Origin: Cyanobacteria bacterium auto_48_18
GTDB lineage: Bacteria; Cyanobacteriota; Vampirovibrionia; Obscuribacterales; Obscuribacteraceae
Length of the DNA: 64,000 bases
Assembly (NCBI GenBank): GCA_036170915.1
Contig: JAVHQC010000013.1
Coordinates: 1 to 64,000 of the forward strand
Direction: 5' to 3'
This document shows positions 1 through 64,000 of this stretch, in pieces (position 1 is the stretch's first letter; each line of letters opens with the position of its first letter). The notes under the pieces are model-generated. The model saw nothing but the letters and a program-made list of their open reading frames with translations. It was not told the DNA's origin and searched no databases. The position numbers and the translations under genes are program-made.

Positions 1-194
1 ATGGGCAGCAGTGACGCCTCATGCACCTGGTTGTAATTGAGCACCATGCAGAGGCCGTACGAGACACCCATGCTGAGCATATCTAACAGTGGGAAGAAAA
101 AGCAGATCAGCAAAATCATCAAAGCAGGGCCGAATTCGGCCATAGAGTTGGCTCTGGCGTTGCGGCGCTTTGTGATTGTCCTCGGCTCAGGCAT
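1..194 (-). CDS. TadE/Flp-like pseudopilin, N-terminal part (runs off window start)
   Basis: Manual translation of the minus strand from ATG at 194: MPEPRTITKRRNARANSMAEFGPALMILLICFFFPLLDMLSMGVSY...; basic leader, then (G/A)xxxxEF and a hydrophobic helix, as in prepilin-like TadE proteins. Not in the ORF track because it is open at the edge. Confidence 0.65.
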   Translation of the reverse strand, partial: MPEPRTITKRRNARANSMAEFGPALMILLICFFFPLLDMLSMGVSYGLCMVLNYNQVHEASLLP

Positions 195-339
195 CTTTTT
201 TTCTTCTCCGTTTTCAACAGGCGGCTGTTGCGGTGATTGGCATGTTTAATATACGCATTTGGCGCTTCTTTTAGAGGTAATTTCGAGATTAGAATTGTTC
301 AGGGTATGATGGTTGGTGCAAACACATAGAAGGGCATTC

Positions 340-1962
340 ATGAGTGACTCAGGCGGCGAAGCAAATAAGCAAGAGCCAGAGCCAGTTCCACCGGCCGGGC
401 AAGCCGGTGGTGCGGAAGAATCACGCGGCAAGAAGCCAAGAAAAGTGGCTAAGACACTGCTTTTTAACACACCCGAAGGTGGAGAAAAAAGCGCCGCACA
501 AGTAAAGCTCGAAGAGGCGGTAAAGCAAGCGGCTGACCAAGAATCTAACAAAGAATCTGGTCAAGCGGCTGTGCAGCAAGTTGCGCCGGAGACAAGAGCC
601 GAGGCTGAGCCGGCTGTGCCGGCCATTGACGAAGAGCAACTGGCCGCACAAGCGCAAAAGCGGGCAGCCAGAAGAGTGGCTAAAACACTCTTGTTTAGCT
701 CCACCAATTTAGATGATCTACAGGCCAAAGCCGCCGCGGCTGCAAATGAAAAAGCAGCTCCAGCAATACCATCCGTATCGGCGCTGCCGGCGTCTCCAGA
801 AGTCAGCGCACCAGATCTAGCGATCCAAGCGCAAGCCGCTCGTGCACGCAAAAGAACACGCAAAATTGCCAAGACTTTGATGGAAAGTGATCTTGACAAT
901 TTCCCCGAAGAGAATTTAAGCCAACCAAAAGAGCCACCACAAATAGATTTTTCTATTTCGGCACCAGCTGCGGAGGCTCCTGCCGATGATGTTGTCAAAC
1001 TGGTTCCATCTGCCAAACCGATTAAGCGCGAGCGGCAGCAATTTGTAGCGAAGACAATGCTCGACCACAGCATTTTATGGGACACAGTCTCTAAATTTGA
1101 AGCGAAAATGGAAGTAAAAATCGCTGAACAGATTGCCGAACGCGCTGCAGAACCTGTAAAAATGCTGGTTCCCATCGAGTGCAAGAAGCAGGCCATGGCT
1201 TGCGGCTTTAAATGGGACGATACTGAAACCAAAGAGCGTTTTCGCTACTGTGCCTTATGCAAAACACCGGTCTATAATTTTGCCGGCTTAGAAATGCCTG
1301 AAGCTGAAGAGATCGTTTTCCAGCGGGAGAACAAGAAAAAATTCACGCTCTTCAAGCGACCAGACGGAAAGTTTATGACTGTCGATTGCCCTGTGGAGGT
1401 GAAGCGAAAGCGTGACACCATCTTGCTTTCGGTCGGCGGCGTAATGCTTGTGCTCTGTGCCCTGGCTTTCATGATTCTTATGCCGAAGCCGCCCAAACCT
1501 GAGCCTCAGACACAAGCCGTGCAGGCTCCTGTGCAACCTGGGCTGGCCACCGGCCCCGGCGAAAACCGCGGTACCAATTCTTCAAGCAAACACCCCACCA
1601 TACCTGCCACCGGCGCCACTGTGAATGATGGCTCGTTCCATATGGTCAATGGCCAGCGCGTCTATCCCACCGCCGGGACAGCCCCTGTTACTTTTCCTGC
1701 TCCGCAACAACCTGCTGTAACCAGTGACGCTGACGAGAGTGGCGACTTCTGGCAATATGACGGTCCGCCCAATGCTGCTCCACCAGTTCAACCTCAACCT
1801 GTTGAGGTGCCACCTGTACCAGTGCAACCTCAACAGCAAAATTCGAGTTTTGCGCCACAACAAGTGCAACAACAGTATCCGCAGCCAGCGACTGATGTAG
1901 CTGTACCAAAACCGACCAATGGCGCCCAGCTCAAACAGGCTGGAGAAACGCCCGCACCATAG
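340..1962 (+). CDS. Single-pass membrane protein: low-complexity N-terminus with 4 (V/I)AKT(L/M) repeats, Cys-rich domain, TM helix, Pro/Gln-rich tail
   Basis: Long ORF (ATG at 340). C-x3-W...RFRYCALC...VYN...DG...DCP motif, then hydrophobic TILLSVGGVMLVLCALAFMILM. Confidence 0.75.
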   Translation: MSDSGGEANKQEPEPVPPAGQAGGAEESRGKKPRKVAKTLLFNTPEGGEKSAAQVKLEEAVKQAADQESNKESGQAAVQQVAPETRAEAEPAVPAIDEEQLAAQAQKRAARRVAKTLLFSSTNLDDLQAKAAAAANEKAAPAIPSVSALPASPEVSAPDLAIQAQAARARKRTRKIAKTLMESDLDNFPEENLSQPKEPPQIDFSISAPAAEAPADDVVKLVPSAKPIKRERQQFVAKTMLDHSILWDTVSKFEAKMEVKIAEQIAERAAEPVKMLVPIECKKQAMACGFKWDDTETKERFRYCALCKTPVYNFAGLEMPEAEEIVFQRENKKKFTLFKRPDGKFMTVDCPVEVKRKRDTILLSVGGVMLVLCALAFMILMPKPPKPEPQTQAVQAPVQPGLATGPGENRGTNSSSKHPTIPATGATVNDGSFHMVNGQRVYPTAGTAPVTFPAPQQPAVTSDADESGDFWQYDGPPNAAPPVQPQPVEVPPVPVQPQQQNSSFAPQQVQQQYPQPATDVAVPKPTNGAQLKQAGETPAP

Positions 1963-1979
1963 GTTTAAAGCTTTTTGAG

Positions 1980-2288
1980 TTACTCGATGCGGAAGGTTGT
2001 GCGACCAACCTTTATTATGTCATTGGGTGACAGTTGCCATGGGGCGGAAATTAACTGGTCATTAACTGTTGTGCCATTGCTGCTCATCAGATCTTCCAGC
2101 CACCAGCGGCCCTGGTCCCAGTAGATTTTGGCGTGGTCAGCCGAGGCATAGCCGTCGTCGGGCAAAATTACTTCATTTTCGGGTGCCCGGCCAAGATTAA
2201 CCGTGGGGCCGGAGAGCATATAAGTTTCGTTGGTTTGTAGATTGACCAGTACCGGCAGGCGGCCTGTTTGCGGAGCATTGCTGGACAT
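1980..2288 (-). CDS. Stand-alone FHA domain protein
   Basis: LGRAPENEVIL...ASADHAKI...LEDLMSSNGTTVN...L..NDIIKVG matches the FHA signature (GR, SxxH, NGT). Confidence 0.92.
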   Translation of the reverse strand: MSSNAPQTGRLPVLVNLQTNETYMLSGPTVNLGRAPENEVILPDDGYASADHAKIYWDQGRWWLEDLMSSNGTTVNDQLISAPWQLSPNDIIKVGRTTFRIE

Positions 2289-2587
2289 ATGAACCCTACC
2301 CTACCTTCTAACAGCAGCTAACCGAAAACCCTTGAGGGACATCGTAAATCATCGTCATTGTAGATCATGCAAAATCAGCGCTCATTGTTCAAAATCGTAT
2401 CAAGAAATTAAAAGCATCGTTCTATCCCGGGAACCTAAATAGATATTTGAGCATCTCATTATTTATACAAGGCGCTGCAAATGCGACGGCTCTAAAGCAA
2501 AGAAATAGGAAGAACCGCAGTGGTTTCTCCTGACCTTTTTTAGCGTCTAGCCTTGCATGGTATCCATTAAATTTCTAGGAGGATGCT

Positions 2588-2788
2588 ATGAAAGCTGACG
2601 ACAGGGCCAACGAAGCCGCACTAATTTATAGCAATTGCTGTTTTGAAATGGGCAGAAGATTTCGCAAGCTCGGGCGCAAATATGCTGAGCAAGGCGAAAC
2701 CGAAAAGGCCGCGCAATTGAAAATCGAGGCCACAATACAGCTTGAAGCCTGGCGCAAAGCCAGGCGCGAAATGAAAAAGGTCGGATAG
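2588..2788 (+). CDS. Small helical hypothetical protein
   Basis: 66-aa ORF with a strong RBS (AGGAGG) upstream; weakly TPR-like segment LGRKYAEQGETEKA. Confidence 0.6.
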   Translation: MKADDRANEAALIYSNCCFEMGRRFRKLGRKYAEQGETEKAAQLKIEATIQLEAWRKARREMKKVG

Positions 2789-2802
2789 CTCTATCTCTAA
2801 AG

Positions 2803-3366
2803 TTAAAGCGTACCGTGCATTTCTCTAGCGAATTTTTTCTGCTGCAGTGAAGAAAGAGCATGTGTAGAACGAGCTTCTGACTGCCGCGTATGTTTAACTT
2901 TGCTGCTGGTGATAATCAGATTCTGACTGGTTCCACTGGCCACTGATTTAGCCATTAAATTTTGGCCAAGATGAGCCGTGGTAGCTGCGGCTAGAAGTAA
3001 TGCCATTGCTGCACAGATCATAGCCACCCGCCTCGCCGGTGGTGCCTGCATCGATGCAAGAAATAGTTGCGTCAGCAAGTAATTAGTGCCGCCTACTAAT
3101 GCAATAATGCCATTGCGCCCTTGCAAGCGGCGCAGCCCAGAAAGAGATCGGTGCGGCCCGTGGCTGGCGGTGTAAATGAAATTTTTGAGAATATAGGCTG
3201 GAGATTTAAATTCCAATGTCTGAATTTTATATCCGCGCGCTTGTTCTTCCAGTTGATACTGCCGCAGCATTCCTGACTTAGTGGTAATTGTCATTCTTTT
3301 TGCAAACCACTCCGCTTCTCTGTCTCTAAATTGATTTAGCTGTTGTTGATGGAATTGATCGCTCAT
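2803..3366 (-). CDS. Hypothetical membrane protein
   Basis: ATG at 3366 preceded by GGAGAG; hydrophobic segment VAMICAAMALLLAAATTA; no recognisable family. Confidence 0.45.
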   Translation of the reverse strand: MSDQFHQQQLNQFRDREAEWFAKRMTITTKSGMLRQYQLEEQARGYKIQTLEFKSPAYILKNFIYTASHGPHRSLSGLRRLQGRNGIIALVGGTNYLLTQLFLASMQAPPARRVAMICAAMALLLAAATTAHLGQNLMAKSVASGTSQNLIITSSKVKHTRQSEARSTHALSSLQQKKFAREMHGTL

Positions 3367-3536
3367 TTTTTCTCTCTCCAGCGTGATTAGAGTGAATGCA
3401 TCATACATTTGCCGGGTGGGCAAATTATGCTGGCCAAGCCTTGAATGCGCGCGCAGGGAAGCCTCAGGCTGATTAAGGCAGTTTCGCTTATCAGTCTGTG
3501 GAAATTTAAGGGAAAACTTCAATACTGCTGGTGGTG

Positions 3537-5474
3537 CTACTCGTTCATCAGCTCGGCATCTGAAATTGCGTCTGCTCGTGCAAAAACTTTTGTTGCTTCA
3601 TCTGTTTTATTGGTTTGCGAAAGTAGGGAAGCATAGCTATTTAATGCCTGATACAAAAGCGATTTATCTTGAGGCACAGCGGCCTCGGCAATTTGCACTG
3701 CCTGCTTCAGCTCTGTAGTGGCAGCCTCATATCGATTTTCATCACGGTCTAGCTGTCCCATTTTGATCAGAGCTAAGAGTTGTTTGCGCTGATATTGTTT
3801 GCCAGGAAGTTTTTGGTAAATGGCTATGGATTCAGTTACTAGCGGCCGAGCTAGCGGCAAGCGTTGTTGTCTCGAGTAACACTCGGCCAACAACATATTG
3901 AGACCCGCGACTTGCGCATCGTTGGTTCCAAGCAAGTTTTTGTAAATTTCTCTCGCCTTAACCAGCAATGCTTCCGCATGCTTGTCAAGGGCGGCACCAG
4001 CCAGACCGCGGCTAACATGGTCAATGGTGGTAAAAGTTATCGGCGCTAAAATGCGCTTGACACTTGTTTGCGATGGCGAGGCTGGCTTTGCCATCTGGTC
4101 TAATTCTTTTATTAGAGCATCATATGAATCGAGCAAAATCTGCGAGTTAAGCCTGGCAATTTTTTCGTTGGTAGCCTCAAGCTCATCAAACATTTTTGCT
4201 TCTGTATACAGATCGCGTTGCATGCGCAGAGCAGTCATCAGGCGACCACGATTGCTAAATTTTTTTCGAGCGGTGTCTTCCACGTTCAGCAAAACTGAGC
4301 GAGCTGGGTCAAATAAGTGATTGTCTATTAGTGTTTGAGCGATAGTAGTCTGCGAGTTCCAGATCGTTTTGGCTAACACTGTGCCGTGGTCTGGATCAGG
4401 CCCGTTGTCGACAGACATATAGGCAATAAATGCGGCCACCACAACAAAAAGCGACCAGAATGCCTGGCGCAAGAACTTGACTTCTTGCTTTTGCCTGGTA
4501 GGATGCTGCACCGGTTTGACTTTGACTGAACCTGAAACCGGTTGAATGGTGGGCATCTCTTGAAGCAATTCGGCAACAGATTGATAGCGATCTTCAGGCT
4601 TTTTTTCCAGGCAACGAAAAATTAGCGCTTCTAGATTTTTATTGATGTTGAGTTCAGGCGCCACTTTATTAAAAGCAGGCGGTGTCTGGCTAACATGCAT
4701 GGTCATGGTGTCGTAGGCGGTATCGCCGCGCAGTGGTGGCACACCGGTTAATGTCTCGTACATGACGCAACCAAAAGAATAAATGTCAGAGCGATTGTCT
4801 AGTGGTTTGGCCTGGCATTGTTCAGGGCTCATGTACAGCGGGCTGCCGAAGATGTCGCCCGTTTGAGTTAAACGCGTTTGCTGCTGGCCGGCGTTTGGTA
4901 AAAGTTTGGCTATGCCGAAGTCGACAATTTTGACCAGCTCACTACCGTCTTCACCTTTTACCAGCACCAGATTGCTTGGCTTCATATCACGGTGCAAAAT
5001 GCCGTTTTTGTGCGCATGTTCAAGACCCATGCAAGTCTGTCGAAATATGTTTACTGCGCGATCAACAGTGAGGTGATGAATATCTTCCAAAATCTCGTTT
5101 AAATTCTGACCTTCAAGACAGTCCATTACCAGATAGGCTTGATCACCGACAATGCCAAAATCATAAATGCTGATGATATTTTGATGCTTGAGTGCGCTGG
5201 ATGATTTTGCCTCGTGCTTAAAACGTTCAATGGCGAGCTTGTCCGAGTCATCGTGCAACAGTTTGATAGCGACTACGCGATCCATGAGCCGATGTCGGGC
5301 TCGATAAACAACGCTCATGCCTCCTGCGCCCAATACAGAAAGAATCTCATATTGGTCAGCAAAAACTTGACCGATCATGGGATCGACTTTTTCATGCTCA
5401 AGCTCATGGCCATCGTCAGGGCATTTCGACCAAAGGGTCTCAAACTTCTGTTTGCAATGGGGGCAATATTTCAT
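3537..5474 (-). CDS. Ser/Thr protein kinase with N-terminal Zn-ribbon, TM helix and C-terminal TPR-like ectodomain
   Basis: CPHC...CPDDG; LGAGGMSVVY, VAIK, HRDMKPSN, DFG, GSPLYMSPE; TM AFWSLFVVVAAFIAYMSV; helical repeats. Confidence 0.93.
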   Translation of the reverse strand: MKYCPHCKQKFETLWSKCPDDGHELEHEKVDPMIGQVFADQYEILSVLGAGGMSVVYRARHRLMDRVVAIKLLHDDSDKLAIERFKHEAKSSSALKHQNIISIYDFGIVGDQAYLVMDCLEGQNLNEILEDIHHLTVDRAVNIFRQTCMGLEHAHKNGILHRDMKPSNLVLVKGEDGSELVKIVDFGIAKLLPNAGQQQTRLTQTGDIFGSPLYMSPEQCQAKPLDNRSDIYSFGCVMYETLTGVPPLRGDTAYDTMTMHVSQTPPAFNKVAPELNINKNLEALIFRCLEKKPEDRYQSVAELLQEMPTIQPVSGSVKVKPVQHPTRQKQEVKFLRQAFWSLFVVVAAFIAYMSVDNGPDPDHGTVLAKTIWNSQTTIAQTLIDNHLFDPARSVLLNVEDTARKKFSNRGRLMTALRMQRDLYTEAKMFDELEATNEKIARLNSQILLDSYDALIKELDQMAKPASPSQTSVKRILAPITFTTIDHVSRGLAGAALDKHAEALLVKAREIYKNLLGTNDAQVAGLNMLLAECYSRQQRLPLARPLVTESIAIYQKLPGKQYQRKQLLALIKMGQLDRDENRYEAATTELKQAVQIAEAAVPQDKSLLYQALNSYASLLSQTNKTDEATKVFARADAISDAELMNE

Positions 5475-5489
5475 ACTTAGAACAGTTTA

Positions 5490-6194
5490 TCAGGGTTGGG
5501 CTATCCGCTCCTGACTAATATCAATTGCCAGGTCATTTTCGATCATCTCGTTGATCAGTTCGATTACTCCCAGGCCCCTTTCGCTTTCAGTAACCATCGT
5601 GGCAGTTTCTTTTATTGAAGGGATAGCATTACGTACTGCTACTGCAAAACCGCAAGCTTTGAGAAATGTGTGATCGTTTTCAGCGTCACCCACGCCGACT
5701 ACTGATTCAAATGTCAAATTTAGTTTTTCAAGAGCTGCTTTGAGGCCGGTACTTTTATTGACGCCGGAAGGCAAAATCATGATTGCCCCTTTATTAAAGA
5801 TCATTTCCAGCTCAAGTCCAAGCTCTCTAATGGCTGTCAAAACCGTCATCTCATGCGGCTCCCATGTGGCAACAATGCCGCGGCCGACTGAAATGGGCTG
5901 CACACCTCGAGCTGTTATAGCAGCCACAAAAGTTTCAGACGGTGCCTCCGTCAGTGGTGTCTCGCCATTGACACTGGGGTCATATAGAACAGCACCGTTT
6001 TCAGCCACAATCATATCGAAGATTGCGTATTGCGGAAAAGCATCGAAAAGGTCTTTCATTTCTCGACCGGTTACCAAAATCACTTTTCTGCCTGAGGCTT
6101 TTAGAGCTTTTAAAGCCTCAATAACTTCTGGTTGAACGTAACCTTTAGTGGCCAGGGTGCCGTCATAATCAGTTGCCAGGGCCATGTACCGCAT
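5490..6194 (-). CDS. HAD-superfamily (Cof/IIB-like) phosphatase
   Basis: DYDGTL motif I, VTGR motif II, ENGA, NK...GDAEND motifs III/IV. Confidence 0.92.
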   Translation of the reverse strand: MRYMALATDYDGTLATKGYVQPEVIEALKALKASGRKVILVTGREMKDLFDAFPQYAIFDMIVAENGAVLYDPSVNGETPLTEAPSETFVAAITARGVQPISVGRGIVATWEPHEMTVLTAIRELGLELEMIFNKGAIMILPSGVNKSTGLKAALEKLNLTFESVVGVGDAENDHTFLKACGFAVAVRNAIPSIKETATMVTESERGLGVIELINEMIENDLAIDISQERIAQP

Positions 6195-6231
6195 ATAAGC
6201 TCCACTAAAGGTCTTTGGTCAGGCTTAGAGT

Positions 6232-6256
6232 GACGGGGCTGAGGCCCGCCGGTTCC
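6232..6256 (-). promoter_or_regulatory. Putative ECF-sigma promoter GGAAC-N16-CGTC for the HAD gene
   Basis: Minus strand GGAAC cggcgggcctcagccc CGTC, about 38 nt upstream of the ATG at 6194; the motif recurs at five other upstream sites. Confidence 0.6.
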
Positions 6257-6350
6257 CATCTGAAAAGGTGAATACTATAATGTGCTGCAACTTTACCAGC
6301 ATTTGTACGTCACTGAAGCCAAATTTGAGTTTGTTCTGGAGTGTGCCGCC

Positions 6351-7121
6351 TTGATCGACGACAATGCTAATGTTGATTCTAAATTAGATGACATAAAACA
6401 AGATCATGGTCCTGTTTTAGCCATAGACATCGGCGGCATGAGTTTTAAAATTCTTGCCAGTGGCGAAATTGAACCTCGCAGCGGCGAGACCGGCAAGCGA
6501 TTTACACCTGTGGAGCTGGTGGAACGTGTCAAAGCTCTCAGTGAAGACTGGCATTATGACTGCATTACCATTGGCGTGCCCGGACCTGTTGGTCATGGGG
6601 GGCCGTCTAGTGAGCCCCATAATTTAGGCTCTGGCTGGATTGGTTTTAATTTTGTGGAAGCTTTTGGTAAGCCCGTTAAAATTTTGAACGATGCTGTGAT
6701 GCAGGCGCTTGGAAGTTACGAAGGTGGCCGCATGCTTTTTCTCGGTTTTGGCACCGGCATTGGTGCGGCATTTATTGGCCCGCGCGTGGTACTACCCCTG
6801 GAGCTCGGTGGTTTGCACTACAGTAAGAAACGCACTCTGGGTGACATGCTGGGGCAGCAAGGTCTGGAGCGCCTGGGTAAGAAAAAGTGGAATGCCGCTG
6901 TTAATGCTACTGCAGAGAATCTTACTCGTGTGTTTCGCGCCGATTATGTCGTTATTGGTGGTGGCAATGCCGCCAGAGCCAGTGGGCTTTCGCATGGCAT
7001 ACGTAAGGGCCATAATCACGCGGCCTTTCGCGGTGGCTTCAGAGCCTGGGCCATGGACGGTCTTTCAGAACAAACTGTAGATCGCGCCGATTTGCAAAAA
7101 CCAGGTTGGCATGTTGTGTAG
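6351..7121 (+). CDS. ROK-family sugar kinase (polyphosphate glucokinase-like)
   Basis: AIDIGG, GVPGPV, NDAVMQALG, LGFGTGIG, ELG, VVIGGGNA motifs; start at TTG 6351 after GGAG is tentative. Confidence 0.85.
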   Translation: MIDDNANVDSKLDDIKQDHGPVLAIDIGGMSFKILASGEIEPRSGETGKRFTPVELVERVKALSEDWHYDCITIGVPGPVGHGGPSSEPHNLGSGWIGFNFVEAFGKPVKILNDAVMQALGSYEGGRMLFLGFGTGIGAAFIGPRVVLPLELGGLHYSKKRTLGDMLGQQGLERLGKKKWNAAVNATAENLTRVFRADYVVIGGGNAARASGLSHGIRKGHNHAAFRGGFRAWAMDGLSEQTVDRADLQKPGWHVV

Positions 7122-7131
7122 GTTTAGAATA

Positions 7132-7710
7132 ATGGTGAAGCCACTCATTCTTATATTGTGCAGCGTGATCTGCGGCGTCAGTTTTTCTGAAGCAGCATTG
7201 GCTGATGATACTTTTAACCCTGAGGCCCGTCCATATGTTGTGCAATTGCCAGACGGCTGGGAAGTAAGCGAGTTAAAAGCACCCCGGCCGTACAGTGGTC
7301 GAGCAATTGCTGGTGGCCGCCTGCGTGCGCTTAAAAAAGAAAGTGATGGTGCTGTAGTTATTGAACTGACTTATATGTCTAAGCCGGACACTGGTGAACC
7401 ACCAGACTTGAGCAATGAATTTGGCCATTTCGTCACCACCATTAAAAGCGAGTACGAAGCAAAAGGTTTAAAGGTCGTCGTAACAGAGCCCAAAAAAACA
7501 AGTCTCAGTCTATTGCCCGCAGAAGAAGCGGAAGTAACAGTATCAGGAGCAGGAGCCGAAGCTGGAGCTAAGCAAGACTTGCGTCAATGGTTTGCTATGG
7601 CCATGGGCAAAAATTATGTGTACGCCCTCAGCTTCACAGGGCAAAAAGCATACTACGATAAATTTCAACCGCTGTTTGAAAAATGCAGACTGAGCCTCAA
7701 AGTAGAATAA
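7132..7710 (+). CDS. Secreted PsbP/DcrB-like fold protein
   Basis: Signal peptide ending ALA; YVVQLPDGW start and YVYALSFT...F...F...SLK end are typical of the Mog1/PsbP-like fold. Confidence 0.6.
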   Translation: MVKPLILILCSVICGVSFSEAALADDTFNPEARPYVVQLPDGWEVSELKAPRPYSGRAIAGGRLRALKKESDGAVVIELTYMSKPDTGEPPDLSNEFGHFVTTIKSEYEAKGLKVVVTEPKKTSLSLLPAEEAEVTVSGAGAEAGAKQDLRQWFAMAMGKNYVYALSFTGQKAYYDKFQPLFEKCRLSLKVE

Positions 7711-7720
7711 TATTTTTCAA

Positions 7721-8743
7721 TTAGCTCGACTTAGAGAGCGACTTTTGTCTCATCACCTGAGCGGCAATCTCATAAGAGCGCAAACGGTCTTGATGGTCAT
7801 ACAGGTCTGAGACAAACATAAATTCATCGGCTTGAGTTGCTTCTTGTAAGCGCTCAAGCCGCGCTCTTATTGTGTCGGCACCGCCAATGATGGCAACAGC
7901 CATTCTACTTTCCACCGCCGCTTTCTCATATGACGACCAGAGAAGATCCATATTTTCGACTGGTGGCCGCAACTTCATGTTGTGCCCGCGAATCAAATTT
8001 AGACCTCGCTGCATGGGGGTGGTAGCCAAATATTTTGCTTGCTGGTCGTCAGCGGCAGCCACTAGTGGCACACCAACTATGGCGTAAGGTTTGGTCAAAT
8101 TCGCCGAAGGTCTGAAGCGCGCTCGATAAATTTTAAGTGCAGGCAATAATTCTTCAGGGGCAAAATGGCTGGCAAAAGCAAAAGGCAGGCCTTCTTCGGC
8201 AGCTAATCTGGCGCTGAAATCACTGGAGCCTAAAAGCCAGATTGGCACATTTAAGCCGCTGCCCGGGTAAGCCTTTACTTTCTGCTCTGCTGTGGGTGGG
8301 CCAAAATAGCGTTGCAGTTCGGCCAAGAGTTCTGGAAAATCGTGACCAGTGGTTTCTAGATGCCGGCGCAGGGCGAAAGACGTGGCTGGGTTTGTACCAG
8401 GAGCGCGGCCCAGGCCTAAGTCTATGCGACCAGGATAGAGCGATTCAAGGGTGCCGAATTGCTCGGCAATCACCAGAGGCGCGTGATTAGGCAACATAAT
8501 GCCGCCAGAGCCAACGCGAATAGTGCTGGTGCCGCCGGCAATATATCCAATCAGCACTGCTGTAGCGGCGCTGGCGATGCCAGGCATGTTGTGGTGTTCT
8601 GCCAACCAGAATCGCTTATAACCCCATCCTTCCGCTTGCCTGGCCAGGTCAAGGGAGTGATGCATGGCATCGGCAGGGGTCTGATCGTCACGCACTGGCG
8701 CTAAATCAAGTACTGAGTATGCGGTATTGGTTAAATTGTTCAT
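7721..8743 (-). CDS. LLM-class (luciferase-like) flavin-dependent monooxygenase
   Basis: [50 protein letters not shown]. Confidence 0.95.
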
Positions 8744-8905
8744 TTCTCTATAATACAACACTAATAGACCGGTCGAATGATTTTGTGTCCAGGGCTGTTA
8801 AATTCGTCCACATGTCTTAGCCAGTCAAAGAGTGATTGAACCGCTGCGCGCAAAGCGATAACATTGCTGTTTAATTATCAGTCTAAATTATGAGCATAGC
8901 CAAGC

Positions 8906-11554
8906 ATGAAAGTCATACTTGCTGAAAAGCCGTCTGTAGCTAAGGATATCGCTGCTGTAGTTGGTGCCACCACAAAACGAGATGGCTATTTCGAAGGCAA
9001 CGACTACGCTGTCACATATGCTTTTGGTCACCTGGTAACCATGGCCGAGCCTGAAGAAATGAATGCCGCTTGGGGTAAACCATGGCGCCTGAAACAGTTG
9101 CCCATGATTCCGGTTGAGTGGAAATATCGCGTTGTAGAGAAATCGGCGCAGCAGTTCAATGTAATTAAAAAGCTTTTTCTCAACCCTGCCACCACTTCTA
9201 TTATTTGCGCCACAGACGCGGGGCGTGAGGGCGAACATATATTCAGGTTGATCTATCAGCTCACTGGAGCGCAAAAAACAGTAGAGCGTTTGTGGATCAG
9301 CTCACTGACAGCGGAAGCAATTAAAGATGGTCTCAGTAAGCTGCGTTCTTCGAAAGACTTTGATAGTCTGGCCGATGCGGCAGCTGCTCGCTCTCAAGCC
9401 GACTGGGTAATTGGTCTCAATTTTACTCGCGCGTACACCACCATTAACAATCAATTGTGCACTATTGGTCGTGTGCAAACACCAACTCTAGCCCTGATTG
9501 TAGACCGTCAGACAGCAATTGATGCTTTCAAATCAGCCAAGTTTTACGAGATTCTCGCTACTTTTGAACCAGGATTTTTAGCCCGTTACATTACGCCTGC
9601 CACTGCTGAAGTTGAGCCGCAGACACGTTTGCACGATAAGTCTCTGGCGCAGTCTATTGTAAAAGCTGTTGAGCCTGAGCCCCATGGCGTGGTTCAATCT
9701 GTCATCACTACTGAGAAGAAAACTAAGGCACCAGCGCTCTATGACTTGTTAACGCTACAGAAAGACGCCAACAAGCGTTTTGGCTACACGGCGCAAGAAA
9801 CGCTCAATATTGCTCAGAGTTTGTACGAAGAATTTAAACTGTTGTCTTATCCTCGAACTGAGTCAAGACATCTTTCGACCGACATGATAGGGGAATTGCC
9901 GCGTATTTTGTCAGGGATTTTAAAAGGTCCTCTTGCCACTAAAGAAGTACTGCAAGCCTTTGCTCAAGAAAATATCGTGCCTGGTGGAATCACCGCTGCG
10001 CTGATTAAACCAAAATTGACCAAGAGCTATGTAGATGACGGTAAGCTCACCGACCACCATGCGATTATTCCAACTCACAATAGCTTGCCTGCCAATTTGC
10101 CCGACAAACAACGCAATGTCTACAACCTGGTAGCAACGCGTTTTCTCAGTATCTTCTTGCCCCCGGAAGTGCGTGATGAGACCACCGCCATTATCACCAT
10201 GGCTGATCATTTATTCCGCGCCAAAGGTTTCATCATTAAAGAGATTGGCTGGACGGTTTTGTCAAGTAAGTCTGGTAATGAAGACGACAAAGAAGACAAT
10301 GAAAACAGTGATAAGCCGGGCAAGAAAAAGTCTAAAGACAAAGATGAAGACGCTCAGCAGCTGCCGCCTTTAGTTAAAGGGCAGCAAGTGGGCAAACGCA
10401 AAGTCGAATTGAAAGAAGGCAAAACCAGCGCGCCCAAACCTTATGACGATTCTAGTTTGCTTACCGCCATGAAAAATGCTGGTCAAGAATTAGATGACGA
10501 AGATCTGGCTGCTTATATGAAGCAAAAGGGTCTTGGCACGCCTGCAACCCGCGCCTCAATTATCGAAAGACTTTTACAAACAGGCTATGTGGAGCGTAAT
10601 AAAAAGGCGCTTTTACCCACAGAAAAAGGCAAGGCCTTGATTGGTCAGGTGCACGTAGAACTAAAAGACATTGCCCTTACAGCTATCTGGGAACAACGAC
10701 TGGCAGATATGCAAGACGGTAAACTGAAGCCAGAATCTTTTGACAGTGATATTGCCGAACTTGTACGGCGCATTTTACCTGATGTCACCGCTGATGGTGG
10801 CTCAGGCCTTTCTATTCCACCCAGCGATGGCAGCAGTCTTGGCACCTGTCCGCTCTGTAAAAAAGGGTACGTTCGCATCACTGCTAAGGGTGCCGGATGC
10901 AACCGCTGGAAAGAAGGCTGCACTTTTATGATCTGGAAAGAGCAGCGTGGCAAGGAATTGTCTGAAGCGCAAATGAAAGAGCTTGTGGCCAACGGTCAGA
11001 CTAAAGTGATCAAAGGCTTTAAAAAGAAAGACGGCAGCGCTAAATATGATGCCCGATTGTTCTTAAATGAAGAAGGAAAAATTCAATACGACATTAGCGG
11101 CAATGAGACTGGGGCCCCCAGTACTGCAGGTACCAATAAACAGTCTGCTAAGAAAGATTTGCCGCCTGGTAGCCCAGGGTCGGGCACTGCAGGGTCGTCT
11201 GCGTCAGCGTCTGCGTCTAATACGATGGGCCCCCTGGGCCAGTGCCCCCAGTGTCAGGCCGGCACTGTGCGCCAGACACCGAAAGGGGCGGGTTGTGGCC
11301 GGTGGCGCGAGGGCTGCACCTTCACCATCTGGCGCACAGTCTTTGGCAAAGAATTGACTGATGAGCAAATCAAAGACCTGGTGCTGAAAAAGCGCACTGA
11401 GCTGATTAAGGGCTTTAAGAAGAAAGACGGCAGCGGCACCTACGACGCCCATTTGATGGTGAGCGATGACTTTAAGGTGCGGCTCGACTTCGACAGTAAA
11501 CGTGGTCGAGAGTCTGAGCCTGTGGGCGCTGTCGCAATCGCGCAACCTGAATAA
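8906..11554 (+). CDS. topB: DNA topoisomerase III (type IA) with two C-terminal Zn-finger/topoisomerase C-terminal repeats
   Basis: AEKPSVA, ATDAGREGE, GRVQTPTL, SYPRT (catalytic Tyr), GLGTPATRA; duplicated CPxC...GC..W..GC.F.IW...KGFKKKDG. Confidence 0.95.
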   Translation: MKVILAEKPSVAKDIAAVVGATTKRDGYFEGNDYAVTYAFGHLVTMAEPEEMNAAWGKPWRLKQLPMIPVEWKYRVVEKSAQQFNVIKKLFLNPATTSIICATDAGREGEHIFRLIYQLTGAQKTVERLWISSLTAEAIKDGLSKLRSSKDFDSLADAAAARSQADWVIGLNFTRAYTTINNQLCTIGRVQTPTLALIVDRQTAIDAFKSAKFYEILATFEPGFLARYITPATAEVEPQTRLHDKSLAQSIVKAVEPEPHGVVQSVITTEKKTKAPALYDLLTLQKDANKRFGYTAQETLNIAQSLYEEFKLLSYPRTESRHLSTDMIGELPRILSGILKGPLATKEVLQAFAQENIVPGGITAALIKPKLTKSYVDDGKLTDHHAIIPTHNSLPANLPDKQRNVYNLVATRFLSIFLPPEVRDETTAIITMADHLFRAKGFIIKEIGWTVLSSKSGNEDDKEDNENSDKPGKKKSKDKDEDAQQLPPLVKGQQVGKRKVELKEGKTSAPKPYDDSSLLTAMKNAGQELDDEDLAAYMKQKGLGTPATRASIIERLLQTGYVERNKKALLPTEKGKALIGQVHVELKDIALTAIWEQRLADMQDGKLKPESFDSDIAELVRRILPDVTADGGSGLSIPPSDGSSLGTCPLCKKGYVRITAKGAGCNRWKEGCTFMIWKEQRGKELSEAQMKELVANGQTKVIKGFKKKDGSAKYDARLFLNEEGKIQYDISGNETGAPSTAGTNKQSAKKDLPPGSPGSGTAGSSASASASNTMGPLGQCPQCQAGTVRQTPKGAGCGRWREGCTFTIWRTVFGKELTDEQIKDLVLKKRTELIKGFKKKDGSGTYDAHLMVSDDFKVRLDFDSKRGRESEPVGAVAIAQPE

Positions 11555-11689
11555 CCGACACCGCTGATGGTGCACTTAAAGCTTCGCTGAGGTTCTTTTT
11601 GCTCCGCTTGGCATTTGCCCATATATTGCCACATTTGAACTGTATAGTTCAGAAATCGGCAATCCGCAATTTTCTTGGAGAGTAACATA

Positions 11690-12232
11690 ATGGCTGAGAG
11701 ACCTGGAATTGAAAATCAAGCAAAAGATTTGGCTCACAAACTAGACGCCGGACGTGGCATGCAAGTGGCAGACATTCTGCGCGACGAATTCAAACACATG
11801 ACCCCTCAAGACTACAATAAACTCGTTAACCGGACTGTTGCCCACGATGACAAAGGTTATGGTGCCAATATCGAAGTTGTGCGTCAGAACGGCCTGATTA
11901 TCATTGACACAGGTAAAGGCGAAATTCCTGTTGGCACTCTAAAAGAAGAGCGTCGTCCCAACAGACCTAACCGACCAGATCGTAACGATAGAGATGACAG
12001 AGAGGAAACACCAGGTCTTAGACCAGGTGAAAGACTAGTTTGCGCCGACGCTAAACAGAAAGCGATTGAAAGCGCCGGTGCTGGTGCCTTAATTGGCGGC
12101 ATTGGTGGGCTTATTCTGGGCGACAAAGGCAAGGCCGCAGCAATTGGTGCAGCTGGTGGAGCGGTTGTGGGTGGAATTTATGGTCACGAATCAGCTAAAA
12201 ATGATTGTGTGATTGTCAGAGACCGCCGCTAG
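11690..12232 (+). CDS. Glycine-zipper domain protein
   Basis: AGAGALIGGIGGLILG...AAIGAAGGAVVGGIYG; RBS GGAGAG; RPN/RDD micro-repeats. Confidence 0.7.
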   Translation: MAERPGIENQAKDLAHKLDAGRGMQVADILRDEFKHMTPQDYNKLVNRTVAHDDKGYGANIEVVRQNGLIIIDTGKGEIPVGTLKEERRPNRPNRPDRNDRDDREETPGLRPGERLVCADAKQKAIESAGAGALIGGIGGLILGDKGKAAAIGAAGGAVVGGIYGHESAKNDCVIVRDRR

Positions 12233-12258
12233 TTACATCGCAAAAGCCGCCATTCAGT

Positions 12259-12293
12259 AATAGCCCGTGTCTTCAGCCAGGACACGGGTTATT
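12259..12293 (+). terminator. Stem-loop after the glycine-zipper gene
   Basis: AATAGCCCGTGTC-loop-GACACGGGTTATT inverted repeat. Confidence 0.55.
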
Positions 12294-12388
12294 GGCATTA
12301 ATAAATCCAGTGCAAATAGATATCGATGCGTATAGAGATCTATACTTAGCCATTGAATTTGGTTCAATGTTTGACATCTGGAGGTTCT

Positions 12389-12820
12389 ATGAAACGTAAT
12401 GCATCAGCTCACTGGGAAGGCGGTCTAAAAGACGGCAAAGGCACAGTTTCCACAGAGAGTGGCGTACTTTCCAAAACACAATATTCTTTCGGCACACGCT
12501 TTGAAGATGGTAAAGGCACCAACCCTGAAGAGCTAATTGCAGCTGCTCACGCTGGTTGTTTCTCTATGGCTCTTTCCATGATTCTTGGCGAAGCCGGCAT
12601 GACTGCTAAGTCTATCGATACTAAGGCTGCTGTCACCCTTGAGAAAACCGACGCTGGTTTCACCGTAACTGAAATCGTTCTTGATCTCATTGCTGATATT
12701 CCTGGCGCCGATCAAGCTAAATTCAATGATTGCGCTGAGAAAGCTAAAGCTGGTTGCCCAATTTCCCGCTTGTTCAACACTAAGATCACTTTGAACGCTA
12801 AATTAGGCGCAGCAGTCTAA
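12389..12820 (+). CDS. osmC: OsmC peroxiredoxin
   Basis: [20 protein letters not shown] and AKAGCPIS two-Cys motifs; RBS GGAGG. Confidence 0.96.
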
Positions 12821-12847
12821 ATTAGACCGGGCCTTTATTTGATCAAT

Positions 12848-12890
12848 AAAAAGAGGACGTACATAAATTGTGCGTCCTCTTTTCATTTTT
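12848..12890. terminator. Bidirectional intrinsic terminator
   Basis: AAAAAGAGGACGTAC...GTGCGTCCTCTTTT between the convergent osmC and YtxH-like genes. Confidence 0.75.
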
Positions 12891-12925
12891 GTGAAGCACC
12901 ATATTTAGTGCAGCGCTATAGAAAT

Positions 12926-13165
12926 TTATACTTCGTCTTCAGGATGATCTGGTGAAAACTTTTCTTTGACGCCGCCAGCAAATTCACCAGCTTTTTCAGC
13001 AATGTCATCACGTAATTCTTTGCCTGATTTAGCGGCAAACAAATTACCCAATGCGTAGCCAACACCCAGCGAAACTACTGAACCTGCTGCCACACCAACT
13101 ACGGCGCCGGCAATGAAGATTGTTTTCAATAACGGCAGGTTTCCTTTGATCAAAGTCTTGAGCAT
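12926..13165 (-). CDS. YtxH-like general stress protein
   Basis: Hydrophobic Gly-rich helix followed by LFAAKSGKELRDDI (YtxH consensus LxAPxSGxExR). Confidence 0.75.
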   Translation of the reverse strand: MLKTLIKGNLPLLKTIFIAGAVVGVAAGSVVSLGVGYALGNLFAAKSGKELRDDIAEKAGEFAGGVKEKFSPDHPEDEV

Positions 13166-13260
13166 TAGGCGTTCCTCGAATATTAGGCTAAAAGTACTGA
13201 GTAAATTCTAACATCTGTGAGTGATTAAGCGCTTTGACGTGAAATTTTGCAACACCCGAT

Positions 13261-13305
13261 TTAACTCTAGTTGAATTGACTCTAGTTGAATGGACTCTAG
13301 TAATA
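13261..13305. repeat. 15-bp tandem repeat x3
   Basis: TTAACTCTAGTTGAA / TTGACTCTAGTTGAA / TGGACTCTAGTAATA in the divergent YtxH-like/tex intergenic region. Confidence 0.85.
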
Positions 13306-13329
13306 TAGATTGCACATTGAGGAAAGGCC

Positions 13330-15543
13330 ATGACCACAAGTACCAGCGGTGTCAGTAGCGTTGCAGTGAGCAAGAACCCAGACGTTGTCGCCTTGCAATA
13401 TGCCCGGCAGATAGCGCAAGAGCTTCAGGTGGGCGTCAGCCAGGTTCAGGCAACCATTGCCTTGCTTGATGAAGACTGTACTGTGCCCTTCATTGCCCGT
13501 TATCGTAAAGAAGCCACAGGCACATTAGACGAAGTGCAAATTACCAACATTCGCGATATGCGCGGACGCCTGGCACAGCTTGATAAACGCCGCGAAGCTA
13601 TGGTCAAATCGTTACGTGAACGCGAGCTTCTCACTGATGAGCTGCTGGCAAAATTAAGCGCTTCCAGCTCGATCACAGATCTCGAAGACATTTACCTGCC
13701 CTTCAAACCGAAGCGCAAAACCAAAGCCAGTGTGGCCCGGGAAAAAGGCCTAGAACCGCTCGCTGCTGATATTTTTGCGGGCAAACTGCAGAATGTCGAA
13801 AAAGCAGCGGAAGCCTTTATCAATAAAGAGAAAGGTGTTGAATCAGTGGAGCAGGCACTCGCCGGCGCGCGTGACATTATGGCTGAGTGGATGAGCGAAG
13901 ATTTGACCGTGCGTAAGCAGCTGAGGGCCTACTGGTCAAAAGCCAGCACTATTGTTTCGAAAGTGGCCAAAGGAAAAGAGCAAGAAGGGCAGAAATTCAA
14001 AGACTATTTTGATTGGAGCGAGAAGGTCACCGCTGCCCCGTCGCATCGCATTCTCGCCATGTTTCGCGGCGAAGCTGAAGGCATGCTCAAGCTCACCATC
14101 AGGCCTGATGATGAAGAAGCTCTGATTATCATGGACAAAAATTTTGTTAAAAAAGGTCCTTGCAGCGATCAAATCGAAATTACAGTGGAAGACGCCCATG
14201 ATCGCTTGCTTGCACCATCGATGGAGACAGAGCTGCGTGCCGAGTTAAAGCAACGAGCCGACATAGAAGCGATTCGTGTTTTTACACGCAATTTGCGCGA
14301 GCTTTTGATGGCACCACCGCTTGGTGAGCATGCTCTTATGGCTCTTGATCCTGGTTTTAGAACAGGCTGCAAATTGGTTTGCCTGGGCAAGCAGGGCGAC
14401 CTTTTGCACCATGATGTGATTTATCCACATATGGACGGCGCTGGCGATGGGGCCAAACAATCTAAATTGAACGCTGTCAAAAAAGTGGTTGAGCTTGCCA
14501 GAAAGTTTAACGTCGTGGCTGTGGCCATCGGCAATGGCACAGCCGGTCGAGAGACCGAAGAGTTTATGCGCGCTATCGATTGGGCGGCCGTGCAACTGGA
14601 AGAACCGCAAATTGTCATGGTCAATGAAAGTGGTGCTTCGATATATTCAGCCTCTGATGTGGCCCGAGAAGAATTTCCTGATTATGATTTGACTGTACGT
14701 GGTGCTGTTTCCATTGGCCGTCGTCTGATGGATCCTCTGGCCGAGCTTGTGAAGCTCGATCCAAAATCTATTGGTGTAGGCCAGTACCAGCACGACGTTG
14801 ATCAGCCGGCCTTACAGAGCAGCCTAGATGATACTGTGGTCAGCTGCGTCAACTCTGTTGGGGTAGAATTGAACACGGCCAGCAAGCAATTGCTTTCGTA
14901 TGTGTCAGGTTTAGGAAAACAAATTGCCGCCAATATTGTCACCCACCGGCAAGAAAATGGGCCCTTCAAATCAAAAGCTGAGCTCAAGAAAGTAGCCCGC
15001 TTAGGGCCTAAGGCTTTCGAACAGAGTGCCGGATTTTTGCGCGTTCGCGCTGCTAAAAATCCTCTTGATGCCAGTGCCGTTCACCCTGAAAGCTACAAGG
15101 TCGTGGAAACCATGGCTAAAGATATTGGCCTTGACGTCGCTACTTTGATGTCTAATGCTGAAGCACGCAAGAGCATTGATTTGGGCAAGTATGTCTCTGA
15201 CAAAATCGGCTTACCTACTTTGCGCGATATTATGCAAGAGCTGGAGAAGCCAGGCCGCGACCCTCGTGCCAAGCTAGAGCCCATGAAATTTGCCGAAGGC
15301 GTGCATGCAATTTCTGACCTATATGAAGGCATGAAGTTACCGGGTATTGTTACCAATGTCACCGCATTTGGTGCCTTTGTTGATATTGGTGTTCATCAAG
15401 ACGGCTTAGTGCATGTAAGTGAGTTGACCAATAAATTTGTCAAAGATGCCAGTGAAGTAGTGACCGTGCAACAGAAAGTGATGGTGACTGTATTGCAGGT
15501 CGACAAAGACAGAAAACGCATAGCCTTAAGTATGAAGCGTTAG
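13330..15543 (+). CDS. tex: Tex family RNA-binding transcription accessory protein (S1 domain)
   Basis: TVPFIARYRKEATG, DPGFRTGCK, IGNGTAGRET, SIGVGQYQHD, C-terminal S1 FGAFVDIGVHQDGLVHVS. Confidence 0.96.
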   Translation: MTTSTSGVSSVAVSKNPDVVALQYARQIAQELQVGVSQVQATIALLDEDCTVPFIARYRKEATGTLDEVQITNIRDMRGRLAQLDKRREAMVKSLRERELLTDELLAKLSASSSITDLEDIYLPFKPKRKTKASVAREKGLEPLAADIFAGKLQNVEKAAEAFINKEKGVESVEQALAGARDIMAEWMSEDLTVRKQLRAYWSKASTIVSKVAKGKEQEGQKFKDYFDWSEKVTAAPSHRILAMFRGEAEGMLKLTIRPDDEEALIIMDKNFVKKGPCSDQIEITVEDAHDRLLAPSMETELRAELKQRADIEAIRVFTRNLRELLMAPPLGEHALMALDPGFRTGCKLVCLGKQGDLLHHDVIYPHMDGAGDGAKQSKLNAVKKVVELARKFNVVAVAIGNGTAGRETEEFMRAIDWAAVQLEEPQIVMVNESGASIYSASDVAREEFPDYDLTVRGAVSIGRRLMDPLAELVKLDPKSIGVGQYQHDVDQPALQSSLDDTVVSCVNSVGVELNTASKQLLSYVSGLGKQIAANIVTHRQENGPFKSKAELKKVARLGPKAFEQSAGFLRVRAAKNPLDASAVHPESYKVVETMAKDIGLDVATLMSNAEARKSIDLGKYVSDKIGLPTLRDIMQELEKPGRDPRAKLEPMKFAEGVHAISDLYEGMKLPGIVTNVTAFGAFVDIGVHQDGLVHVSELTNKFVKDASEVVTVQQKVMVTVLQVDKDRKRIALSMKR

Positions 15544-16433
15544 GCGGCGTTCTTAATTTCAGCATCTGTGTTGATAGTCGGTATTCTTCTCAAGGTATCT
15601 ACAGCATCGTCTTTGTGAAGATGTCCGGCCAGACCGCTCTCAAGTATTCCGCGAATAGTGCTGACAAAATGAGCTGCACTTTCAGTGTCAACTATTAGCG
15701 AATCGAACGAATAGCAAAGGGTCATGGTTTTGCGAATTTCAATCTTGTGGTCAATCACTACAGGTTGCGGTTCTACTGTGCCCACGCCGAAAATGCTGGT
15801 ACAAACGTTGGGTGCAATGATGGTGGTGGCACCGTATTTACCAAGCGAAGTGACGCCGAAGGTGGCACGATTGATCATGGTGCGCAAAAAGGGAATATTG
15901 AGACCCATGGCCACATATATCTGCCTTGAAATCCAGGGAAACTTGCTTAAAAAGTGTTCTTTCGCAAGTTGAGGCACTTGCTTATAATCACCACTGCCGT
16001 AAGCGGCGAGCTCTGAGGCAATTTGGTGCAATGGTTTTGTCTGAGTGTCGTCGATGACGCCAAAGAACACCGCCGCTTGCTCTCCAGATTCGCTAAACTG
16101 GTTATCTTTGCTCAACATTCGTTCAACTGTAAACCCGGCTGCAGGTTTAGGGGTAGTTATCAATCTGCCCCAACCAAGGCGATATGATCTACTTAACGGA
16201 TGCGATTTTTGGGCAATGGCAATTGCCTTTAATATGACTGCAGTAATCGTGATTTTCTGATCGTCGTTAGAAAGCCTCTGCCGAAGGTTTTCAGCTGCTT
16301 CCATATCGATCTCGCAAAATATTGATGCGGGAATAGTTCTAGCGGCAAAGATGGTAATTAGATCAAGTACATTCCAGCGTGCTCTGTGGAAACTTGACGT
16401 TGTGTACGAACTTGGTGCCAACTGATCTACCAT
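15540..16433 (-). CDS. 2-oxoacid dehydrogenase E2-like acyltransferase catalytic domain only, degenerate active site
   Basis: EIDM, KITITAVILKAIA, TFGVTSLG, GVGTVEPQPVV...IEIRKTMTLCYSFDSLIVD (canonical DHRxxDG not retained); no lipoyl domain. Confidence 0.75.
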   Translation of the reverse strand: MVDQLAPSSYTTSSFHRARWNVLDLITIFAARTIPASIFCEIDMEAAENLRQRLSNDDQKITITAVILKAIAIAQKSHPLSRSYRLGWGRLITTPKPAAGFTVERMLSKDNQFSESGEQAAVFFGVIDDTQTKPLHQIASELAAYGSGDYKQVPQLAKEHFLSKFPWISRQIYVAMGLNIPFLRTMINRATFGVTSLGKYGATTIIAPNVCTSIFGVGTVEPQPVVIDHKIEIRKTMTLCYSFDSLIVDTESAAHFVSTIRGILESGLAGHLHKDDAVDTLRRIPTINTDAEIKNAA

Positions 16434-16478
16434 CTCTATAAACCCTCTGTCTATTGCTTTCTGCGTCGTAAAAAATTC

Positions 16479-16503
16479 GACTGAGTAACAAATATAAAGT
16501 TCC
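16479..16503 (-). promoter_or_regulatory. Putative ECF-sigma promoter GGAAC-N16-AGTC
   Basis: About 46 nt upstream of the ATG at 16433 on the minus strand. Confidence 0.45.
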
Positions 16504-16590
16504 CCTATTTCAGTCAGGTTTTCTGAAGAGGGCCAACGGCCAGGTTTACATAGAAGAGCTTGGAGCTGATACGATGCTCATTTTCGCCCC

Positions 16591-16615
16591 GGAACTTTGC
16601 CCCGTGTCGGCCGTC
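16591..16615 (+). promoter_or_regulatory. Putative ECF-sigma promoter GGAAC-N16-CGTC
   Basis: GGAAC tttgccccgtgtcggc CGTC upstream of the ATG at 16700. Confidence 0.6.
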
Positions 16616-16699
16616 GAGTGGGCTGTGTGGTTCTACACATGTAGAAACCAAAGGTATCGCCAATAGCGAAAAAAAGAATCTATATAAAGGAGATTACTT

Positions 16700-17137
16700 A
16701 TGTTCCGAACAAATAAAACAGCAGCATTAGTGCTGAGCGCTGCATTTTTGCTCACACCATCAGTCGTATTTGCCGATGAAGTTAGCTCCACCAGTGTTAA
16801 AACCGAAACTCCTGCAGGCTCAGCTTCGAGCAGTGTTAAAGTAAAATCTGACGCTGCCGGCACAGTGAAAAGTGTTAAACAATCGAGCGTAACCCCAGGC
16901 GAGGCCAAGTCGTCTTCATACCGTGCTGAAGCCGGTATAGGCGGAGCCAAAGTTGAAAAAGAACAGACAGGCGTTCGTGCTAACGTTGACGGCAGTGTTA
17001 CTGCCGATAAGACAAAAGAAACACACGCCGTTGGCGTCAATGGTTCTGCGCACAAGAAAGCTAACTCCAGCACTACAGTTGGTGCAGATGGTTCAGCCAC
17101 TACCGTCAAATCTGAAAAGCAAGTCACTAACCCTTAG
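16700..17137 (+). CDS. Secreted low-complexity Ser/Thr/Lys/Val-rich protein
   Basis: RBS AAGGAG; signal peptide ending VFA; repetitive S/T/V/K segments. Confidence 0.8.
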   Translation: MFRTNKTAALVLSAAFLLTPSVVFADEVSSTSVKTETPAGSASSSVKVKSDAAGTVKSVKQSSVTPGEAKSSSYRAEAGIGGAKVEKEQTGVRANVDGSVTADKTKETHAVGVNGSAHKKANSSTTVGADGSATTVKSEKQVTNP

Positions 17138-17170
17138 TTGATTGCTTGATTATTGAGCGAGCTATATAAT

Positions 17171-17204
17171 GAGCGCGGATGTTTAGATACGTTCGCGCTC
17201 TTTT
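17171..17204 (+). terminator. Intrinsic terminator
   Basis: GAGCGCGGA...TTCGCGCTC followed by TTTT. Confidence 0.65.
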
Positions 17205-17222
17205 ATCTGATGTACTGATTTT

Positions 17223-17444
17223 ATGGAATTTACGCGTCACGGCCTGAAAAAGGCAATGTATATTTTGCAAACATTACTCGGCGTAAGCTGGGTGATCATG
17301 GCGCTTTTTATGTTTTTTAAGCCAGGCGCGAATATCTTGATTGACCTTTTGCCTGCCTGCGTTTTACTTTTTGCCGGCACAGCGTGTATCTATTTCGGGG
17401 TAGAGGCGTATTTACTGCGCAAAGATCCCGAAATCTGGAAGTAG
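17223..17444 (+). CDS. Small two-TM membrane protein
   Basis: 73 aa with two hydrophobic helices. Confidence 0.65.
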   Translation: MEFTRHGLKKAMYILQTLLGVSWVIMALFMFFKPGANILIDLLPACVLLFAGTACIYFGVEAYLLRKDPEIWK

Positions 17445-17452
17445 TCTACACT

Positions 17453-18166
17453 TTAGATGGCAAACTTTTTCATCTGTACTGCCAGGTCGTTATAAAGCTT
17501 GGGTAACCATTGCGGTTGGGTTTTGAAATTAACTTGAGGTTTGCGCAGCCGCAGATCACACGGAGCAAAGATTAGCTTAATATGCTGGCTGCCAGTGTCG
17601 TGAGCGAGTACAAACATTTCTTCAATCGGTTCATTGCCCATGGCCAGGCAACCAGTAGACCATTTGCTGCCATGAATTAAAATATCGCTACCAGGATTTT
17701 TTCTCTTTTCGATTTTGGCATGATATCGATCAAAGCTATTGGGATAATTTACCTCAAGGCCGATGTGTGCCACCAGCGTAGGGCGAAAAGCTGCGATAGT
17801 GTAGAAACCCTCTGGCATCTGCTTGTCGCCTTCTTTGAGCTTAGGGCCGGTCACTCCGCTGGCTCCGATTATGGGATAGCTCAACACTTTTTTCATTGAG
17901 CCTTTGTTGTCTCGGGCAAAAATCAAAAGCAATCTCTCTTCTTTTAAAGCAATCCAGGTCATTTGCTCAGGTGGGTAGGGTACATTTTGCTGAGCGAACA
18001 ATGATTTTAATTTGGGCCTTACTCTGGGACTATAAGCTGTCACTACCGCATCGACAGAATTAAAATGTGGTGGTGCTTCTGGTGCCGCTTGTGCGTTGCC
18101 GACAGACGACAATGTCGCTGCAAGAAATGTAATGTTTACTAGGCGGTGAAACAGCGGTTGACTCAT
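17453..18166 (-). CDS. L,D-transpeptidase (YkuD) family protein, YafK/DpaA-like
   Basis: GPKLKEGDKQMPEGFY, NYPN.FD, ILIHG...STGCLAM; signal peptide. Confidence 0.88.
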   Translation of the reverse strand: MSQPLFHRLVNITFLAATLSSVGNAQAAPEAPPHFNSVDAVVTAYSPRVRPKLKSLFAQQNVPYPPEQMTWIALKEERLLLIFARDNKGSMKKVLSYPIIGASGVTGPKLKEGDKQMPEGFYTIAAFRPTLVAHIGLEVNYPNSFDRYHAKIEKRKNPGSDILIHGSKWSTGCLAMGNEPIEEMFVLAHDTGSQHIKLIFAPCDLRLRKPQVNFKTQPQWLPKLYNDLAVQMKKFAI

Positions 18167-19734
18167 TAGATGGGCTCAGCAAGTTTGAATTGAGCTTCTT
18201 CCAAATCAAGTTCGTTTTGTAAAACACGAAAAGTCTGATCTTCAATGGTATTGTCGTCGCGCATGGCGATTAGCCTTTTTCTCTGGGCCTCAATTATGTC
18301 TAGACGCAGTTTAGACCACAGCTCTTCACTTGCTGAGTCTTGGGCCTCTGCCCCGATATTGGCAATGGCTTTTTCCAGGTGGCGATTAAGCAATCTTTGC
18401 ATGCGGGGGTCTTCTAAATCGAGCTGCCGTTCTCTGGCCAGGGCGTCGATAGAACGCACGGCCTCGCGCGACAGAGCCAGCCGAAGTTTGCGCTCAGCTT
18501 CTTCAGCATTATAGTTATCTGGCTCAAATTCAAAAATTTTCACAAGATAAGGCAATGTGATGCCTTGCATAAGCAAGGTAGATGCTATTACTGCGATGGT
18601 CAGATAAATTAGCAAATCGCGGTAAGGAAACAGGTCACCGTTGGTGCAGGTTAATGGCAGTGCCAGGGCGGCAGCCAGTGATACCACTCCACGCATTCCT
18701 GACCACGACAGAACAAATAAATGTTTCCAGTTTGGCGTCTTTTCTTTTTTTAGCCAGGCGTGCAAGGGAGCGATCATAAATATCCAGGCAAATCGCACTG
18801 CTATTGGTGCCAGAGCGGCAACAATGGTCGAGATAATAATCTGCTCTACCGGATACTTTTTTACCGTTTCTAATATAGGCCTGAGCTGCAAACCCATGAG
18901 CAGGAAAGAGAAACCGTTCAGAATATAGATGATGGTTTCCCAATTAGCCGTGGCATGTAAGCGAGTGGAAGAATTCGACATCTTTGGCCCGTGCCAGCCA
19001 AGACATAACCCTGCTGTGACAACTGACAGAACGCTCGAAACATGCACGTGTTCAGCGGCAAGGTATGCGATAAATGGCGAGAGCAAAGAAACGATGATTT
19101 CAACCGGACGATGTTCGAGTTTGGTTCGCAGCCGCGCTAAAACAAAACCGATGGCAAGACCCATAACAATACCGCCCAGTGATACAAAGACGAAGCGCTC
19201 ACCCGCTTCAGCCCATGAAAAAGCTCCAGTGACTGCCGCTGCTACAGCAAATTGATAGGCCACCAGCCCGGTTGCATCATTGACCAGACTTTCGCCTTTG
19301 ATAATGTCCATCACTTTTTTTGGCAGGTGAATCTCTTTAGATATGGCTGAGGCCGCCACTGCGTCAGTAGGCGAGACTATGGCGCCCAGAGCTAAAGCGG
19401 CCTCCCAGGGCAGACCGGCCACGAAATGCAAAGCCGTCGCAACCGCGGCCACCGTCGCCAGTACCAGACCGACGGCCTGCAGCGTGATTATGTCGGCTAC
19501 ACCTTTTAATTGTCTCCACGATGTGTTGTAAGCATCTAAATATAGTAGTGGCGGTAGGAAAATGAAAAATACCGCATCCGGCTCAAGGTGAATGGGTGGA
19601 ATATTTGGTGCAAGCGAAATCAACATGCCGGTAACAACCAGAAGAATTGGTAAGGCAATTTTCAACTTTTGCGATAACGCGCCCACGATTCCAATAATGG
19701 TCAGCAACGCTACAATTATTTCTACCTGGCGCAT
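18166..19734 (-). CDS. Na+/H+ antiporter, CPA1 family (YjcE-like)
   Basis: FLPPLLY, PTDAVA, GESLVNDATGLV, WSGMRGVVSLAAALALP, ELDLEE. Confidence 0.95.
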   Translation of the reverse strand: MRQVEIIVALLTIIGIVGALSQKLKIALPILLVVTGMLISLAPNIPPIHLEPDAVFFIFLPPLLYLDAYNTSWRQLKGVADIITLQAVGLVLATVAAVATALHFVAGLPWEAALALGAIVSPTDAVAASAISKEIHLPKKVMDIIKGESLVNDATGLVAYQFAVAAAVTGAFSWAEAGERFVFVSLGGIVMGLAIGFVLARLRTKLEHRPVEIIVSLLSPFIAYLAAEHVHVSSVLSVVTAGLCLGWHGPKMSNSSTRLHATANWETIIYILNGFSFLLMGLQLRPILETVKKYPVEQIIISTIVAALAPIAVRFAWIFMIAPLHAWLKKEKTPNWKHLFVLSWSGMRGVVSLAAALALPLTCTNGDLFPYRDLLIYLTIAVIASTLLMQGITLPYLVKIFEFEPDNYNAEEAERKLRLALSREAVRSIDALARERQLDLEDPRMQRLLNRHLEKAIANIGAEAQDSASEELWSKLRLDIIEAQRKRLIAMRDDNTIEDQTFRVLQNELDLEEAQFKLAEPI

Positions 19735-19745
19735 GGCTTACCCAT

Positions 19746-20144
19746 TTAGATAGGCTTCAATTCAGCCGCCAGACCCCACATCAAAAGCATGGCCAAAAGC
19801 GCCAGTATTATTGTCACCACCAGTGATACCGACCAGATCGACGATCTTGAGCTGCCTTGCAATTTTTTACTGAAGCGCACATATTCAAGGGCGCCGCCTA
19901 TTAGAGTGGCTACTCCTAAAATCATCAGACCAAAACCGATTTCGCGAGGGTAGTTCGACTGCACCCCTTGTAAAACGCCTTTTTGAACTAAGTCGTAAAC
20001 AAAGCGGGCTAGCGTAAATCCGAAACCAATCAATGTGAGTGATGTGCGCACCCAGGCCAGCAAAGTTCTGTCTAAGGCCAGGGTGGCTTGAATTGTCGAA
20101 AGCTCTATAGATGTAGGTTGCTGCGCTTGGCCGTCGGTATGCAT
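19746..20144 (-). CDS. DUF202 (YidH-like) membrane protein
   Basis: LALDRTLLAWVRTSLTLIGFGF. Confidence 0.9.
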   Translation of the reverse strand: MHTDGQAQQPTSIELSTIQATLALDRTLLAWVRTSLTLIGFGFTLARFVYDLVQKGVLQGVQSNYPREIGFGLMILGVATLIGGALEYVRFSKKLQGSSRSSIWSVSLVVTIILALLAMLLMWGLAAELKPI

Positions 20145-20278
20145 TCAAATCATCGCTGGGTGGCACTTCTAATAAATGTGACCACTAAAATAGCATACTA
20201 GGAGTTACAGGGCGCACCTGTAGATAACTGCGTCAGGCTACTGGGTAAAAATCAAAACCGAAGGGAGGTCAATTGCCG

Positions 20279-20521
20279 ATGAGCAAATTTGTCAGGATCG
20301 AATCTGCCGTACTAATGTCACCAAGTCGCCAGCAGAATTTCATTTTCCACTTTAACACCGACCTCATTACCTGCATCATGACTGGCACAGAAAAAGGAGT
20401 GGTGGTCAGTTTTGCCGGCGGCGGCAGTCTAACTTTGGAGGGCGACGTGGACGAAATCGCTGCCCGTTTACTGTCGCCAGCCAAACCCAATAGCGACACT
20501 CACCAAACCATCTCTACTTAG
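20279..20521 (+). CDS. Small hypothetical protein
   Basis: RBS GGGAGG; beta-rich 80 aa; followed by a hairpin and T-tract. Confidence 0.55.
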   Translation: MSKFVRIESAVLMSPSRQQNFIFHFNTDLITCIMTGTEKGVVVSFAGGGSLTLEGDVDEIAARLLSPAKPNSDTHQTIST

Positions 20522-20540
20522 GTTTTTTTTGCCTTCCGTC

Positions 20541-20568
20541 TGCCCTGGCCCATGGCTGGGGCATTTTT
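20541..20568 (+). terminator. Intrinsic terminator
   Basis: TGCCCTGGCC-CAT-GGCTGGGGCA-TTTTT. Confidence 0.6.
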
Positions 20569-20708
20569 GTTATTGCTGGCTGTTTTCGCGTTAACAAATC
20601 AGAAACATCTTCCTCTTGGCTTGGCTCTAAATTGGATACATCGACAGGCAATTGCCTGGTTCGCCCCAATCTTTACTAGAGTGCATACCCCACGCTCCGG
20701 AGATGACC

Positions 20709-21752
20709 ATGACATTCAGACAACCCCAAGAAGTAAGCAGATTCCAGGAATCAACCAATGACCGTTTTGATAACTGGGCTCATCAAGCCAGCAATGATGC
20801 CACCGACTTCTTCCGTGGACAGAGCAGAGGCAATACCCCCGGTAGAATGGCCAACGACATGATGGACCATCTCGAAATCACCCCGCTATTTGGCAATCAG
20901 AACAATGCTCGTGATAACAACTATCGCGGCGGCAACGACAGATATATGAATATGATCAATAGAATTGATCCAGATTTGGCAGATATCGTCAGCCCTTGCC
21001 CACGCGGCTTTGATCAAAAGAAATGGTATGGCGGCCATCAATCGCCTGAATACACCATTGCTCGCGGCCTGGCTGGTAGCATGGACGAATTGCGCAGCAT
21101 TCCTGACGCAGCTGGTCGCAAACAGTTTGTTGGCGATTTGCTGGAGAGACAAGTGCCTGCCCTGGAGCGTCAAGGCGCTAGAGTAGATGCCATCGACGGC
21201 GATAGAATTAAAATTGATTTTGGCACCGGCCGCGGTGCGCAGTGGATAGACACTGTACGTGATATAAACGGACGCCCCGAAGTGCAGTTAATTAACGTCA
21301 CTTCTTTGATGAGAAACCAGGAACCCCTAGGCATGGGGCAAAACTACGACTCTGCTGTAAGACGACCATCTGCAAATGATCGCTTACCGACACAAGACAG
21401 AGTTGAAGCGCCACAAGCGTTTGAAAAAGCACCATGCCCTCCTGGTTTTGATCCCGTAAAATGGAACAACGGTCATGATACACCCAAGTATGTCATAGGA
21501 CACATGGTCGCTGACTGGTTGCAGCATGATTTGAAAACTCAACCAAGGGAAGGGCAGAAAGCTCGTGCCGGAGAATTCCTCAAGAGCCAGGTGCCTTACC
21601 TCGAATCTAAAGGCTACAAAGTCAAGGATGTTCAAGGCGAGAAATTGCTGATTGACATAGGCTTTGGCACTGGGTATGGATGGGCTGATGTAATTGTCAA
21701 CGTTGAAGGTAAGAACGCCAACGAAACGCCGCATGCATCGTGGCAAGTGTAA
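20709..21752 (+). CDS. Hypothetical protein with a tandemly duplicated ~105-aa domain
   Basis: PCPRGFDQKKW..GHQSPEY and PCPPGFDPVKW..GHDTPKY, 146 aa apart. Confidence 0.75.
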   Translation: MTFRQPQEVSRFQESTNDRFDNWAHQASNDATDFFRGQSRGNTPGRMANDMMDHLEITPLFGNQNNARDNNYRGGNDRYMNMINRIDPDLADIVSPCPRGFDQKKWYGGHQSPEYTIARGLAGSMDELRSIPDAAGRKQFVGDLLERQVPALERQGARVDAIDGDRIKIDFGTGRGAQWIDTVRDINGRPEVQLINVTSLMRNQEPLGMGQNYDSAVRRPSANDRLPTQDRVEAPQAFEKAPCPPGFDPVKWNNGHDTPKYVIGHMVADWLQHDLKTQPREGQKARAGEFLKSQVPYLESKGYKVKDVQGEKLLIDIGFGTGYGWADVIVNVEGKNANETPHASWQV

Positions 21753-21781
21753 TTTGAAAAAGTAGTTTTACTTCGTCGGGG

Positions 21782-23224
21782 TTAGTGAATAGGCAGTTGC
21801 ATCCAGAAAAGGCTGCCGCTGCCGACTTCGCTTACCACACCAATTTTTCCATGATGCGCTTCTACAATAGCTTTGCAAATAGCCAGCCCGAGGCCGCTGG
21901 TTCCAGCACCACCACCGTGAGCTTGCTTAAACCGATCGAAAACCGTAGCTAAAGCTTCGCGAGGAATACCACGGCCATGATCTTCGATTTTGATGCTGGC
22001 AAACTTTTTCTCATGGGCTAGAGTTACTGTGATGGTGCCACCACGAGGAGAATATTTGATAGCATTGGAAAATAGATTGATAAAGACTTGCACCATGCGC
22101 TCTCTATCAACGAATGCTTCAATGTGGCCGCCAAATATTTCAAACTTGATGCCTTTCAAGTCTGCTACCGCCTTCAGTGTATCTGCGCTATGTAAGGCTA
22201 CCTCTGCCAAATCGGTGGTTTGTAAATTCATTTCCATCATGCCTGCTTCGATTTTTTCAATGTCGAGCAATTCGTTGATCAATGATAAAAGTCGATCACA
22301 TTCTCTTTGTGCAGCTTCCAGTCTAACTTTGCCTTTGTCTGTGATCTCACCGTAGAGGCCGCTTTCAACCAGCTCAATAGCACCCTGAATGGCCGAAAGT
22401 GGACTGCGCAAATCGTGACTGACCATAGCCACAAAAGCTTGTTTTGTCTCTTCAGCCGCATTGACTTCTTCGGCCATTTTACGAAAAGCAGCGTCAACTT
22501 CCGCTACTTCGTCATTGCCGGCGATAGGCGGCAAGAGCGCTTTCCGTTCTACAAATCGACTGGCGTTCTCGTTTAAAATCTGCAACCTGGCGGCAATGTC
22601 TCGACTGAAAAATACCACAAGACCCACTGACAGACCAAGATTGAGAAGAACGCCCGCTAAAATATAGATGCGTATTTCTTGTTTGCGAGATTCTTCGTTT
22701 TGCGGTACGTGCTCTTGAATTTTTCTTTCTTCATTAGTCAGAGTGTGCAATTCGTCAACATAGGTTTTGAACGATCCTTCAATCTGCTGGCGAAATTTAC
22801 CAAACTGAAAATGATAGACATCTTGCGGCGTTTCTTTAATGCGCTTTTTGTGCCACTGCATTACTTCCACAACTCTGGCAGCCTGAGCTTGCACTTCTTT
22901 GAGTTGTTCAGCACGAGAGGCATCACCTTTCATCAACTCTCCTAAGCGTGCCGCTCTTTCTGGGATGACAGCAAGAGACTTATCCAGCCGTTCTTCCAGG
23001 GCATCCGTGCGCATATAATTCCAGGCCACAATGGCACTGCCTGCGTCGAATAAATCTCGTTGGGCGTGATTGGCTTCGGCAATAATGGCCCGTGAACGCG
23101 ACTCTCGGCTGGCTGTCGCTTCGGCATTTTCCAGCATCACGCTCAAAACAAAAAGATAAATCATGCCCAGCACCAGCGGCACTGCAGCCATAAGTAAACC
23201 TTTTTTTGCTACTGAAAGCCGCAC
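21782..23224 (-). CDS. Sensor histidine kinase (2 TM, CHASE3-like periplasmic domain, HAMP)
   Basis: VSHDLRSPL H-box, NLFSNAIKYS N-box, DHGRGI, F-box, SGLGLAIC. Confidence 0.95.
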   Translation of the reverse strand: MRLSVAKKGLLMAAVPLVLGMIYLFVLSVMLENAEATASRESRSRAIIAEANHAQRDLFDAGSAIVAWNYMRTDALEERLDKSLAVIPERAARLGELMKGDASRAEQLKEVQAQAARVVEVMQWHKKRIKETPQDVYHFQFGKFRQQIEGSFKTYVDELHTLTNEERKIQEHVPQNEESRKQEIRIYILAGVLLNLGLSVGLVVFFSRDIAARLQILNENASRFVERKALLPPIAGNDEVAEVDAAFRKMAEEVNAAEETKQAFVAMVSHDLRSPLSAIQGAIELVESGLYGEITDKGKVRLEAAQRECDRLLSLINELLDIEKIEAGMMEMNLQTTDLAEVALHSADTLKAVADLKGIKFEIFGGHIEAFVDRERMVQVFINLFSNAIKYSPRGGTITVTLAHEKKFASIKIEDHGRGIPREALATVFDRFKQAHGGGAGTSGLGLAICKAIVEAHHGKIGVVSEVGSGSLFWMQLPIH

Positions 23225-23305
23225 GCCTGTTCCTGGCTGATAATAGACTAGAGATGCCTGTAATATAATGTCATTGTGCCCAGTCGAGCTAGCAATGAGC
23301 CAGCG

Positions 23306-23977
23306 ATGATTAGAATTCTATTTGCCGAAGACGAACAAAAGTTAGCTGACCTTGTAATTGACTATCTTTCCGCTGAAGGTTATCAGGTTGAACAGGCCAC
23401 CAGCGGGCCTGTGGCATTAAAGCGCCTCGAAACTTCGGTCTATGACGTACTGATCCTTGATGTGGGCTTGCCGGCAATCTCAGGATTTGAAATTTGCCGC
23501 ATCTACCGTGAGCGGGGCGGCAGTGCGCCCATAATTTTTCTCACCGGACAAAATAGTGTGGCAGATAAAGAGCGTGGTCTTGATCTCGGAGGCGACGATT
23601 ATCTCACTAAGCCTTTCCATATTCGCGAGCTTGGCGCGCGTTTACGGGCGATCACAAGACGCTCACGCACCAACGTTTCGGCACGGCTGGAGATAGCCGA
23701 TCTGGCTTTAGACTCAGCCACTCACACAGTCACCAAGGGTGGTGTGCCTTTACAGCTAATGCCGCGCGAGTATGCGCTACTTGAATTTCTTATGCGCAAT
23801 CCTAATCGTACTTTCAGTCAAAACGATTTACTCGATCAAGTCTGGACTAAAGAAAGTGAAGCCTCACCGGACACAGTGAGAGTGCACGTGACTAAATTGC
23901 GAGCCAAGATTGATAGCCCGGGCGTTGAATCAATTATTAAGACAGTTCACCGAGTGGGCTACAAATTGGAAGCCTGA
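23306..23977 (+). CDS. OmpR/PhoB-family response regulator
   Basis: AEDE, ILDVGLP, GGDDYLTKPF, winged-helix VRVHVTKLRAKI...TVHRVGY; divergent from the histidine kinase. Confidence 0.95.
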   Translation: MIRILFAEDEQKLADLVIDYLSAEGYQVEQATSGPVALKRLETSVYDVLILDVGLPAISGFEICRIYRERGGSAPIIFLTGQNSVADKERGLDLGGDDYLTKPFHIRELGARLRAITRRSRTNVSARLEIADLALDSATHTVTKGGVPLQLMPREYALLEFLMRNPNRTFSQNDLLDQVWTKESEASPDTVRVHVTKLRAKIDSPGVESIIKTVHRVGYKLEA

Positions 23978-24116
23978 CCTGTGGACGGTTGGCAAGAGCA
24001 GACTTTTGGCTAAGTTTCGCTACCAGTAAACATGTCGCGGCCATTGGCCGGACTTTTTTGGAGTAAAATAGCCAGTTCATCAGGCAGATAGTATCTTTAA
24101 CCAGGAACAACTAATC

Positions 24117-25838
24117 GTGAATTCTCCAGTATCCGCACCGGCCAAACCAAGCGACTTTATTCGCGACATCATTAACGATGATCTCGAAGCAAAACGCCAC
24201 GATAAAGTGATTACGCGTTTTCCCCCTGAGCCAAACGGTTTTCTGCATATTGGTCATGCCAAGTCTATTTGTTTAAATTTCGGCCTGGCCCTGGACTATC
24301 GCGACAAGCTTCCAGCGAGCGGTACTCGCTGCCATCTGCGTTTCGACGATACCGATCCGGCTAAAGAAGACACTTTGTTTGAAGAGGGCATTCAAGCCGA
24401 TGTGCGGTGGCTTGGATTTGACTGGGATGGTCTTTACCATGCCAGTGATTATTTTGAAAAAATGTATCAGTACGGCGAGCACCTGATTTCGGTCGGCAAG
24501 GCTTATGTTTGCAGTTTAAGCGACGCTGAGACAAAGGCCCATCGCGGTGATGTGAAGACACCAGGTACCAATAGCCCTTACCGCGAACGCAGCGTAGAAG
24601 AGAACTTAGATCTCTTTCGCCGTATGCGCAGTGGTGAATTTAAAGACGGCGAACATGTTTTGCGTGCCAAAATCGACATGGCCAATGCCAACATGAAAAT
24701 GCGCGATCCTATGCTCTATCGCATTCGCCACACTGCGCACCACATGACCGGCGACAGCTGGTGTATTTATCCGATGTACGATTACGCTCACCCTATTTCT
24801 GATGCTATTGAAGGAATTACTCATAGCATTTGCACCCTTGAATTTGAAAACAATCGCGAGCTTTACGATTGGGTTATCGACAATTTGATTGAGCATGCCA
24901 AATTCCCCAGTCGTCCTCATCAGTATGAATTTGCAAGATTGTCTTTAAACTACACAGTGCTGAGCAAACGTCGCTTGCAAGAGCTGGTTGAAGGCAAACA
25001 TGTGAGCGGTTGGGATGACCCGCGATTGCCCACCATTGCCGGCCTGAGAAGGCGAGGATACACTCCTGAAAGCATTCGCGCATTTTGTGCCAGCGTTGGA
25101 ATTTCCAAAGCCAACAGTACCGTAGATATGGCGCAACTCGAATTTTCCATTCGCGATGACCTCAACCAGAAAGCACCGCGGGTACTGGCAGTTTTAAAGC
25201 CACTAAAGGTGGTGATTGAAAATTATCCTGACGACCTGGTAGAAGAGCTGGATGCTGCCTACTGGCCGCACGATGTACCTAAAGAGGGTTCGCGCAAGGT
25301 ACCTTTCTGCAAGGAAATTTTCATTGAGCAAGATGACTTTATGCTTGACCCGCCTAAAGATTACTTCCGTTTGGCACCAGGCAAAGAGGTGCGTCTGCGT
25401 TACGCTCATTTGATTACTTGCAAGGAAGTAATTAAAGATCAAGATGGCAATGTTACCGAAATTCGCTGCACTTATGATACTGAAACCAAACCGGGAGACA
25501 ATCCTGTCGGTCGCAAGGTCAAAGGCACCATTCACTGGGTGAGCGCGCGTCACGCTGTGGACGCAGAAATCAGACTATACGATCGACTGCTTTCAGAAGA
25601 AGCTCCGCCAACTGGAAAAGACAGCGAGTTTCTCAACGTGGTTAATCCCAGCGCGCTGCAGGTGCTCACCGGCTGCAAATTAGAACGCAGTCTGGCGGAA
25701 GCGAAACCGACTGAGCGCTTTCAGTTTGAGCGCCAGGGATATTTTATTGCTGATGAAAAAGATTGCCACCCAGGTTCGCCTGTTTTCAATCGCATCGTCA
25801 CCCTGAAAGATTCATGGGCTCGTTCACAGAAAAAATAG
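24117..25838 (+). CDS. glnS: Glutamine--tRNA ligase
   Basis: [45 protein letters not shown]...FNRIVTLKD. Confidence 0.97.
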
Positions 25839-25895
25839 TCTGCTGTTTTTTCAGCTCATCCGTGAGCCATATTGCTACCAGCGTAACAACTCAAA

Positions 25896-25934
25896 AGCCA
25901 CTTTTTCAGCCAAAATAAGACTGGAAAAATGGCT
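25896..25934. terminator. Stem-loop between the convergent glnS and small-peptide genes
   Basis: AGCCACTTTTTCAG...CTGGAAAAATGGCT imperfect inverted repeat. Confidence 0.55.
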
Positions 25935-25975
25935 ATTGGTGAGCTTTCAAATGCTCAATAAGTCGAGCGGCCAAT

Positions 25976-26059
25976 TTAATTGAGCATTCCGGTGAAATAT
26001 AGAAGCGCTACGACGCCGGTTGGTACGCCCACAAACCAAAGTATTGCTGCTTTTCCCAT
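25976..26059 (-). CDS. 27-aa single-TM small protein MGKAAILWFVGVPTGVVALLYFTGMLN
   Basis: Manual translation; GGAG/AAGGA RBS, ECF-type promoter 45 nt upstream, hairpin downstream; below the ORF-track cutoff. Confidence 0.7.
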   Translation of the reverse strand: MGKAAILWFVGVPTGVVALLYFTGMLN

Positions 26060-26103
26060 GATCCTTAAATCTCCAATTAATTAGCTCAAACTACAGCGCA
26101 AGC

Positions 26104-26129
26104 GACGGCACTGCCCGGGGAAAAGTTCC
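26104..26129 (-). promoter_or_regulatory. Putative ECF-sigma promoter GGAAC-N17-CGTC for the 27-aa peptide
   Basis: Minus strand GGAAC ttttccccgggcagtgc CGTC. Confidence 0.6.
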
Positions 26130-26151
26130 ATTTTTTAGAGAAACCGTCTGC

Positions 26152-26176
26152 GGAACAATATGGCAAACCAGCGGTC
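26152..26176 (+). promoter_or_regulatory. Putative ECF-sigma promoter GGAAC-N16-GGTC for the DNA ligase
   Basis: Back-to-back with the site at 26104-26129. Confidence 0.45.
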
Positions 26177-26205
26177 AGGGCCCTTTAGTGTTTGGCGTAT
26201 AAAAG

Positions 26206-26239
26206 TTGGCTAGCATATAAGCTTGGCTAGCATATAAGC
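26206..26239. repeat. Perfect 17-bp tandem duplication
   Basis: TTGGCTAGCATATAAGC x2 just upstream of the ligase start. Confidence 0.9.
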
Positions 26240-26248
26240 AGAGATTTT

Positions 26249-27244
26249 ATGAAGAAACTAGATCACCAATATCCGCCCATGAAAGCGGAACTAGTAAAGC
26301 AAATTCCGTCTGGCCAAGACTGGCAGTACGAACCCAAATGGGATGGGTTTCGTTGTATTGCTTTTCGCGATCGTAGTGAAGTTGATTTACGGTCTAAAAG
26401 TGGACAGCCGCTCGGCCGCTATTTTCCTGAATTAGTAAAATCATTGCTCAGTTTAAAGAGTTCGCAGTTCATATTAGATGGCGAAATTGTCATTCAAGAA
26501 GGCGAGACATTTTCTTTCGATAGTTTGCTTCAGCGTATTCATCCTGCGGAAAGCCGCATTAACAAACTAGCGCAAGAAACTCCCGCCAGCTTTATCGTTT
26601 TTGACTTGCTTGAAAATGCCGAAGGCAAAGTGTGCGTGGAGATGCCGTTAAAGGCGCGACGGGCAGAATTAGAAAAGTTTGCTGCTGGTAATTTTTCCAG
26701 AAAGACAAATATTACTTTGAGCCCGGTAACCTGTGACCTGGAAGCGGCGCAAGAATGGTTGAGTGATTCGGGTGGCATTACTGATGGTATCATCGCCAAG
26801 AATCTACAATTGCCTTATCAGAGCGGAAATCGCCACGGTATGGTTAAGGTTAAGCGTATGCGCACAATCGATTGCGTTGTAGGTGGCTTTCGCTACCAGA
26901 CGGGCAATTCATACGTCGGTTCTCTACTGCTTGGTTTGTATGACGAAGATGGAGAGTTGCACCACGTTGGGTTCACTTCATCACTTTCAGTGCAAGAGAA
27001 AAAGGAGCTCACGGCTAAGCTGGAGAAACTTAAAGCGGCAAAATCTTTTGACCAGAATATTCCCGGCAAGCCCAGTCGTTGGAGCACTGAAAAGAGCACC
27101 GAGTGGGTGCCGCTTAAGCCCAAGTTGGTGATAGAAGTTAAGTATGATCATTTCACCGGCGGTCGTTTTCGCCACGGCACAAAGCTGTTGCGCTGGAGAC
27201 CTGAGAAAGCTGCCAATCAATGTACACTTGATCAAGTGACTTAA
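26249..27244 (+). CDS. ATP-dependent DNA ligase (LigC/LigD ligase-domain type)
   Basis: YEPKWDGFR motif I, LDGEIV, FDLL, DGIIAK, KVK, EVKYDH...RFRH...RWRPEK. Confidence 0.95.
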   Translation: MKKLDHQYPPMKAELVKQIPSGQDWQYEPKWDGFRCIAFRDRSEVDLRSKSGQPLGRYFPELVKSLLSLKSSQFILDGEIVIQEGETFSFDSLLQRIHPAESRINKLAQETPASFIVFDLLENAEGKVCVEMPLKARRAELEKFAAGNFSRKTNITLSPVTCDLEAAQEWLSDSGGITDGIIAKNLQLPYQSGNRHGMVKVKRMRTIDCVVGGFRYQTGNSYVGSLLLGLYDEDGELHHVGFTSSLSVQEKKELTAKLEKLKAAKSFDQNIPGKPSRWSTEKSTEWVPLKPKLVIEVKYDHFTGGRFRHGTKLLRWRPEKAANQCTLDQVT

Positions 27245-28233
27245 TTTGAAATCTGTTTTTTGATGTGGTCTTTGTTTTGTTGTGCGTTTTTTTGAGCACG
27301 CCAGTTAAAGTCGGCTTGATAGACAGCTTGACGCATACGAGCCGGCCACTCAATCGCCGAGTGTTCAACGATGGAGCGGCCAGGGTTGAACGAAAGAGCT
27401 TCACCATCAGCTTCGGCAATTGGTTTATTAGACTCAACTATGGTCAGATTGGCCAGCGGAACATAATCGCCGCGCCAGAGTTGCGTAGGGTCTTCAGTGG
27501 ACTCTCCTTTTTGCTGAAATTGCACACAAAAGGTAAATTGGGCGGGAGCTTTTGCTAGCTGACGTTGCAGCGTGTGACGCAAATAATCGCGCTCAAAATA
27601 GTTGACTGGTACTTCTGCTGCGCTTTTGGCTTTGTGAAGTAGGGCATACTTACAATTGCGTTCACCAAAGCGATGTGGCACTTGCGAGAAATAGTCGATG
27701 TCGAGCAAACTATGTATAAGCTTTCCAGTGGCTGCCACACCAACAAATGGAATATTTGGTTTTTGTATTAGCAAATCAAGAATTTTTCCTTGAATAACCA
27801 GCAGCATCTGTTTAGCCGTAGATACAAAGAAAGTGGGAAAATTAGCCATGATGAAATCTTGCTCTGGCAAATTTTCCTCTCCAGCTAACCCTTTTTCTCC
27901 ATCTACTCCAAATATTTTTATGGCCACTCCGCGCACGTTTGGTAGCAAATCTGGTGCCTTTTCGTTTAGAGCGCCATTCGAAAAACGAATAACAGCTTTG
28001 TATGATTTTGCTTCACTGAAAATGCCCACCTGCAAATCAGCCGGCAGATTCAATACCTCCAGCTTTGCATCGACTCGACCGAGCGACTTGCCGTGCAGGG
28101 CTCTACGAGCCACTGTACCGGGCTGGTGTAATTTTTCCTGCCGCCCGATAATTATTTGCACCATTTCATTGATCACTTCAGCTTCATGGGGTGGTGACTG
28201 GTGATCAAAAAATAGCATAGTTTCTCCCTGCAA
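27241..28233 (-). CDS. Small catalase-like heme protein
   Basis: RRALHGK (distal His), IRFSNG, RGVAIK, QDFIMAN, RMRQAVY (proximal Tyr); 330 aa, shorter than monofunctional catalases. Confidence 0.85.
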   Translation of the reverse strand: MQGETMLFFDHQSPPHEAEVINEMVQIIIGRQEKLHQPGTVARRALHGKSLGRVDAKLEVLNLPADLQVGIFSEAKSYKAVIRFSNGALNEKAPDLLPNVRGVAIKIFGVDGEKGLAGEENLPEQDFIMANFPTFFVSTAKQMLLVIQGKILDLLIQKPNIPFVGVAATGKLIHSLLDIDYFSQVPHRFGERNCKYALLHKAKSAAEVPVNYFERDYLRHTLQRQLAKAPAQFTFCVQFQQKGESTEDPTQLWRGDYVPLANLTIVESNKPIAEADGEALSFNPGRSIVEHSAIEWPARMRQAVYQADFNWRAQKNAQQNKDHIKKQISN

Positions 28234-28244
28234 AAATCAAGGCA

Positions 28245-28598
28245 CTATTTCTCTTGATTTTTCATTTCAGCAACACCTAGCTTGAGCAGCTTACCCAGCT
28301 GCGTAAAGCCTATGGCCAGGTCATCGCAAGTGGCAGCAAGCTTCTTGCGATCTACTGATTCTCCAATCAATCCTAGACCTGTGAATACTTGTTCTATTCC
28401 AGTGGCTAATTTCGGAAAGTCAGTAGACTCAATTGAGTCTTTGAGTTTTTCACTCACTCTAGTAACCACTGCCATTATCTGGTCAACGTCTTTTACGCCA
28501 TCTTTGTCTAAGTCTAATTGCTTGAGCTCCTCCAGGCGTTGTTTGACATAGTCACGGGCCGAATCAACTGCCACCGCTGTGAGTGTTTTTCTTAGCAT
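28245..28598 (-). CDS. Hypothetical helical protein with an EF-hand-like loop
   Basis: RBS CAGGAG; DLDKDGVKDVDQ. Confidence 0.65.
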   Translation of the reverse strand: MLRKTLTAVAVDSARDYVKQRLEELKQLDLDKDGVKDVDQIMAVVTRVSEKLKDSIESTDFPKLATGIEQVFTGLGLIGESVDRKKLAATCDDLAIGFTQLGKLLKLGVAEMKNQEK

Positions 28599-28770
28599 TT
28601 TATACTCCTGTGTTTGCAATGAGGTTACGGAACCAGCGTGACTTGCCACTGCAGGCTTGCCACCAGTTTCGCAAAAACTTGACTGATCAGCTATGAAACA
28701 TCCTTCAAGGATGCTTATTATAGCTCTTTGATCACACTATTGATTATTTTGCGAGATGAGCACAGATGTC

Positions 28771-29409
28771 TCACTCTCGCTTAAGATCGTTTTGCAAAGC
28801 TGATTCATTTTGACTGCGGCGCATCTCTATTTCTAAAATGCGCACACCAGCAATTAGTTTTTCTAATTCTGCCGCTGTTTTCTTAATTTGCGCTCGCATT
28901 TCTTCTGGCTCTTTCTCTAAAGCCTGCAGTAGCAAATCGCGATGAACAACCAGCTCTTCACTAGTTAAATTAGATGCAGGTGGTGTGGGCAGACTCAAGG
29001 CCACGCTGCCCTCTCCTTGAGGTGTGTGCGGCTTTTTCGGCACAGCGGCATCAGGTGGTTCGTCGCCGCGCCTGCGCCGCAATTCTTCTTCTATTTCTTC
29101 AGCAGTGATTGAGTTGACTTGCATTGGCCCGGCGCAAATTTCGCGCCATGGAGCACCAACCATTGCCTGGCGCACAATTACTTCGAAAACCTGGCGACGT
29201 ACTCCTTCACCGTAGCCGCCACCCACCGAAGCCGGAAGCCTTGCCCCGGCGCCGGCCAATTTGGTGATTATGTCGCTGAAAGCTTTACCGATGCTGGCGC
29301 TGTTTCCTGTGGCAGCGCTGCACGCAGGGCAGAATAGCCACGTAGATAACAATTCTGACTCGCATTTTTCGCAATTCATTTGCTCATACCTACTTGAGAG
29401 GTCATTCAT
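28771..29409 (-). CDS. Hypothetical protein with N-terminal Zn-ribbon and C-terminal coiled coil
   Basis: CEKC...FCPAC. Confidence 0.65.
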   Translation of the reverse strand: MNDLSSRYEQMNCEKCESELLSTWLFCPACSAATGNSASIGKAFSDIITKLAGAGARLPASVGGGYGEGVRRQVFEVIVRQAMVGAPWREICAGPMQVNSITAEEIEEELRRRRGDEPPDAAVPKKPHTPQGEGSVALSLPTPPASNLTSEELVVHRDLLLQALEKEPEEMRAQIKKTAAELEKLIAGVRILEIEMRRSQNESALQNDLKRE

Positions 29410-29446
29410 TCCCTATTTTAGCCTATCAAAGATTTAGCAACTGTAG

Positions 29447-30511
29447 TTAACGATTCCGCTCTCGGTTGGCTTTGTGAATGGCTTTCCATTTTGCTTTCTC
29501 TGCCGCCGCCGCCTCTCGATCGTGCTTTCTCGATTCATAGGCCGCCTCCTTCGATAACTTGCGCCAGTTCTCATAGGTTGACTCTGCCACAGTTTCCTTT
29601 ACAGCGCATCCCGGCTCGCTGCCATGCAGACAATCGCGAAAGCGACAGCGGCCGGCCAGCTGAGTAATCTCGGCGAAGACTTCACTGACCCCAGCTTCTG
29701 CGTCTGCCAGAGCTAGTTCCCGCATACCCGGTGTGTCAATGATGGCAGTGCCGTCGGTCAAATGCTGCAAAAATCTGCGTGTGGTTGTATGACGACCACG
29801 GTCATCTTGTGACCGAATCTCATTTACAGCCAGCGTTTCAGATGCCAGCAGACAATTGATCAAAGTCGATTTGCCCACGCCGCTTGAACCAACGAATGCG
29901 ATGGTTTGGTCTGCTCCACAATATGGTGCGAGCAGGTTCATACCGCTGCCGCTTTGGGCCGAGAGCGCCAACACCGGACCGTGAGCGACGGTGCGTATTG
30001 CATCTATGAGTAGGTCTGCATCAGCTATCAAATCGCATTTGGTTAGAACTACCACGTATGGAATATTGCAACTAACTGCAGTAATCACATAACGTTCCAG
30101 ACGTTTGAGATTGAAATCTTTGTTGGCGGCCACGGTAATAAACAGAGTATCGAGATTAGTGGCAATAGGCTGTAACTCACTACTGCCGTCAACTGCGCGC
30201 CGAGCAAAAAGATTTTTGCGCGGAAGTACGCGATCGATAATGGTGGCACCATCACTATTTTTTACGGCGACAAAATCTCCCACGATGGGATAGTCAGCAG
30301 CGACGTATGCTCCATGCCGCATGGCACCGCTAATTTCGGCACGCACCGGCTGGCATATGTTTTTTGAGTCTGAATCTAAGTGTGTATCTAAATTTGTATC
30401 CGGGGCGACGCGGGCAAAAAGTGCAACAAGATAAGATCCGCGATCTTGTGATACCACGCGAGCGCATATGAACGGCGGCTCCGCGAGAGCCGCAATATTT
30501 TTTGGCAACAT
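29447..30511 (-). CDS. rsgA: Ribosome small subunit-dependent GTPase A
   Basis: OB-fold VGDFV, circularly permuted GTPase TKCD...GSSGVGKST...GRHTTT...DTPGMR, C-terminal CRFRDCLH..EPGC. Confidence 0.95.
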   Translation of the reverse strand: MLPKNIAALAEPPFICARVVSQDRGSYLVALFARVAPDTNLDTHLDSDSKNICQPVRAEISGAMRHGAYVAADYPIVGDFVAVKNSDGATIIDRVLPRKNLFARRAVDGSSELQPIATNLDTLFITVAANKDFNLKRLERYVITAVSCNIPYVVVLTKCDLIADADLLIDAIRTVAHGPVLALSAQSGSGMNLLAPYCGADQTIAFVGSSGVGKSTLINCLLASETLAVNEIRSQDDRGRHTTTRRFLQHLTDGTAIIDTPGMRELALADAEAGVSEVFAEITQLAGRCRFRDCLHGSEPGCAVKETVAESTYENWRKLSKEAAYESRKHDREAAAAEKAKWKAIHKANRERNR

Positions 30512-30582
30512 TGAATTATTCCTTCAATACTAGAGTGACGCTAGCGAAGGATACGGTGCGCGAATCAGGCGCTCAATTGCTC

Positions 30583-30648
30583 TTAACGAACTGGAGAGGC
30601 GCAACGGTCAGCTGCATCGCATCCGAATTTCACAATTACATTTTCCAT
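30583..30648 (-). CDS. Putative 21-aa leader peptide of rsgA (MENVIVKFGCDAADRCASPVR)
   Basis: Strong RBS GGAGG, ATG at 30648, stop about 70 nt upstream of rsgA, downstream of a sigma70-like promoter. Confidence 0.55.
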   Translation of the reverse strand: MENVIVKFGCDAADRCASPVR

Positions 30649-30694
30649 TTAGCGCCTCCTTTTTTTTAAACTTGCCCGCAACGCAGGTGTTGCC

Positions 30695-30724
30695 AATATA
30701 GCTTGCCATGGCAACTAGTGTCAA
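30695..30724 (-). promoter_or_regulatory. sigma70-like promoter TTGACA-N18-TATATT with a 12-bp palindrome in the spacer
   Basis: Minus strand TTGACA ctagTTGCCATGGCAAgc TATATT. Confidence 0.65.
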
Positions 30725-30765
30725 GGGCATCGTGAAATTGGTGAGTGATCAATTAATGGTGTCAA

Positions 30766-32373
30766 CTAATGATGATCGTGATCGCACGAATCACATGAGT
30801 CGTCATCGTCATGATTAAGCTCATACTCACTGTCGATGGCTTTTATGCGCGCGAGCACAGCGTCGGCATTGCTTTGCTCTCCCATGGCTATATAGCACTC
30901 ATAGGCTTGTTCCAGCGACTCTAATATTTCGCCGTGTGATGGACCTAAAAAGCGCTCTTGAGTTTCTGCATTTTTTAGAAACAGTGGTAGCGCCTCACTG
31001 TGTTGCTTTAGCTTAAATAAGACGAAGGCCAGGTCGTTGCGCATATCAACTAAGTCAAACAGGTTCAAAAAAGACTGACCAGCTTCGACGTATTCTTCGG
31101 CGAGTTGCAATGCTTTCTTATGATATTCTGCGGCTTTTTCAAATTCATGGAAAAACTCAAAAAGTGATCCCAGCGAGTGAAGATGCATTACGTTTGTTGG
31201 TGAATTTGGTGCGCCCTCGACTTTTGCGGCTCGTGCTTCAACGGCGTCCATTAAATCATCAGCTGGTCTTTTGGTATCAATATACAAATCGAGTAGTTCG
31301 GAAATTGAGGCGTGAAAAGGTAAGAAAGAATAATCGATACGTTCGGCTTCTTTTAACGCCGTTTTAAGTACAGTTCTTGCTTCTTTGTGATTACCTTGCT
31401 CAGAAAAGTGGTGTGCGCTTTCCAGTAAATCTTCCCAACGCTGCCAGCGTTTGATGTCACCGTTGGCGATGGCAATGGTTTGAAATTCGCGATTGGAAAA
31501 ATTGTCTGGTTCGGCAGTCACTTTTGCCAGCCACTCAATTGCTCCTGCTATACAATGCCAGGCTGGCTCAGTATCTTCAATGTATCTTTCCAGGCCAAAG
31601 GCACCCAAAAGTTCTTTAAACGAATCGTTTTCAGCTGACACCAGTCGGTTAGCAATTAGCAAGCTGCCTGAAGCGAAACCATGAGTCAGAGCACTGCGCG
31701 AAAGTAATGTATCACCCGTAAGAGCAAAGTGAATCAGGGCGTTAAGATAATGCCACTGGGCCTCGTTGTCTGAGTTTGCCTGCAGAATATCTTGCGCTGC
31801 TTTATAGTCGCCCATTTGTATGAAAAAGCTGGTGGCGAGATCTCTCAGTACTTCTTGCTCCATGCTGTCGATTTCGTTGAGGGGCTCGCTGAAGTGGGCC
31901 GTGAGCAATTCGACGGCTTCTTTTTTTAAGCCGGCATTCCATTTTAATTGCGCCAGGTCAGCCACAGCGAAAGTGTAGAGCTCTGGTGAGACTTCATATA
32001 TTTCGCTTTCGTCTTTACTTTCGTCTTCAGCTTCGCTCTCGACCTGGGCCAATAATTCTTTTCTTAAAGCATCCACAGCGGCCTGCCCATGTTCTAAGGC
32101 GGCTTCAAGATTTTCAGTCTCGCGAGCCAGAACCAGGCTAGCAAGGCCACATGATCCATCTTTTGCCGCTTTAAGTGCCTGGTGAGCCGCCTCTAATCGC
32201 TCGCTACTGCTTTCACCGCACACAGCTTCATCGAGTAGGCCCGATAGTTTGTCTGCATCACTAAGGTTTTCACCAATATCAAAATGCTCTACCAGGTCTA
32301 GGTGCATCCCTGGTCGCAACGCCGCTCCTGCCTTGTTATAGGATGCTACTTTAGAAGGAGTGCTATTTTTCAT
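30766..32373 (-). CDS. TPR-like repeat protein with His/Cys/Asp-rich C-terminal tail (paralog of 40524-42197)
   Basis: Helical repeats; WHYLNAL.HF...GDT..SR.AL and RW.RWE shared with the paralog; tail HDDDDSCDSCDHDHH. Confidence 0.75.
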   Translation of the reverse strand: MKNSTPSKVASYNKAGAALRPGMHLDLVEHFDIGENLSDADKLSGLLDEAVCGESSSERLEAAHQALKAAKDGSCGLASLVLARETENLEAALEHGQAAVDALRKELLAQVESEAEDESKDESEIYEVSPELYTFAVADLAQLKWNAGLKKEAVELLTAHFSEPLNEIDSMEQEVLRDLATSFFIQMGDYKAAQDILQANSDNEAQWHYLNALIHFALTGDTLLSRSALTHGFASGSLLIANRLVSAENDSFKELLGAFGLERYIEDTEPAWHCIAGAIEWLAKVTAEPDNFSNREFQTIAIANGDIKRWQRWEDLLESAHHFSEQGNHKEARTVLKTALKEAERIDYSFLPFHASISELLDLYIDTKRPADDLMDAVEARAAKVEGAPNSPTNVMHLHSLGSLFEFFHEFEKAAEYHKKALQLAEEYVEAGQSFLNLFDLVDMRNDLAFVLFKLKQHSEALPLFLKNAETQERFLGPSHGEILESLEQAYECYIAMGEQSNADAVLARIKAIDSEYELNHDDDDSCDSCDHDHH

Positions 32374-32471
32374 AAAACCTCGACTGCTCGTATAGGCGTC
32401 CGCCCTTGGCGGCAAACCGTGTGCAATCTTGGCTTTCTTCCCTTAAATGATCAAGGACAATAGTTATCCAT

Positions 32472-32501
32472 TAAGCATAAATAAGCACAAATAAGCACAG
32501 A
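32472..32501. repeat. 10-bp tandem repeat x3
   Basis: TAAGCATAAA TAAGCACAAA TAAGCACAGA. Confidence 0.7.
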
Positions 32502-33524
32502 TTATTTGGCGGCTTTGAGCTCATAGGTGCCGTTGCCCTTGAGCTGGTCTCTGGCTCCGGCTCCTTTCAACCAGGCCAGGGCTGCACTGTCTTTTTTCAA
32601 GTAGGCGTCGAGAAATTTGGTGCTGGCCATCTCAATAATTTCATGATGTTTCTGGTCTATGGCTTTCGGTGTTAGCCGCCTGCCGCCGTTAAACACCATG
32701 TGATCCGCACCGTCTAAAATGATCAGATACTGATCTGATTTTTTGATATTGTCGTATGCAATGCGACGTTCACCGGCAGTGGTGTCATTGACTGGCGATG
32801 AATCTTCTGTTCCAGTAAAATGTAAGCCTGGAATTTTTATATCGCTATAAACAGCAGATGCATTTTGCTTTTTTCTTGGTGCAGTTGGGCTCAAGTAAAT
32901 GGCAGCCTTAATACGAGAATCTGGACTTGAGATACTTCTACCATTTGGCGTGAACAAGTTTTGGCCGCTGGCTGTCAGGGCTGTCCAGGAGCCGTACGAG
33001 TGTCCGGCAATAGCTAGCGCGTCCATGTTCAATTTTCCGGCCAGCTCTTTATCGCTTGTATTCAGCTCGGTTAATCTGTCAATGACAAAGTGAACATCTT
33101 GAGCGCGGTTAATTGCATGCACAGGATTCGCCACGGTCTTTCTAAACTCGGGCATCAGCGATTCGCGAGTAGTGACACCCGCAATAGCATTTGGTTTCCA
33201 GAACGACTCGTCACTACCTGGATGCTGAATGAAGACTGCTACGTAGCCCTGCTCGGCCCAGTAATTGCCCAAATAAATTGCTGCTTCGCGCGAGCCACCT
33301 AAGCCGTGTGAGAAAACTACCACAGGAAAGTGGGCGCCTTTTAACTGTGGCATGTAAATTTTCACAGGCAGTGTTCTGTTTCTTTTACTGTCTGTCCAGT
33401 CTTGATAAATTGTCTGCACCGCGGCCGTGGATGTGGCGGAGACCTTGGAGGGCAGCGTGCCTATTGTTGCGCCAGCAATTAGAGCGGCGCTTAAACCGAT
33501 TAAAACTAGGTTTTTGTTTTTCAT
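32502..33524 (-). CDS. Secreted alpha/beta hydrolase (dienelactone hydrolase/PAF-AH-like)
   Basis: FSHGLGGS, HPGSD, GHSYG nucleophile, GTED, ADHM. Confidence 0.9.
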   Translation of the reverse strand: MKNKNLVLIGLSAALIAGATIGTLPSKVSATSTAAVQTIYQDWTDSKRNRTLPVKIYMPQLKGAHFPVVVFSHGLGGSREAAIYLGNYWAEQGYVAVFIQHPGSDESFWKPNAIAGVTTRESLMPEFRKTVANPVHAINRAQDVHFVIDRLTELNTSDKELAGKLNMDALAIAGHSYGSWTALTASGQNLFTPNGRSISSPDSRIKAAIYLSPTAPRKKQNASAVYSDIKIPGLHFTGTEDSSPVNDTTAGERRIAYDNIKKSDQYLIILDGADHMVFNGGRRLTPKAIDQKHHEIIEMASTKFLDAYLKKDSAALAWLKGAGARDQLKGNGTYELKAAK

Positions 33525-33571
33525 GACCTGCTACTCGCTGATTTCTTTACTTATGCCCGTTCAAACTCTTA

Positions 33572-33597
33572 TACGTAAGTTGAGTGGGAAAGTTTCA
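33572..33597 (-). promoter_or_regulatory. Putative ECF promoter TGAAAC-N16-CGTA
   Basis: Minus strand TGAAAC tttcccactcaactta CGTA, about 48 nt upstream of the hydrolase; identical to the Bacillus sigmaW-type consensus. Confidence 0.55.
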
Positions 33598-33667
33598 AAA
33601 TCTAGAGTTGCCATCTTTTGGGCGTTTTGGGCTCTGGGAGAGGGGGTGATAAATGTGTTGGCAAAAA

Positions 33668-33704
33668 CGCAGAGAAATTTAAGCAAAATTACTCTGCGAT
33701 TTGG
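33668..33704. repeat. Dispersed palindromic (REP-like) element, copy 1
   Basis: CGCAGAGAAATTTAAGCAAAATTACTCTGCGATTTGG; 34/37 identical to 47552-47588. Confidence 0.75.
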
Positions 33705-33748
33705 CTACTTCAATTCTGACACTTCAATGGCGAACCCCAACCACACCA

Positions 33749-34693
33749 CTAACTATCTATAAATTCTAGTGGTGCCATTACCAGCAACGCTCGCGGCGTC
33801 AACTTTACTGATATAGGAGTATTCAAAGTTAGTTCGCCATCAATATCGACGGGCTGTTCCTCGTCTGTGGTGCATTCTACCTTGCGCGCATTGATCATTT
33901 TTACATGACGGTCAGCTGGAAGCCTTCCTCGAATCAGTGAAAGCCAGAAGTGAACGATGTCCCACTTGCTTTCGGTTTTTAGTACACAGACAATCAGCCT
34001 GCGGTCGTCAAGCCGGGCATCAGCAGTGATGCGACTGATGCCGTAGAATGAGCCGTTGGCGATGATCACTTGCCTGGTGTGGACTTTGTAGACCTCATCG
34101 TCGCACGTGAGCGTGCAACCGAAGGGTTGATTGTGAATAAATTCTTTCAGGCCAGAAAGAAAATACGCTAGAACACCAAGATATTTCTTCAATCCGTCGG
34201 GCGTCTTGTGCACTACTTGCGCGTTAAATCCGAATGAAATGATATTGGCAAAATAGTCACCATCTGCGGTAGCTAAGTCTACGTCGGCTACTTTCCCGTT
34301 AACGATGGTATCAATGGCTCCCTGCAGTGAGATCGGCACACCAAGTGACCGGGCAAAACCGTTGCCGGTGCCGAGTGGCAAAACTCCTAGAACTACATCT
34401 TGGTAGGCAAGTAAGTCCACCACGCTGCTCAATGTTCCATCGCCGCCGCCCACAATTATCAGTTTACAGCCGGCATCTTTCGCATGAGCGACCACTTCAG
34501 GCAGGCGGCCCGGATCTTTTATATCGTAACAATGTTCAAGTGTTAAACCAGCTTCTCTTAGTGCCTTCTTTGCGCGCTTGAATAGCTCTCTACCTCGACG
34601 GGAATTAGTATTAACTATCAGTCGTGCACTTCGTGTTTCTTTGATATATTGTTGCAAGCGAGTCTTTTTATCGGGGCTCTGAAGGTTGTTCAT
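33749..34693 (-). CDS. YegS/DAG-kinase family lipid kinase
   Basis: IVNTNSRRG, GGGDGT, LPLGTGN, NGSFYG, DIDGE. Confidence 0.93.
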   Translation of the reverse strand: MNNLQSPDKKTRLQQYIKETRSARLIVNTNSRRGRELFKRAKKALREAGLTLEHCYDIKDPGRLPEVVAHAKDAGCKLIIVGGGDGTLSSVVDLLAYQDVVLGVLPLGTGNGFARSLGVPISLQGAIDTIVNGKVADVDLATADGDYFANIISFGFNAQVVHKTPDGLKKYLGVLAYFLSGLKEFIHNQPFGCTLTCDDEVYKVHTRQVIIANGSFYGISRITADARLDDRRLIVCVLKTESKWDIVHFWLSLIRGRLPADRHVKMINARKVECTTDEEQPVDIDGELTLNTPISVKLTPRALLVMAPLEFIDS

Positions 34694-34733
34694 TGATACC
34701 TATTAAATTGGCAATGACGGCACAAATAGCAAT

Positions 34734-34758
34734 GACGGAACAGTGCAGATTCTGTTCC
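34734..34758 (-). promoter_or_regulatory. Putative ECF-sigma promoter GGAAC-N16-CGTC for the lipid kinase
   Basis: Minus strand GGAAC agaatctgcactgttc CGTC, about 41 nt upstream of the ATG at 34693. Confidence 0.6.
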
Positions 34759-34785
34759 AATTTATTTTAAAAAGAGACAAAAGCT

Positions 34786-35289
34786 ATGGAAGACCAGATT
34801 GTGGCACGCTTGAAAGGAATCCGAAATTTTCATGCGGTTAATTCCTGGCTCTACCGTGGCGGCCAACCAACAGAGGCGCAGTTTGCCGAGATTGCAGAGG
34901 CGGGCATTAAAACCGTGGTTTGCTTACGTTGGGGTCAGAAAGTCCGGGATGCTGAGCAAAAGGCGGTAGAAGCCGCGGGCATAAAGTATGTTGGTTTGCC
35001 GCATTACTATTGGCGATTGCCCACTGCTGAAGAAATTGATGAATTTCTCAATCTTTTAGATACCGAAAGCGCTCGTCCAATTTTCGTTCACTGCTACCAC
35101 GGTTCAGATCGCACTGGCTTACTGATCGCCATGTATCGATTATCAAGGCAGAGCTGGACATTTAAGGAAGCCTACCAAGAGATGAGAAAGTATGGTTTTC
35201 ACCGATTCCGTCTTCAGCATTTTAAGTGGGTTTTATATGGTTACGCTAGAAAAGAAATGCGACGCAAAAGATTGCAGAATCAATCTTAG
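34786..35289 (+). CDS. Cys-based (dual-specificity/tyrosine) phosphatase
   Basis: NFHAV...LYRGGQP; HCYHGSDRTG CX5R loop. Confidence 0.92.
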   Translation: MEDQIVARLKGIRNFHAVNSWLYRGGQPTEAQFAEIAEAGIKTVVCLRWGQKVRDAEQKAVEAAGIKYVGLPHYYWRLPTAEEIDEFLNLLDTESARPIFVHCYHGSDRTGLLIAMYRLSRQSWTFKEAYQEMRKYGFHRFRLQHFKWVLYGYARKEMRRKRLQNQS

Positions 35290-35419
35290 GTATTGGCATC
35301 ACTAGTGCAAGGGCGACGAGCAACTGAATGCTGTTATGCCAATGTCATTTTGGCCAAATATAACTGAATTACACCCCTCCCCATTCCCATTAACTGGCAT
35401 TGGCCGGAGGATAATAATC

Positions 35420-36253
35420 ATGAGAGATCAAATTGGACAAGGCGCTATTGAAGGTGGCGCTCACGCAGTTGCTCACGCAGTAGGAAATCTATTCAAAGAC
35501 GCTTACAACCCCGCAAGCGAATTCACGAAAGTAGATCAAAATCAAAGCAAGGCTCTCACTGTAGGCGAGATGTGCCGGGCGGCTGATCAAGTCGTTAAAG
35601 ATCATTTTGCCAAAAAAGTTGATGGTATAGCAAATTACACCATGGGTCTTGATGGCAATAAGAACGGAACGGTCTCGTACGACGAATTTAAGAAACAGTC
35701 TTGGGCTGCCAACATCGGTGCCAACATTGAAGAGCAAAAGAAAGCACTCTTTAAAAAGATTGACAACAATAATGACGGTAAACTCACCACCGGTGAAGTG
35801 AAAATCTATGGTCAAAAATCTGTTGAGCAAGATTTAAAAAGAGAAATGGCTGCCGCAGAACTCGTTGCAAGAGTGCGTTTTAAAAAACTAGACACAGACA
35901 CAAATCATCTGGTTTCAATCGACGAGTTTTCAAAGTCTAAAAGTTCTTTCCTGCCTGATTTTTCCATTACTCACCGCGGTGGCGTACAAGAAGTGGAAGA
36001 AATTAAGGGTGGTGCTGCAGGAATTGGCAGCGCTGCTGGTAAGGCTGCAGGAGAAGCCCTGAAACAGAGCCCTCAAAAACATCAGCCATCACTTAAAGAA
36101 AGCAAAACCGAAACCTTAGGCAAAGTCGCTGCTGGCGCCATTGAAGCCGGTATAGCGGTTACCGTGGGCGGTGTGGGTAGTGCGGCAGCTGGTGCTGCTC
36201 TAATCAGAGGAGGAACACTGGTTGGCACTGGCGCCAAATCGGTCAAACACTAA
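35420..36253 (+). CDS. EF-hand calcium-binding protein with Gly/Ala-rich C-terminus
   Basis: DGNKNGTVSYDE, DNNNDGKLTTGE, DTDTNHLVSIDE loops; RBS GGAGG. Confidence 0.8.
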   Translation: MRDQIGQGAIEGGAHAVAHAVGNLFKDAYNPASEFTKVDQNQSKALTVGEMCRAADQVVKDHFAKKVDGIANYTMGLDGNKNGTVSYDEFKKQSWAANIGANIEEQKKALFKKIDNNNDGKLTTGEVKIYGQKSVEQDLKREMAAAELVARVRFKKLDTDTNHLVSIDEFSKSKSSFLPDFSITHRGGVQEVEEIKGGAAGIGSAAGKAAGEALKQSPQKHQPSLKESKTETLGKVAAGAIEAGIAVTVGGVGSAAAGAALIRGGTLVGTGAKSVKH

Positions 36254-36276
36254 GGTCTAAACCTAGCAACACCTTC

Positions 36277-36310
36277 ATACGCAGCCAGAATGCTCCTGGC
36301 TGCGTATTTC
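36277..36310 (+). terminator. Intrinsic terminator
   Basis: ATACGCAGCCAG-loop-CTGGCTGCGTAT-TTC. Confidence 0.7.
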
Positions 36311-36393
36311 TATGGCAAGATTAAATTTCCCAATTTGGGAATAAGTGAGGTTTCGCATTTCCCGAAATGGGAAGAATAAGAGCAGGAGCATTT

Positions 36394-36654
36394 ATGCAAA
36401 TAATCCACTGGGCGCGTGCCAACCAATTCATTCAAGTCGACAGAAAGTCTGAAGAGGCCCTTCAGCGTTGGCGCACAGCAGTTCTTGCCGCTCAATGGAA
36501 AGACATTAATGATCTGCTCGATACTTTTGATTCAGCGCAATGGTTAAACGGGAAAGTAATTTTCACCCTCAAAGGATACCCAATCAGATTGACCGCCGTC
36601 GCCGATTTTGAAAATGACAAACTGTATATTCGCCAGATCTCAGATAATCAATAA
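36394..36654 (+). CDS. higB: HigB/RelE-family toxin (apparently degenerate)
   Basis: L..W...V..A.W.....L...F.SA......VIF..KG...RL....DF....LYIR; toxin-first order upstream of the HTH antitoxin. Confidence 0.75.
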   Translation: MQIIHWARANQFIQVDRKSEEALQRWRTAVLAAQWKDINDLLDTFDSAQWLNGKVIFTLKGYPIRLTAVADFENDKLYIRQISDNQ

Positions 36655-36669
36655 ATAGGAATAGCGAGA

Positions 36670-37134
36670 ATGGAAATGGTCATAGTAGACGCAAAGATTG
36701 ACGCAAAGATTGACGCAAAGATTGACGAAAAAATGAACGACAAAATTTACGACAAACTAGTGAAAAAGTTTCCATTGCGGCCCATTCGTGATGATGAACA
36801 GAACATGCAGGCAGCAGAAGTTTGCGACAGCCTCACCGATCGACTTAGTACCTTAAGCGAGAGTGAATCAGATTATCTGGAAGTCTTGAGCGATCTAATC
36901 ATCAAATATGAAACACGTTTTGATGAGGAGTTGACTGAGATGACTCCGCGACAATTGATTCAATATTTCATTGACCAGGATGGACTGGCACAAAAAGATC
37001 TGGTGCCTGAATTTGGTTCGGCCAGCCGAGTATCAGAATTTTTAAAGGGAGATAGACGACTGAGCATTGAGCAGGCAAAACGCCTGTCTGACAGGTTCCG
37101 CGTCAATATTTCTGCACTGATTGATAGCTACTGA
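36670..37134 (+). CDS. higA: HigA-type XRE antitoxin
   Basis: LRPIRDDE...YLEVLSDLIIKYE...GLAQKDLVPEFGSASRVSEFLKGDRRLS. Confidence 0.9.
   Translation: MEMVIVDAKIDAKIDAKIDEKMNDKIYDKLVKKFPLRPIRDDEQNMQAAEVCDSLTDRLSTLSESESDYLEVLSDLIIKYETRFDEELTEMTPRQLIQYFIDQDGLAQKDLVPEFGSASRVSEFLKGDRRLSIEQAKRLSDRFRVNISALIDSY
36688..36735 (+). repeat. 12-bp in-frame tandem repeat (GACGCAAAGATT x3 plus a degenerate copy) in the higA 5' end
   Basis: Encodes DAKI-DAKI-DAKI-DEKM. Confidence 0.9.
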
Positions 37135-37142
37135 AAGAGCGA

Positions 37143-38246
37143 TTGGTTGAAATCTTGCCATTAAGACTACCATCAATATTTTCGTCATTAGCTCTCTTGC
37201 TTCTGGCACAATTATTTATTCCAGCTGCCACTGCTGACGATGTGCAATATCTTTTGCACGGTGACGGCGGGCGCCTTGATTGGAATGATCAAAGTCAGCA
37301 GCTAGTGCTGGATCGCCCGAGTGCTAGCGGTTATGCGCGCTTGTGGACCATGGATGGTGACGGGCAAAGTCTGCAATGTATATCGTGCAGCAACCGTAGA
37401 TTACCACTTAAGCACCATGGAAATCCGGCCTGGCACCCAGGTGGTAAGTATATAGTTTTCCAGGCGGTAGATGCAGAGCTTGGCGGCCCACTAGCTAAAT
37501 CTTCAATGCATAGACTGTTTACCAGCCCTGGTTCTGGTGTGCAAAACAATATCTGGATTATGACTGCCGATGGCGTTCGTGTATGGCAAATCACCCGACT
37601 GGGTAAAAACGAGGGTGTTCTGCATCCTCACTTTTCGCCAGATGGCACCAAACTTGTCTGGGCGCAGCGTATCAGCAATGAAGGTGGCATCGGGCGCTGG
37701 AGCATTAAGCTGGCTAATTTTTCTGTGTCAGGCAGCGAGATTGCAGTAAGTGGCATTGCCGATTTGACACCAGGCCAGTTTCTTTTTTATGAAACTCATG
37801 GTTTCTCGCCTGACGGTAAAAGCATTATATTTACTGGAATGCCACCAAAAGGAACGTGTGCTGATTTTGACATCTATACATATAATCTTGAAACCGATAG
37901 CCTCAAATGTTTAACGAACCCCAGCCAAAGGCAATGGGATGAGCATGCGCATTTTACTCCTGATGGCAGGCATATTGTTTGGATGTCTAGCATGGGCAGT
38001 GGACAATCGCCTGCGAAAATGAATCAATTTCAAGTCAAGACTGATTATTGGATTATGAATGCTGATGGTACCAACAAGAAACAAATTAGCTTTTTCAATT
38101 CGCCAAAAGCGTTTTCGAAACAAAAGCGAGTGATATGCAGCGACCTTGCCATTTCGGGCGACGGTAAATATCTTTTTGGCTATGTGCAAGATCCCGGCAC
38201 AATGACCCGCCCAGGATCGGTGGTGCGCCTTACTATTCCTGACTAG
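37143..38246 (+). CDS. Secreted TolB-like (PD40) beta-propeller protein
   Basis: Repeated P.W/F(S/H/T)PDG..I(V/I)F/W motifs; signal peptide. Confidence 0.85.
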   Translation: MVEILPLRLPSIFSSLALLLLAQLFIPAATADDVQYLLHGDGGRLDWNDQSQQLVLDRPSASGYARLWTMDGDGQSLQCISCSNRRLPLKHHGNPAWHPGGKYIVFQAVDAELGGPLAKSSMHRLFTSPGSGVQNNIWIMTADGVRVWQITRLGKNEGVLHPHFSPDGTKLVWAQRISNEGGIGRWSIKLANFSVSGSEIAVSGIADLTPGQFLFYETHGFSPDGKSIIFTGMPPKGTCADFDIYTYNLETDSLKCLTNPSQRQWDEHAHFTPDGRHIVWMSSMGSGQSPAKMNQFQVKTDYWIMNADGTNKKQISFFNSPKAFSKQKRVICSDLAISGDGKYLFGYVQDPGTMTRPGSVVRLTIPD

Positions 38247-38252
38247 TTATTT

Positions 38253-40463
38253 CTATTCGAGAGTCTTAAGTTTAGGCAGACTGCGGTGAAGTCTAGTCTC
38301 GATTTGAGTGGTGGCAAGTTGAAAAGGCAACCTTAGAACTTCAAGTTTTTTGAACTTTTGCATTGAGGCTACACTTTCTTGATCGAGCTTTTCACAATCG
38401 GCTACGTTTAAGTAAATCAATGCAGCTAAGGAAGTGAGCTTTTCTAAGTCAGCACTGGTGAATGAGTTGCTGCGAATTGTAAGGCGATCGAGCGCTTTCA
38501 GTTTACTCAGCTTCTCAAGTTCGGTACTGGTAAAGTCAATATTTTCAAATCTAAGGTTTGTGATTTTCTCTGAACTGGAGAGCAGATCTAAGAGAGGTGA
38601 TATGTTTGGTACACCACCAATGGTTAAAGTCTGAACATATTTGATAAACGGCATTTTTGCAATTTCGGCACCGTCGACATTGGCATTAACTAAAGCGAAG
38701 CGCTTCAAGTCTTTTAGTTTAGAAAGGCTAGCCACACCTTTTTCAGAAAGCACTAGATCATGCAAAAATAGAGCATTGAGTGTTTTTGAACCTTCGAGGT
38801 TGGCCACCAAACTGTCACCATTGCGAAAACCACCCTTAATGGAAAAAGAAGTCAAATCGGTGTCCTGAAAGTGTTTGAGCAATTCAGGATAGGTTCCAAG
38901 AATATAATTCGCTTCCAGGTGGATTTCTTCGCTGGGCATTACGGTGACCAGTCCCTGTGCCTGGCAGATTCTCTGTGTTGTAGGGCTGCCCGTACTTAGC
39001 TTACCCAGAGAGAAACTGGCCGGAAAGTCAAATTGCTTTTGAGTGATACCATTGATTTGCACAAGCTGTGAATATTTTCGCTTACGATTTCTTAGAAAGC
39101 TTTCGGCAGCAATTTTCAAATCTGGATCGATATCGTTTAGATTGAGGGTGCTTCCGTCTAGATCAGCTGCCAGATCGAGTTCTCCGCCAGTTGTCTCAGA
39201 ATGTGACTTTGCCGTTGTGCCAGCTTTTTCTGCCGTTTTGCTTAAGTGTTGTGCACCAGTGGCGATACTAAGGCATAAGAGCAGCAAAGCGGTGGGTATT
39301 AATAATTTCTCTGAGCCAACCAGGGAAAACTTTGCTTTACCAAGCTCACGATCGGGCATTTTTGTGTCTATAGATTTTCCATCAGCAATGCGACTTAAAT
39401 CTGCATGCAGTTCGCTGGCCGACTGATAGCGATCCTCAGGTTTTTTAGCCAAACACTTCTGAATTACTATATCAATTGATGGTGGCAATATTTTGTTTGT
39501 CAAAACATCAGATATAAGAGGTGGTGTCGCTTCGTAGTGCATGATGGCAATGTCCATCGCCGTTTCGCCTTCGAACGGAACAAAACCAGTAAGAGTTTCA
39601 AACAATGTGCAGCCAATTGAATAAATGTCGGATCGCCCATCGACAGTTTGTCCTGTGCACTGCTCAGGACTCATATAATATGGACTGCCAAAAACTTCGC
39701 CCACAGCGGTCAGATTTTGTGTCTGGTCGTTGCCTGCGAGCAGTTTGACAATGCCAAAGTCTAGAATTTTGATATTGACTTGCTCAGGGGTGTTGGTGGT
39801 ACACAGAAAAATATTGGCAGGCTTTAAATCGCGATGGATAATGCCATGGCTGTGGGCATAAATCATGCCGTCGATTAAGGGCAGAAATATTTGTAGTGTT
39901 TTTCTCAGACTCTGTGGGCCTTCTTCAGCTAGCAGCGCTTCGAGGTTTTGACCTTGCAGAAGGTCCATGGAATAAAATGGCACTGAGCCATTATGAACAC
40001 CCAGATCGTATACTTTGACAAAACTGTTGTGATTTAAAGCCGCAAGTGTTTTAGCTTCAGCCTGAAAGCGCAGCCAACTTTGCTCGTTTATTATTTCGGG
40101 AGAGAGTACCTTTAAGGCGAAGGCTTTGTTTAATGTGGCATGTTCAGTATGATAGACGGTGCCCATGCCTCCTTCACCTATGATTGAGACAATTTTGAAA
40201 ATTTTGCCCACTACTGCACCTGGGCCAATAGACATAAGTTGCAGCAAAGTAGGCTCATTACCATGGGTCAACGCTTTGCTAATAGAGCGCTTTTTCATTG
40301 CAGCTCTTTGTGCCGTGCTGGTGCGGCTCAATGAACTGTTTGAAGATCTTTCTGTGGAGCGTCTTTTCCCGCATCTGCAGTAGTTATGCCGAAAGACGAA
40401 CGAGGCCAATGAGCCGACTCGTGGAGCCGGCTGCTTACCGCAGTTTTCGCACTGTTTTAGCAT
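38253..40463 (-). CDS. Ser/Thr kinase - TM - leucine-rich repeat protein (N-terminal Cys cluster)
   Basis: IGEGGMG, HRDLKPAN, DFG, SPE; TM LLIPTALLLLCLSIA; LxxLxxLxL repeats. Confidence 0.92.
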   Translation of the reverse strand: MLKQCENCGKQPAPRVGSLASFVFRHNYCRCGKRRSTERSSNSSLSRTSTAQRAAMKKRSISKALTHGNEPTLLQLMSIGPGAVVGKIFKIVSIIGEGGMGTVYHTEHATLNKAFALKVLSPEIINEQSWLRFQAEAKTLAALNHNSFVKVYDLGVHNGSVPFYSMDLLQGQNLEALLAEEGPQSLRKTLQIFLPLIDGMIYAHSHGIIHRDLKPANIFLCTTNTPEQVNIKILDFGIVKLLAGNDQTQNLTAVGEVFGSPYYMSPEQCTGQTVDGRSDIYSIGCTLFETLTGFVPFEGETAMDIAIMHYEATPPLISDVLTNKILPPSIDIVIQKCLAKKPEDRYQSASELHADLSRIADGKSIDTKMPDRELGKAKFSLVGSEKLLIPTALLLLCLSIATGAQHLSKTAEKAGTTAKSHSETTGGELDLAADLDGSTLNLNDIDPDLKIAAESFLRNRKRKYSQLVQINGITQKQFDFPASFSLGKLSTGSPTTQRICQAQGLVTVMPSEEIHLEANYILGTYPELLKHFQDTDLTSFSIKGGFRNGDSLVANLEGSKTLNALFLHDLVLSEKGVASLSKLKDLKRFALVNANVDGAEIAKMPFIKYVQTLTIGGVPNISPLLDLLSSSEKITNLRFENIDFTSTELEKLSKLKALDRLTIRSNSFTSADLEKLTSLAALIYLNVADCEKLDQESVASMQKFKKLEVLRLPFQLATTQIETRLHRSLPKLKTLE

Positions 40464-40523
40464 GACCTCGAACTTAGTCTTCAGGGATAAATTTGCTAGT
40501 TAGCTATTCTAATTTTTTTGCTT

Positions 40524-42197
40524 TTACTTTTCTACCTGCTTTGCTTTTCGAGCGAATTTTGTTCTATTGAAAAGCCTGGCTAAAAGTGAGGGTTCGGTTT
40601 GGGGTTTAGGCTTGACTTTGACCGCAAGATCAGGGTTTGGCGGTAAGGTAGATTCAATAGTTTTCAATTGGCTTTTGATAGCATCGGCTTGCTCTTTGCG
40701 CCCTAAGGCAAGATTGCTTTCATAAGCGAAGCAAAGTAATGGCAAACCGACAAAGTGTTTACTTCCAAACAGCATATTTTGCGTGTGCATTGGCAGTGAC
40801 ACCATCTCCAATACTTTTTCGTATTTTTTCATGCGAAAAAGTACATGAGCGAGGCTGGTGCGAATTTGAATATCGTCGGTCAGGTCTAAAGCCTGGTCAC
40901 TTTGCAATTGAGATGAAATCGCTAATGCTCTTTCGCCGCACCTCAAAGCCTCATTTTCATCGTTCGCTATTGCCAGAAGAAAGCAGAACGATGCATAGTG
41001 TAAGGCGCCCAGAGGCCCAGTCAGCAGAGATTGACTTTCAAGGCACTTGAGTCGACTCTGAATCTTTTCGCGTAGCCCATGATTTTTCTTGCATTCGCTG
41101 TTTGGACAGGACAGTGCCATCACAGCTTGTTCAAATGGATAGGGTGTGTACTCAATGCGCTCCGCTTCGCGTAATGCAGCTTTGAAAGCATTTTTTGCCT
41201 CCCAGTCTTTATCAGTTCTCGCAAAGTGCACACCAACACGGTCCAGGCTTTCCCAGCGCGCCCATCGATTTTCGTCTTGCTTGGCTCTGGCTATTGCTTT
41301 AGATTGTCTGAACGCCACGGATAGCGGTTGTGAGAAGTTATCGCTTAACCAATCAATCGCTGACGGCACTGACTGCCAGGCATGAAAAGTATCTGTGAAA
41401 TATTTTTGCAAGTCGGCAGAAGTCTCGCCATTTTCATCGTTGGCCTGGTCTCGCTCAGTGATCTTGCCATCCATAAGGCGCACTGCTGTGATTGTTCCTT
41501 CAGCAAAAGCTTGATTTAGCGCCCCCCTTGAAATTGCGGTATCGCCGGCAATGCCAAAGTGCGCCAGGGCGTTCAAATAATGCCAACCCTCGCCAAAGTT
41601 TGGATGGTCAAAAAGGAAATTTTTCGCCTTGTGATACTCGCTATTTTGAATCATCAAACTGGCTGCTAGATGGCGCACAATTATTTGATTTTCGCTCCAG
41701 AGTTTATCGTCATGATCTCTCATGGCTGTGAGCGCTATTTTGACTGCTTCTTCTTTCTCGCCTGCATTCCAGGTAATTTGCCCGCGGTCGACCATAGCTT
41801 CTGCCAGCGTGCGAGCATTGATGCTATATTTCTTAAATTGATTTTGAGCGATTTCTCGTTCGATACCCTGTGTTGCTTTTTGCGCGTATAGCATGGCCGT
41901 CTGCCAGTTTTCAGCACCTTCTCGCGCTAACACCAGCCACGCCAGCGAGCAGTGGCCGCCGCTTATTTCTATACACTGTTGGGCTGCTGCCAGGCGTTCA
42001 TCGGTACTCGCCGCAGTCAGGCTTTGTTTCAGGAAGTTGCTAATTATTGAATCTGTATCTGACTGAGAATTTTTATTATTACTGTTACCGCTGTGGCTAA
42101 AATTGCATACTTTAAGTAAGTCATGGTGCGGCCCTTCTCTCAGAACAACAAATTTTTCTGCCTTTTCTTTAGTCAGTGTTGCTAAATTGGTCTGCAT
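40524..42197 (-). CDS. TPR-like repeat protein (paralog of 30766-32373)
   Basis: CSLAWLVLARE, WHYLNALAHFGIAGDTAISRGAL, AW..VPSAIDWL, RWARWE, ALREAERI. Confidence 0.75.
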   Translation of the reverse strand: MQTNLATLTKEKAEKFVVLREGPHHDLLKVCNFSHSGNSNNKNSQSDTDSIISNFLKQSLTAASTDERLAAAQQCIEISGGHCSLAWLVLAREGAENWQTAMLYAQKATQGIEREIAQNQFKKYSINARTLAEAMVDRGQITWNAGEKEEAVKIALTAMRDHDDKLWSENQIIVRHLAASLMIQNSEYHKAKNFLFDHPNFGEGWHYLNALAHFGIAGDTAISRGALNQAFAEGTITAVRLMDGKITERDQANDENGETSADLQKYFTDTFHAWQSVPSAIDWLSDNFSQPLSVAFRQSKAIARAKQDENRWARWESLDRVGVHFARTDKDWEAKNAFKAALREAERIEYTPYPFEQAVMALSCPNSECKKNHGLREKIQSRLKCLESQSLLTGPLGALHYASFCFLLAIANDENEALRCGERALAISSQLQSDQALDLTDDIQIRTSLAHVLFRMKKYEKVLEMVSLPMHTQNMLFGSKHFVGLPLLCFAYESNLALGRKEQADAIKSQLKTIESTLPPNPDLAVKVKPKPQTEPSLLARLFNRTKFARKAKQVEK

Positions 42198-42260
42198 TCA
42201 ATCTTTCCTATCCTCCACGCAAATTTTTCAGAGCCCCTCACTTGATGGCCTCTAAAAAGC

Positions 42261-42289
42261 TATACGTTTGCGGATGTGGAAAAGTTCAA
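42261..42289 (-). promoter_or_regulatory. Putative ECF promoter TTGAAC...CGTATA
   Basis: Minus strand TTGAACTTTTCCACATCCGCAAACGTATA, co-linear with the site at 33570-33598. Confidence 0.4.
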
Positions 42290-42366
42290 CCAAACTGGCC
42301 ATTGGCAAAACTAAAAATCTTAAATGGTCAAAAAAATAGTATTAAAGACAGTTTGTATTTTCTGCC

Positions 42367-44436
42367 TTAATCTGGAATTCGGATCTCTAGATCAGGTCTG
42401 TTTTTCTTCAGTGCTGCCAGAACATCTTTTGCAAACATATCGTCGCTGACAGTAAGGATTTTCAGATTTTTAAACTTTGTTAGTAATGCTAAAGATTTTG
42501 GGGTCAGGCCCCGGCAGCGGTGCATATTGATGTCAACTACCGGCGCCTTTAATTTGGTCAGTTTGGCGAGCTGATTATCTGTAGTTTTATTGTCTCTGAT
42601 ATTGAGGAACGTAAGGTTTTTCAGCCTTGATATCAATTCATAGTCTTGATCATTGAGGTCGCTTCTAGCAATACTAAGATGGGTTATTCGTTGCTTTGCC
42701 ACCAAAACCTTTAGCAGGTCGGTGACTTGCAGCTTATAGTCAACATCGAGAACGCTGACTCTTGACCACATTTTGAGCGGTGCCATAGCCCCAGCGGTTA
42801 TGGGGTTTTCCGAGAGATTTAAACGCTCAACATCTGGAACTCTGTCGATCCATTTTAAATCGACGGTCTGCAATTCTCTTTCTTTTTTGAAATCCAACTG
42901 CGACAAACCGCGCATTTTGCAAACAAAATCGCCGATACGTGGATGGCTTTCGGGCAAATATCTGACAGCCAAAACTGCTAGTTCGTTCGGCCGAAAATAT
43001 GTCAGCAATTCAGGATAATTGGCGGTGGTAATTCCCGTTTCAAAGCCCAGACGAGTGCCTTTGGGAACGACGATTTGGCCTTGTGCATCTTTGTGAATTT
43101 CTCTTTGATTAGTCCTTTGATACCAAATTTTGCCCAGGGAGAATTTTTCTGGAAAATCAAATTGCAGAAAATCTTTGCCTCTTATTTTGACTGCATGACT
43201 GTATGGCTCTTTATTCTTCGCCAAAAATTGTTTAACCAGATCGCTTTCAACTTTGCCAAGTTTCTGTACTTTTGGAGCTATAGATTTTTCAAAAAGATCA
43301 TCACTAGCCTGTGCATACTGCGTTGGCTTAAACTCGTGCAAACCACTCACCTTAAGATTGTCGTGCGGCACGCCGGTGTTGGTGAATGCGGTTTTTAGCA
43401 CCGTGTAGGCTAAGGCTGCAGTCAAAATCACGGCAATGGGAATGGCGACCATCAACAGCCGCTTTCTTTTGTTAGTGTCGATATTTTGAGTTTCTTCAAT
43501 TGAGCTAGATAGCTCAGCAATTTTTGTCTTTGCCGATTCACGTGGGCTAATTTCTTTGCCGGCTTTTAAAATCTTCAATTGTTCGGCCACATCATAGAGA
43601 GATGTTGGTCGCTGTTCTGGAGCTTTGCTCATCAAATTGGCCACTATGGCTTCGAGGGCCGGCGGAAACAAAGTGTTGACCGCTACCTCGCTCATGGAAG
43701 GTGGGCTAGCGGTCTGGTGCAAAGCGATTGTTTCAATAGCGCTTTTGCCGAGTAATGGCGGCTTGCCGGTAAGCGCTTGAAACATGGTGACACCAACCGA
43801 GTACATGTCGGTTCTGTAGTCGACTTTTTGACCGAGCGATTGCTCTGGGCTCATGTAAAGCGGGCTGCCGAAGACTTCACCCGGTTTGGTTAGACCCTGA
43901 TGAACATTGGTATCGTACGACAATAATTTGGCAATGCCGAAATCGACAAGCTTAACCTGGCCTGTGCCAGATAAAATCATGATGTTACCCGGCTTGATAT
44001 CGCGATGAATAATGCCGCGATCGTGAGCGTAACCAAGACCATTGCAGATTTGCTCGAAAATGGGCAAAGCATCTTCCACAGACAGGCGGCCGTTTTCATC
44101 AAGTCGATCCGCAAGTGATTCACCCTGCAGATAATCCATGGTGTAGAACGGCAATCCACCTGCCGTCTGGCTCATATCATAAATTTTGATGATATTGAGA
44201 TGATCAACTCTGGCAATAGCCTGTGCTTCAGTGCGAAATCGCTGCCAAACCTCCGTTGACACCTGATCTTGCTGTAAGACTTTCATCGCAAGAACTTTTG
44301 CCAAAATCAAATGTTCTACTTTGAAGACCTTGCCCATGCCTCCCTGGCCGATGAAATCCAAAATTTTGTAGGTGTCGGCGACAATGGCTCCGACCTCAAA
44401 AGATTCATTATTTTGGCCAGGCTGCTGGAAATTCAT
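42367..44436 (-). CDS. Ser/Thr kinase - TM - leucine-rich repeat protein
   Basis: IGQGGMG, HRDIKPGN, DFG, GSPLYMSPE; TM LLMVAIPIAVILTAALAYTVL; LRRs. Confidence 0.93.
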   Translation of the reverse strand: MNFQQPGQNNESFEVGAIVADTYKILDFIGQGGMGKVFKVEHLILAKVLAMKVLQQDQVSTEVWQRFRTEAQAIARVDHLNIIKIYDMSQTAGGLPFYTMDYLQGESLADRLDENGRLSVEDALPIFEQICNGLGYAHDRGIIHRDIKPGNIMILSGTGQVKLVDFGIAKLLSYDTNVHQGLTKPGEVFGSPLYMSPEQSLGQKVDYRTDMYSVGVTMFQALTGKPPLLGKSAIETIALHQTASPPSMSEVAVNTLFPPALEAIVANLMSKAPEQRPTSLYDVAEQLKILKAGKEISPRESAKTKIAELSSSIEETQNIDTNKRKRLLMVAIPIAVILTAALAYTVLKTAFTNTGVPHDNLKVSGLHEFKPTQYAQASDDLFEKSIAPKVQKLGKVESDLVKQFLAKNKEPYSHAVKIRGKDFLQFDFPEKFSLGKIWYQRTNQREIHKDAQGQIVVPKGTRLGFETGITTANYPELLTYFRPNELAVLAVRYLPESHPRIGDFVCKMRGLSQLDFKKERELQTVDLKWIDRVPDVERLNLSENPITAGAMAPLKMWSRVSVLDVDYKLQVTDLLKVLVAKQRITHLSIARSDLNDQDYELISRLKNLTFLNIRDNKTTDNQLAKLTKLKAPVVDINMHRCRGLTPKSLALLTKFKNLKILTVSDDMFAKDVLAALKKNRPDLEIRIPD

Positions 44437-44513
44437 TTTTTATGTGTTGAGCTTCACTGTTCATGCGAAAATAACCTCAACAGTATAATCCAGTATCTAA
44501 TTGGAGACATTTT

Positions 44514-46490
44514 TTGCTGGATGCGTGTAATCCACAGTTAAAAGTCGGCCGCCTCATAGATGGCACGTATAAAGTGCTTGAATTTGTGGGGCAGGGTGCC
44601 ATGGGCACCGTGTACAAAGTTGAACATAAAGTTCTCAATCGGGTGCTGGCACTCAAAATTTTGCAAGTTGATAATCTTACCCAGAGTGTCTGGAAGCGAT
44701 TTCAGCTTGAGGGCAAAGCCATTGCCAGAATTGAACACCCGAATGTAATCAAGATCTATGACCTCAACAAGACTGAAGACGGTCAAGCTTATTACACGAT
44801 GGAATTTCTTTCTGGACTCTCCATGGGAGATTATCTGGCGGCCAATGGACGTTTTGCTCTGGCCGATGCCTTACCAATATTTCGGCAAGTTTGCAGCGGC
44901 CTTCAAAGCGCCCATGATTCTGGCATTATTCACCGCGATATCAAACCCGGAAATATCATGCTTGTTAAAAGTGAGCCGTCTGTGCCCATTTCGCAGTGCA
45001 CGGCAAAAATTGTTGATTTTGGCATTGTCAAAATTGCCGACAGTACTAATTTGAGCACTCTTGCTTTGACTCGACCCGGAGAAATTTTTGGTACGCCATT
45101 TTACATGAGCCCTGAGCAGTGTGCTGGTGGTCACCTTGACCAACGCAGTGATATTTATTCGCTGGGAGTGACATTCTTTCAGGCGCTAACCGGTGAACCG
45201 CCTTTGTGTGGTCGCAACGCTGTAGAAACTACACTGCTTCATCACACCACTGTGCCGCTTTCGCTTAATGAGACTGTGGGTGAGCATTTATACCCGGCCG
45301 CACTGGAAGACATTATCGCTAAAATGCTTGAGAAGGCTCCTGAAGATCGTTATGCATCAATGGCTGAAGTGGAAGATGCATTGCTTTCTGTAAGCGACGG
45401 CCCAGGAGGAAAATCTTCTCGTAGGACTTTGCCGCGGGCTGCTCTGAATACGGAGACGTCTGGCAATACTCAATCGCAAACCCAAACACGCGCATTCAAA
45501 ATTTTCAGCAAAATGTCCATGCTATTGCTCTCATTTTTGATTGTGGGTGTTGCATCAGTAAGTATTTTGGCTGGAACATTGTTTCCCACTAAATCTGTAA
45601 GCACTGTAAAAATTCAGTACACCACTGATGGTGCCGAAAAGTATCTTCCCGGCGCAGAAATATCCAGCACCGATTCAAGCCTAGCGCGTCAGTATATTGC
45701 CTCCAGACCAAGACCATACTTTCAGTCTCAGACAGATACAGCGCGTATTTTCCATTTTCCCGACAAATTTTCATTGGGCGAAATCAGAGGTCAAAACGGA
45801 TTTACTAACACTTTCAATCGCGAGGCGCGTGGCGAGATGCATTTGCCGCGCTATGTCATGTTGAAATTAGATGCCAGTCCTATTGTTTTTCTCGAGCCAA
45901 AACTGATGGAGTATTTTGCTCCTTCAAGTTTAGATTGGTTTGCCATCGAGGGCGAAAATAGACGCGTCAAGGAGCTTGTCAGAAGCCTTGCTCGAATAAA
46001 ATCACTGCAATATCTGGAACTTAAAAATTGCGATTTACTTGAAAGCGATTTGCCCTACATTGAAAAGTTTGAAAAACTCAGGTTGTTGGATTTGCGATTT
46101 TCGGGCATTGACGGAATTAGCCTGGCAAAACTGCGCAACTTAAAGCAACTCAAAATTTTATGCATTGATGGTATTCCCAATGTCGCACCGGTTCTTAGAG
46201 AGCTTGTTTTGGGGAACAACATTGAAGCGCTATCGGTAAATAATTGCATTTTGACTCAAGCTGATTTTTCTACCATTGCACGTATGAAAAAATTGACCAA
46301 TTTGTATTTGCGCAATACTTCACTTACCGATAAAGGTCTGGCTCAATTGACTTGTCTTGATCTGAGGACTTTAAACATTATTGGCTGCGATAAGCTCAGC
46401 GCGAAATCAACCACTCTGCTGAAGAAATTTAGGCACATGAAAGAGCTGAAGCTGCCTACTGTTCACTCCTGGAATGAATTGCTTAAGTAA
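44514..46490 (+). CDS. Ser/Thr kinase - TM - leucine-rich repeat protein
   Basis: VGQGAMG, HRDIKPGN, DFG, GTPFYMSPE; TM; LRRs. Start codon uncertain. Confidence 0.92.
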   Translation: MLDACNPQLKVGRLIDGTYKVLEFVGQGAMGTVYKVEHKVLNRVLALKILQVDNLTQSVWKRFQLEGKAIARIEHPNVIKIYDLNKTEDGQAYYTMEFLSGLSMGDYLAANGRFALADALPIFRQVCSGLQSAHDSGIIHRDIKPGNIMLVKSEPSVPISQCTAKIVDFGIVKIADSTNLSTLALTRPGEIFGTPFYMSPEQCAGGHLDQRSDIYSLGVTFFQALTGEPPLCGRNAVETTLLHHTTVPLSLNETVGEHLYPAALEDIIAKMLEKAPEDRYASMAEVEDALLSVSDGPGGKSSRRTLPRAALNTETSGNTQSQTQTRAFKIFSKMSMLLLSFLIVGVASVSILAGTLFPTKSVSTVKIQYTTDGAEKYLPGAEISSTDSSLARQYIASRPRPYFQSQTDTARIFHFPDKFSLGEIRGQNGFTNTFNREARGEMHLPRYVMLKLDASPIVFLEPKLMEYFAPSSLDWFAIEGENRRVKELVRSLARIKSLQYLELKNCDLLESDLPYIEKFEKLRLLDLRFSGIDGISLAKLRNLKQLKILCIDGIPNVAPVLRELVLGNNIEALSVNNCILTQADFSTIARMKKLTNLYLRNTSLTDKGLAQLTCLDLRTLNIIGCDKLSAKSTTLLKKFRHMKELKLPTVHSWNELLK

Positions 46491-46625
46491 ATGCTTTCAG
46501 CTTCAGTTGGCTGTCAAGCGCTTTCGAATGCAAATACTTAGTTAGCATCTGAGTGCCCACCGAGCCATTCGCGTTAGCATATAGCCTGCTGATTTGAAGA
46601 ACAGCTAGTTGCAAGGAGATTGATC

Positions 46626-47525
46626 ATGCGCCATCCCAACGTTCCCGAGTCATTGGAAGGTTGGTGGATACTCCACCGTATGTTTGCAGTAGACCGACTT
46701 TTTTGGGACGAACTGGAACAAGAAGAACGTGAAGAAATCGTTCGTGAGGCTACTGCTGCCCTTTCAACGCTTCAGAAAAGTGAGAATACTGACGTCGGTT
46801 TGGCTCAAATGCTGGGGCACAAAGCTGACTTGATGCTCACACACTACAGCAAAGATTATGACGGGCTGGCTCACGCACAAACTGTTGTCGACAAACTGCG
46901 TCTGTCTAATTTTCTCACGCCAATTTCATCGTATGTCTCTGTTCTTGAATTGGGTCTATACGAAGCCACAGGAAAAATACATGCCGCTCTGGCTGAGCAA
47001 GGCCTCAAGGCGAACTCGCCTGAGTGGATTGCTGCTTTTGATGCAAAAGTTGCAGAGCAAGAGAAAATTCCTCATTTTGGTGGTCGTCTCTGGGCGCGCA
47101 TTCCACAACGTCGTTATGTTTGCTTCTACCCCATGGATAAGAAGCGTGGCGAACACGTTAACTGGTACACGCTTCCTTATGAAGAGCGCGGTAAGTTGAT
47201 GATCGAACACGGCAAAATCGGTAGAACTTATGCCGGTCTTGTAACGCAAGTGATCTCCGGTTCTATTGGTTTCGACAAAAACGAGTGGGGCGTGGATCTT
47301 TACGCAGACGATCCGATGGTCTTTAAGAAATTGATTTACGAAATGCGCTTCGATGAAGCTAGCTCCAAATATGGTGACTTTGGTGATTTCTATTCGGGCA
47401 TACAGTTCTCACTCGATCAGCTGGCAACATATTTAGACGGCACTGCTGTGCCGGCGCTCAATGTGCTGGAGCCGGCTGGTGGCGGCCGCCCAGGTGGCAG
47501 ACCAGAACCAGCTACGAGACCTTAG
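46626..47525 (+). CDS. chdC: Coproheme decarboxylase (chlorite-dismutase-like family)
   Basis: LEGWWILH, GHKADLM, SYVSVLEL, FYPMDKKR...NWYTLP.EER..LM.EHG.IGR, GFD..EWGV.L, YEMRFDE.S; RBS AGGAG. Confidence 0.88.
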   Translation: MRHPNVPESLEGWWILHRMFAVDRLFWDELEQEEREEIVREATAALSTLQKSENTDVGLAQMLGHKADLMLTHYSKDYDGLAHAQTVVDKLRLSNFLTPISSYVSVLELGLYEATGKIHAALAEQGLKANSPEWIAAFDAKVAEQEKIPHFGGRLWARIPQRRYVCFYPMDKKRGEHVNWYTLPYEERGKLMIEHGKIGRTYAGLVTQVISGSIGFDKNEWGVDLYADDPMVFKKLIYEMRFDEASSKYGDFGDFYSGIQFSLDQLATYLDGTAVPALNVLEPAGGGRPGGRPEPATRP

Positions 47526-47548
47526 GCTCCCTTATATTTCGCTTACCG

Positions 47549-47588
47549 AATCGCAGAGAAATTTGGGCAAAATTTCTCTGCGATTTGG
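47549..47588. repeat. Dispersed palindromic (REP-like) element, copy 2; probable bidirectional terminator
   Basis: AATCGCAGAGAAATTT-GGGCA-AAATTTCTCTGCGATT, a perfect 16-bp stem between convergent genes. Confidence 0.8.
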
Positions 47589-47631
47589 ACTTTGAAATTC
47601 TGCACTAACCCACAAGCAAGCTGCACTCGAT

Positions 47632-49698
47632 TCAGTAGTCTTTATCGTTAATGGTAATGATTGTTCTGGGCATTGCTTTTTGCAATTTGGCTATCTGCTC
47701 TGGTGTGAAATTATCAACAGGAATAACCAGTCGCTTCATATTCTTGAAGCGCGGAAACACGCTCAACACTTTTGCGTTCAAGCCCCGCACTTCTTTAAGA
47801 ATCAGCTTTTCTAAATCGAGTTTAGTCAGCTCAACGATGTCTTGGTTCGACATTTTGTTATCCCGCAGGTTGAGCTGCTTCAGATGCGTTATTCTCGCCA
47901 CCTGCCTGTAGTCATCTGTAGTTGGGTCGCAGCAGGCCATACTAAGATGCCGAATATTCTGACTTTTTTCCAGTGCTTTTAAGACAGGCGAAATGTTTTC
48001 CATGTGCTCAATTTCTAGATATGCAAGTCTACTCATGAGCTTGCTTGCAGCCAGGCCTTTTGCAGTAACATTGGTCTTGCTGACAGTCAGCCTTGCCAGA
48101 GATGGCATTTTCTCCAGCCAGTTTAAGTCGCTGTCAGTGATGTCAGCGTAATGCAGATCTAAGACCTGAAGGCCGGTTAGTCTTGAAAGATTTTGCACCA
48201 TGCTTTCTCGATTTTCGCTGACGTGATTGAGGCCGAGCCCTTGCAATTCATTGGCACCAAAAAATTGCAACAGGTCATAGTAGGCCTTGGTTACGGGGCT
48301 GGCGTCTAGTCGCAGCCTTGCTTTAAGTGGTACCTTAACTACGCCTTGTGCTTTTACGTACTTTGCGCTTCTGCGGTCTCCAAGGCTGTAGATAATTTTT
48401 CCTAGAGCAAAATCGCTAGGAAATTCAAAGCGTCTGTATTCTTCACCGTTCACTTTGTATATGGTGCTATACATTTTTTTGTTTTTGGCTAAGAACTCTT
48501 CAGCTTTATCTGCTTCAGGCAGTCGAACCTCCTGGTCGTATGCGTCGCCCTTTTTATCTACTTTTACAGCAGCTGCATCCAAATCACTTTTGTCGTGGAG
48601 AAGAAGCACGCCTTCGTCATAAAGCGTTTTGAGTTTGAAATCTTTTTCAGCGTGGTTTCTTTGCTGGTCCCAATACCAGTATGTTCCCGCTAGAGTTAGC
48701 AAAACCAGCACTGTGAGTGGAATGTATATAAATAACTGTCTTTTGTTGTCACCAAATGTGGTATCAACGCCTTCCTCTACTAGTGCTTGAGGTGCTCGAG
48801 CTGCGTTAGCTTCTCTGGTCAGTCGCTTGCCTTGCGCCAATGTTTTTAGCTCTTCGGCAACATCATAAAATGATAGATATCGTTGTTCTGGATCTTTGCT
48901 CAAAAGCCGCTGCACAATGAGTTCTAGATCGGGCGGAATGGCAATGTCTGGAGCCATGTCTTTTAGCGCAGGAGGTGGCGCCGATTGATGCAGCGCCACC
49001 GTTTCTATGGCGCTTTTACCCAGCAGGGGAGGCCGGCCTGTAAGTACTTGAAACATTGTCACGCCGACAGAATACATGTCTGTGCGGTAGTCAACCTTTT
49101 GACCATGCGCCTGTTCCGGACTCATATATAGCGGGCTGCCAAACACTTCACCAGGTCGGGTTAAGGCTTGACCAACGTTTGTGTCGTACGACAATAATTT
49201 GGCAATGCCAAAGTCGACGATTTTAACCTGCGGCCGTTTGGCGTCGCCCTCGTGCAAAATCATAATGTTGCCAGGCTTGATATCGCGGTGAATAATTCCA
49301 CGATCGTGAGCGTAACCAAGGCCGTTGCAGACCTGTTCGAAAATTAGTAAAGCTTCTTGTACCGGAACTCGACGAACGTCACTAAGGTGATCAGCCAGCG
49401 ACTGACCAGCCAAATATTCCATGGTGTAAAAAGGCAATCCGCTCGCAGTTTGGCTCATGTCAAAAATTTTGATAATGTTCGGATGATCGACTCTGGCAAT
49501 AGCTTGCGCTTCAGTGCGAAATCTTTGCCATACTTCGGTCGAAACTTGCTCCTGGCGCAAAATTTTCATAGCCTGGATTTTTGCCAGCACCAGGTGCTCA
49601 ACTTTGAACACCTGCCCCATTCCGCCCTGACCAATGAACTCTAGAATCTTGTAGGTTCCGGCAATTACCGAGCCAATTTCAAACGATTCTGCCTTCAT
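47632..49698 (-). CDS. Ser/Thr kinase - TM - leucine-rich repeat protein (close paralog of 42367-44436)
   Basis: Kinase motifs; TM LFIYIPLTVLVLLTLAGTYWYW; LRRs. Confidence 0.93.
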   Translation of the reverse strand: MKAESFEIGSVIAGTYKILEFIGQGGMGQVFKVEHLVLAKIQAMKILRQEQVSTEVWQRFRTEAQAIARVDHPNIIKIFDMSQTASGLPFYTMEYLAGQSLADHLSDVRRVPVQEALLIFEQVCNGLGYAHDRGIIHRDIKPGNIMILHEGDAKRPQVKIVDFGIAKLLSYDTNVGQALTRPGEVFGSPLYMSPEQAHGQKVDYRTDMYSVGVTMFQVLTGRPPLLGKSAIETVALHQSAPPPALKDMAPDIAIPPDLELIVQRLLSKDPEQRYLSFYDVAEELKTLAQGKRLTREANAARAPQALVEEGVDTTFGDNKRQLFIYIPLTVLVLLTLAGTYWYWDQQRNHAEKDFKLKTLYDEGVLLLHDKSDLDAAAVKVDKKGDAYDQEVRLPEADKAEEFLAKNKKMYSTIYKVNGEEYRRFEFPSDFALGKIIYSLGDRRSAKYVKAQGVVKVPLKARLRLDASPVTKAYYDLLQFFGANELQGLGLNHVSENRESMVQNLSRLTGLQVLDLHYADITDSDLNWLEKMPSLARLTVSKTNVTAKGLAASKLMSRLAYLEIEHMENISPVLKALEKSQNIRHLSMACCDPTTDDYRQVARITHLKQLNLRDNKMSNQDIVELTKLDLEKLILKEVRGLNAKVLSVFPRFKNMKRLVIPVDNFTPEQIAKLQKAMPRTIITINDKDY

Positions 49699-49718
49699 TC
49701 AGTTGCACCGGTTGCAGC

Positions 49719-50192
49719 TCAGGAAAATTCGCCGGGATGAATTTGTGACTCTATTTGTTTATTTAAGAAAGTAGGAAACCGATAATAGAGCTCGCCGTGG
49801 TCATTGACGTCAATTTGACAAATACCGCTCTGCGCAAGGCGCTCAAAAGCACTTTTGGTGTCGGCAATGCCGATGCCACATTCAAGAGCCGCAACAGAAA
49901 TGGTTAGTGTGCCACCATCGATTTTTGCCCGACTGAGAATCAACTGTTCTTGCTTTATTTGACGCATGGCGCGCTGTTCTTTTAGCTTTACTTGCACTAG
50001 TTTGACACCGACGAAAACCAAGCCGGCGAGAAAGGTAATCAGACCGACGTGGTGCGCAACTCCATACTTTGGATTGCCCGCGATGATTTCACCAGTGTAT
50101 GTGACAATCAAACCGCCGCAAACTAGAATGAGAAAAATTCCCAGGCACCAGAGAGTTGATTGAAAAAATTGTGAGACGCCAGATTTATTCAA
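49719..50192 (-). CDS. Two-TM membrane protein with a C-terminal winged-helix-like domain
   Basis: Two hydrophobic helices, then GGTLTISVAALECGIGIADTKSAFERL...G....YRFP. TTG start tentative. Confidence 0.6.
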   Translation of the reverse strand: MNKSGVSQFFQSTLWCLGIFLILVCGGLIVTYTGEIIAGNPKYGVAHHVGLITFLAGLVFVGVKLVQVKLKEQRAMRQIKQEQLILSRAKIDGGTLTISVAALECGIGIADTKSAFERLAQSGICQIDVNDHGELYYRFPTFLNKQIESQIHPGEFS

Positions 50193-50366
50193 ATGCTCGG
50201 CCTCGTGGTAACTGCGTATCTGCTTTAAAGGAATTATACGTGAATTTAGACGTCTACAACAGCTTGGCTTGCCTTTTTTAGGCACCCGTCGGCAATACGG
50301 CGTGTCACGCTCATGTCATTTTCAGGAAATACACTAGTGGCGCGTTCCATTGAGAATGAGGATTGT

Positions 50367-50582
50367 ATGGCTGAAAACAATTGTATTCCGGTTCCACCTC
50401 GCATATTTCAAAGTCCAACAGAGCTATCTCACTGCAGTGCTTTGTCTAAAGATGACGATAAGTTTTGGATTCCCGCTAAGTTGCGCGCCCTGACTAATGC
50501 GCGTGATCGGGCGTCGAAATTGGCCGCGGTATTCAGCCCCGATTTAGAAAGCGGAGATAGCGTATTGATCAATAATCAATAA
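50367..50582 (+). CDS. Small hypothetical protein
   Basis: ATG after GAGGA; no recognisable motif. Confidence 0.35.
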   Translation: MAENNCIPVPPRIFQSPTELSHCSALSKDDDKFWIPAKLRALTNARDRASKLAAVFSPDLESGDSVLINNQ

Positions 50583-50587
50583 ACAAA

Positions 50588-51829
50588 TCAGTCAGCTGGG
50601 GGCGGATCAACAATTGCGCCAAGGAATAAAATCGCATTTGTTTTGTCGTCGCGGATAGCAACAACAAAAGGACGATCGCAAACCATCTCGAATGGTGGCT
50701 CAGGTTCGGCCGGCGCGCTGGTGGTGCTCATTTCTACGGCAGTCGCTGCGGCAGCCTCTGTGCCTTTTTCGTTGACTTCCAGATATGTTTTATGCAAAAC
50801 GCGCGAAATTATCGACGGCTCTTTGGTCATGTTTTTGAAGTCAGCGCAGGAGTCTTCGAAGGCGCAGGGCATGCCTGCTTCTTTAAGCACTTGACTTAAC
50901 TCGGTTTTGTATTCAACTTTAAATCGCGGTAGACCAAGATGTCCTTCTTTTTTGCCAAACTGCTCGCTCCACTGTTTCAGGTTTTCTTCAGTAAAGCTGC
51001 CTACCAACGCTTTGATGTCTGATTTCTGATCAGGCAGGAAGACGCACATCTGCAGGCGTTTATCTTTATAAGGCAACATAACCGCCTGGAAATTCTTATC
51101 CTTAAAATAATGCATTTTGTCAGTACGATTCATCATTTGAATTTGTTTTTTAGCGCCACCTGCGACGGTAAACTCGGCAGCTTGTGTTTGATCTTTGACA
51201 AATTCATCGAGCCACATGCCCTTAAAATACACTGCGTTGACCAAGTATAAAATGGCTGCTGGTGGCACTTGATCGATAATTGTAGGAATTTTTCCTTTAG
51301 TATTATCTTTGACCCAATTATTGATTTTATCGAGGGTGGTGGCATCAGCAAAATCAAGAGTTTCAAGTTTGGCACCAAAATATTTCTGGTTGGTGTCCAT
51401 AAACGACTTTTCAAATGCAAAGTCTTTATTGGCAAATAGGGCATTGGCCACAGTCAGCTCGCTCACCGGATTAACGTGCATCAAGCTTTTATAGAGGCTT
51501 GCATTTTGCTCGTTGACTGCATCGTCAGTCATGCCGCTGTAACCTAAAACTTCTTGCATTTGTGTTTTGGTTTTACCCACAGCGCCGTTGTAGACCATAG
51601 AGAGCGCAGTACTTACGCTGTATGGAGAAATGACCACATTTTTTTCAGGGGCTGCGGCGGCAAGTTTAAAGAAGTTAGAGGCAAATTTTTCAGACACTTT
51701 CATATTCGTTGTATCAGCTTCATTGCGTGATTCGTTTATCTGTGTTTGCCCTGGCGAAGCGCAGGCCACGAGACAAATAGATACCAGTGAAAGGGCCGCG
51801 GTGGTGCAGGCATACAAGAATGGACGCAC
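50588..51829 (-). CDS. Serpin family protease inhibitor, lipoprotein
   Basis: NVVISPYS, INNWV...T.GKI, NAVYFKG.W, EKGTEAAAAT hinge, DRPF...ILFLG; lipobox LVAC. Confidence 0.96.
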   Translation of the reverse strand: MRPFLYACTTAALSLVSICLVACASPGQTQINESRNEADTTNMKVSEKFASNFFKLAAAAPEKNVVISPYSVSTALSMVYNGAVGKTKTQMQEVLGYSGMTDDAVNEQNASLYKSLMHVNPVSELTVANALFANKDFAFEKSFMDTNQKYFGAKLETLDFADATTLDKINNWVKDNTKGKIPTIIDQVPPAAILYLVNAVYFKGMWLDEFVKDQTQAAEFTVAGGAKKQIQMMNRTDKMHYFKDKNFQAVMLPYKDKRLQMCVFLPDQKSDIKALVGSFTEENLKQWSEQFGKKEGHLGLPRFKVEYKTELSQVLKEAGMPCAFEDSCADFKNMTKEPSIISRVLHKTYLEVNEKGTEAAAATAVEMSTTSAPAEPEPPFEMVCDRPFVVAIRDDKTNAILFLGAIVDPPPAD

Positions 51830-51911
51830 TGGGTATCCTCTTTAAAAGTGAAACCGGATAAGCATATCAAGGATGTTATTATTGCGCAAACCTGCTCATT
51901 AGAGATTGGCT

Positions 51912-52682
51912 ATGGTCAAATGCAAGAGAAAAATTTGCTTTGCTCTCAGCGCTGTGCTGATGCCGTTGCTTGCAAACATTTTGATTGTTGAATGTGCGCA
52001 GGCAAAATCTAAGCAATCTTCTATTGAGTCATTGATGAGACAGGCTGAGGCTTTCAGTGAGCATGACGAAGCAGAAAATGCGCTAGATCTTTACGCCAAA
52101 GTTTTAGCTCTCGATCCTAATTACTCGCGCGCTTATTATTTACGCGCATTGTTACTCTGGTCTAGAGGCAGGCTGGACGCGGCCGTTCGTGATCTGGAAA
52201 AGTGTATGAAGCTCGAACCCAGCGAGCAACCGGCAAGATTTTTGACCATGATTTATCTAGAGCAGAAAAAGTATAAAGAGGGCCTGGCGGCTGCCACCAA
52301 TTTGATCAAAATCAAAGACGGTGACCGCAATCATGCATTGTTAGTTGAAATGCTTATTGGCTTGAAGCGCTATCAAGAGGCAATTGCTGAGAGCACCATC
52401 TGCATCAAGCGTAACAAAAAGCCCGATGCCTTACTGCGCGCACGTAGTATCTGTTATTTTGAAACCAAACAGTACGATAAAGCGCTTGCTGACTGTAATA
52501 CGCTAATAAGTCTTAAGCCAAATTTGATGAAAAGCTATGAGCTGAGAGCGAAAATATATCAAGCCAAAGGTTTGAAAGAATTAGCCGCTAAAGATTTGAA
52601 GCATAAAACCAATGAGGGTGATGAGGTCTACGATATCGCACCTTTTCGTGGACGTGAGCGTCATCTTAATGGCAGTAATTAG
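51912..52682 (+). CDS. Secreted TPR protein
   Basis: Signal peptide ending AQA; ALDPNYSRAYYLRA-type TPRs. Confidence 0.85.
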   Translation: MVKCKRKICFALSAVLMPLLANILIVECAQAKSKQSSIESLMRQAEAFSEHDEAENALDLYAKVLALDPNYSRAYYLRALLLWSRGRLDAAVRDLEKCMKLEPSEQPARFLTMIYLEQKKYKEGLAAATNLIKIKDGDRNHALLVEMLIGLKRYQEAIAESTICIKRNKKPDALLRARSICYFETKQYDKALADCNTLISLKPNLMKSYELRAKIYQAKGLKELAAKDLKHKTNEGDEVYDIAPFRGRERHLNGSN

Positions 52683-52703
52683 TTAACTATGGGAGAGCAA
52701 AAA

Positions 52704-53774
52704 TCAAACGCGCATGCGTTCTTTTTCTTTTGCTTCCTGGTGAGCAATGGCGTTGTGTTTCTCTCTGGCAATCATAGCCAGGAAAGTATGTCTGAATCTG
52801 TAAATCAGAGCGATGGCAACAATGATTCCAACAATGACAGCGCAGATAGAGCCTAGTGTCACCACCACCACTGCCACCAGCAGTTTATTTAGAACAGTAA
52901 GTTCGTCGCGCACTGCACCGAGCGGCTGTGAAACAGCATTCATCGGCACATGCAGCGATTTAATTTCGGCACTGAGCTCGTCGAGCTGGTCGTGCATTTG
53001 CACTACTTTGTGCTCTACAGTGGTCATTTTTGCAGTAACACTGGCAACTGAATTTTCTACGCCCGAAAGGGGTTTAGCCACAGCCATCATCGGAGCCTTT
53101 AGCTCATCTAGTGGTTTACGCAGTTCCTGCATTTGCATGGTTACTGAGCGTACGTCATCGCGAATGCCGGAGACCTTTTGCAGGTCTACACGTATTTTTG
53201 ATATTTCTTTCAGTTGAGTGTGAACGCCCAGTACTGCCGGCGAAATTTCACTGACTTTGTTCAAATCGGTAGAAAGCGTGTTCAAATTGTTATTGAGACC
53301 GCTAAGCACGCCAGACATATTGGCGATGCTGCTTTCAACGCCTTGCATGCGCTTTTCCATGCTGGCAAATGCCGGTTGAAGGTTATTCATTGGCTTTTGC
53401 AGAGATACTATCTGGGTTTGCAGGTCAGAAGCTTCTTTCCTCAGCTTCCAAATCGGGCGAGTAATTCTTTTAATGGGATGAAAACCAGTAAGGGGTTTAT
53501 CCCAATCTTTCATTCTCTTAGCCAGGTCAGCCGCCGCCTTTGCTTCTTTCTTTGTGGCAGTCACGGACCCTTGAATCGGCTTAGTTGTCCCGTCAGCGGC
53601 CGGTATCGCAGCATTTGACTGTACCTCTGCCGTTGAACCAACTGCACTAGCTTGAGCCGCGGGAGCAATAGTGGGCGATGTGGTACTGGCTGGTTCGGGA
53701 GTTTGAGCCTGTGCGGCGGCCACTGCAAGAACTAGTGTAAGGCTGAGAACACTGACTTTTCTGGCAAAGAACAT
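52704..53774 (-). CDS. Secreted coiled-coil protein with C-terminal TM anchor
   Basis: Signal peptide, about 200 aa of heptad repeats with periodic Pro, long hydrophobic C-terminal helix. Confidence 0.75.
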   Translation of the reverse strand: MFFARKVSVLSLTLVLAVAAAQAQTPEPASTTSPTIAPAAQASAVGSTAEVQSNAAIPAADGTTKPIQGSVTATKKEAKAAADLAKRMKDWDKPLTGFHPIKRITRPIWKLRKEASDLQTQIVSLQKPMNNLQPAFASMEKRMQGVESSIANMSGVLSGLNNNLNTLSTDLNKVSEISPAVLGVHTQLKEISKIRVDLQKVSGIRDDVRSVTMQMQELRKPLDELKAPMMAVAKPLSGVENSVASVTAKMTTVEHKVVQMHDQLDELSAEIKSLHVPMNAVSQPLGAVRDELTVLNKLLVAVVVVTLGSICAVIVGIIVAIALIYRFRHTFLAMIAREKHNAIAHQEAKEKERMRV

Positions 53775-54013
53775 GACCACCTCGAACCCCTACCGTTTAA
53801 TCTTATCCTGATTAGACACCAGCTAGCTAGAATTTAGGACTATTAATGGCAGATGACAAGCCTTTTTTAACCTCGCCGGTGCTAATTACTGCGTCAGGTC
53901 CCAGTGCTGCCAACATACAGCCTGCGAACTTTTTTAAATGATAGACGTCTCTAAATCTTACAATTGCTGACCAGTAAGGATCTGCCCATGTTTTTAGCAT
54001 TAGTAATCAATCG

Positions 54014-54298
54014 GTGAACCGTTTGGCTTCTGGCACCTTCCGCTCATTTAGTAATTTCAACTATCGCTTATGGGCTGCCGGAGCGATGGTGTCAAATGTT
54101 GGCACATGGATGCAGCGCATCGCGCAGAGCTGAATTGTACTAACTCAATTGACAGATAATAGCGCCACCGCCTTTGGTGCACTGATGTCCTTGCAGTTTG
54201 GCCCTCATATTCTTCTCCTGCCAATCACAGGCTTTGCAGCGGCGCTGGTTGGTATTTATTACCTGGTTAAGTATCGTAAGACTCTGGTACAGGCATAA
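54014..54298 (+). pseudogene. MFS transporter (MFS_3/H+ antiporter-like) remnant with an in-frame stop and a large internal deletion
   Basis: TFRSFSNFNYRLWAAGAMVSNVGTWMQRIAQS*IVLTQLT...LQFGP.ILLLP.TGFAA followed directly by ALVGIYYLVKYR; TGA at 54131 where Trp is expected. Confidence 0.8.
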
Positions 54299-54339
54299 TG
54301 TTATCCTTTTAGAGCGGCGGCCTTGCAAGGAGATACTAG

Positions 54340-54576
54340 ATGAATGAACCGATGATCGCGGGAATTTTCCTGGGCGTAATGGGCTGCTTTTCTATTGCCG
54401 GCGCAGTCTTCAACTGGAACTGGTTCATGAACAGCCGGCGAGCGGCGTTCCTGGTCAAGATTATGGGCCGCAATGGCGCCCGGGTTTTTTATATTCTACT
54501 GGGCACGGCAATTTTAGGTTTTGCTATCTACGGTCAATTCCATCCTGAAATTATGCATCACCGGCGGGGCCTGTAG
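54340..54576 (+). CDS. Imm17-family (immunity protein 17-like) small membrane protein
   Basis: G.FSIAGAVFNWNWFM......FLVKIMGRNGARVFYILLG; RBS AGGAG. Confidence 0.8.
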   Translation: MNEPMIAGIFLGVMGCFSIAGAVFNWNWFMNSRRAAFLVKIMGRNGARVFYILLGTAILGFAIYGQFHPEIMHHRRGL

Positions 54577-54603
54577 CGTGCGAGCATTCTGTCGCTGCGC
54601 ATC

Positions 54604-55815
54604 ATGCAGGAAGCACTGATGGCCGCCACCGAGCAATTAGAAAGTTTGATCAAATCGTCGCATGAGCTTGCTGTTTATGAGCGCTTTTGCAATATGGCCC
54701 CTCTTCCAGCCAGCCTGCCGTTAAGCGCGGCGCGGGCAAGCATGATTACTGCTGAAGCTAAAGCACCCTGCCTTGATACTCTACAAGTCAGTCTCTGGTG
54801 TCAAGTTTGCTCCACTGATAATTCCACCGCCGATATTCTTGCCATTCAAAATTTAACTTACAACACGGTGAGCCAGATGTGTTTAGACGCATTGAAAATG
54901 GCTCATACGTGGATATCTCGCGATATTCCCTGCGGTCAATGTAAGACCCCACTAACTGCACTGGTTGATTTTCATCACCTCGACAAGACTTCTAAAAGTG
55001 ACATCGTTGTGCGATGGTTTCGCTCACCTGTAAACGGTAATCCGGCCTACCAAATACTCACCATGGATGGTGCCGGCGAATACACTGAAGCTAATCCGAT
55101 GATTGTATTGGCTGGTGTTGAGGCGATTGACCGAGCGATCGAAATTGCGCTGGCCGAAAGTTTGCGCGCTCATGACCTTGACCAAACCGCTAAAATTTTG
55201 AAAATAGCTTTAAGAGAAGCACCCCAACTTCTCTGCCTTGTTTCAGTGGCAGCTTTGTTTATCGATAGGCCGGATCTGCGCGGTGTGGTCGAGGCGGCTG
55301 CAGAAGCGCATATAAATGCGTATCCTAATGACTTTCGCGGTTATAGCCTGATGGCACGTGTCTTGATGCATGCCTTTGTTGATACTAACGGCAGCGAAAA
55401 AGCGTTGCTTGATGAGTCATATTCTTATGCCACCAAAGCTTTGAATCTGAACGCAAATGATTTCAATGCCGAGGCAATCTTGTTTAATTGCATGCGGTTC
55501 TCAGGTGCGGACGCCGATGAAATTGCTCAGGCCTTCAATTGTCTGGTGGCAAATCATCCTAAGCGAGCAGAGCCCTATTGTGACTATGCTCTTTATTTGC
55601 TTGCCACTGACGCGGCAGAAGCAGAGGCTCTGTTTGAGCGTGGTGCCAAACTTGAAGCAGCTGATCCCGATTACTTAGTGGGGCAGGCTCGCGCTCTGGC
55701 TTCGCTTAATCGCGAAGCCGAAGCGCAAACCCTACTCGCGCAGGCAGAAAAAATTTATTCTACCCATCCGCTAATCGCCCAACTGTTAGCGAAAAACGGA
55801 CCACTAGGTTCTTAG
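54604..55815 (+). CDS. TPR protein with N-terminal CxxC pairs
   Basis: CQVC and CGQC, then TPR-like helices. Confidence 0.7.
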   Translation: MQEALMAATEQLESLIKSSHELAVYERFCNMAPLPASLPLSAARASMITAEAKAPCLDTLQVSLWCQVCSTDNSTADILAIQNLTYNTVSQMCLDALKMAHTWISRDIPCGQCKTPLTALVDFHHLDKTSKSDIVVRWFRSPVNGNPAYQILTMDGAGEYTEANPMIVLAGVEAIDRAIEIALAESLRAHDLDQTAKILKIALREAPQLLCLVSVAALFIDRPDLRGVVEAAAEAHINAYPNDFRGYSLMARVLMHAFVDTNGSEKALLDESYSYATKALNLNANDFNAEAILFNCMRFSGADADEIAQAFNCLVANHPKRAEPYCDYALYLLATDAAEAEALFERGAKLEAADPDYLVGQARALASLNREAEAQTLLAQAEKIYSTHPLIAQLLAKNGPLGS

Positions 55816-55842
55816 ACCAGATTCTTAGACTAGGTTCCTAGA
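55804..55842. repeat. 13-bp tandem repeat x3 overlapping a stop codon
   Basis: CTAGGTTCTTAGA / CCAGATTCTTAGA / CTAGGTTCCTAGA. Confidence 0.75.
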
Positions 55843-55847
55843 TTAAG

Positions 55848-57212
55848 TTAGACGAGCACCGGCACCATGGTGTCGCTGACTTGAAACTGTTCTTCTTCTG
55901 TGGAGCCTTTTAAAGCACCGGTTGAAGCTTTGCCACCTGATACCGCCATTAGTACCTGGTCAAAGTAGCCGGTACCAACTTCACGCTGGTGACGAACAGC
56001 TGTATAGCCGAGGTCTTCGCACGCAAATTCTTCTTCTTGCAAGCGCACATAGGCTGTCATTCCCTCACGAGCAAAGCCATGTCCTAGTTTGAAGGCGCTC
56101 ATGTTGGTGGCATGCCAGCCTGCCAGTGTGATGAACTGATAGGCGTAGCCTAATTCTCCTAAAGTCTCATTGAATCTGGCAATGGTTTTGTCGTCCAGAT
56201 ATTGTTTCCAATTGAATGATGGTGAGCAGTTATAGGCAAGCAGTTTGCCTGGGAATTTTGCGTGAATGGCAGCAGCAAATACTCTTGCTTCTTCCAGATC
56301 TGGTTTGGAAGTTTCATACCAGATTACGTCAGCATATGGTGCATAGGCAAGCCCGCGTGCGATTACAGGTTCGATTCCGTCTTGCACTTCAAAATATCCT
56401 TCCACAGTGCGCTCTCCTTTGATGAAGGGCCTGTCAGCTGGGTCAATATCAGAAGTGAGCAGAGTGGCCGCATGAGCGTCAGTGCGAGCGACAATAATTG
56501 TAGGCACGTCTAGTACGTCAGATGCCAGCCTTGCAGCAGTTAGTGTGCGAATAAACTGTGCGGTTGGCACCAGTACTTTTCCGCCCAGGTGACCGCACTT
56601 CTTTTCTGAGGCTAATTGATCTTCGAAGTGTACGCCGCTAGCGCCTGCCTCGATCATGCTTTTCATCAGTTCAAATGCATGCACAGGGCCACCAAATCCG
56701 GCCTCTGCATCAGCCATAATTGGAACATACCAGTTGATATCGCTTTTGCCTTCGCTGACGTCGATTTGGTCAGCGCGCATCAAAGCGTTGTTAAGGCGCT
56801 TGACCAGTTCAGGAGCACTGTTCGATGGGTAAAGACTTTGATCAGGATAGGTCTGTTTAGATGAATTGGCATCAGCAGCCACTTGCCAGCCGCTCAAATA
56901 AATTGATTTAAGACCTGAGCGCACCATTTGCACTGCTTGTGAGCCATTCATGGCACCTAGTGCGACCGTGTAGGGCACGCTATTAAGTGTGTTCCAGAAG
57001 CGCTCAGCACCTAGCTTCGCAAGCGTGAACTCAACTTTTACAGAAGTGCGCAGGCGCAAAACATCTGCTGCCGTGTAGTCTCTTTTAATGCCTCGCCATC
57101 TTGAATCTTCGGCCCATGACCAGGTAAGTTTTTCTGCTGCTTCAGAATTATTTGCGCTAAATTGTGATTCTAGATTGGCCAGTGGTGCAGATTGCGAATG
57201 GTCCGGTTGCAT
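55848..57212 (-). CDS. aceA: Isocitrate lyase
   Basis: [58 protein letters not shown]. Confidence 0.98.
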
Positions 57213-57217
57213 AGACG

Positions 57218-58834
57218 TTAACCCCTTTGTAGATGTGTGTAGGCTGGAATGGTCAAAAATTCGATAAATTCTTCGCTTAAGACAAGCTGATCTAAAATTT
57301 CAGCGGCTTCAGCAAAGCGATTACCTTCAATATTTGGATATTGCGCGAGCATGGTGTCACGCAGCTTTTTGTACAGATCGGTGGTCACTATTTCACCACT
57401 GGCGGTTTTTGTTCCGCTGTGAATCCACTGCCAGATTTGTGCCCTTGCTATTTCAGCAGTGGCGGCATCTTCCATCAAGTTGTGAATAGCGGCAGCGCCT
57501 ACGCCTCTGAGCCATGACTCGATGTATTGCAAAGCAACGTCGACATTACCAGAGACACCAGCAATGGTGACCCCGGCGTCTATTTTTGTATTGAGCAGTT
57601 GGGTGGCGGTGACTCTCACTTCTTCTCGTAAAACATTTTTTTGATTAGCATTGCTGCCAAGCTTTGCGTCAAATATTTCTTTTGCCACTGCCACTAAATC
57701 TGGATGTGCAACCCAGGTGCCGTCAAAACCAAAACCGGCCTCTCTTTCTTTGTCTTCGCGCACTTTGGCAAAAGCAATTTCATTGACCTTTGAGTCTTTG
57801 CGACTGGGAATAAATGCGGCCATGCCACCGATGGCGTGTGCTCCACGCTTGTGGCAGGTCTTAACTAAAAGTTCGGCGTAAGCGCGCATAAAGGGCACTG
57901 CCATAGTTACTTGCACTCGGTCAGGCAAAGTAAATTGGCTGTGCTTACTGCATTTTTTGATCAGGCTGAAAATATAATCCCAGCGACCAGCATTGAGGCC
58001 GGCCATGTGCTCTTTCAATTCAAATAATATCTCTTCCATTTCAAATGCAGCAAGAATAGTCTCAATCAAAACGGTGGCACGAATGGTGCCGCGAGGTATC
58101 GCCAGAGCATCTTGTGCAAAATTGAAAACATCATTCCAGAGTCGTGCCTCTAGATGGCTTTCTAATTTTGGCAGGTAAAAATAAGGAGCCGACTGCAGTG
58201 CCAGAAGTGTTTTAGCGTTATGGAAGAAATACAATCCAAAATCAAAAAGCGACGCGGCCATTGGCTCACCGTCAACGAGAAAATTAGCTTCTTGCAGATG
58301 CCAGCCGCGCGGTCTGACTACGAGAGTAGCCAATTGACTGCGCTCTTTGAGAGCATAACTTTTTTCACCACTTTCAAATGAAAGCGTGCCCGCTACTGCC
58401 TCGATTAGGTTTAGCTGGCCGCAAACTACATTGGCCCAGGTGGGAGAGAGAGAATCTTCTAGATCAGCCATGAACACTTTTGCGCCTGAGTTCAATGCGT
58501 TGATCATCATCTTACGTTCCGCCGGCCCAGTGATTTCCACCCTCCGGTCATTGAGATCAGCCGGGGCCGAAGCCACTTGCCACTGGCCGTTGCGAACGGC
58601 AGTTGTGCTTTCGAGAAAATCTGGCAGTATGCCGTTGTCGATGTCTTTTTGCCGAGCAACGCGGTCAGCACGCAATTTCACTATATAAGGACTGAACTGC
58701 TGATGCAGGGAGTTGAGAAAAGCCCTGGCCTCGGCGGTTAAAACTTGCTCTGTAGCTCGCTCTAGATCGCTATTTGGGTCTAGCACAGTCAATTTCTCCC
58801 CGTTAGTTATAGAAGCAATCGTCGAAGCAATCAT
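57218..58834 (-). CDS. aceB: Malate synthase A
   Basis: [56 protein letters not shown]. Confidence 0.98.
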
Positions 58835-58869
58835 TGAAGCACCCTGTTGTCTATCGGCCACAGCTATTA

Positions 58870-58972
58870 TATTGATATATTGATTGAGAATAATCAATAC
58901 ATCAATAAGTTAATAATTTCAGCAGGTGATTTGCGCCTATTGATTGATATATTGATTACATGGTCAATAATT
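58870..58972. promoter_or_regulatory. Operator-like ATTGAT repeat array between divergent aceB and citrate synthase
   Basis: TATTGATATATTGATT-gagaat-AATCAATACATCAATA (15/16 inverted repeat, 58870-58907); exact second copy of ATTGATATATTGATT at 58943-58957 with partial mirror GTCAATA. Confidence 0.75.
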
Positions 58973-58994
58973 AAAATCTCAAGGGGTTTGAATC

Positions 58995-60125
58995 ATGGCA
59001 GTGGCAATGAAAACAGAAGCGGGTTTAGATGGAATTGTGGTTGCCGATACTCAAATTTCTGAGGTCGACGGTGAGCGCGGAAGGCTGATTATCAGAGGGC
59101 GCAATGCTGAAAAGCTGGCTTTTGAATCGTCGTTTGAAGACACCTGCCGCTTGCTCTGGTCAGGTCTGATACCAGGCGAAATTACCGCCCGCGATTTGAA
59201 GGATCACTTTTACACCGGTCGCAAAGAAGCATTTGATCTCGTGCAAGAAAATCTGACGCTTTTTCGCCGTAACGAACCGATGGAGGCGCTGCGCACCGCT
59301 ACCAGTTTGCTCAGCGGCGGCACCGAGCGCGATTTGCTCGCCTACACCAAAATCGCAGCAGCAGTGGGCGTATTTGCTGCCAGCTGGTCAAGAGTGCAAC
59401 AGCGTCTAGCACCACTGGCACCTGATGCCAATTTGAGCCATGCAGCCGACTTGTTGCGCATGGTCACCGACCGCATGCCCACAGCCGAAGAGGCCGCTGC
59501 CCTCGACGTTTATTTGACCACAGTTTCAGACCACGGCATGAACGCATCTACTTTTACGGCCAGAGTGGTAGCCTCTACCGAGTCTGACAATGTCAGCTGT
59601 GTAGTTTCAGCTATTGGCGCCCTCAAAGGGCCGCTGCATGGCGGCGCGCCTGGCCCCGTGCTCGAGATGCTAAGCGCTATTGGCGCTCCTGAAAACGCCG
59701 AAGCCTGGCTGCGCCGCGAACTTACAGCCGGCAGACGCATTATGGGCATGGGCCACCGCATTTATAAAGTGCGTGACCCCAGAGCCGCCATTTTTGAGAA
59801 AGCCATCGGCCGTTTGGAAGAGGCCCACACCCACGCCGGCACGAAAAATTCCAACCAAAATCTCAGTCGCCTCCCGCTAGCCCGTGCCGTTGAGCGCCAG
59901 GCAGAGCAGATTCTGGCTGAATTGCATCCTGAAAAGCCACTAAAGGCGAATGTTGAATTTTACACAGCCGTGCTGCTTGATTCGCTGCAAATTCCCCACC
60001 AATTGTTCTCATCGATGTTCGCCGCAGGCCGGGTTGGTGGGTGGCTGGCGCACCTTGCCGAACAACGGGCGCTTGGTCGCTTGATTCGCCCTGCTTCCAG
60101 GTACACTGGTACTCTGGAAGACTAG
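58995..60125 (+). CDS. Citrate synthase / 2-methylcitrate synthase family enzyme
   Basis: GLDGIV, DHGMNASTF, GPLHGGA, MGMGHRIYKVRDPR, NVEFY, RP...Y.G. Confidence 0.93.
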   Translation: MAVAMKTEAGLDGIVVADTQISEVDGERGRLIIRGRNAEKLAFESSFEDTCRLLWSGLIPGEITARDLKDHFYTGRKEAFDLVQENLTLFRRNEPMEALRTATSLLSGGTERDLLAYTKIAAAVGVFAASWSRVQQRLAPLAPDANLSHAADLLRMVTDRMPTAEEAAALDVYLTTVSDHGMNASTFTARVVASTESDNVSCVVSAIGALKGPLHGGAPGPVLEMLSAIGAPENAEAWLRRELTAGRRIMGMGHRIYKVRDPRAAIFEKAIGRLEEAHTHAGTKNSNQNLSRLPLARAVERQAEQILAELHPEKPLKANVEFYTAVLLDSLQIPHQLFSSMFAAGRVGGWLAHLAEQRALGRLIRPASRYTGTLED

Positions 60126-60136
60126 GAGCGCACTTT

Positions 60137-61384
60137 ATGGTGGAATCTGGCGATTTGCCCGGGGCCGAGGACAAGCTTTTGACGGGCTCGCAGGCCGCTG
60201 AGTTTCTTGGTGTCAAGTCGGCAACGCTTTATGCTTACGCCAGTCGTGGGCAAATCGTCAGTATGCCCTCCGAGAACGCACGCGAGCGCTGTTATCGTTT
60301 GAGCGACTTGATTAAGTTGCGGCAATCTGCGCGCGGCATCAAGAGCGCCAAGGAGACCGACGCGCCGGTATGGACAGGCCCGGTAGTTAAATCTTCCATT
60401 ACTGAGATTCGCGACGACGGCCACCGCTATCGAGGTCAGAGCGCCATTCAACTGGCTACGGGTAATACGACTTTTGAGCAAGTGGCAGAACTTTTGTGGG
60501 ACACCGATATCGCCAGTCAGTCTGCCTGGAAAAACACAAAACCTTTAAACATTCCGCGGCAGATGAAATCGATTGCCACTACAGATGGTGACTTGCTCGA
60601 TGTGCTTAAAGTGCTGTTAGCATTTATTGAATTGCAAGATCCGCTTTCGCGCCAGTTGCTTACCGTCGATATTCTTGACACAGCCAGACGATTGATTGTC
60701 ACCATGGCTTTAGCACCTGGTCTTGCCGCTGGAAAGAATAAGTATATTGATGGGCCGTTTCCATTAGCGCAAACTTTACTATCAGGTTTGAGCGAGAAAA
60801 ATTCGGCTGAGCATGCGCGCGCAATCAATTGCGCACTGGTTTTGTGCGCCGATCACGAACTCAATGCATCGGCTCTGGCAGCGCGTGTCGCCGCGTCATG
60901 CGATGCATCGCTTTATTCTTGTTTGCTAAGTGCATTGGGAACATTTAGCGGCGTTCTACACGGTTCAGCCAGCAGGCGTGCAGAAGATATTGTTAGCAGC
61001 AGTTTGCAGTATAAAAATACACAGGCATGGTTGAAAGAATATTTACGCCAGAACGGCCGCATACCAGGTTTTGGCATGGAGATATACAGTGCTGGCGATC
61101 CTCGTGCCCGGCTTTTGTTGACAGTGGCACAGAATATTTCGGCCAAGAATAAACACTTAAATAGACTTTTGGAAATCGTAGAATCGGTGCGCGAGCAGTT
61201 AGGTGAAGAACCAAATTTAGACATTGGTCTTGTGGCTATTTCGTATGCACTGGCTCTGCCAGCCGGTTCAGGCTCGACCATATTCGCCATCAGTCGCACC
61301 GCCGGATGGATTGCGCATGCAATCGAGCAACGTACATTTGGTGGCGTTATACGACCACGGGCAAAATACATCGGCAAGCTCTAG
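60137..61384 (+). CDS. HTH (MerR/excisionase-like) - citrate-synthase-like fusion protein
   Basis: LTGSQAAEFLGVKSATLYAYASRG HTH; ADHELNAS, LHG, IPGFGMEIY (His absent), GDPRA, PNLD, RPRAKYIG. Confidence 0.9.
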   Translation: MVESGDLPGAEDKLLTGSQAAEFLGVKSATLYAYASRGQIVSMPSENARERCYRLSDLIKLRQSARGIKSAKETDAPVWTGPVVKSSITEIRDDGHRYRGQSAIQLATGNTTFEQVAELLWDTDIASQSAWKNTKPLNIPRQMKSIATTDGDLLDVLKVLLAFIELQDPLSRQLLTVDILDTARRLIVTMALAPGLAAGKNKYIDGPFPLAQTLLSGLSEKNSAEHARAINCALVLCADHELNASALAARVAASCDASLYSCLLSALGTFSGVLHGSASRRAEDIVSSSLQYKNTQAWLKEYLRQNGRIPGFGMEIYSAGDPRARLLLTVAQNISAKNKHLNRLLEIVESVREQLGEEPNLDIGLVAISYALALPAGSGSTIFAISRTAGWIAHAIEQRTFGGVIRPRAKYIGKL

Positions 61385-61587
61385 TTTAGTTTGTAAAGTA
61401 ACTCGCTTGCCGCATTTATAGATGTGAAGTAAAGCCTAACTATTTTTTTTGCACTTCACGACGTTTTCACATTGGACTCACAACTAATTCACGATGGGTG
61501 ATTAGAGTTGTGGCATTGAGATTGTTCGAGGCACGCCCTCGCAAAGAAATTTTGATCTCCAGGCCATTTGCATACACTAATGGAGTT

Positions 61588-62922
61588 ATGATCGTGTTCA
61601 ACAAAATTCAAACAGCGCAAATGTTCACACGCAGTTTACTTGGACTCTTTGTAGTCGTTGCTGCTGGTCTAGCGCTACCGACAGACGCCAGCGCTCGCGC
61701 ACTTTATGTATCACCTTCGGGAGACGGTACAACTGGTCAGAATTGGAAGACTGCCTGGAAAGACCCTGCTCAGATTGACTGGAAAGTAGTGGCAGCAGGA
61801 GATCAAATTTTAATTGACGGTGGCACTGCTGGTATCACCTACACTACTTCATTTACAGTGCCTGTGAGCAATATTGTCATCAGACAAGCTCCGGGGGCCG
61901 CGCATAACGGCACCGTCACTTTTACTGGATTCACAGGCCAATCAGCAGTACCGTTCGGCATAAAGTTTGTTGGTTCTAATGTTCATTTGGTGGCCAACAA
62001 GCGCGCTGGTATCAAATTGACGCGCTATGGGGCTCAGTGCCTGGATATTCAATCTAGCTACAATTCAGTTCGCAATGTTGAAATGTCTTACATCATGGGC
62101 TTCCCACCTTATCTTGGGGGACGCGTTGGTGGTGTCACATTTGGTGGTGCCAATAATCATTTCATTGCCTGTGACTTTCGTGACTGCACAGTTGGCGCAG
62201 TAGAGAGACCGCTGCCAGGCGTAGCGAACAGTACAGTATTTAATAACTGCACGTTTGGTGCCAATGGTTATGGTTTCTTCGGTAATTGCGGAGCAGGCAT
62301 TGTCGGCTCCAAAACAGCTGGTGGACCTGCAACCACCATTTTTGCCAATAAGTGTGTTTTTGGCCCTTATGTTGACTATGGCGTCGACGTGGCCAACGGC
62401 ACAACACGGCTGAGCAATAGTCTGTTTCTCGCTGCGCGTGTTTCTAACATTAAGGCGGCACCACCAGTGGGCTCTTCGGCAACTGTTACCGCCGTTAATT
62501 GCACGCTTTACGAGAAACGCTTAGACCCTCGCCAGCAAAGCGCATTTCAAGTGCCCGGCTACACGATTAGCGTCAATGCTAATGCCAAACTGAAAGTTAG
62601 AGATTCAATTGTTTGGGGCGGATTCGTCGATGTGCCGGCCATACAGGTAATTACGGGTGGTGGCAACGTGCAATTTGCCGTCAGTGGAAACACAATGGCG
62701 CTGGCACCAATTATGGTGGATCCTAATTTCGTTGATACAGCAACGCTCTCTGCTATGCAGGCCAAGTCGCAATTTATTCCACGCACTTTAACAAGCGCCA
62801 ACTTCTCGCCTGCTCCTGGTAGCCCTGCCACAGGCAAAGGATCGCCCTTTGTTCGAGTGTCGGATCTGGTTGCGCCTTATGGCCCAACCAGTGGATTGCC
62901 GAGTGCTATTGGCGGACCGTAA
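61588..62922 (+). CDS. Secreted right-handed beta-helix (pectin-lyase-like) protein
   Basis: Signal peptide; LYVSPSGDGTTG.NW.TAW, AGDQILIDGG, F.NC.F repeats, DPNF...PGSPA.G.G ending. Confidence 0.75.
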   Translation: MIVFNKIQTAQMFTRSLLGLFVVVAAGLALPTDASARALYVSPSGDGTTGQNWKTAWKDPAQIDWKVVAAGDQILIDGGTAGITYTTSFTVPVSNIVIRQAPGAAHNGTVTFTGFTGQSAVPFGIKFVGSNVHLVANKRAGIKLTRYGAQCLDIQSSYNSVRNVEMSYIMGFPPYLGGRVGGVTFGGANNHFIACDFRDCTVGAVERPLPGVANSTVFNNCTFGANGYGFFGNCGAGIVGSKTAGGPATTIFANKCVFGPYVDYGVDVANGTTRLSNSLFLAARVSNIKAAPPVGSSATVTAVNCTLYEKRLDPRQQSAFQVPGYTISVNANAKLKVRDSIVWGGFVDVPAIQVITGGGNVQFAVSGNTMALAPIMVDPNFVDTATLSAMQAKSQFIPRTLTSANFSPAPGSPATGKGSPFVRVSDLVAPYGPTSGLPSAIGGP

Positions 62923-62932
62923 GGCTTAATGC

Positions 62933-63280
62933 TTATTTTATTACTTCAAAATTAGTCAAGAGTCGCTCCTTAGGAGCGTTATTGGGACGGACATGTTGAG
63001 GTAAACCTCTTGTTATATCAGCAAGAGGCAGCCTTTCGCTAGTTAGAACTAAGTCAGGGAGAGTGTTTCCACACTTAGGTCTTTTTGGAGCTTCAGCTTC
63101 TTGAGCAGTTCTTGTTCTGTTGGCCTCTGCCACACCGGGCTTATTAAAGTCGTCAGGTACTGCACATTTAGCGACAGAGTGTTTGGTATCTATATCTCGC
63201 TTGAGTAATGCAACAACGTCAAAGTCGGTTTGCGTGTCACGTGACTTTGATTCCACCTTTGTTTGCTCGGTCTTGTCCAT
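62933..63280 (-). CDS. Hypothetical protein
   Basis: RBS GGAG; 115 aa; no family recognised. Confidence 0.55.
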   Translation of the reverse strand: MDKTEQTKVESKSRDTQTDFDVVALLKRDIDTKHSVAKCAVPDDFNKPGVAEANRTRTAQEAEAPKRPKCGNTLPDLVLTSERLPLADITRGLPQHVRPNNAPKERLLTNFEVIK

Positions 63281-63332
63281 TGCAGCACTCCCATCAGTCG
63301 ATTTCAGTGTGGTTTCTACTCATGGAAACACT

Positions 63333-64000
63333 TTATTGCACTGATATTGGCTTTTTGGGGGCAAGGATTTGAGCTGTATTTCTTTCGATGGTGGCTGAAA
63401 TATCCTCGAGAGGCAGGTGACTCAAGTTTTCGTTATCGAATGGATTCTGCAGTTCAACGCCCAACTGATCGAGGGCAAACAGCGGATAGGCAACAAGCAT
63501 TGTAATTAGAGGTACCAGCAGACTGTTGCCGATATCGTGTATAAGCGCGAATGGCAAAGTAATCAGAAAAGTAGCTATAAACCGGCGTATCTTAATTGAG
63601 TATGCAAGCGGCAAAGGAGTGTTTTTAATGCGTTCGCACGAACCGATGTGCTCCATTAAAATCGCACGTTCTCTGTCGAGCTGGAGAAAGAAGAATCCAT
63701 CAAGGTCTTCTTGTTCGCGAGCCTCTTTGAGCATCATGCCGAGTTTTGCAGCCACAGTCATTGGCATATGCCCAGCTGTTGCCAGCCTATTGGTTTCTTC
63801 CTCTCCCAGTAATCGAATAATCGGCGTCGATGGTTTTTCGCCGCGTAGATTTGCCATGCAGCAATAAGGAAATACGGCAATCCAAGTTAGAAAATCAGCT
63901 TGCCATCGAGGGTTATTCGGGCCATAGGTTGCTGCATCCACGGCCAGATTTCGGCATTGATTGACAATTCCTCCCCACAGTTTGCGCGCTTCCCACCAAC
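63333..64000 (-). CDS. Bestrophin-family (YneE-like) ion channel; 5' end outside the window
   Basis: WWEARKLWGGIVN at the window edge, GSCERIKNTPLP.AY, ELQNPF...LPLEDI. Confidence 0.93.
   Translation of the reverse strand, partial: WWEARKLWGGIVNQCRNLAVDAATYGPNNPRWQADFLTWIAVFPYCCMANLRGEKPSTPIIRLLGEEETNRLATAGHMPMTVAAKLGMMLKEAREQEDLDGFFFLQLDRERAILMEHIGSCERIKNTPLPLAYSIKIRRFIATFLITLPFALIHDIGNSLLVPLITMLVAYPLFALDQLGVELQNPFDNENLSHLPLEDISATIERNTAQILAPKKPISVQ

What the first reader, a model, noticed from the sequence alone, without database searches (positions are those of the whole stretch)
38253..49698. Cluster of four receptor-like kinase-TM-LRR proteins with a shared unnamed ectodomain cap
Seen: four genes within 11.5 kb encode an N-terminal Hanks kinase, one TM helix and C-terminal LRRs. 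All have a ~85-aa block between TM and LRR: (F/Y)(L/I).....Y...F.FP..F(S/A)LG.(I/L)...A(Q/R)G....P....L...L(L/M)..F....L. Known: kinase plus extracytoplasmic LRR is the domain logic of plant LRR receptor kinases, here in reverse order. Inference: a diversified bacterial surface-sensing receptor family (prey, competitor or phage recognition), with the FHA protein and CX5R phosphatase in this window as possible downstream parts.
Basis: partly seen in the sequence, partly recalled or inferred. Interest (0 to 1): 0.75.

Follow-up and report, generated by a model that had tools for sequence, protein, structure and literature searches.

The report
Expanded bacterial LRR receptor-kinase repertoire
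These four genes belong to a family of over thirty membrane-spanning protein kinases in one non-photosynthetic cyanobacterium, each with a different leucine-rich-repeat domain behind an unnamed cap, which likely act as a fast-changing set of receptors for incoming proteins, much as plant immune receptors do.

Summary
Observation confirmed. All four ORFs are intact RD-type PknB-like kinase, one TM helix, an 87-91-aa cap, then about 9 LRR turns. The cap has no Pfam or PDB match and is predicted as a small beta-rich N-cap continuous with the LRR sheet. It is not specific to these kinases: it heads 49 of 53 LRR ORFs in the genome, secreted-type kinase-less LRR proteins, and LRR units fused to a BlaR1/M56 protease. 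The cluster is a sample of a large family: 33 of 88 kinases in this genome (13 in one tandem array), and 34-57 cap matches in each of 14 same-genus genomes. The host is a non-photosynthetic cyanobacterium, likely Obscuribacteraceae. Copies are gained, lost and broken between close relatives. Tandem neighbours have homogenised kinases but old ectodomains whose concave LRR face differs most (28% vs 40% identity). Orthologues show no such deficit (75% vs 74%). Best reading: many periplasmic inputs, shared kinase output. Ligand, topology and output are inferred; the window's FHA protein and phosphatase show no link. It is a new variant of known bacterial kinase-TM-repeat receptors, not a plant LRR-RLK.

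The parts
38253..40463 (-). Gene 1, 736 aa: Cys4 module (40365-40457), kinase (39381-40220), TM (39240-39305), cap (38841-39107), LRR (38256-38840). Same subclade as the C34 tandem array; absent from the syntenic locus of G006.
40365..40457 (-). N-terminal CxxC-x10-GS-h-T/A-x-F-h-F-x4-CxC module, predicted metal-binding. Present in 15 of 33 cap kinases of the genome (twice in 14) and in 1 non-cap kinase.
42367..44436 (-). Gene 2, 689 aa: kinase (43561-44391), TM (43396-43458), cap (42967-43236), LRR (42370-42966). Sister of gene 4. Versus its G006 orthologue: kinase 93%, cap 59%, LRR 57%.
44514..46490 (+). Gene 3, 658 aa (TTG start also in the orthologue): kinase (44547-45398), TM (45513-45590), cap (45684-45944), LRR (45945-46487). 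Kept in G006 and G009.
47632..49698 (-). Gene 4, 688 aa: kinase (48832-49674), TM (48670-48738), cap (48232-48504), LRR (47635-48231). Its ectodomain was modelled (pLDDT 96). Orthologue has an in-frame stop in G006 and is absent at this site in G009.
40524..42197 (-). Interleaved 557-aa protein, no Pfam hit, 31% paralogue of TPR protein 30766-32415. Absent with gene 1 in G006; no evidence it belongs to the system.
46620..47525 (+). Interleaved chlorite-dismutase-family gene, conserved (94-96%); bystander.
34786..35289 (+).
1980..2288 (-).

Best explanation
The four genes encode single-pass PknB-type Ser/Thr kinases with intact catalytic motifs and a capped LRR domain that is predicted to face the periplasm, where each paralogue likely binds a different protein or peptide, probably of outside origin, on its concave face and would switch on a shared kinase output by dimerisation. 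Shown: architecture, intact RD kinases, family size, gain and loss, kinase halves more alike than ectodomains between tandem neighbours even at silent sites, and extra divergence of the concave face between paralogues but not orthologues. Inferred: (1) kinase in, LRR out; (2) the cap is a structural N-cap that closes the solenoid; (3) ligand binding on the concave sheet; (4) dimerisation and activation-loop autophosphorylation as in PknB; (5) signalling through the genome-wide FHA/PP2C pool; (6) biotic or non-self ligands. Duplication plus gene conversion of the kinase half would keep one output while the inputs diversify. The kinase-less signal-peptide copies would be soluble binders, decoys or co-receptors.
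For: 33 of 33 cap kinases keep VAIK-K, alphaC-E, HRD, N, DFG-D, APE-E and an activation-loop Thr. Kinase dN/dS 0.09 over 14 G000-G006 orthologue genes, like 47 neighbouring controls (median 0.10); cap and LRR 0.22. Best solved relatives are PknB, StkP and PknA. One TM in 32 of 33. 12 of 15 kinase-less cap-LRR ORFs begin with a signal-peptide-like stretch (read by eye), and a cyanobacterial cap ORF has a lipobox-like start. The same cap-LRR unit follows a BlaR1/M56 transducer in P0003, so it is coupled to two unrelated outputs. All cap kinases form one clade, support 1.0, which also holds one short kinase without a cap. 13 lie in one tandem array. Gains, losses and at least 6 broken copies were seen in 20 fetched loci of relatives. 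For 8 within-genome pairs with kinase identity of 85% or more, concave is below convex identity in 8 of 8; pooled over 5 families 27.6% vs 39.6%, p=0.008; over the 4 families found after the idea arose, p=0.014. In 25 orthologue families 75.1% vs 73.9%, p=0.51; family-level contrast p=0.009, convex-matched p=0.035. Silent-site differences in those pairs are 0.35-0.61 in the kinase and 0.61-0.78 in the ectodomain, against medians of 0.36 and 0.38 in 30 orthologue pairs. Ligand-induced dimerisation of PknB-type kinases and periplasmic TPR/WD40 sensors are described in PMC6213207 and PMC11032199.
Against: No ligand, activity or output was observed. The positive-inside test did not discriminate (15/7/11 with 15-residue windows, 12/12/9 with 6-residue windows), so topology rests on indirect arguments. 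Some cap-LRR proteins lack any signal peptide (C36:228693, 938 aa; P0023), so the module is not always exported. dN/dS of the ectodomain is below 1 between orthologues, and silent sites are near saturation between paralogues, so positive selection is not formally shown. Only 5 paralogue families carry the concave-face test, one pair is nearly flat (-2 points), and some others (window genes 2 and 4, C32 pair) show little or no deficit. No recurrent neighbour or defence-island context was found among 108 neighbouring ORFs, apart from one pAgo gene beside the C34 array. No T6SS sheath gene in 15 of 15 genus genomes. Frameshifts in metagenome assemblies can be errors.
Confidence: 0.55

Rival explanations
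1. The receptors sense the cell's own envelope state or nutrients (periplasmic proteins, wall fragments, loaded binding proteins), as PknB and the GlnH-GlnX-PknG relay do; the repertoire reflects a versatile metabolism, not conflict.
For: PknB-like kinases. Many copies are kept as syntenic orthologues whose concave face is as conserved as or more conserved than the convex face. No defence context. The periplasmic position favours self ligands.
Against: Rapid gain, loss and breakage, a 13-copy array in one genome, copy number from 0 to over 50 across the family, and no residue shared across the concave face of paralogues fit a fixed housekeeping ligand poorly.
Confidence: 0.25
2. Mostly neutral duplication: the ectodomain is a spacer or dimerisation scaffold under relaxed constraint, and the copies are largely redundant.
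For: Ectodomain dN/dS 0.22 and lower GC (0.435 vs 0.475 kinase); frequent broken copies; no concave excess between orthologues.
Against: All 33 kinases intact; ectodomains still under purifying selection; the concave face behaves differently in paralogues and orthologues; expansions of 20 or more recur in four genera.
Confidence: 0.1
3. A kin- or cell-cell signalling code: the secreted cap-LRR proteins or other self peptides are the ligands or co-receptors, and each kinase reads one.
For: 12 signal-peptide-type cap-LRR proteins coexist with the kinases; strain-specific repertoires.
Against: The secreted copies are mostly not next to kinase genes and are fewer (12 vs 33-35); no recurrent small neighbour gene (ORFs of 180 aa or more only).
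Confidence: 0.1

Closest known systems
PknB/PrkC/StkP-type transmembrane Hanks kinases (also PknD, PknE)
   Same: N-terminal RD kinase, juxtamembrane linker, one TM helix, C-terminal repeat ectodomain; top solved relatives at E 1e-47.
   Different: No PASTA repeats (NF033483 256-286 bits vs cut-off 450, kinase part only); capped LRR instead; over 30 fast-turning paralogues instead of one core gene.
Expanded kinase-TM-TPR/WD40 receptors of Planctomycetota and myxobacteria (PMC11032199)
   Same: Lineage-specific expansion; cytoplasmic kinase with a predicted periplasmic C-terminal repeat array; duplication and recombination.
   Different: The repeat is an LRR behind an unnamed cap; different phylum. 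The main text has no 'leucine' hit; the supplementary domain tables could not be seen, so kinase-LRR forms may be listed there.
Plant LRR receptor kinases with RLPs and PGIP (family traits recalled)
   Same: Works like: LRR ectodomain, single TM, Ser/Thr kinase, tandem arrays, birth-and-death, variable concave face, kinase-less LRR counterparts.
   Different: Reverse order, no signal peptide, bacterial PknB-like kinase, 0 plant-type LRR motifs in 33 ectodomains, structure closest to Skp2, RNase-inhibitor and Legionella LRRs. Convergent, not a member.
BlaR1/M56 signal transducers
   Same: P0003 carries the same cap-LRR unit three times after an M56 domain.
   Different: Protease output rather than kinase; one example of unknown taxon.
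LRR capping domains (internalin N-cap, LRRNT; recalled)
   Same: Sits at the N-terminal end of nearly every LRR solenoid of this type and extends its beta sheet.
   Different: Beta-rich, no cysteines, no sequence or fold match found.

Membership tests
PknB-type transmembrane Hanks kinases | Intact Hanks catalytic motifs, RD type | tested here: met
   33 of 33 cap kinases, including the four
PknB-type transmembrane Hanks kinases | Kinase closest to bacterial PknB/StkP/PknA | tested here: met
   top solved-structure hits at E<=1e-30 are PknB, StkP, PknA, PknE and a few generically named kinases
PknB-type transmembrane Hanks kinases | Single TM helix after the kinase | tested here: met
   32 of 33 reach hydropathy 1.6; a second such stretch in 3 of 33
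PknB-type transmembrane Hanks kinases | C-terminal domain extracytoplasmic | tested here: inconclusive
   positive-inside uninformative; indirect support from signal-peptide paralogues
PknB-type transmembrane Hanks kinases | Ligand-induced dimerisation and autophosphorylation | not testable with these tools
   needs biochemistry
PASTA kinases (Stk1/PknB sensu stricto) | PASTA repeats | tested here: not met
   no PASTA in Pfam scan; NF033483 below cut-off
Plant LRR-RLK | Signal peptide, N-terminal LRR, C-terminal kinase | tested here: not met
   order is kinase-TM-cap-LRR
Plant LRR-RLK | Plant-specific LRR motif (recalled pattern) | tested here: not met
   0 matches in 33 ectodomains. Plant ectodomains do top the sequence-profile search by summed repeats, over the LRR part only
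Plant LRR-RLK | Pelle/IRAK-clade kinase | tested here: inconclusive
   no plant kinase named among the 20 hits at E<=1e-30; no tree with plant kinases built
Planctomycetota kinase-TM-TPR/WD40 receptors | TPR or WD40 array as ectodomain | tested here: not met
   LRR solenoid
T6SS PpkA-PppA-Fha threonine-phosphorylation pathway | T6SS in the genome | tested here: not met
   PF05943 in 0 of 15 genus genomes, 71-98% complete
Anti-phage kinases (PD-T4-6, MAD6, PglW models) | Full-length match and system context | tested here: inconclusive
   matches cover the kinase domain only and are far below NCBIfam cut-offs; one pAgo beside the C34 array
Any characterised cap or Ig-like domain | Sequence or fold match for the cap | tested here: inconclusive
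   no credible Pfam or PDB sequence hit; best VIA Z 3.5, rmsd 4.1, 59 aligned; Foldseek none at E<=0.001

The most novel reading that the evidence does not exclude
A bacterial pattern-recognition repertoire: dozens of LRR receptor kinases plus soluble LRR partners, diversified by tandem duplication and kinase-half gene conversion, that detect non-self proteins entering the periplasm (phage ejection proteins, predator, epibiont or competitor effectors) and trigger a common defence response. This would be a convergent bacterial counterpart of the plant LRR-RLK/RLP immune layer, built on a new capping fold.
Probability: 0.3. Interest if true: 0.85.

Novelty: new variant of a known kind. Interest (0 to 1): 0.6.

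Why it matters
Known bacterial immune receptors are mostly cytoplasmic (own knowledge). A 30-50-member periplasm-facing LRR kinase family with the evolutionary marks of a receptor repertoire would make envelope-level non-self sensing testable, paralogue by paralogue. It also supplies an unnamed capping domain that heads most LRR proteins of this lineage and can serve as a marker for a wider bacterial LRR class. It shows that large kinase expansions are not confined to Planctomycetota, myxobacteria and filamentous groups. If the ligands are self or nutrients, it is still the largest kinase class of an uncultured group with no description found in the papers searched.

Tried and rejected
Homodimer prediction of the ectodomain: no answer, score 0.00, not evidence either way. 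Positive-inside rule: uninformative in two window sizes. Fold searches of the cap alone: nothing clear; a weak match does not prove a new fold. Word-index searches with single non-kinase caps found 1 of 303 and 0 of 305 candidates, so the range outside the family is poorly mapped. Atlas hits to Binatota, Chloroflexota and PVC LRR clusters are leads only. No 16S found in the genome and no Rfam hit in the window. Sequencing runs: no RNA holder listed. Concave-face excess between orthologues: tested, not found (p=0.53). Dedicated neighbour, substrate or ligand gene: none recurrent. FHA and phosphatase linkage: rejected. T6SS link: rejected. PADLOC PD-T4-6 hits: kinase-only, rejected as identification. 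Literature searches found no description of this family; most subscription journals are not covered, and two wanted papers were not held.
Full report
Observation. The window is G000:C13:1-64000 of a 4.94-Mb, 86%-complete genome. Each has Pkinase, one hydrophobic helix, an 87-91-aa block and weak LRR hits. The block is real: a profile of the 34 copies outside the window finds all four (iE 1e-12 to 7e-24), and shuffled ORFs give at best iE 1.4 with the full profile.

Host. A syntenic close relative (L017, 76% over the ectodomain) is titled 'uncultured cyanobacterium'. No photosynthetic reaction-centre gene was found (control rings in Synechococcus). LpxC is present. Most sampled same-class families have genomes of about 2 Mb, while this family mostly has 3-9 Mb. 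Size and GC match the description of Obscuribacter (5.5 Mb, 49% GC) among 2-Mb Melainabacteria in PMC4040986 (passages). Obscuribacteraceae is therefore an inference, not a look-up.

Family size. Among 25,110 six-frame segments, an iterated cap profile found 38 ORFs; 33 also carry a kinase, out of 88 kinase ORFs, and 13 lie in one array on C34. At a relaxed threshold 50 ORFs have the cap, and 49 of 53 LRR-profile ORFs have it. Of 15 kinase-less cap ORFs, 12 start with a signal-peptide-like stretch (read by eye), one is the rear half of a frameshifted kinase gene, one has two TM helices, and one 938-aa protein has no signal. All 14 same-genus genomes have 34-57 matches, 23 of 24 family genomes match, and 0 of 16 from other families do. 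In a larger sample 86 of 103 family genomes match, with 20 or more matches in most or all genomes of four genera; 1 of 150 other genomes of the phylum matches. Matches are not copy numbers and include kinase-less proteins. In 1.84 billion representatives, 823 match at E<=0.001. Of the 150 listed, 127 have a kinase (125 kinase-TM-cap-LRR); the rest are fragments or kinase-less, including proteins with 2-4 repeated cap-LRR units and P0003, where three units follow a BlaR1/M56 domain.

Structure. The ectodomain of gene 4 folds with pLDDT 96 and pTM 0.92: a helix, six strands, then nine strand-helix turns. Foldseek's best matches are a Legionella LRR protein, Skp2 and RNase inhibitor. The cap alone (pLDDT 95) has no clear match: best VIA Z 3.5 among 48,161 chains and no Foldseek hit at E<=0.001, with no Pfam or PDB sequence match. 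Its last strand-helix continues the LRR sheet. Since it precedes almost every LRR of this type and is repeated with the LRR unit, it is best read as an N-terminal cap rather than the specificity domain.

Kinase and topology. All 33 keep the catalytic residues and are RD kinases; the nearest solved structures are PknB, StkP and PknA. Against G006, 14 orthologous genes give dN/dS 0.09 for the kinase, 0.37 for linker plus TM and 0.22 for cap and LRR; 47 neighbouring controls have a median of 0.10. Charge bias around the helix does not tell orientation. Kinase-in, LRR-out rests on the kinase's need for ATP, the single helix, the signal-peptide paralogues and the M56 fusion. With a 7-98-aa tether (median 42) in a diderm cell, ligands must reach the periplasm.

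Evolution. Cap kinases form one clade (FastTree support 1.0, midpoint root, 87 or so kinases over 200 aa), which also holds one short cap-less kinase. Window genes 2 and 4 are sisters; gene 1 groups with the C34 array and shares its Cys4 module, found in 15 of 33. At this locus G006 lacks gene 1 and its two neighbours and has a stop in gene 4; G009 lacks gene 4. At a C11 site six genomes have two copies, G006 one and G000 none. At least six broken copies occur in the 20 loci fetched; some may be assembly errors. Between orthologues the concave face is no more variable than the convex face (73.0% vs 74.4%, p=0.53). In three close C34 paralogues it was far lower (25-30% vs 47-63%). To replicate this I fetched tandem groups from other genomes (chosen from match lists, not all copies) and compared 112 intact proteins. 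Eight within-genome pairs with kinase identity of 85% or more all have concave below convex: pooled over five families 27.6% vs 39.6% (p=0.008), and over the four new families p=0.014. Twenty-five orthologue families give 75.1% vs 73.9%; the family-level contrast is p=0.009, or p=0.035 when matched for convex identity. In those eight pairs silent sites differ less in the kinase (0.35-0.61) than in the ectodomain (0.61-0.78), whereas 30 orthologue pairs have medians of 0.36 and 0.38. So the kinase halves are homogenised by conversion, or ectodomains are swapped. Limits: five families only, position classes taken from one model, saturated silent sites (no formal dN/dS above 1), and little or no deficit in some older pairs.

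Downstream parts. The genome has 7 FHA matches and one PP2C, next to an FHA gene and a non-cap kinase on C25. The window's FHA gene is beside a kinase-TPR gene 36 kb away. The CX5R phosphatase has a close orthologue in only 2 of 15 genomes; the others have a 45% paralogue, which in G003 and G007 lies far from any listed cap match. Among 108 ORFs of 180 aa or more near cap kinases there is no recurrent partner, and no T6SS sheath gene was found in the genus. A pAgo gene lies 1.5 kb from the C34 array, a single instance.

Mechanism. Most likely (0.55) these are inner-membrane receptors whose capped LRRs each bind a different periplasmic protein or peptide, probably of outside origin, and activate near-interchangeable kinases by dimerisation, as described for PknB in PMC6213207 (passages). 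Self or nutrient sensing (0.25), neutral redundancy (0.10) and a kin-signalling code (0.10) remain. Binding, activation, ligand class and output are all inferred.

Comparison and novelty. The design kinase-TM-periplasmic repeat and its lineage-specific expansion are known for TPR and WD40 (PMC11032199: abstract, passages and first part of the Discussion read; the supplement was cut and its domain tables not seen). PMC9519451 (two passages) only notes that a Ser/Thr kinase occurs among defence systems. The family works like plant LRR-RLK arrays but fails membership on order and LRR motif. Ten paper searches found no description (listings only). Earlier AI notes report a similar three-gene cluster in another genome and kinase-LRR forms in other phyla, so the architecture itself recurs. 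What is distinctive here is the scale, the cap and the repertoire-like evolution. Verdict: real; new variant of a known kind; interest 0.6.

Noticed in passing
L001:188-2473 (-) (G000:C34): Long prokaryotic Argonaute gene (Piwi; PADLOC pAgo_II 845 bits) 1.5 kb from the last gene of the 13-copy kinase array.
   Followed up: partly
L001-L003 (G000:C34:5019-51555): Thirteen cap kinases on one strand, each with two Cys4 modules; one pair has kinase stretches 94-96% identical in DNA but ectodomains 35-54%.
   Followed up: yes
window 40365-40457 and the C34 copies: The Cys4 module has a conserved Thr followed at +3 by Phe or Leu, resembling an FHA docking site (recalled preference); speculation.
   Followed up: no
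L038:2694-5510 (G000:C36): 938-aa cap-LRR protein with no signal peptide; a 928-938-aa counterpart occurs in several relatives.
   Followed up: partly
G000:C25:56740-60142: PP2C phosphatase, FHA protein and kinase genes side by side; the only PP2C match in the genome and a likely core signalling module.
   Followed up: no
G000 C8, C11, C25, C26, C29, C34, C36: A separate clade of about 15 kinases with HRDxT in place of HRDxK, C-terminal kinase domain and no TM, mostly in adjacent pairs.
   Followed up: no
window 50588-51829 (-): Bacterial serpin with a lipoprotein-like start next to the cluster, conserved in G006 and G009.
   Followed up: no
window 37143-38246 (+) and 40524-42197 (-): TolB-like beta-propeller gene and a 557-aa TPR-paralogue flank gene 1; all three are missing at this site in G006.
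   Followed up: partly
window 55848-61384: Isocitrate lyase, malate synthase and two citrate-synthase-family genes (one with an HTH) together.
   Followed up: no
L036:4891-5310 (G124): Only cap match among 150 other phylum genomes sampled: a short lipoprotein-like ORF with a cap and no LRR, apparently truncated.
   Followed up: partly
P0003: 2353-aa BlaR1/M56 protein with three cap-LRR units; taxon unknown.
   Followed up: partly

Follow-up and report, generated by a model that had tools for sequence, protein, structure and literature searches.

A putative citrate-synthase-fold regulator encoded divergently from the glyoxylate shunt genes in an Obscuribacteraceae genome

The window (the whole 64,000-nucleotide stretch of DNA analysed here) belongs to an Obscuribacteraceae genome and contains the glyoxylate shunt genes aceB and aceA divergent from a CitA-type citrate synthase gene, which is followed by a gene encoding a helix-turn-helix (HTH)–citrate-synthase fusion. 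The features of this locus, with profile scores in bits against the respective cut-offs, are as follows:

55848-57212, reverse strand: aceA, isocitrate lyase, 454 aa (PRK15063, 729 against 562); predicted target
57218-58834, reverse strand: aceB, malate synthase A, 538 aa (TIGR01344, 729 against 594.5)
58869-58897, reverse strand: predicted aceBA promoter within operator 1 (-35 TTGATT at 58897-58892, 17 nt, -10 CAATAT at 58874-58869)
58870-58907: predicted operator 1, a nested palindrome with four TTGA[TC] half-sites (inverted-repeat search and matrix)
58943-58968: predicted operator 2, TTGATATATTGAT-N6-GTCAA, including a second arm copy at 58943-58957
58995-60125, forward strand: citrate synthase of the PRK12350 / B. 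subtilis CitA type (359.5 against 332); predicted target
60137-61384, forward strand: HTH–citrate-synthase fusion, 415 aa (matches to the HTH_17 and Citrate_synt profiles)

Coordinates and profiles agree with the gene layout described in an earlier note on this DNA, the two forward genes forming a tandem pair with an 11-nt gap before the ATG of the fusion. The aceB gene is predicted to be the first of an aceBA transcript; its start was placed by inspection at ATG 58834, and the longer start given by the ORF finder (TTG 58897) sits within the palindrome at 58870-58907. The same note had seen no IclR- or RamB-type regulator nearby, and this holds genome-wide: no match to IclR_C, ScfRs (RamB-type) or AceK was found anywhere in the genome (86% complete), and profile searches of the fusion protein itself revealed neither an IclR_C nor a ScfRs domain. 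A separate conventional type II citrate synthase is encoded elsewhere in the genome (C29; TIGR01800, 526 against 421), as is an acetyl-CoA synthetase scoring above its profile cut-off.

Operator 1 follows the pattern TTGAY-N3-TTGAY-N8-RTCAA-N3-RTCAA, with 16-bp arms (58870-58885 and 58892-58907) that are 94% complementary. When the genome was scanned with a matrix built without the window's own site, operator 1 was the top match at 49.2 bits, the next independent site reached 13.5 bits and operator 2 fell below 8 bits; the scan thus listed the window site as the only top match and gave no wider regulon. Operator 2 overlaps the predicted promoter of the citrate synthase–fusion pair (TTGATA at 58944, 16 nt, AATAAT to 58971), and second sites are likewise present at the loci of relatives. 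The palindrome and the second site are absent from the earlier note. As for the 17-nt aceBA promoter, it is a prediction that a scan for consensus promoters did not list.

The operator 1 pattern was found in 45 of 104 genomes of the family, and its reversed control in none of the 104. Among the 97 genomes common to the site and fusion surveys, it is present in 41 of the 42 with a full-length fusion and in none of the 55 without, in a cross-count made by hand with a motif derived from the same loci in which it was counted; since the fusions form one clade, these co-occurrences are not independent. Four further motif-positive genomes lie beyond the fusion survey: three carry a fusion with adjacent aceA, one of which (G556) appears to represent the same contig as locus L007, and in the fourth (G558) the contig ends within the locus. 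None of the 13 control loci around other aceA genes (L189-L201) has the pattern. The survey of fusion loci for aceA linkage that the earlier note had proposed, also cross-counted by hand, placed aceA divergent from the fusion and within ~3.2 kb of it in 32 of the 42 fusion genomes; the arrangement takes four forms, which differ in whether aceB and the partner synthase are present. Ten genomes of the family possess aceA and lack the fusion, three fusion genomes gave no aceA match, and in G178 the fusion is present and its aceA has no site. In G088 the site stands upstream of aceBA with the fusion ~1 Mb away, and in G218 it precedes a lone aceA, the citrate synthase–fusion locus carrying a copy of its own; both sites could be recent relics. 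The site therefore tracks the fusion and stays at aceBA or aceA, and this comparative evidence makes it likely, as first proposed in the earlier note, that the fusion is a transcription factor linked to aceBA, the latter being its probable target and more than a mere neighbour.

The half-sites resemble -35 boxes, and of 37 distinct site sequences, 36 accommodate the 17-nt promoter on the aceBA side (nAnnnT at the -10 position) and 17 on the opposite side. The palindrome might thus consist of two overlapping face-to-face promoters, or be the site of another regulator, with aceBA a passenger beside a citrate synthase–fusion cassette. A single origin would suit this explanation: in a quick tree that omits 20 near-duplicate loci, the Obscuribacteraceae fusions are one clade (24 rows, SH-aLRT 97). 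We nevertheless consider it improbable. The aceBA site of G088 (L182) has a third repeat and perfect inner half-sites although there is no gene on the other side for it to serve, the pattern is missing from all fusion-less genomes and control aceA loci mentioned above, and G298 possesses a second fusion copy of the outgroup type (L083) that carries an outgroup-type site in the same genome. Loss of the GFGH histidine (described below), remodelling of the operator and recruitment of aceBA all map to the one clade, and we therefore treat them as one event.

The fusion protein matches HTH_17 at residues 14-63 (E 1.5e-5; 25.6 bits, slightly below the 27-bit cut-off) and Citrate_synt (PF00285) at residues 82-408 (E 1.5e-60), while the MerR profile PF00376 scored only 16.5 against 28.2 bits. 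In the structure model, the HTH (pLDDT 88) is structurally closest to the DNA-bound proteins BldC and SoxR (PDB 6ama, 6amk and 2zhh; TM ~0.7), with CueR also among the matches; support for this domain is modest, given the score below the Pfam cut-off and a Foldseek E-value of 2.5e-3. The recognition helix motif T-Y-Y-SR is invariant (36/36). The HTH (about residues 14-63) is not followed by a long MerR-type coiled coil; a linker of low confidence (residues 67-82, pLDDT<50) and the citrate synthase body, which aligns to citrate synthases at a TM of ~0.7 in Foldseek, occupy its place. A homodimer model scored 0.81 against 0.01 for the best control; the mark used here is attained by 20 of 30 solved pairs, against 1 of 23 single chains. 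Runs share no less than 67% of their contacts, pLDDT does not fall below 82, and the score may reflect likeness to solved citrate synthase dimers.

The signature motifs of the citrate synthase body are DH239, LHG274, GFGM311-314, DPR321, PNLD359 and IRPR405, so that His275 and Asp362 are present and Met314 stands at the equivalent of His320, the histidine of GFGH. Contacts with oxaloacetate, and those of loop 314-321 with CoA, were assigned from the available text of 10.1101/2024.11.06.622199. Residues were counted in 72 fusions aligned among the matches listed (the related loci are the best 80 of 544, and 9 of 81 loci were left out for want of a full-length fusion): His238, Arg329, Arg401 and Arg421' are each retained in 72/72, and Asp at position 375 in 71/72. 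The picture is similar in 138 representatives clustered at 50% identity (12 of 150, lacking the HTH motif, were dropped), with R329, R401 and D327 in all 138, H238 in 137, R421 in 135, D375 in 129 and H274 in 127. A pocket for oxaloacetate- or citrate-like ligands, two of the molecules that the earlier note had considered as the signal, is thus retained: its arginines are near-invariant family-wide, and the CoA loop is degenerate. In the 138 representatives the loop Lys is replaced by Pro in 117 and an Arg by Pro in 80, and the Arg after the His is kept in only 32; in the fusion of the window, HRVYK has become MEIYS (Glu315, Ser318), with GFG and the first Arg of IRPR retained. This Arg, present in 138/138, is a ligand of the CoA phosphate in type II citrate synthases.

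Among the matches listed, the GFGH His is absent from all 24 Obscuribacterales fusions (Thr 18, Ser 4, Met 1, Gly 1) and retained in 46 of 48 outside this order; it is also kept by 124 of the 138 representatives. The earlier note had read GFGM as the mark of a dead enzyme, which fits the Obscuribacterales and is no hallmark of the family, because the His persists elsewhere. The lost residue is presumably the one substituted in Caulobacter CitA. That substitution abolished activity, according to the available text of 10.1101/799742. Since the His320 equivalent is lost and the CoA loop is degenerate, we infer that the fusion of the window is catalytically inactive. Could it instead be a trigger enzyme, binding DNA while still working as a citrate or methylcitrate synthase? 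The substrate arginines are all in place, as are His274 and Asp375, most members outside the clade keep the GFGH His, and family members are named 'citrate synthase' in databases. However, apart from the uniform His loss in the clade, the fusion reaches no citrate synthase equivalog cut-off in profile searches, and in Caulobacter crescentus, as far as the available text of PMC7083601 goes, CitB complements E. coli gltA and CitC (CCNA_03757/03758), which we place in the fusion family by inference, does not. This makes a trigger enzyme very unlikely here.

The composition of the pocket bears equally on the nature of the ligand. Sensing of acetyl- or propionyl-CoA, or of a ternary state of such an acyl-CoA with oxaloacetate, would suit an acetate switch; the fusion still has the GFG loop, the first Arg of IRPR, His274 and Asp375, some members of the family face CoA-transferases, and the genome encodes an acetyl-CoA synthetase. 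Yet the basic residues of the CoA loop are those that have been replaced, here as in most representatives, and all three carboxylate-binding arginines are near-invariant. Acyl-CoA sensing consequently appears unlikely to us, and less likely than carboxylate sensing.

The adjacent citrate synthase possesses the motifs DH179, LHGG214, GMGHR251, DPR261 and NVEF319, and its best solved match is B. subtilis CitA (PDB 2c6x, E 5e-69), which is controlled by CitR, a divergent LysR protein, whereas the regulator predicted here has a citrate synthase fold. The earlier note had listed its NVE motif as intact; the motifs are indeed present, although NVE places Glu at the catalytic Asp375, which is the norm of the subfamily (51/51 partner synthases in an alignment among the matches listed, and also 2c6x). 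His274 and His320 are intact in these partners, and the partner synthase is probably active. The equivalent of Arg421 is absent from 50 of the 51, a residue that the fusions keep (72/72, together with Asp375 in 71/72), and with the genes adjacent, the fusion might supply this Arg in trans within a heterodimer, an alternative raised in the earlier note. B. subtilis CitA, however, shares the Glu-for-Asp NVEFY motif, the RPSAQY sequence and the lack of Arg421. Moreover, CitB alone complements gltA (available text of PMC7083601), many relatives (L016-L022 among them) have no partner gene next to the fusion, and elsewhere genes for unrelated folds stand in its place. As the fusion stays with aceA without the partner and faces unrelated enzymes in other genomes, an obligate heterodimer is a highly improbable explanation.

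The fusion architecture is widespread beyond Obscuribacteraceae. After removal of 6 of 81 loci in which the N-terminal domain is missing, 39 of the 50 non-Melainabacteria loci among the matches listed contain TTGAY-N6-RTCAA and 46 contain RTCAA-NN-TTGAY, motifs taken from the loci in which they were counted, against 0 of 604 control windows of unmatched A+T content; 16 of 25 Alphaproteobacteria loci have an N7 spacer, and the motif core is absent at four loci (L036, L045, L058 and L078). In these phyla the palindrome is situated just upstream of the -35 of the target, and one of its arms apparently is the -35, with TAnnnT 17 nt away in 21 of 46 loci. Since the half-site also looks like a sigma-70 -35 box, part of the conservation of the site is that of a promoter. 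The family therein is likely to control a back-to-back citrate-forming gene from a site upstream of the -35 that covers the regulator's own -10. The partner is a type I GltA at L063 and L135, and in 7 loci and on a Deinococcus plasmid it is a fold-unrelated DRE-TIM acetyl-CoA condensing enzyme. The latter meets no NCBIfam cut-off; 1 of its 120 relatives is named Re-citrate synthase, and most named ones are called '2-phosphinomethylmalic acid synthase' or 'isopropylmalate/homocitrate/citramalate synthase'. Some family members face CoA-transferase III, DUF2332, methyltransferase, EamA, AbrB or Rieske dioxygenase genes, with no evident link to citrate.

The same regulator and site could also work as an activator, either by a MerR-like realignment of TTGATT-20-TATAAT or by recruitment of polymerase. 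The HTH is MerR/BldC-like, an alternative aceBA -10, TATAAT (58871-58866), lies 20 nt from the -35 in the window, TATAAT is found at this distance in 4 of 23 further loci, the 17-nt promoter is a weak one (7/12 consensus matches by inspection), and the palindromes of other phyla have a position suited to activation. On the other hand, a -10-like hexamer occurs at 20 nt in 12 of the 37 site sequences against the 36 at 17 nt, operator 1 covers both promoter boxes, and a citrate synthase body on a flexible linker takes the place of the MerR coiled-coil dimer. Activation thus seems to us a doubtful, if serious, option.

The fusion lies beside the shunt genes and the palindrome is found only in fusion-bearing relatives, and a metabolite-sensing switch is therefore likely. 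We estimate at about 0.7 the probability that the fusion is a dimeric, carboxylate-sensing regulator that acts at both palindromes and probably represses the aceBA and citrate synthase promoters. As a one-component transcription factor, it would form a citrate-synthase-type homodimer carrying two winged-HTH heads, which would likely dock on the TTGA[TC] palindromes (58870-58907 and 58943-58968) and probably keep the divergent promoters repressed. Repression would be relieved when a carboxylate of the Krebs cycle, in all probability oxaloacetate, citrate or a similar compound, alters the occupancy of the retained pocket, perhaps during growth on acetate or fatty acids. Citrate synthases have an open/closed hinge, and the signal may pass through it. 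In one Obscuribacteraceae lineage, the site would have been reshaped, the His lost, possibly with a change of ligand, and aceBA brought under control. We consider the odds about even for the broader proposal of a multi-phylum family of carboxylate-sensing, citrate-synthase-fold transcription factors serving any citrate-making partner (CitA-type, GltA-type or the unrelated Re-type), rewired in one step to shunt control in Obscuribacteraceae.

If correct, this would add a new class of glyoxylate shunt regulator and a new enzyme fold among one-component regulators. Many 'citrate synthase' labels would then designate regulators, with consequences for metabolic reconstructions, and non-complementing paralogues such as Caulobacter CitC might be explained. 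The clade-specific His loss, operator change and target gain would represent a compact rewiring of a regulon in non-photosynthetic relatives of cyanobacteria. A 38-bp predicted site and a 415-aa protein are directly testable and constitute a candidate oxaloacetate/citrate biosensor.

Caulobacter CitB/CitC are likewise an adjacent pair of citrate-synthase-like genes; the primer-encoded N-terminus of CitB (MSDGLEGV) resembles the partner synthase and that of CitC (MTDWMD) resembles HTH starts such as MDWIAAEDAL, and the available text of PMC7083601 gives CitC no function and mentions neither an HTH nor a link to aceBA. It is from this N-terminus and the adjacency to citB that CitC can be assigned, provisionally, to the fusion family; the expected N-terminus was not found among 120 relatives of L177, and a scan with the CitC primer sequence matched 31 loci, all unrelated. 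SCO5831/SCO5832 are called only putative citrate synthases in the available texts of PMC7324645, PMC9739823 and PMC12323332. Our literature search, which covered few subscription journals, found no characterised HTH–citrate-synthase fusion or link of one to aceBA. The earlier note had proposed a candidate new system: the predicted control of aceBA would be new, while the fusion is widespread and regulators with enzyme folds are a known kind. MocR/GabR, RpiR, ROK (NagC/Mlc) and SorC/DeoR proteins combine an HTH with an enzyme-derived sensor fold, local divergent targets and autoregulation. The fusion resembles the MocR-like kind in having a DNA-binding domain on an enzyme-derived body and, by comparative evidence, a conserved predicted site at its own and the target promoters; to our knowledge, none of these families uses the citrate synthase fold, and their folds and HTH types differ. 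BldC occupies direct repeats in a head-to-tail arrangement, which would suit the 8-bp period of the repeats in the predicted operator, although BldC lacks a sensor domain and MerR proteins dimerise via the coiled coil that is absent here. Finally, the known regulators of aceBA, namely IclR in E. coli, RamB/RamA and PrpR/PccR, have the role predicted for the fusion, control of the shunt by a central metabolite, and are unrelated to it in sequence; regulation of the shunt by a citrate synthase fold would be of a non-IclR, non-RamB type.

The earlier note's four genes around a glyoxylate shunt were all found as described there, with 11 nt between the partner synthase and the fusion:

55848-57212 (-), aceA
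57218-58834 (-), aceB
58995-60125 (+), CitA-type citrate synthase, the partner (PRK12350 above cut-off)
60137-61384 (+), HTH-citrate-synthase fusion, 415 aa: HTH_17 (14-63) and Citrate_synt (82-408)

Its statement that no IclR/RamB-type regulator lies near aceBA agrees with a genome-wide profile search, in which IclR_C, ScfRs and AceK domains had no match in this 4.94-Mb, 86% complete genome. The genome also encodes an acetyl-CoA synthetase and, on a separate contig (C29), a second citrate synthase of conventional type II; the closest related loci (best 80 of 544) are labelled Ca. Melainabacteria or Obscuribacterales. The NVE motif described as intact is present in the partner, but Glu there replaces the catalytic Asp, as is the norm for the subfamily: 51/51 partner enzymes carry this Glu and 50/51 lack an equivalent of Arg421, two traits shared by Bacillus subtilis CitA, the best solved match. 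Elsewhere in the window are a lipoprotein-like ORF of 413 aa whose motifs look serpin-like by inspection (50588-51829(-)), a 358-aa coiled-coil membrane-anchored protein whose coiled-coil matches are all sub-threshold (52704-53780(-)) and a 474-aa secreted-looking protein without Pfam match (61498-62922(+)).

Residues of the fusion were mapped by way of motifs in the type II citrate synthase that this genome encodes, and are given in pig citrate synthase numbering. Among the 72 fusions in the best 80 of 544 loci, His238, Asn242, Asp327, Arg329, Arg401 and Arg421 are invariant, Asp375 is kept in 71 and His274 in 70; the three arginines are each kept in 135-138 of 138 representatives (50% identity). 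In the basic CoA loop, which is degenerate, HRVYK typically becomes HPLYP in the family and MEIYS in the window fusion; the first Arg of IRPR is nevertheless invariant. According to a structural preprint, the conserved pocket residues are oxaloacetate contacts and loop 314-321 binds CoA (10.1101/2024.11.06.622199). The change of GFGH to GFGM had been read as the mark of a dead enzyme. This sign is clade-specific, since the His is missing in 24/24 Obscuribacterales fusions and retained in 46/48 others (same best 80) and in 124/138 representatives. Substitution of the equivalent His abolished the activity of Caulobacter CitA (10.1101/799742).

The full-length model (pLDDT 85) matches citrate synthases, with a low-confidence linker at 67-82, and the HTH head modelled alone (pLDDT 88) has DNA-bound BldC and SoxR as top matches, with modest E-values; five recognition-helix positions are invariant across 36 sequences. 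The homodimer model that the earlier note proposed scored 0.81 against 0.01 for the best control (runs agreeing in 67% or more of contacts, pLDDT no lower than 82, arm 404-415 within the interface), passing a mark reached by 20/30 solved pairs and 1/23 single chains, although the score may stem from likeness to solved dimers. One fusion (L082:6342-8498(+), genome G178) is 718 aa long, with ~310 extra C-terminal residues without Pfam match; proteins P0054 and P0055 are about as long.

The 160-nt aceB/citrate synthase intergenic region contains an inverted repeat (58870-58885 / 58892-58907; 16-nt arms, 94% complementary), our predicted operator 1. The arm recurs at 58943-58957, within predicted operator 2. 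The earlier note mentions neither site. Among the best 80 of 544 loci, TTGAY-N3-TTGAY-N8-RTCAA lies upstream in 24/25 Melainabacteria loci, the window counted and the exception truncated by a contig end, and in 0/145 windows upstream of other ORFs. In the 50 loci of other phyla from the same set, TTGAY-N6-RTCAA occurs in 39 and RTCAA-NN-TTGAY in 46, each against 0/604 control windows; the spacer is 7 nt in 16/25 Alphaproteobacteria loci. Because these patterns were derived from the loci in which they were counted, whole genomes were searched. The motif was present in 45/104 Obscuribacteraceae genomes (reversed-motif control, 0/104) and, among the 97 genomes in both surveys, in 41/42 with a full-length fusion and 0/55 without (cross-counted by hand); the one exception, G169, has the earliest-branching fusion copy and a half-site. 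A matrix trained without the window found the window's site as the sole match in the genome, at 49.2 bits (next 13.5). At L085:6471-7712 (flipped coordinates; G088:C1 near 1044304), a fusion gene follows genes unrelated to it, and no more than a half-site precedes its start. Judging from sequence comparison, we put at about 0.8 the probability that the fusion is a regulator which binds the predicted site and controls the adjoining genes.

The proposed survey of aceAB linkage placed aceA divergent from the fusion, at most ~3.2 kb away, in 32 of 42 fusion genomes (hand count); in the other ten it was on a different contig (6), distant on the same contig (1) or not found (3), and ten family genomes have aceA without a fusion. 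Layouts differ, with aceBA or a lone aceA, with or without the partner. In G088 aceBA is preceded by the site, which has a third repeat there, and the fusion gene is ~1 Mb off; in G218 it precedes a lone aceA, and the synthase-fusion locus has a separate copy. Both cases could be recent relics. At up to one mismatch, no site was found at 13 other aceA loci (9 from fusion-less genomes, 4 second copies) or at aceA of G178, a fusion genome. In a quick tree, the 24 Obscuribacteraceae fusions included group as a single clade on a long stem (SH-aLRT 97), so the co-occurrence counts reflect one origin. aceBA is a likely target of the fusion.

Several aceA loci are of separate interest. The aceA of L182 (G088:C1:38016-39308) is 87% identical to the window's, others of its genus 76-77%, and aceBA was possibly transferred together with its operator. 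The G178 locus (L184, G178:C44:55000-63500) is unlike its neighbours, being full of long frames that overlap; its AceA identity is 70%, it has no operator, and it may be foreign or mis-binned. Malate synthase-isocitrate lyase fusions form single 1069-1074-aa frames at L206:1289-4495(+) (G088:C5) and L207:2870-6091(-) (G220:C11), malate synthase domains N-terminal and isocitrate lyase C-terminal; comparable 970-1100-aa frames occur in many family genomes. At L206 a citrate synthase lies directly upstream and the operator is missing.

In most loci of other phyla (among the best 80 of 544) the fusion and a CitA-type synthase are arranged back to back; at L063 and L135 the fusion's back-to-back neighbour is a type I GltA, and at seven loci and on a Deinococcus plasmid it is a DRE-TIM acetyl-CoA condensing enzyme. 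A Chloroflexota-centred DRE-TIM subfamily, annotated pyruvate carboxyltransferase or PMM synthase, lies behind the same operator at L041, L049, L057, L066, L067, L070, L073 and L153; at L070 a PEP carboxykinase gene is 3' of the fusion. This enzyme is a probable, maybe unrecognised, Re-type citrate synthase, and only probable since the names of its 120 listed relatives are mixed (citrate (Re)-synthase once, 2-phosphinomethylmalate synthase often). Pairing with fold-unrelated enzymes argues for metabolite sensing over partner binding and, with the frequent absence of the partner, against the heterodimer that the earlier note offered as an alternative. An intriguing complementarity, the fusion keeping the Arg421 that the partner lacks, is weakened by the same absence and by the loss being a subfamily trait. 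Other family members face CoA-transferase III, DUF2332, methyltransferase, EamA, AbrB or Rieske genes, some with degenerate pockets, which speaks against a purely citrate-centred family. A second fusion copy (L083:5062-6354(-), G298:C56) falls among non-Melainabacteria sequences; its pocket is degenerate, its site is of the N6 form seen in the outgroup, and the gene it faces encodes an AbrB (PF05145) membrane protein. In the second fusion copy of Ktedonosporobacter rubrisoli (L155:4088-5359(-)), divergent from an apparent MFS transporter gene (label by inspection), both pocket histidines are replaced and the ligand has possibly changed. On Acidovorax plasmid pACP3.2 (L154:2688-5242) a long-branch fusion is divergent from a Rieske dioxygenase operon.

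Promoter geometry differs between the two groups. In other phyla the -35 box of the target is apparently formed by the left arm, with TAnnnT at a spacing of 17 nt in 21/46 and at any other spacing in at most 5. The palindrome lies just upstream of this -35 while overlapping the fusion's own -10 (19/46 loci, 12 of these with a start codon 6-7 nt downstream), an arrangement that suggests target activation and autorepression. In the window, operator 1 overlaps TTGATT-17-CAATAT, the predicted promoter of aceBA (36/37 distinct site sequences have a hexamer resembling a -10 box at this spacing), and operator 2 the region's best consensus promoter, directed at the synthase. Most simply read, fusion dimers would occlude both promoters, and a carboxylate in the retained pocket would alter this occlusion. 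Repression is somewhat favoured here. Its chief rival is activation in MerR fashion, since a TATAAT at 20 nt is also present. That the ligand is a carboxylate we hold only slightly likelier than not.

The feature is real; the predicted regulatory system, supported by comparison within one clade, is directly testable. A literature search found no characterisation of an HTH-citrate-synthase fusion. What appears new is the putative aceBA regulon with its separated-site cases, the clade-specific His loss with apparent operator remodelling, and the fold-unrelated candidate partner enzymes. An HTH joined to an enzyme-derived sensor is itself of a known kind, common to MocR/GabR, RpiR and ROK regulators. 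The nearest experimental datum to the partner/fusion pair is from Caulobacter: CitB complements gltA and the adjacent CitC does not (PMC7083601), and the N-termini encoded by the primers, the only part of CitC compared, fit partner and fusion respectively.
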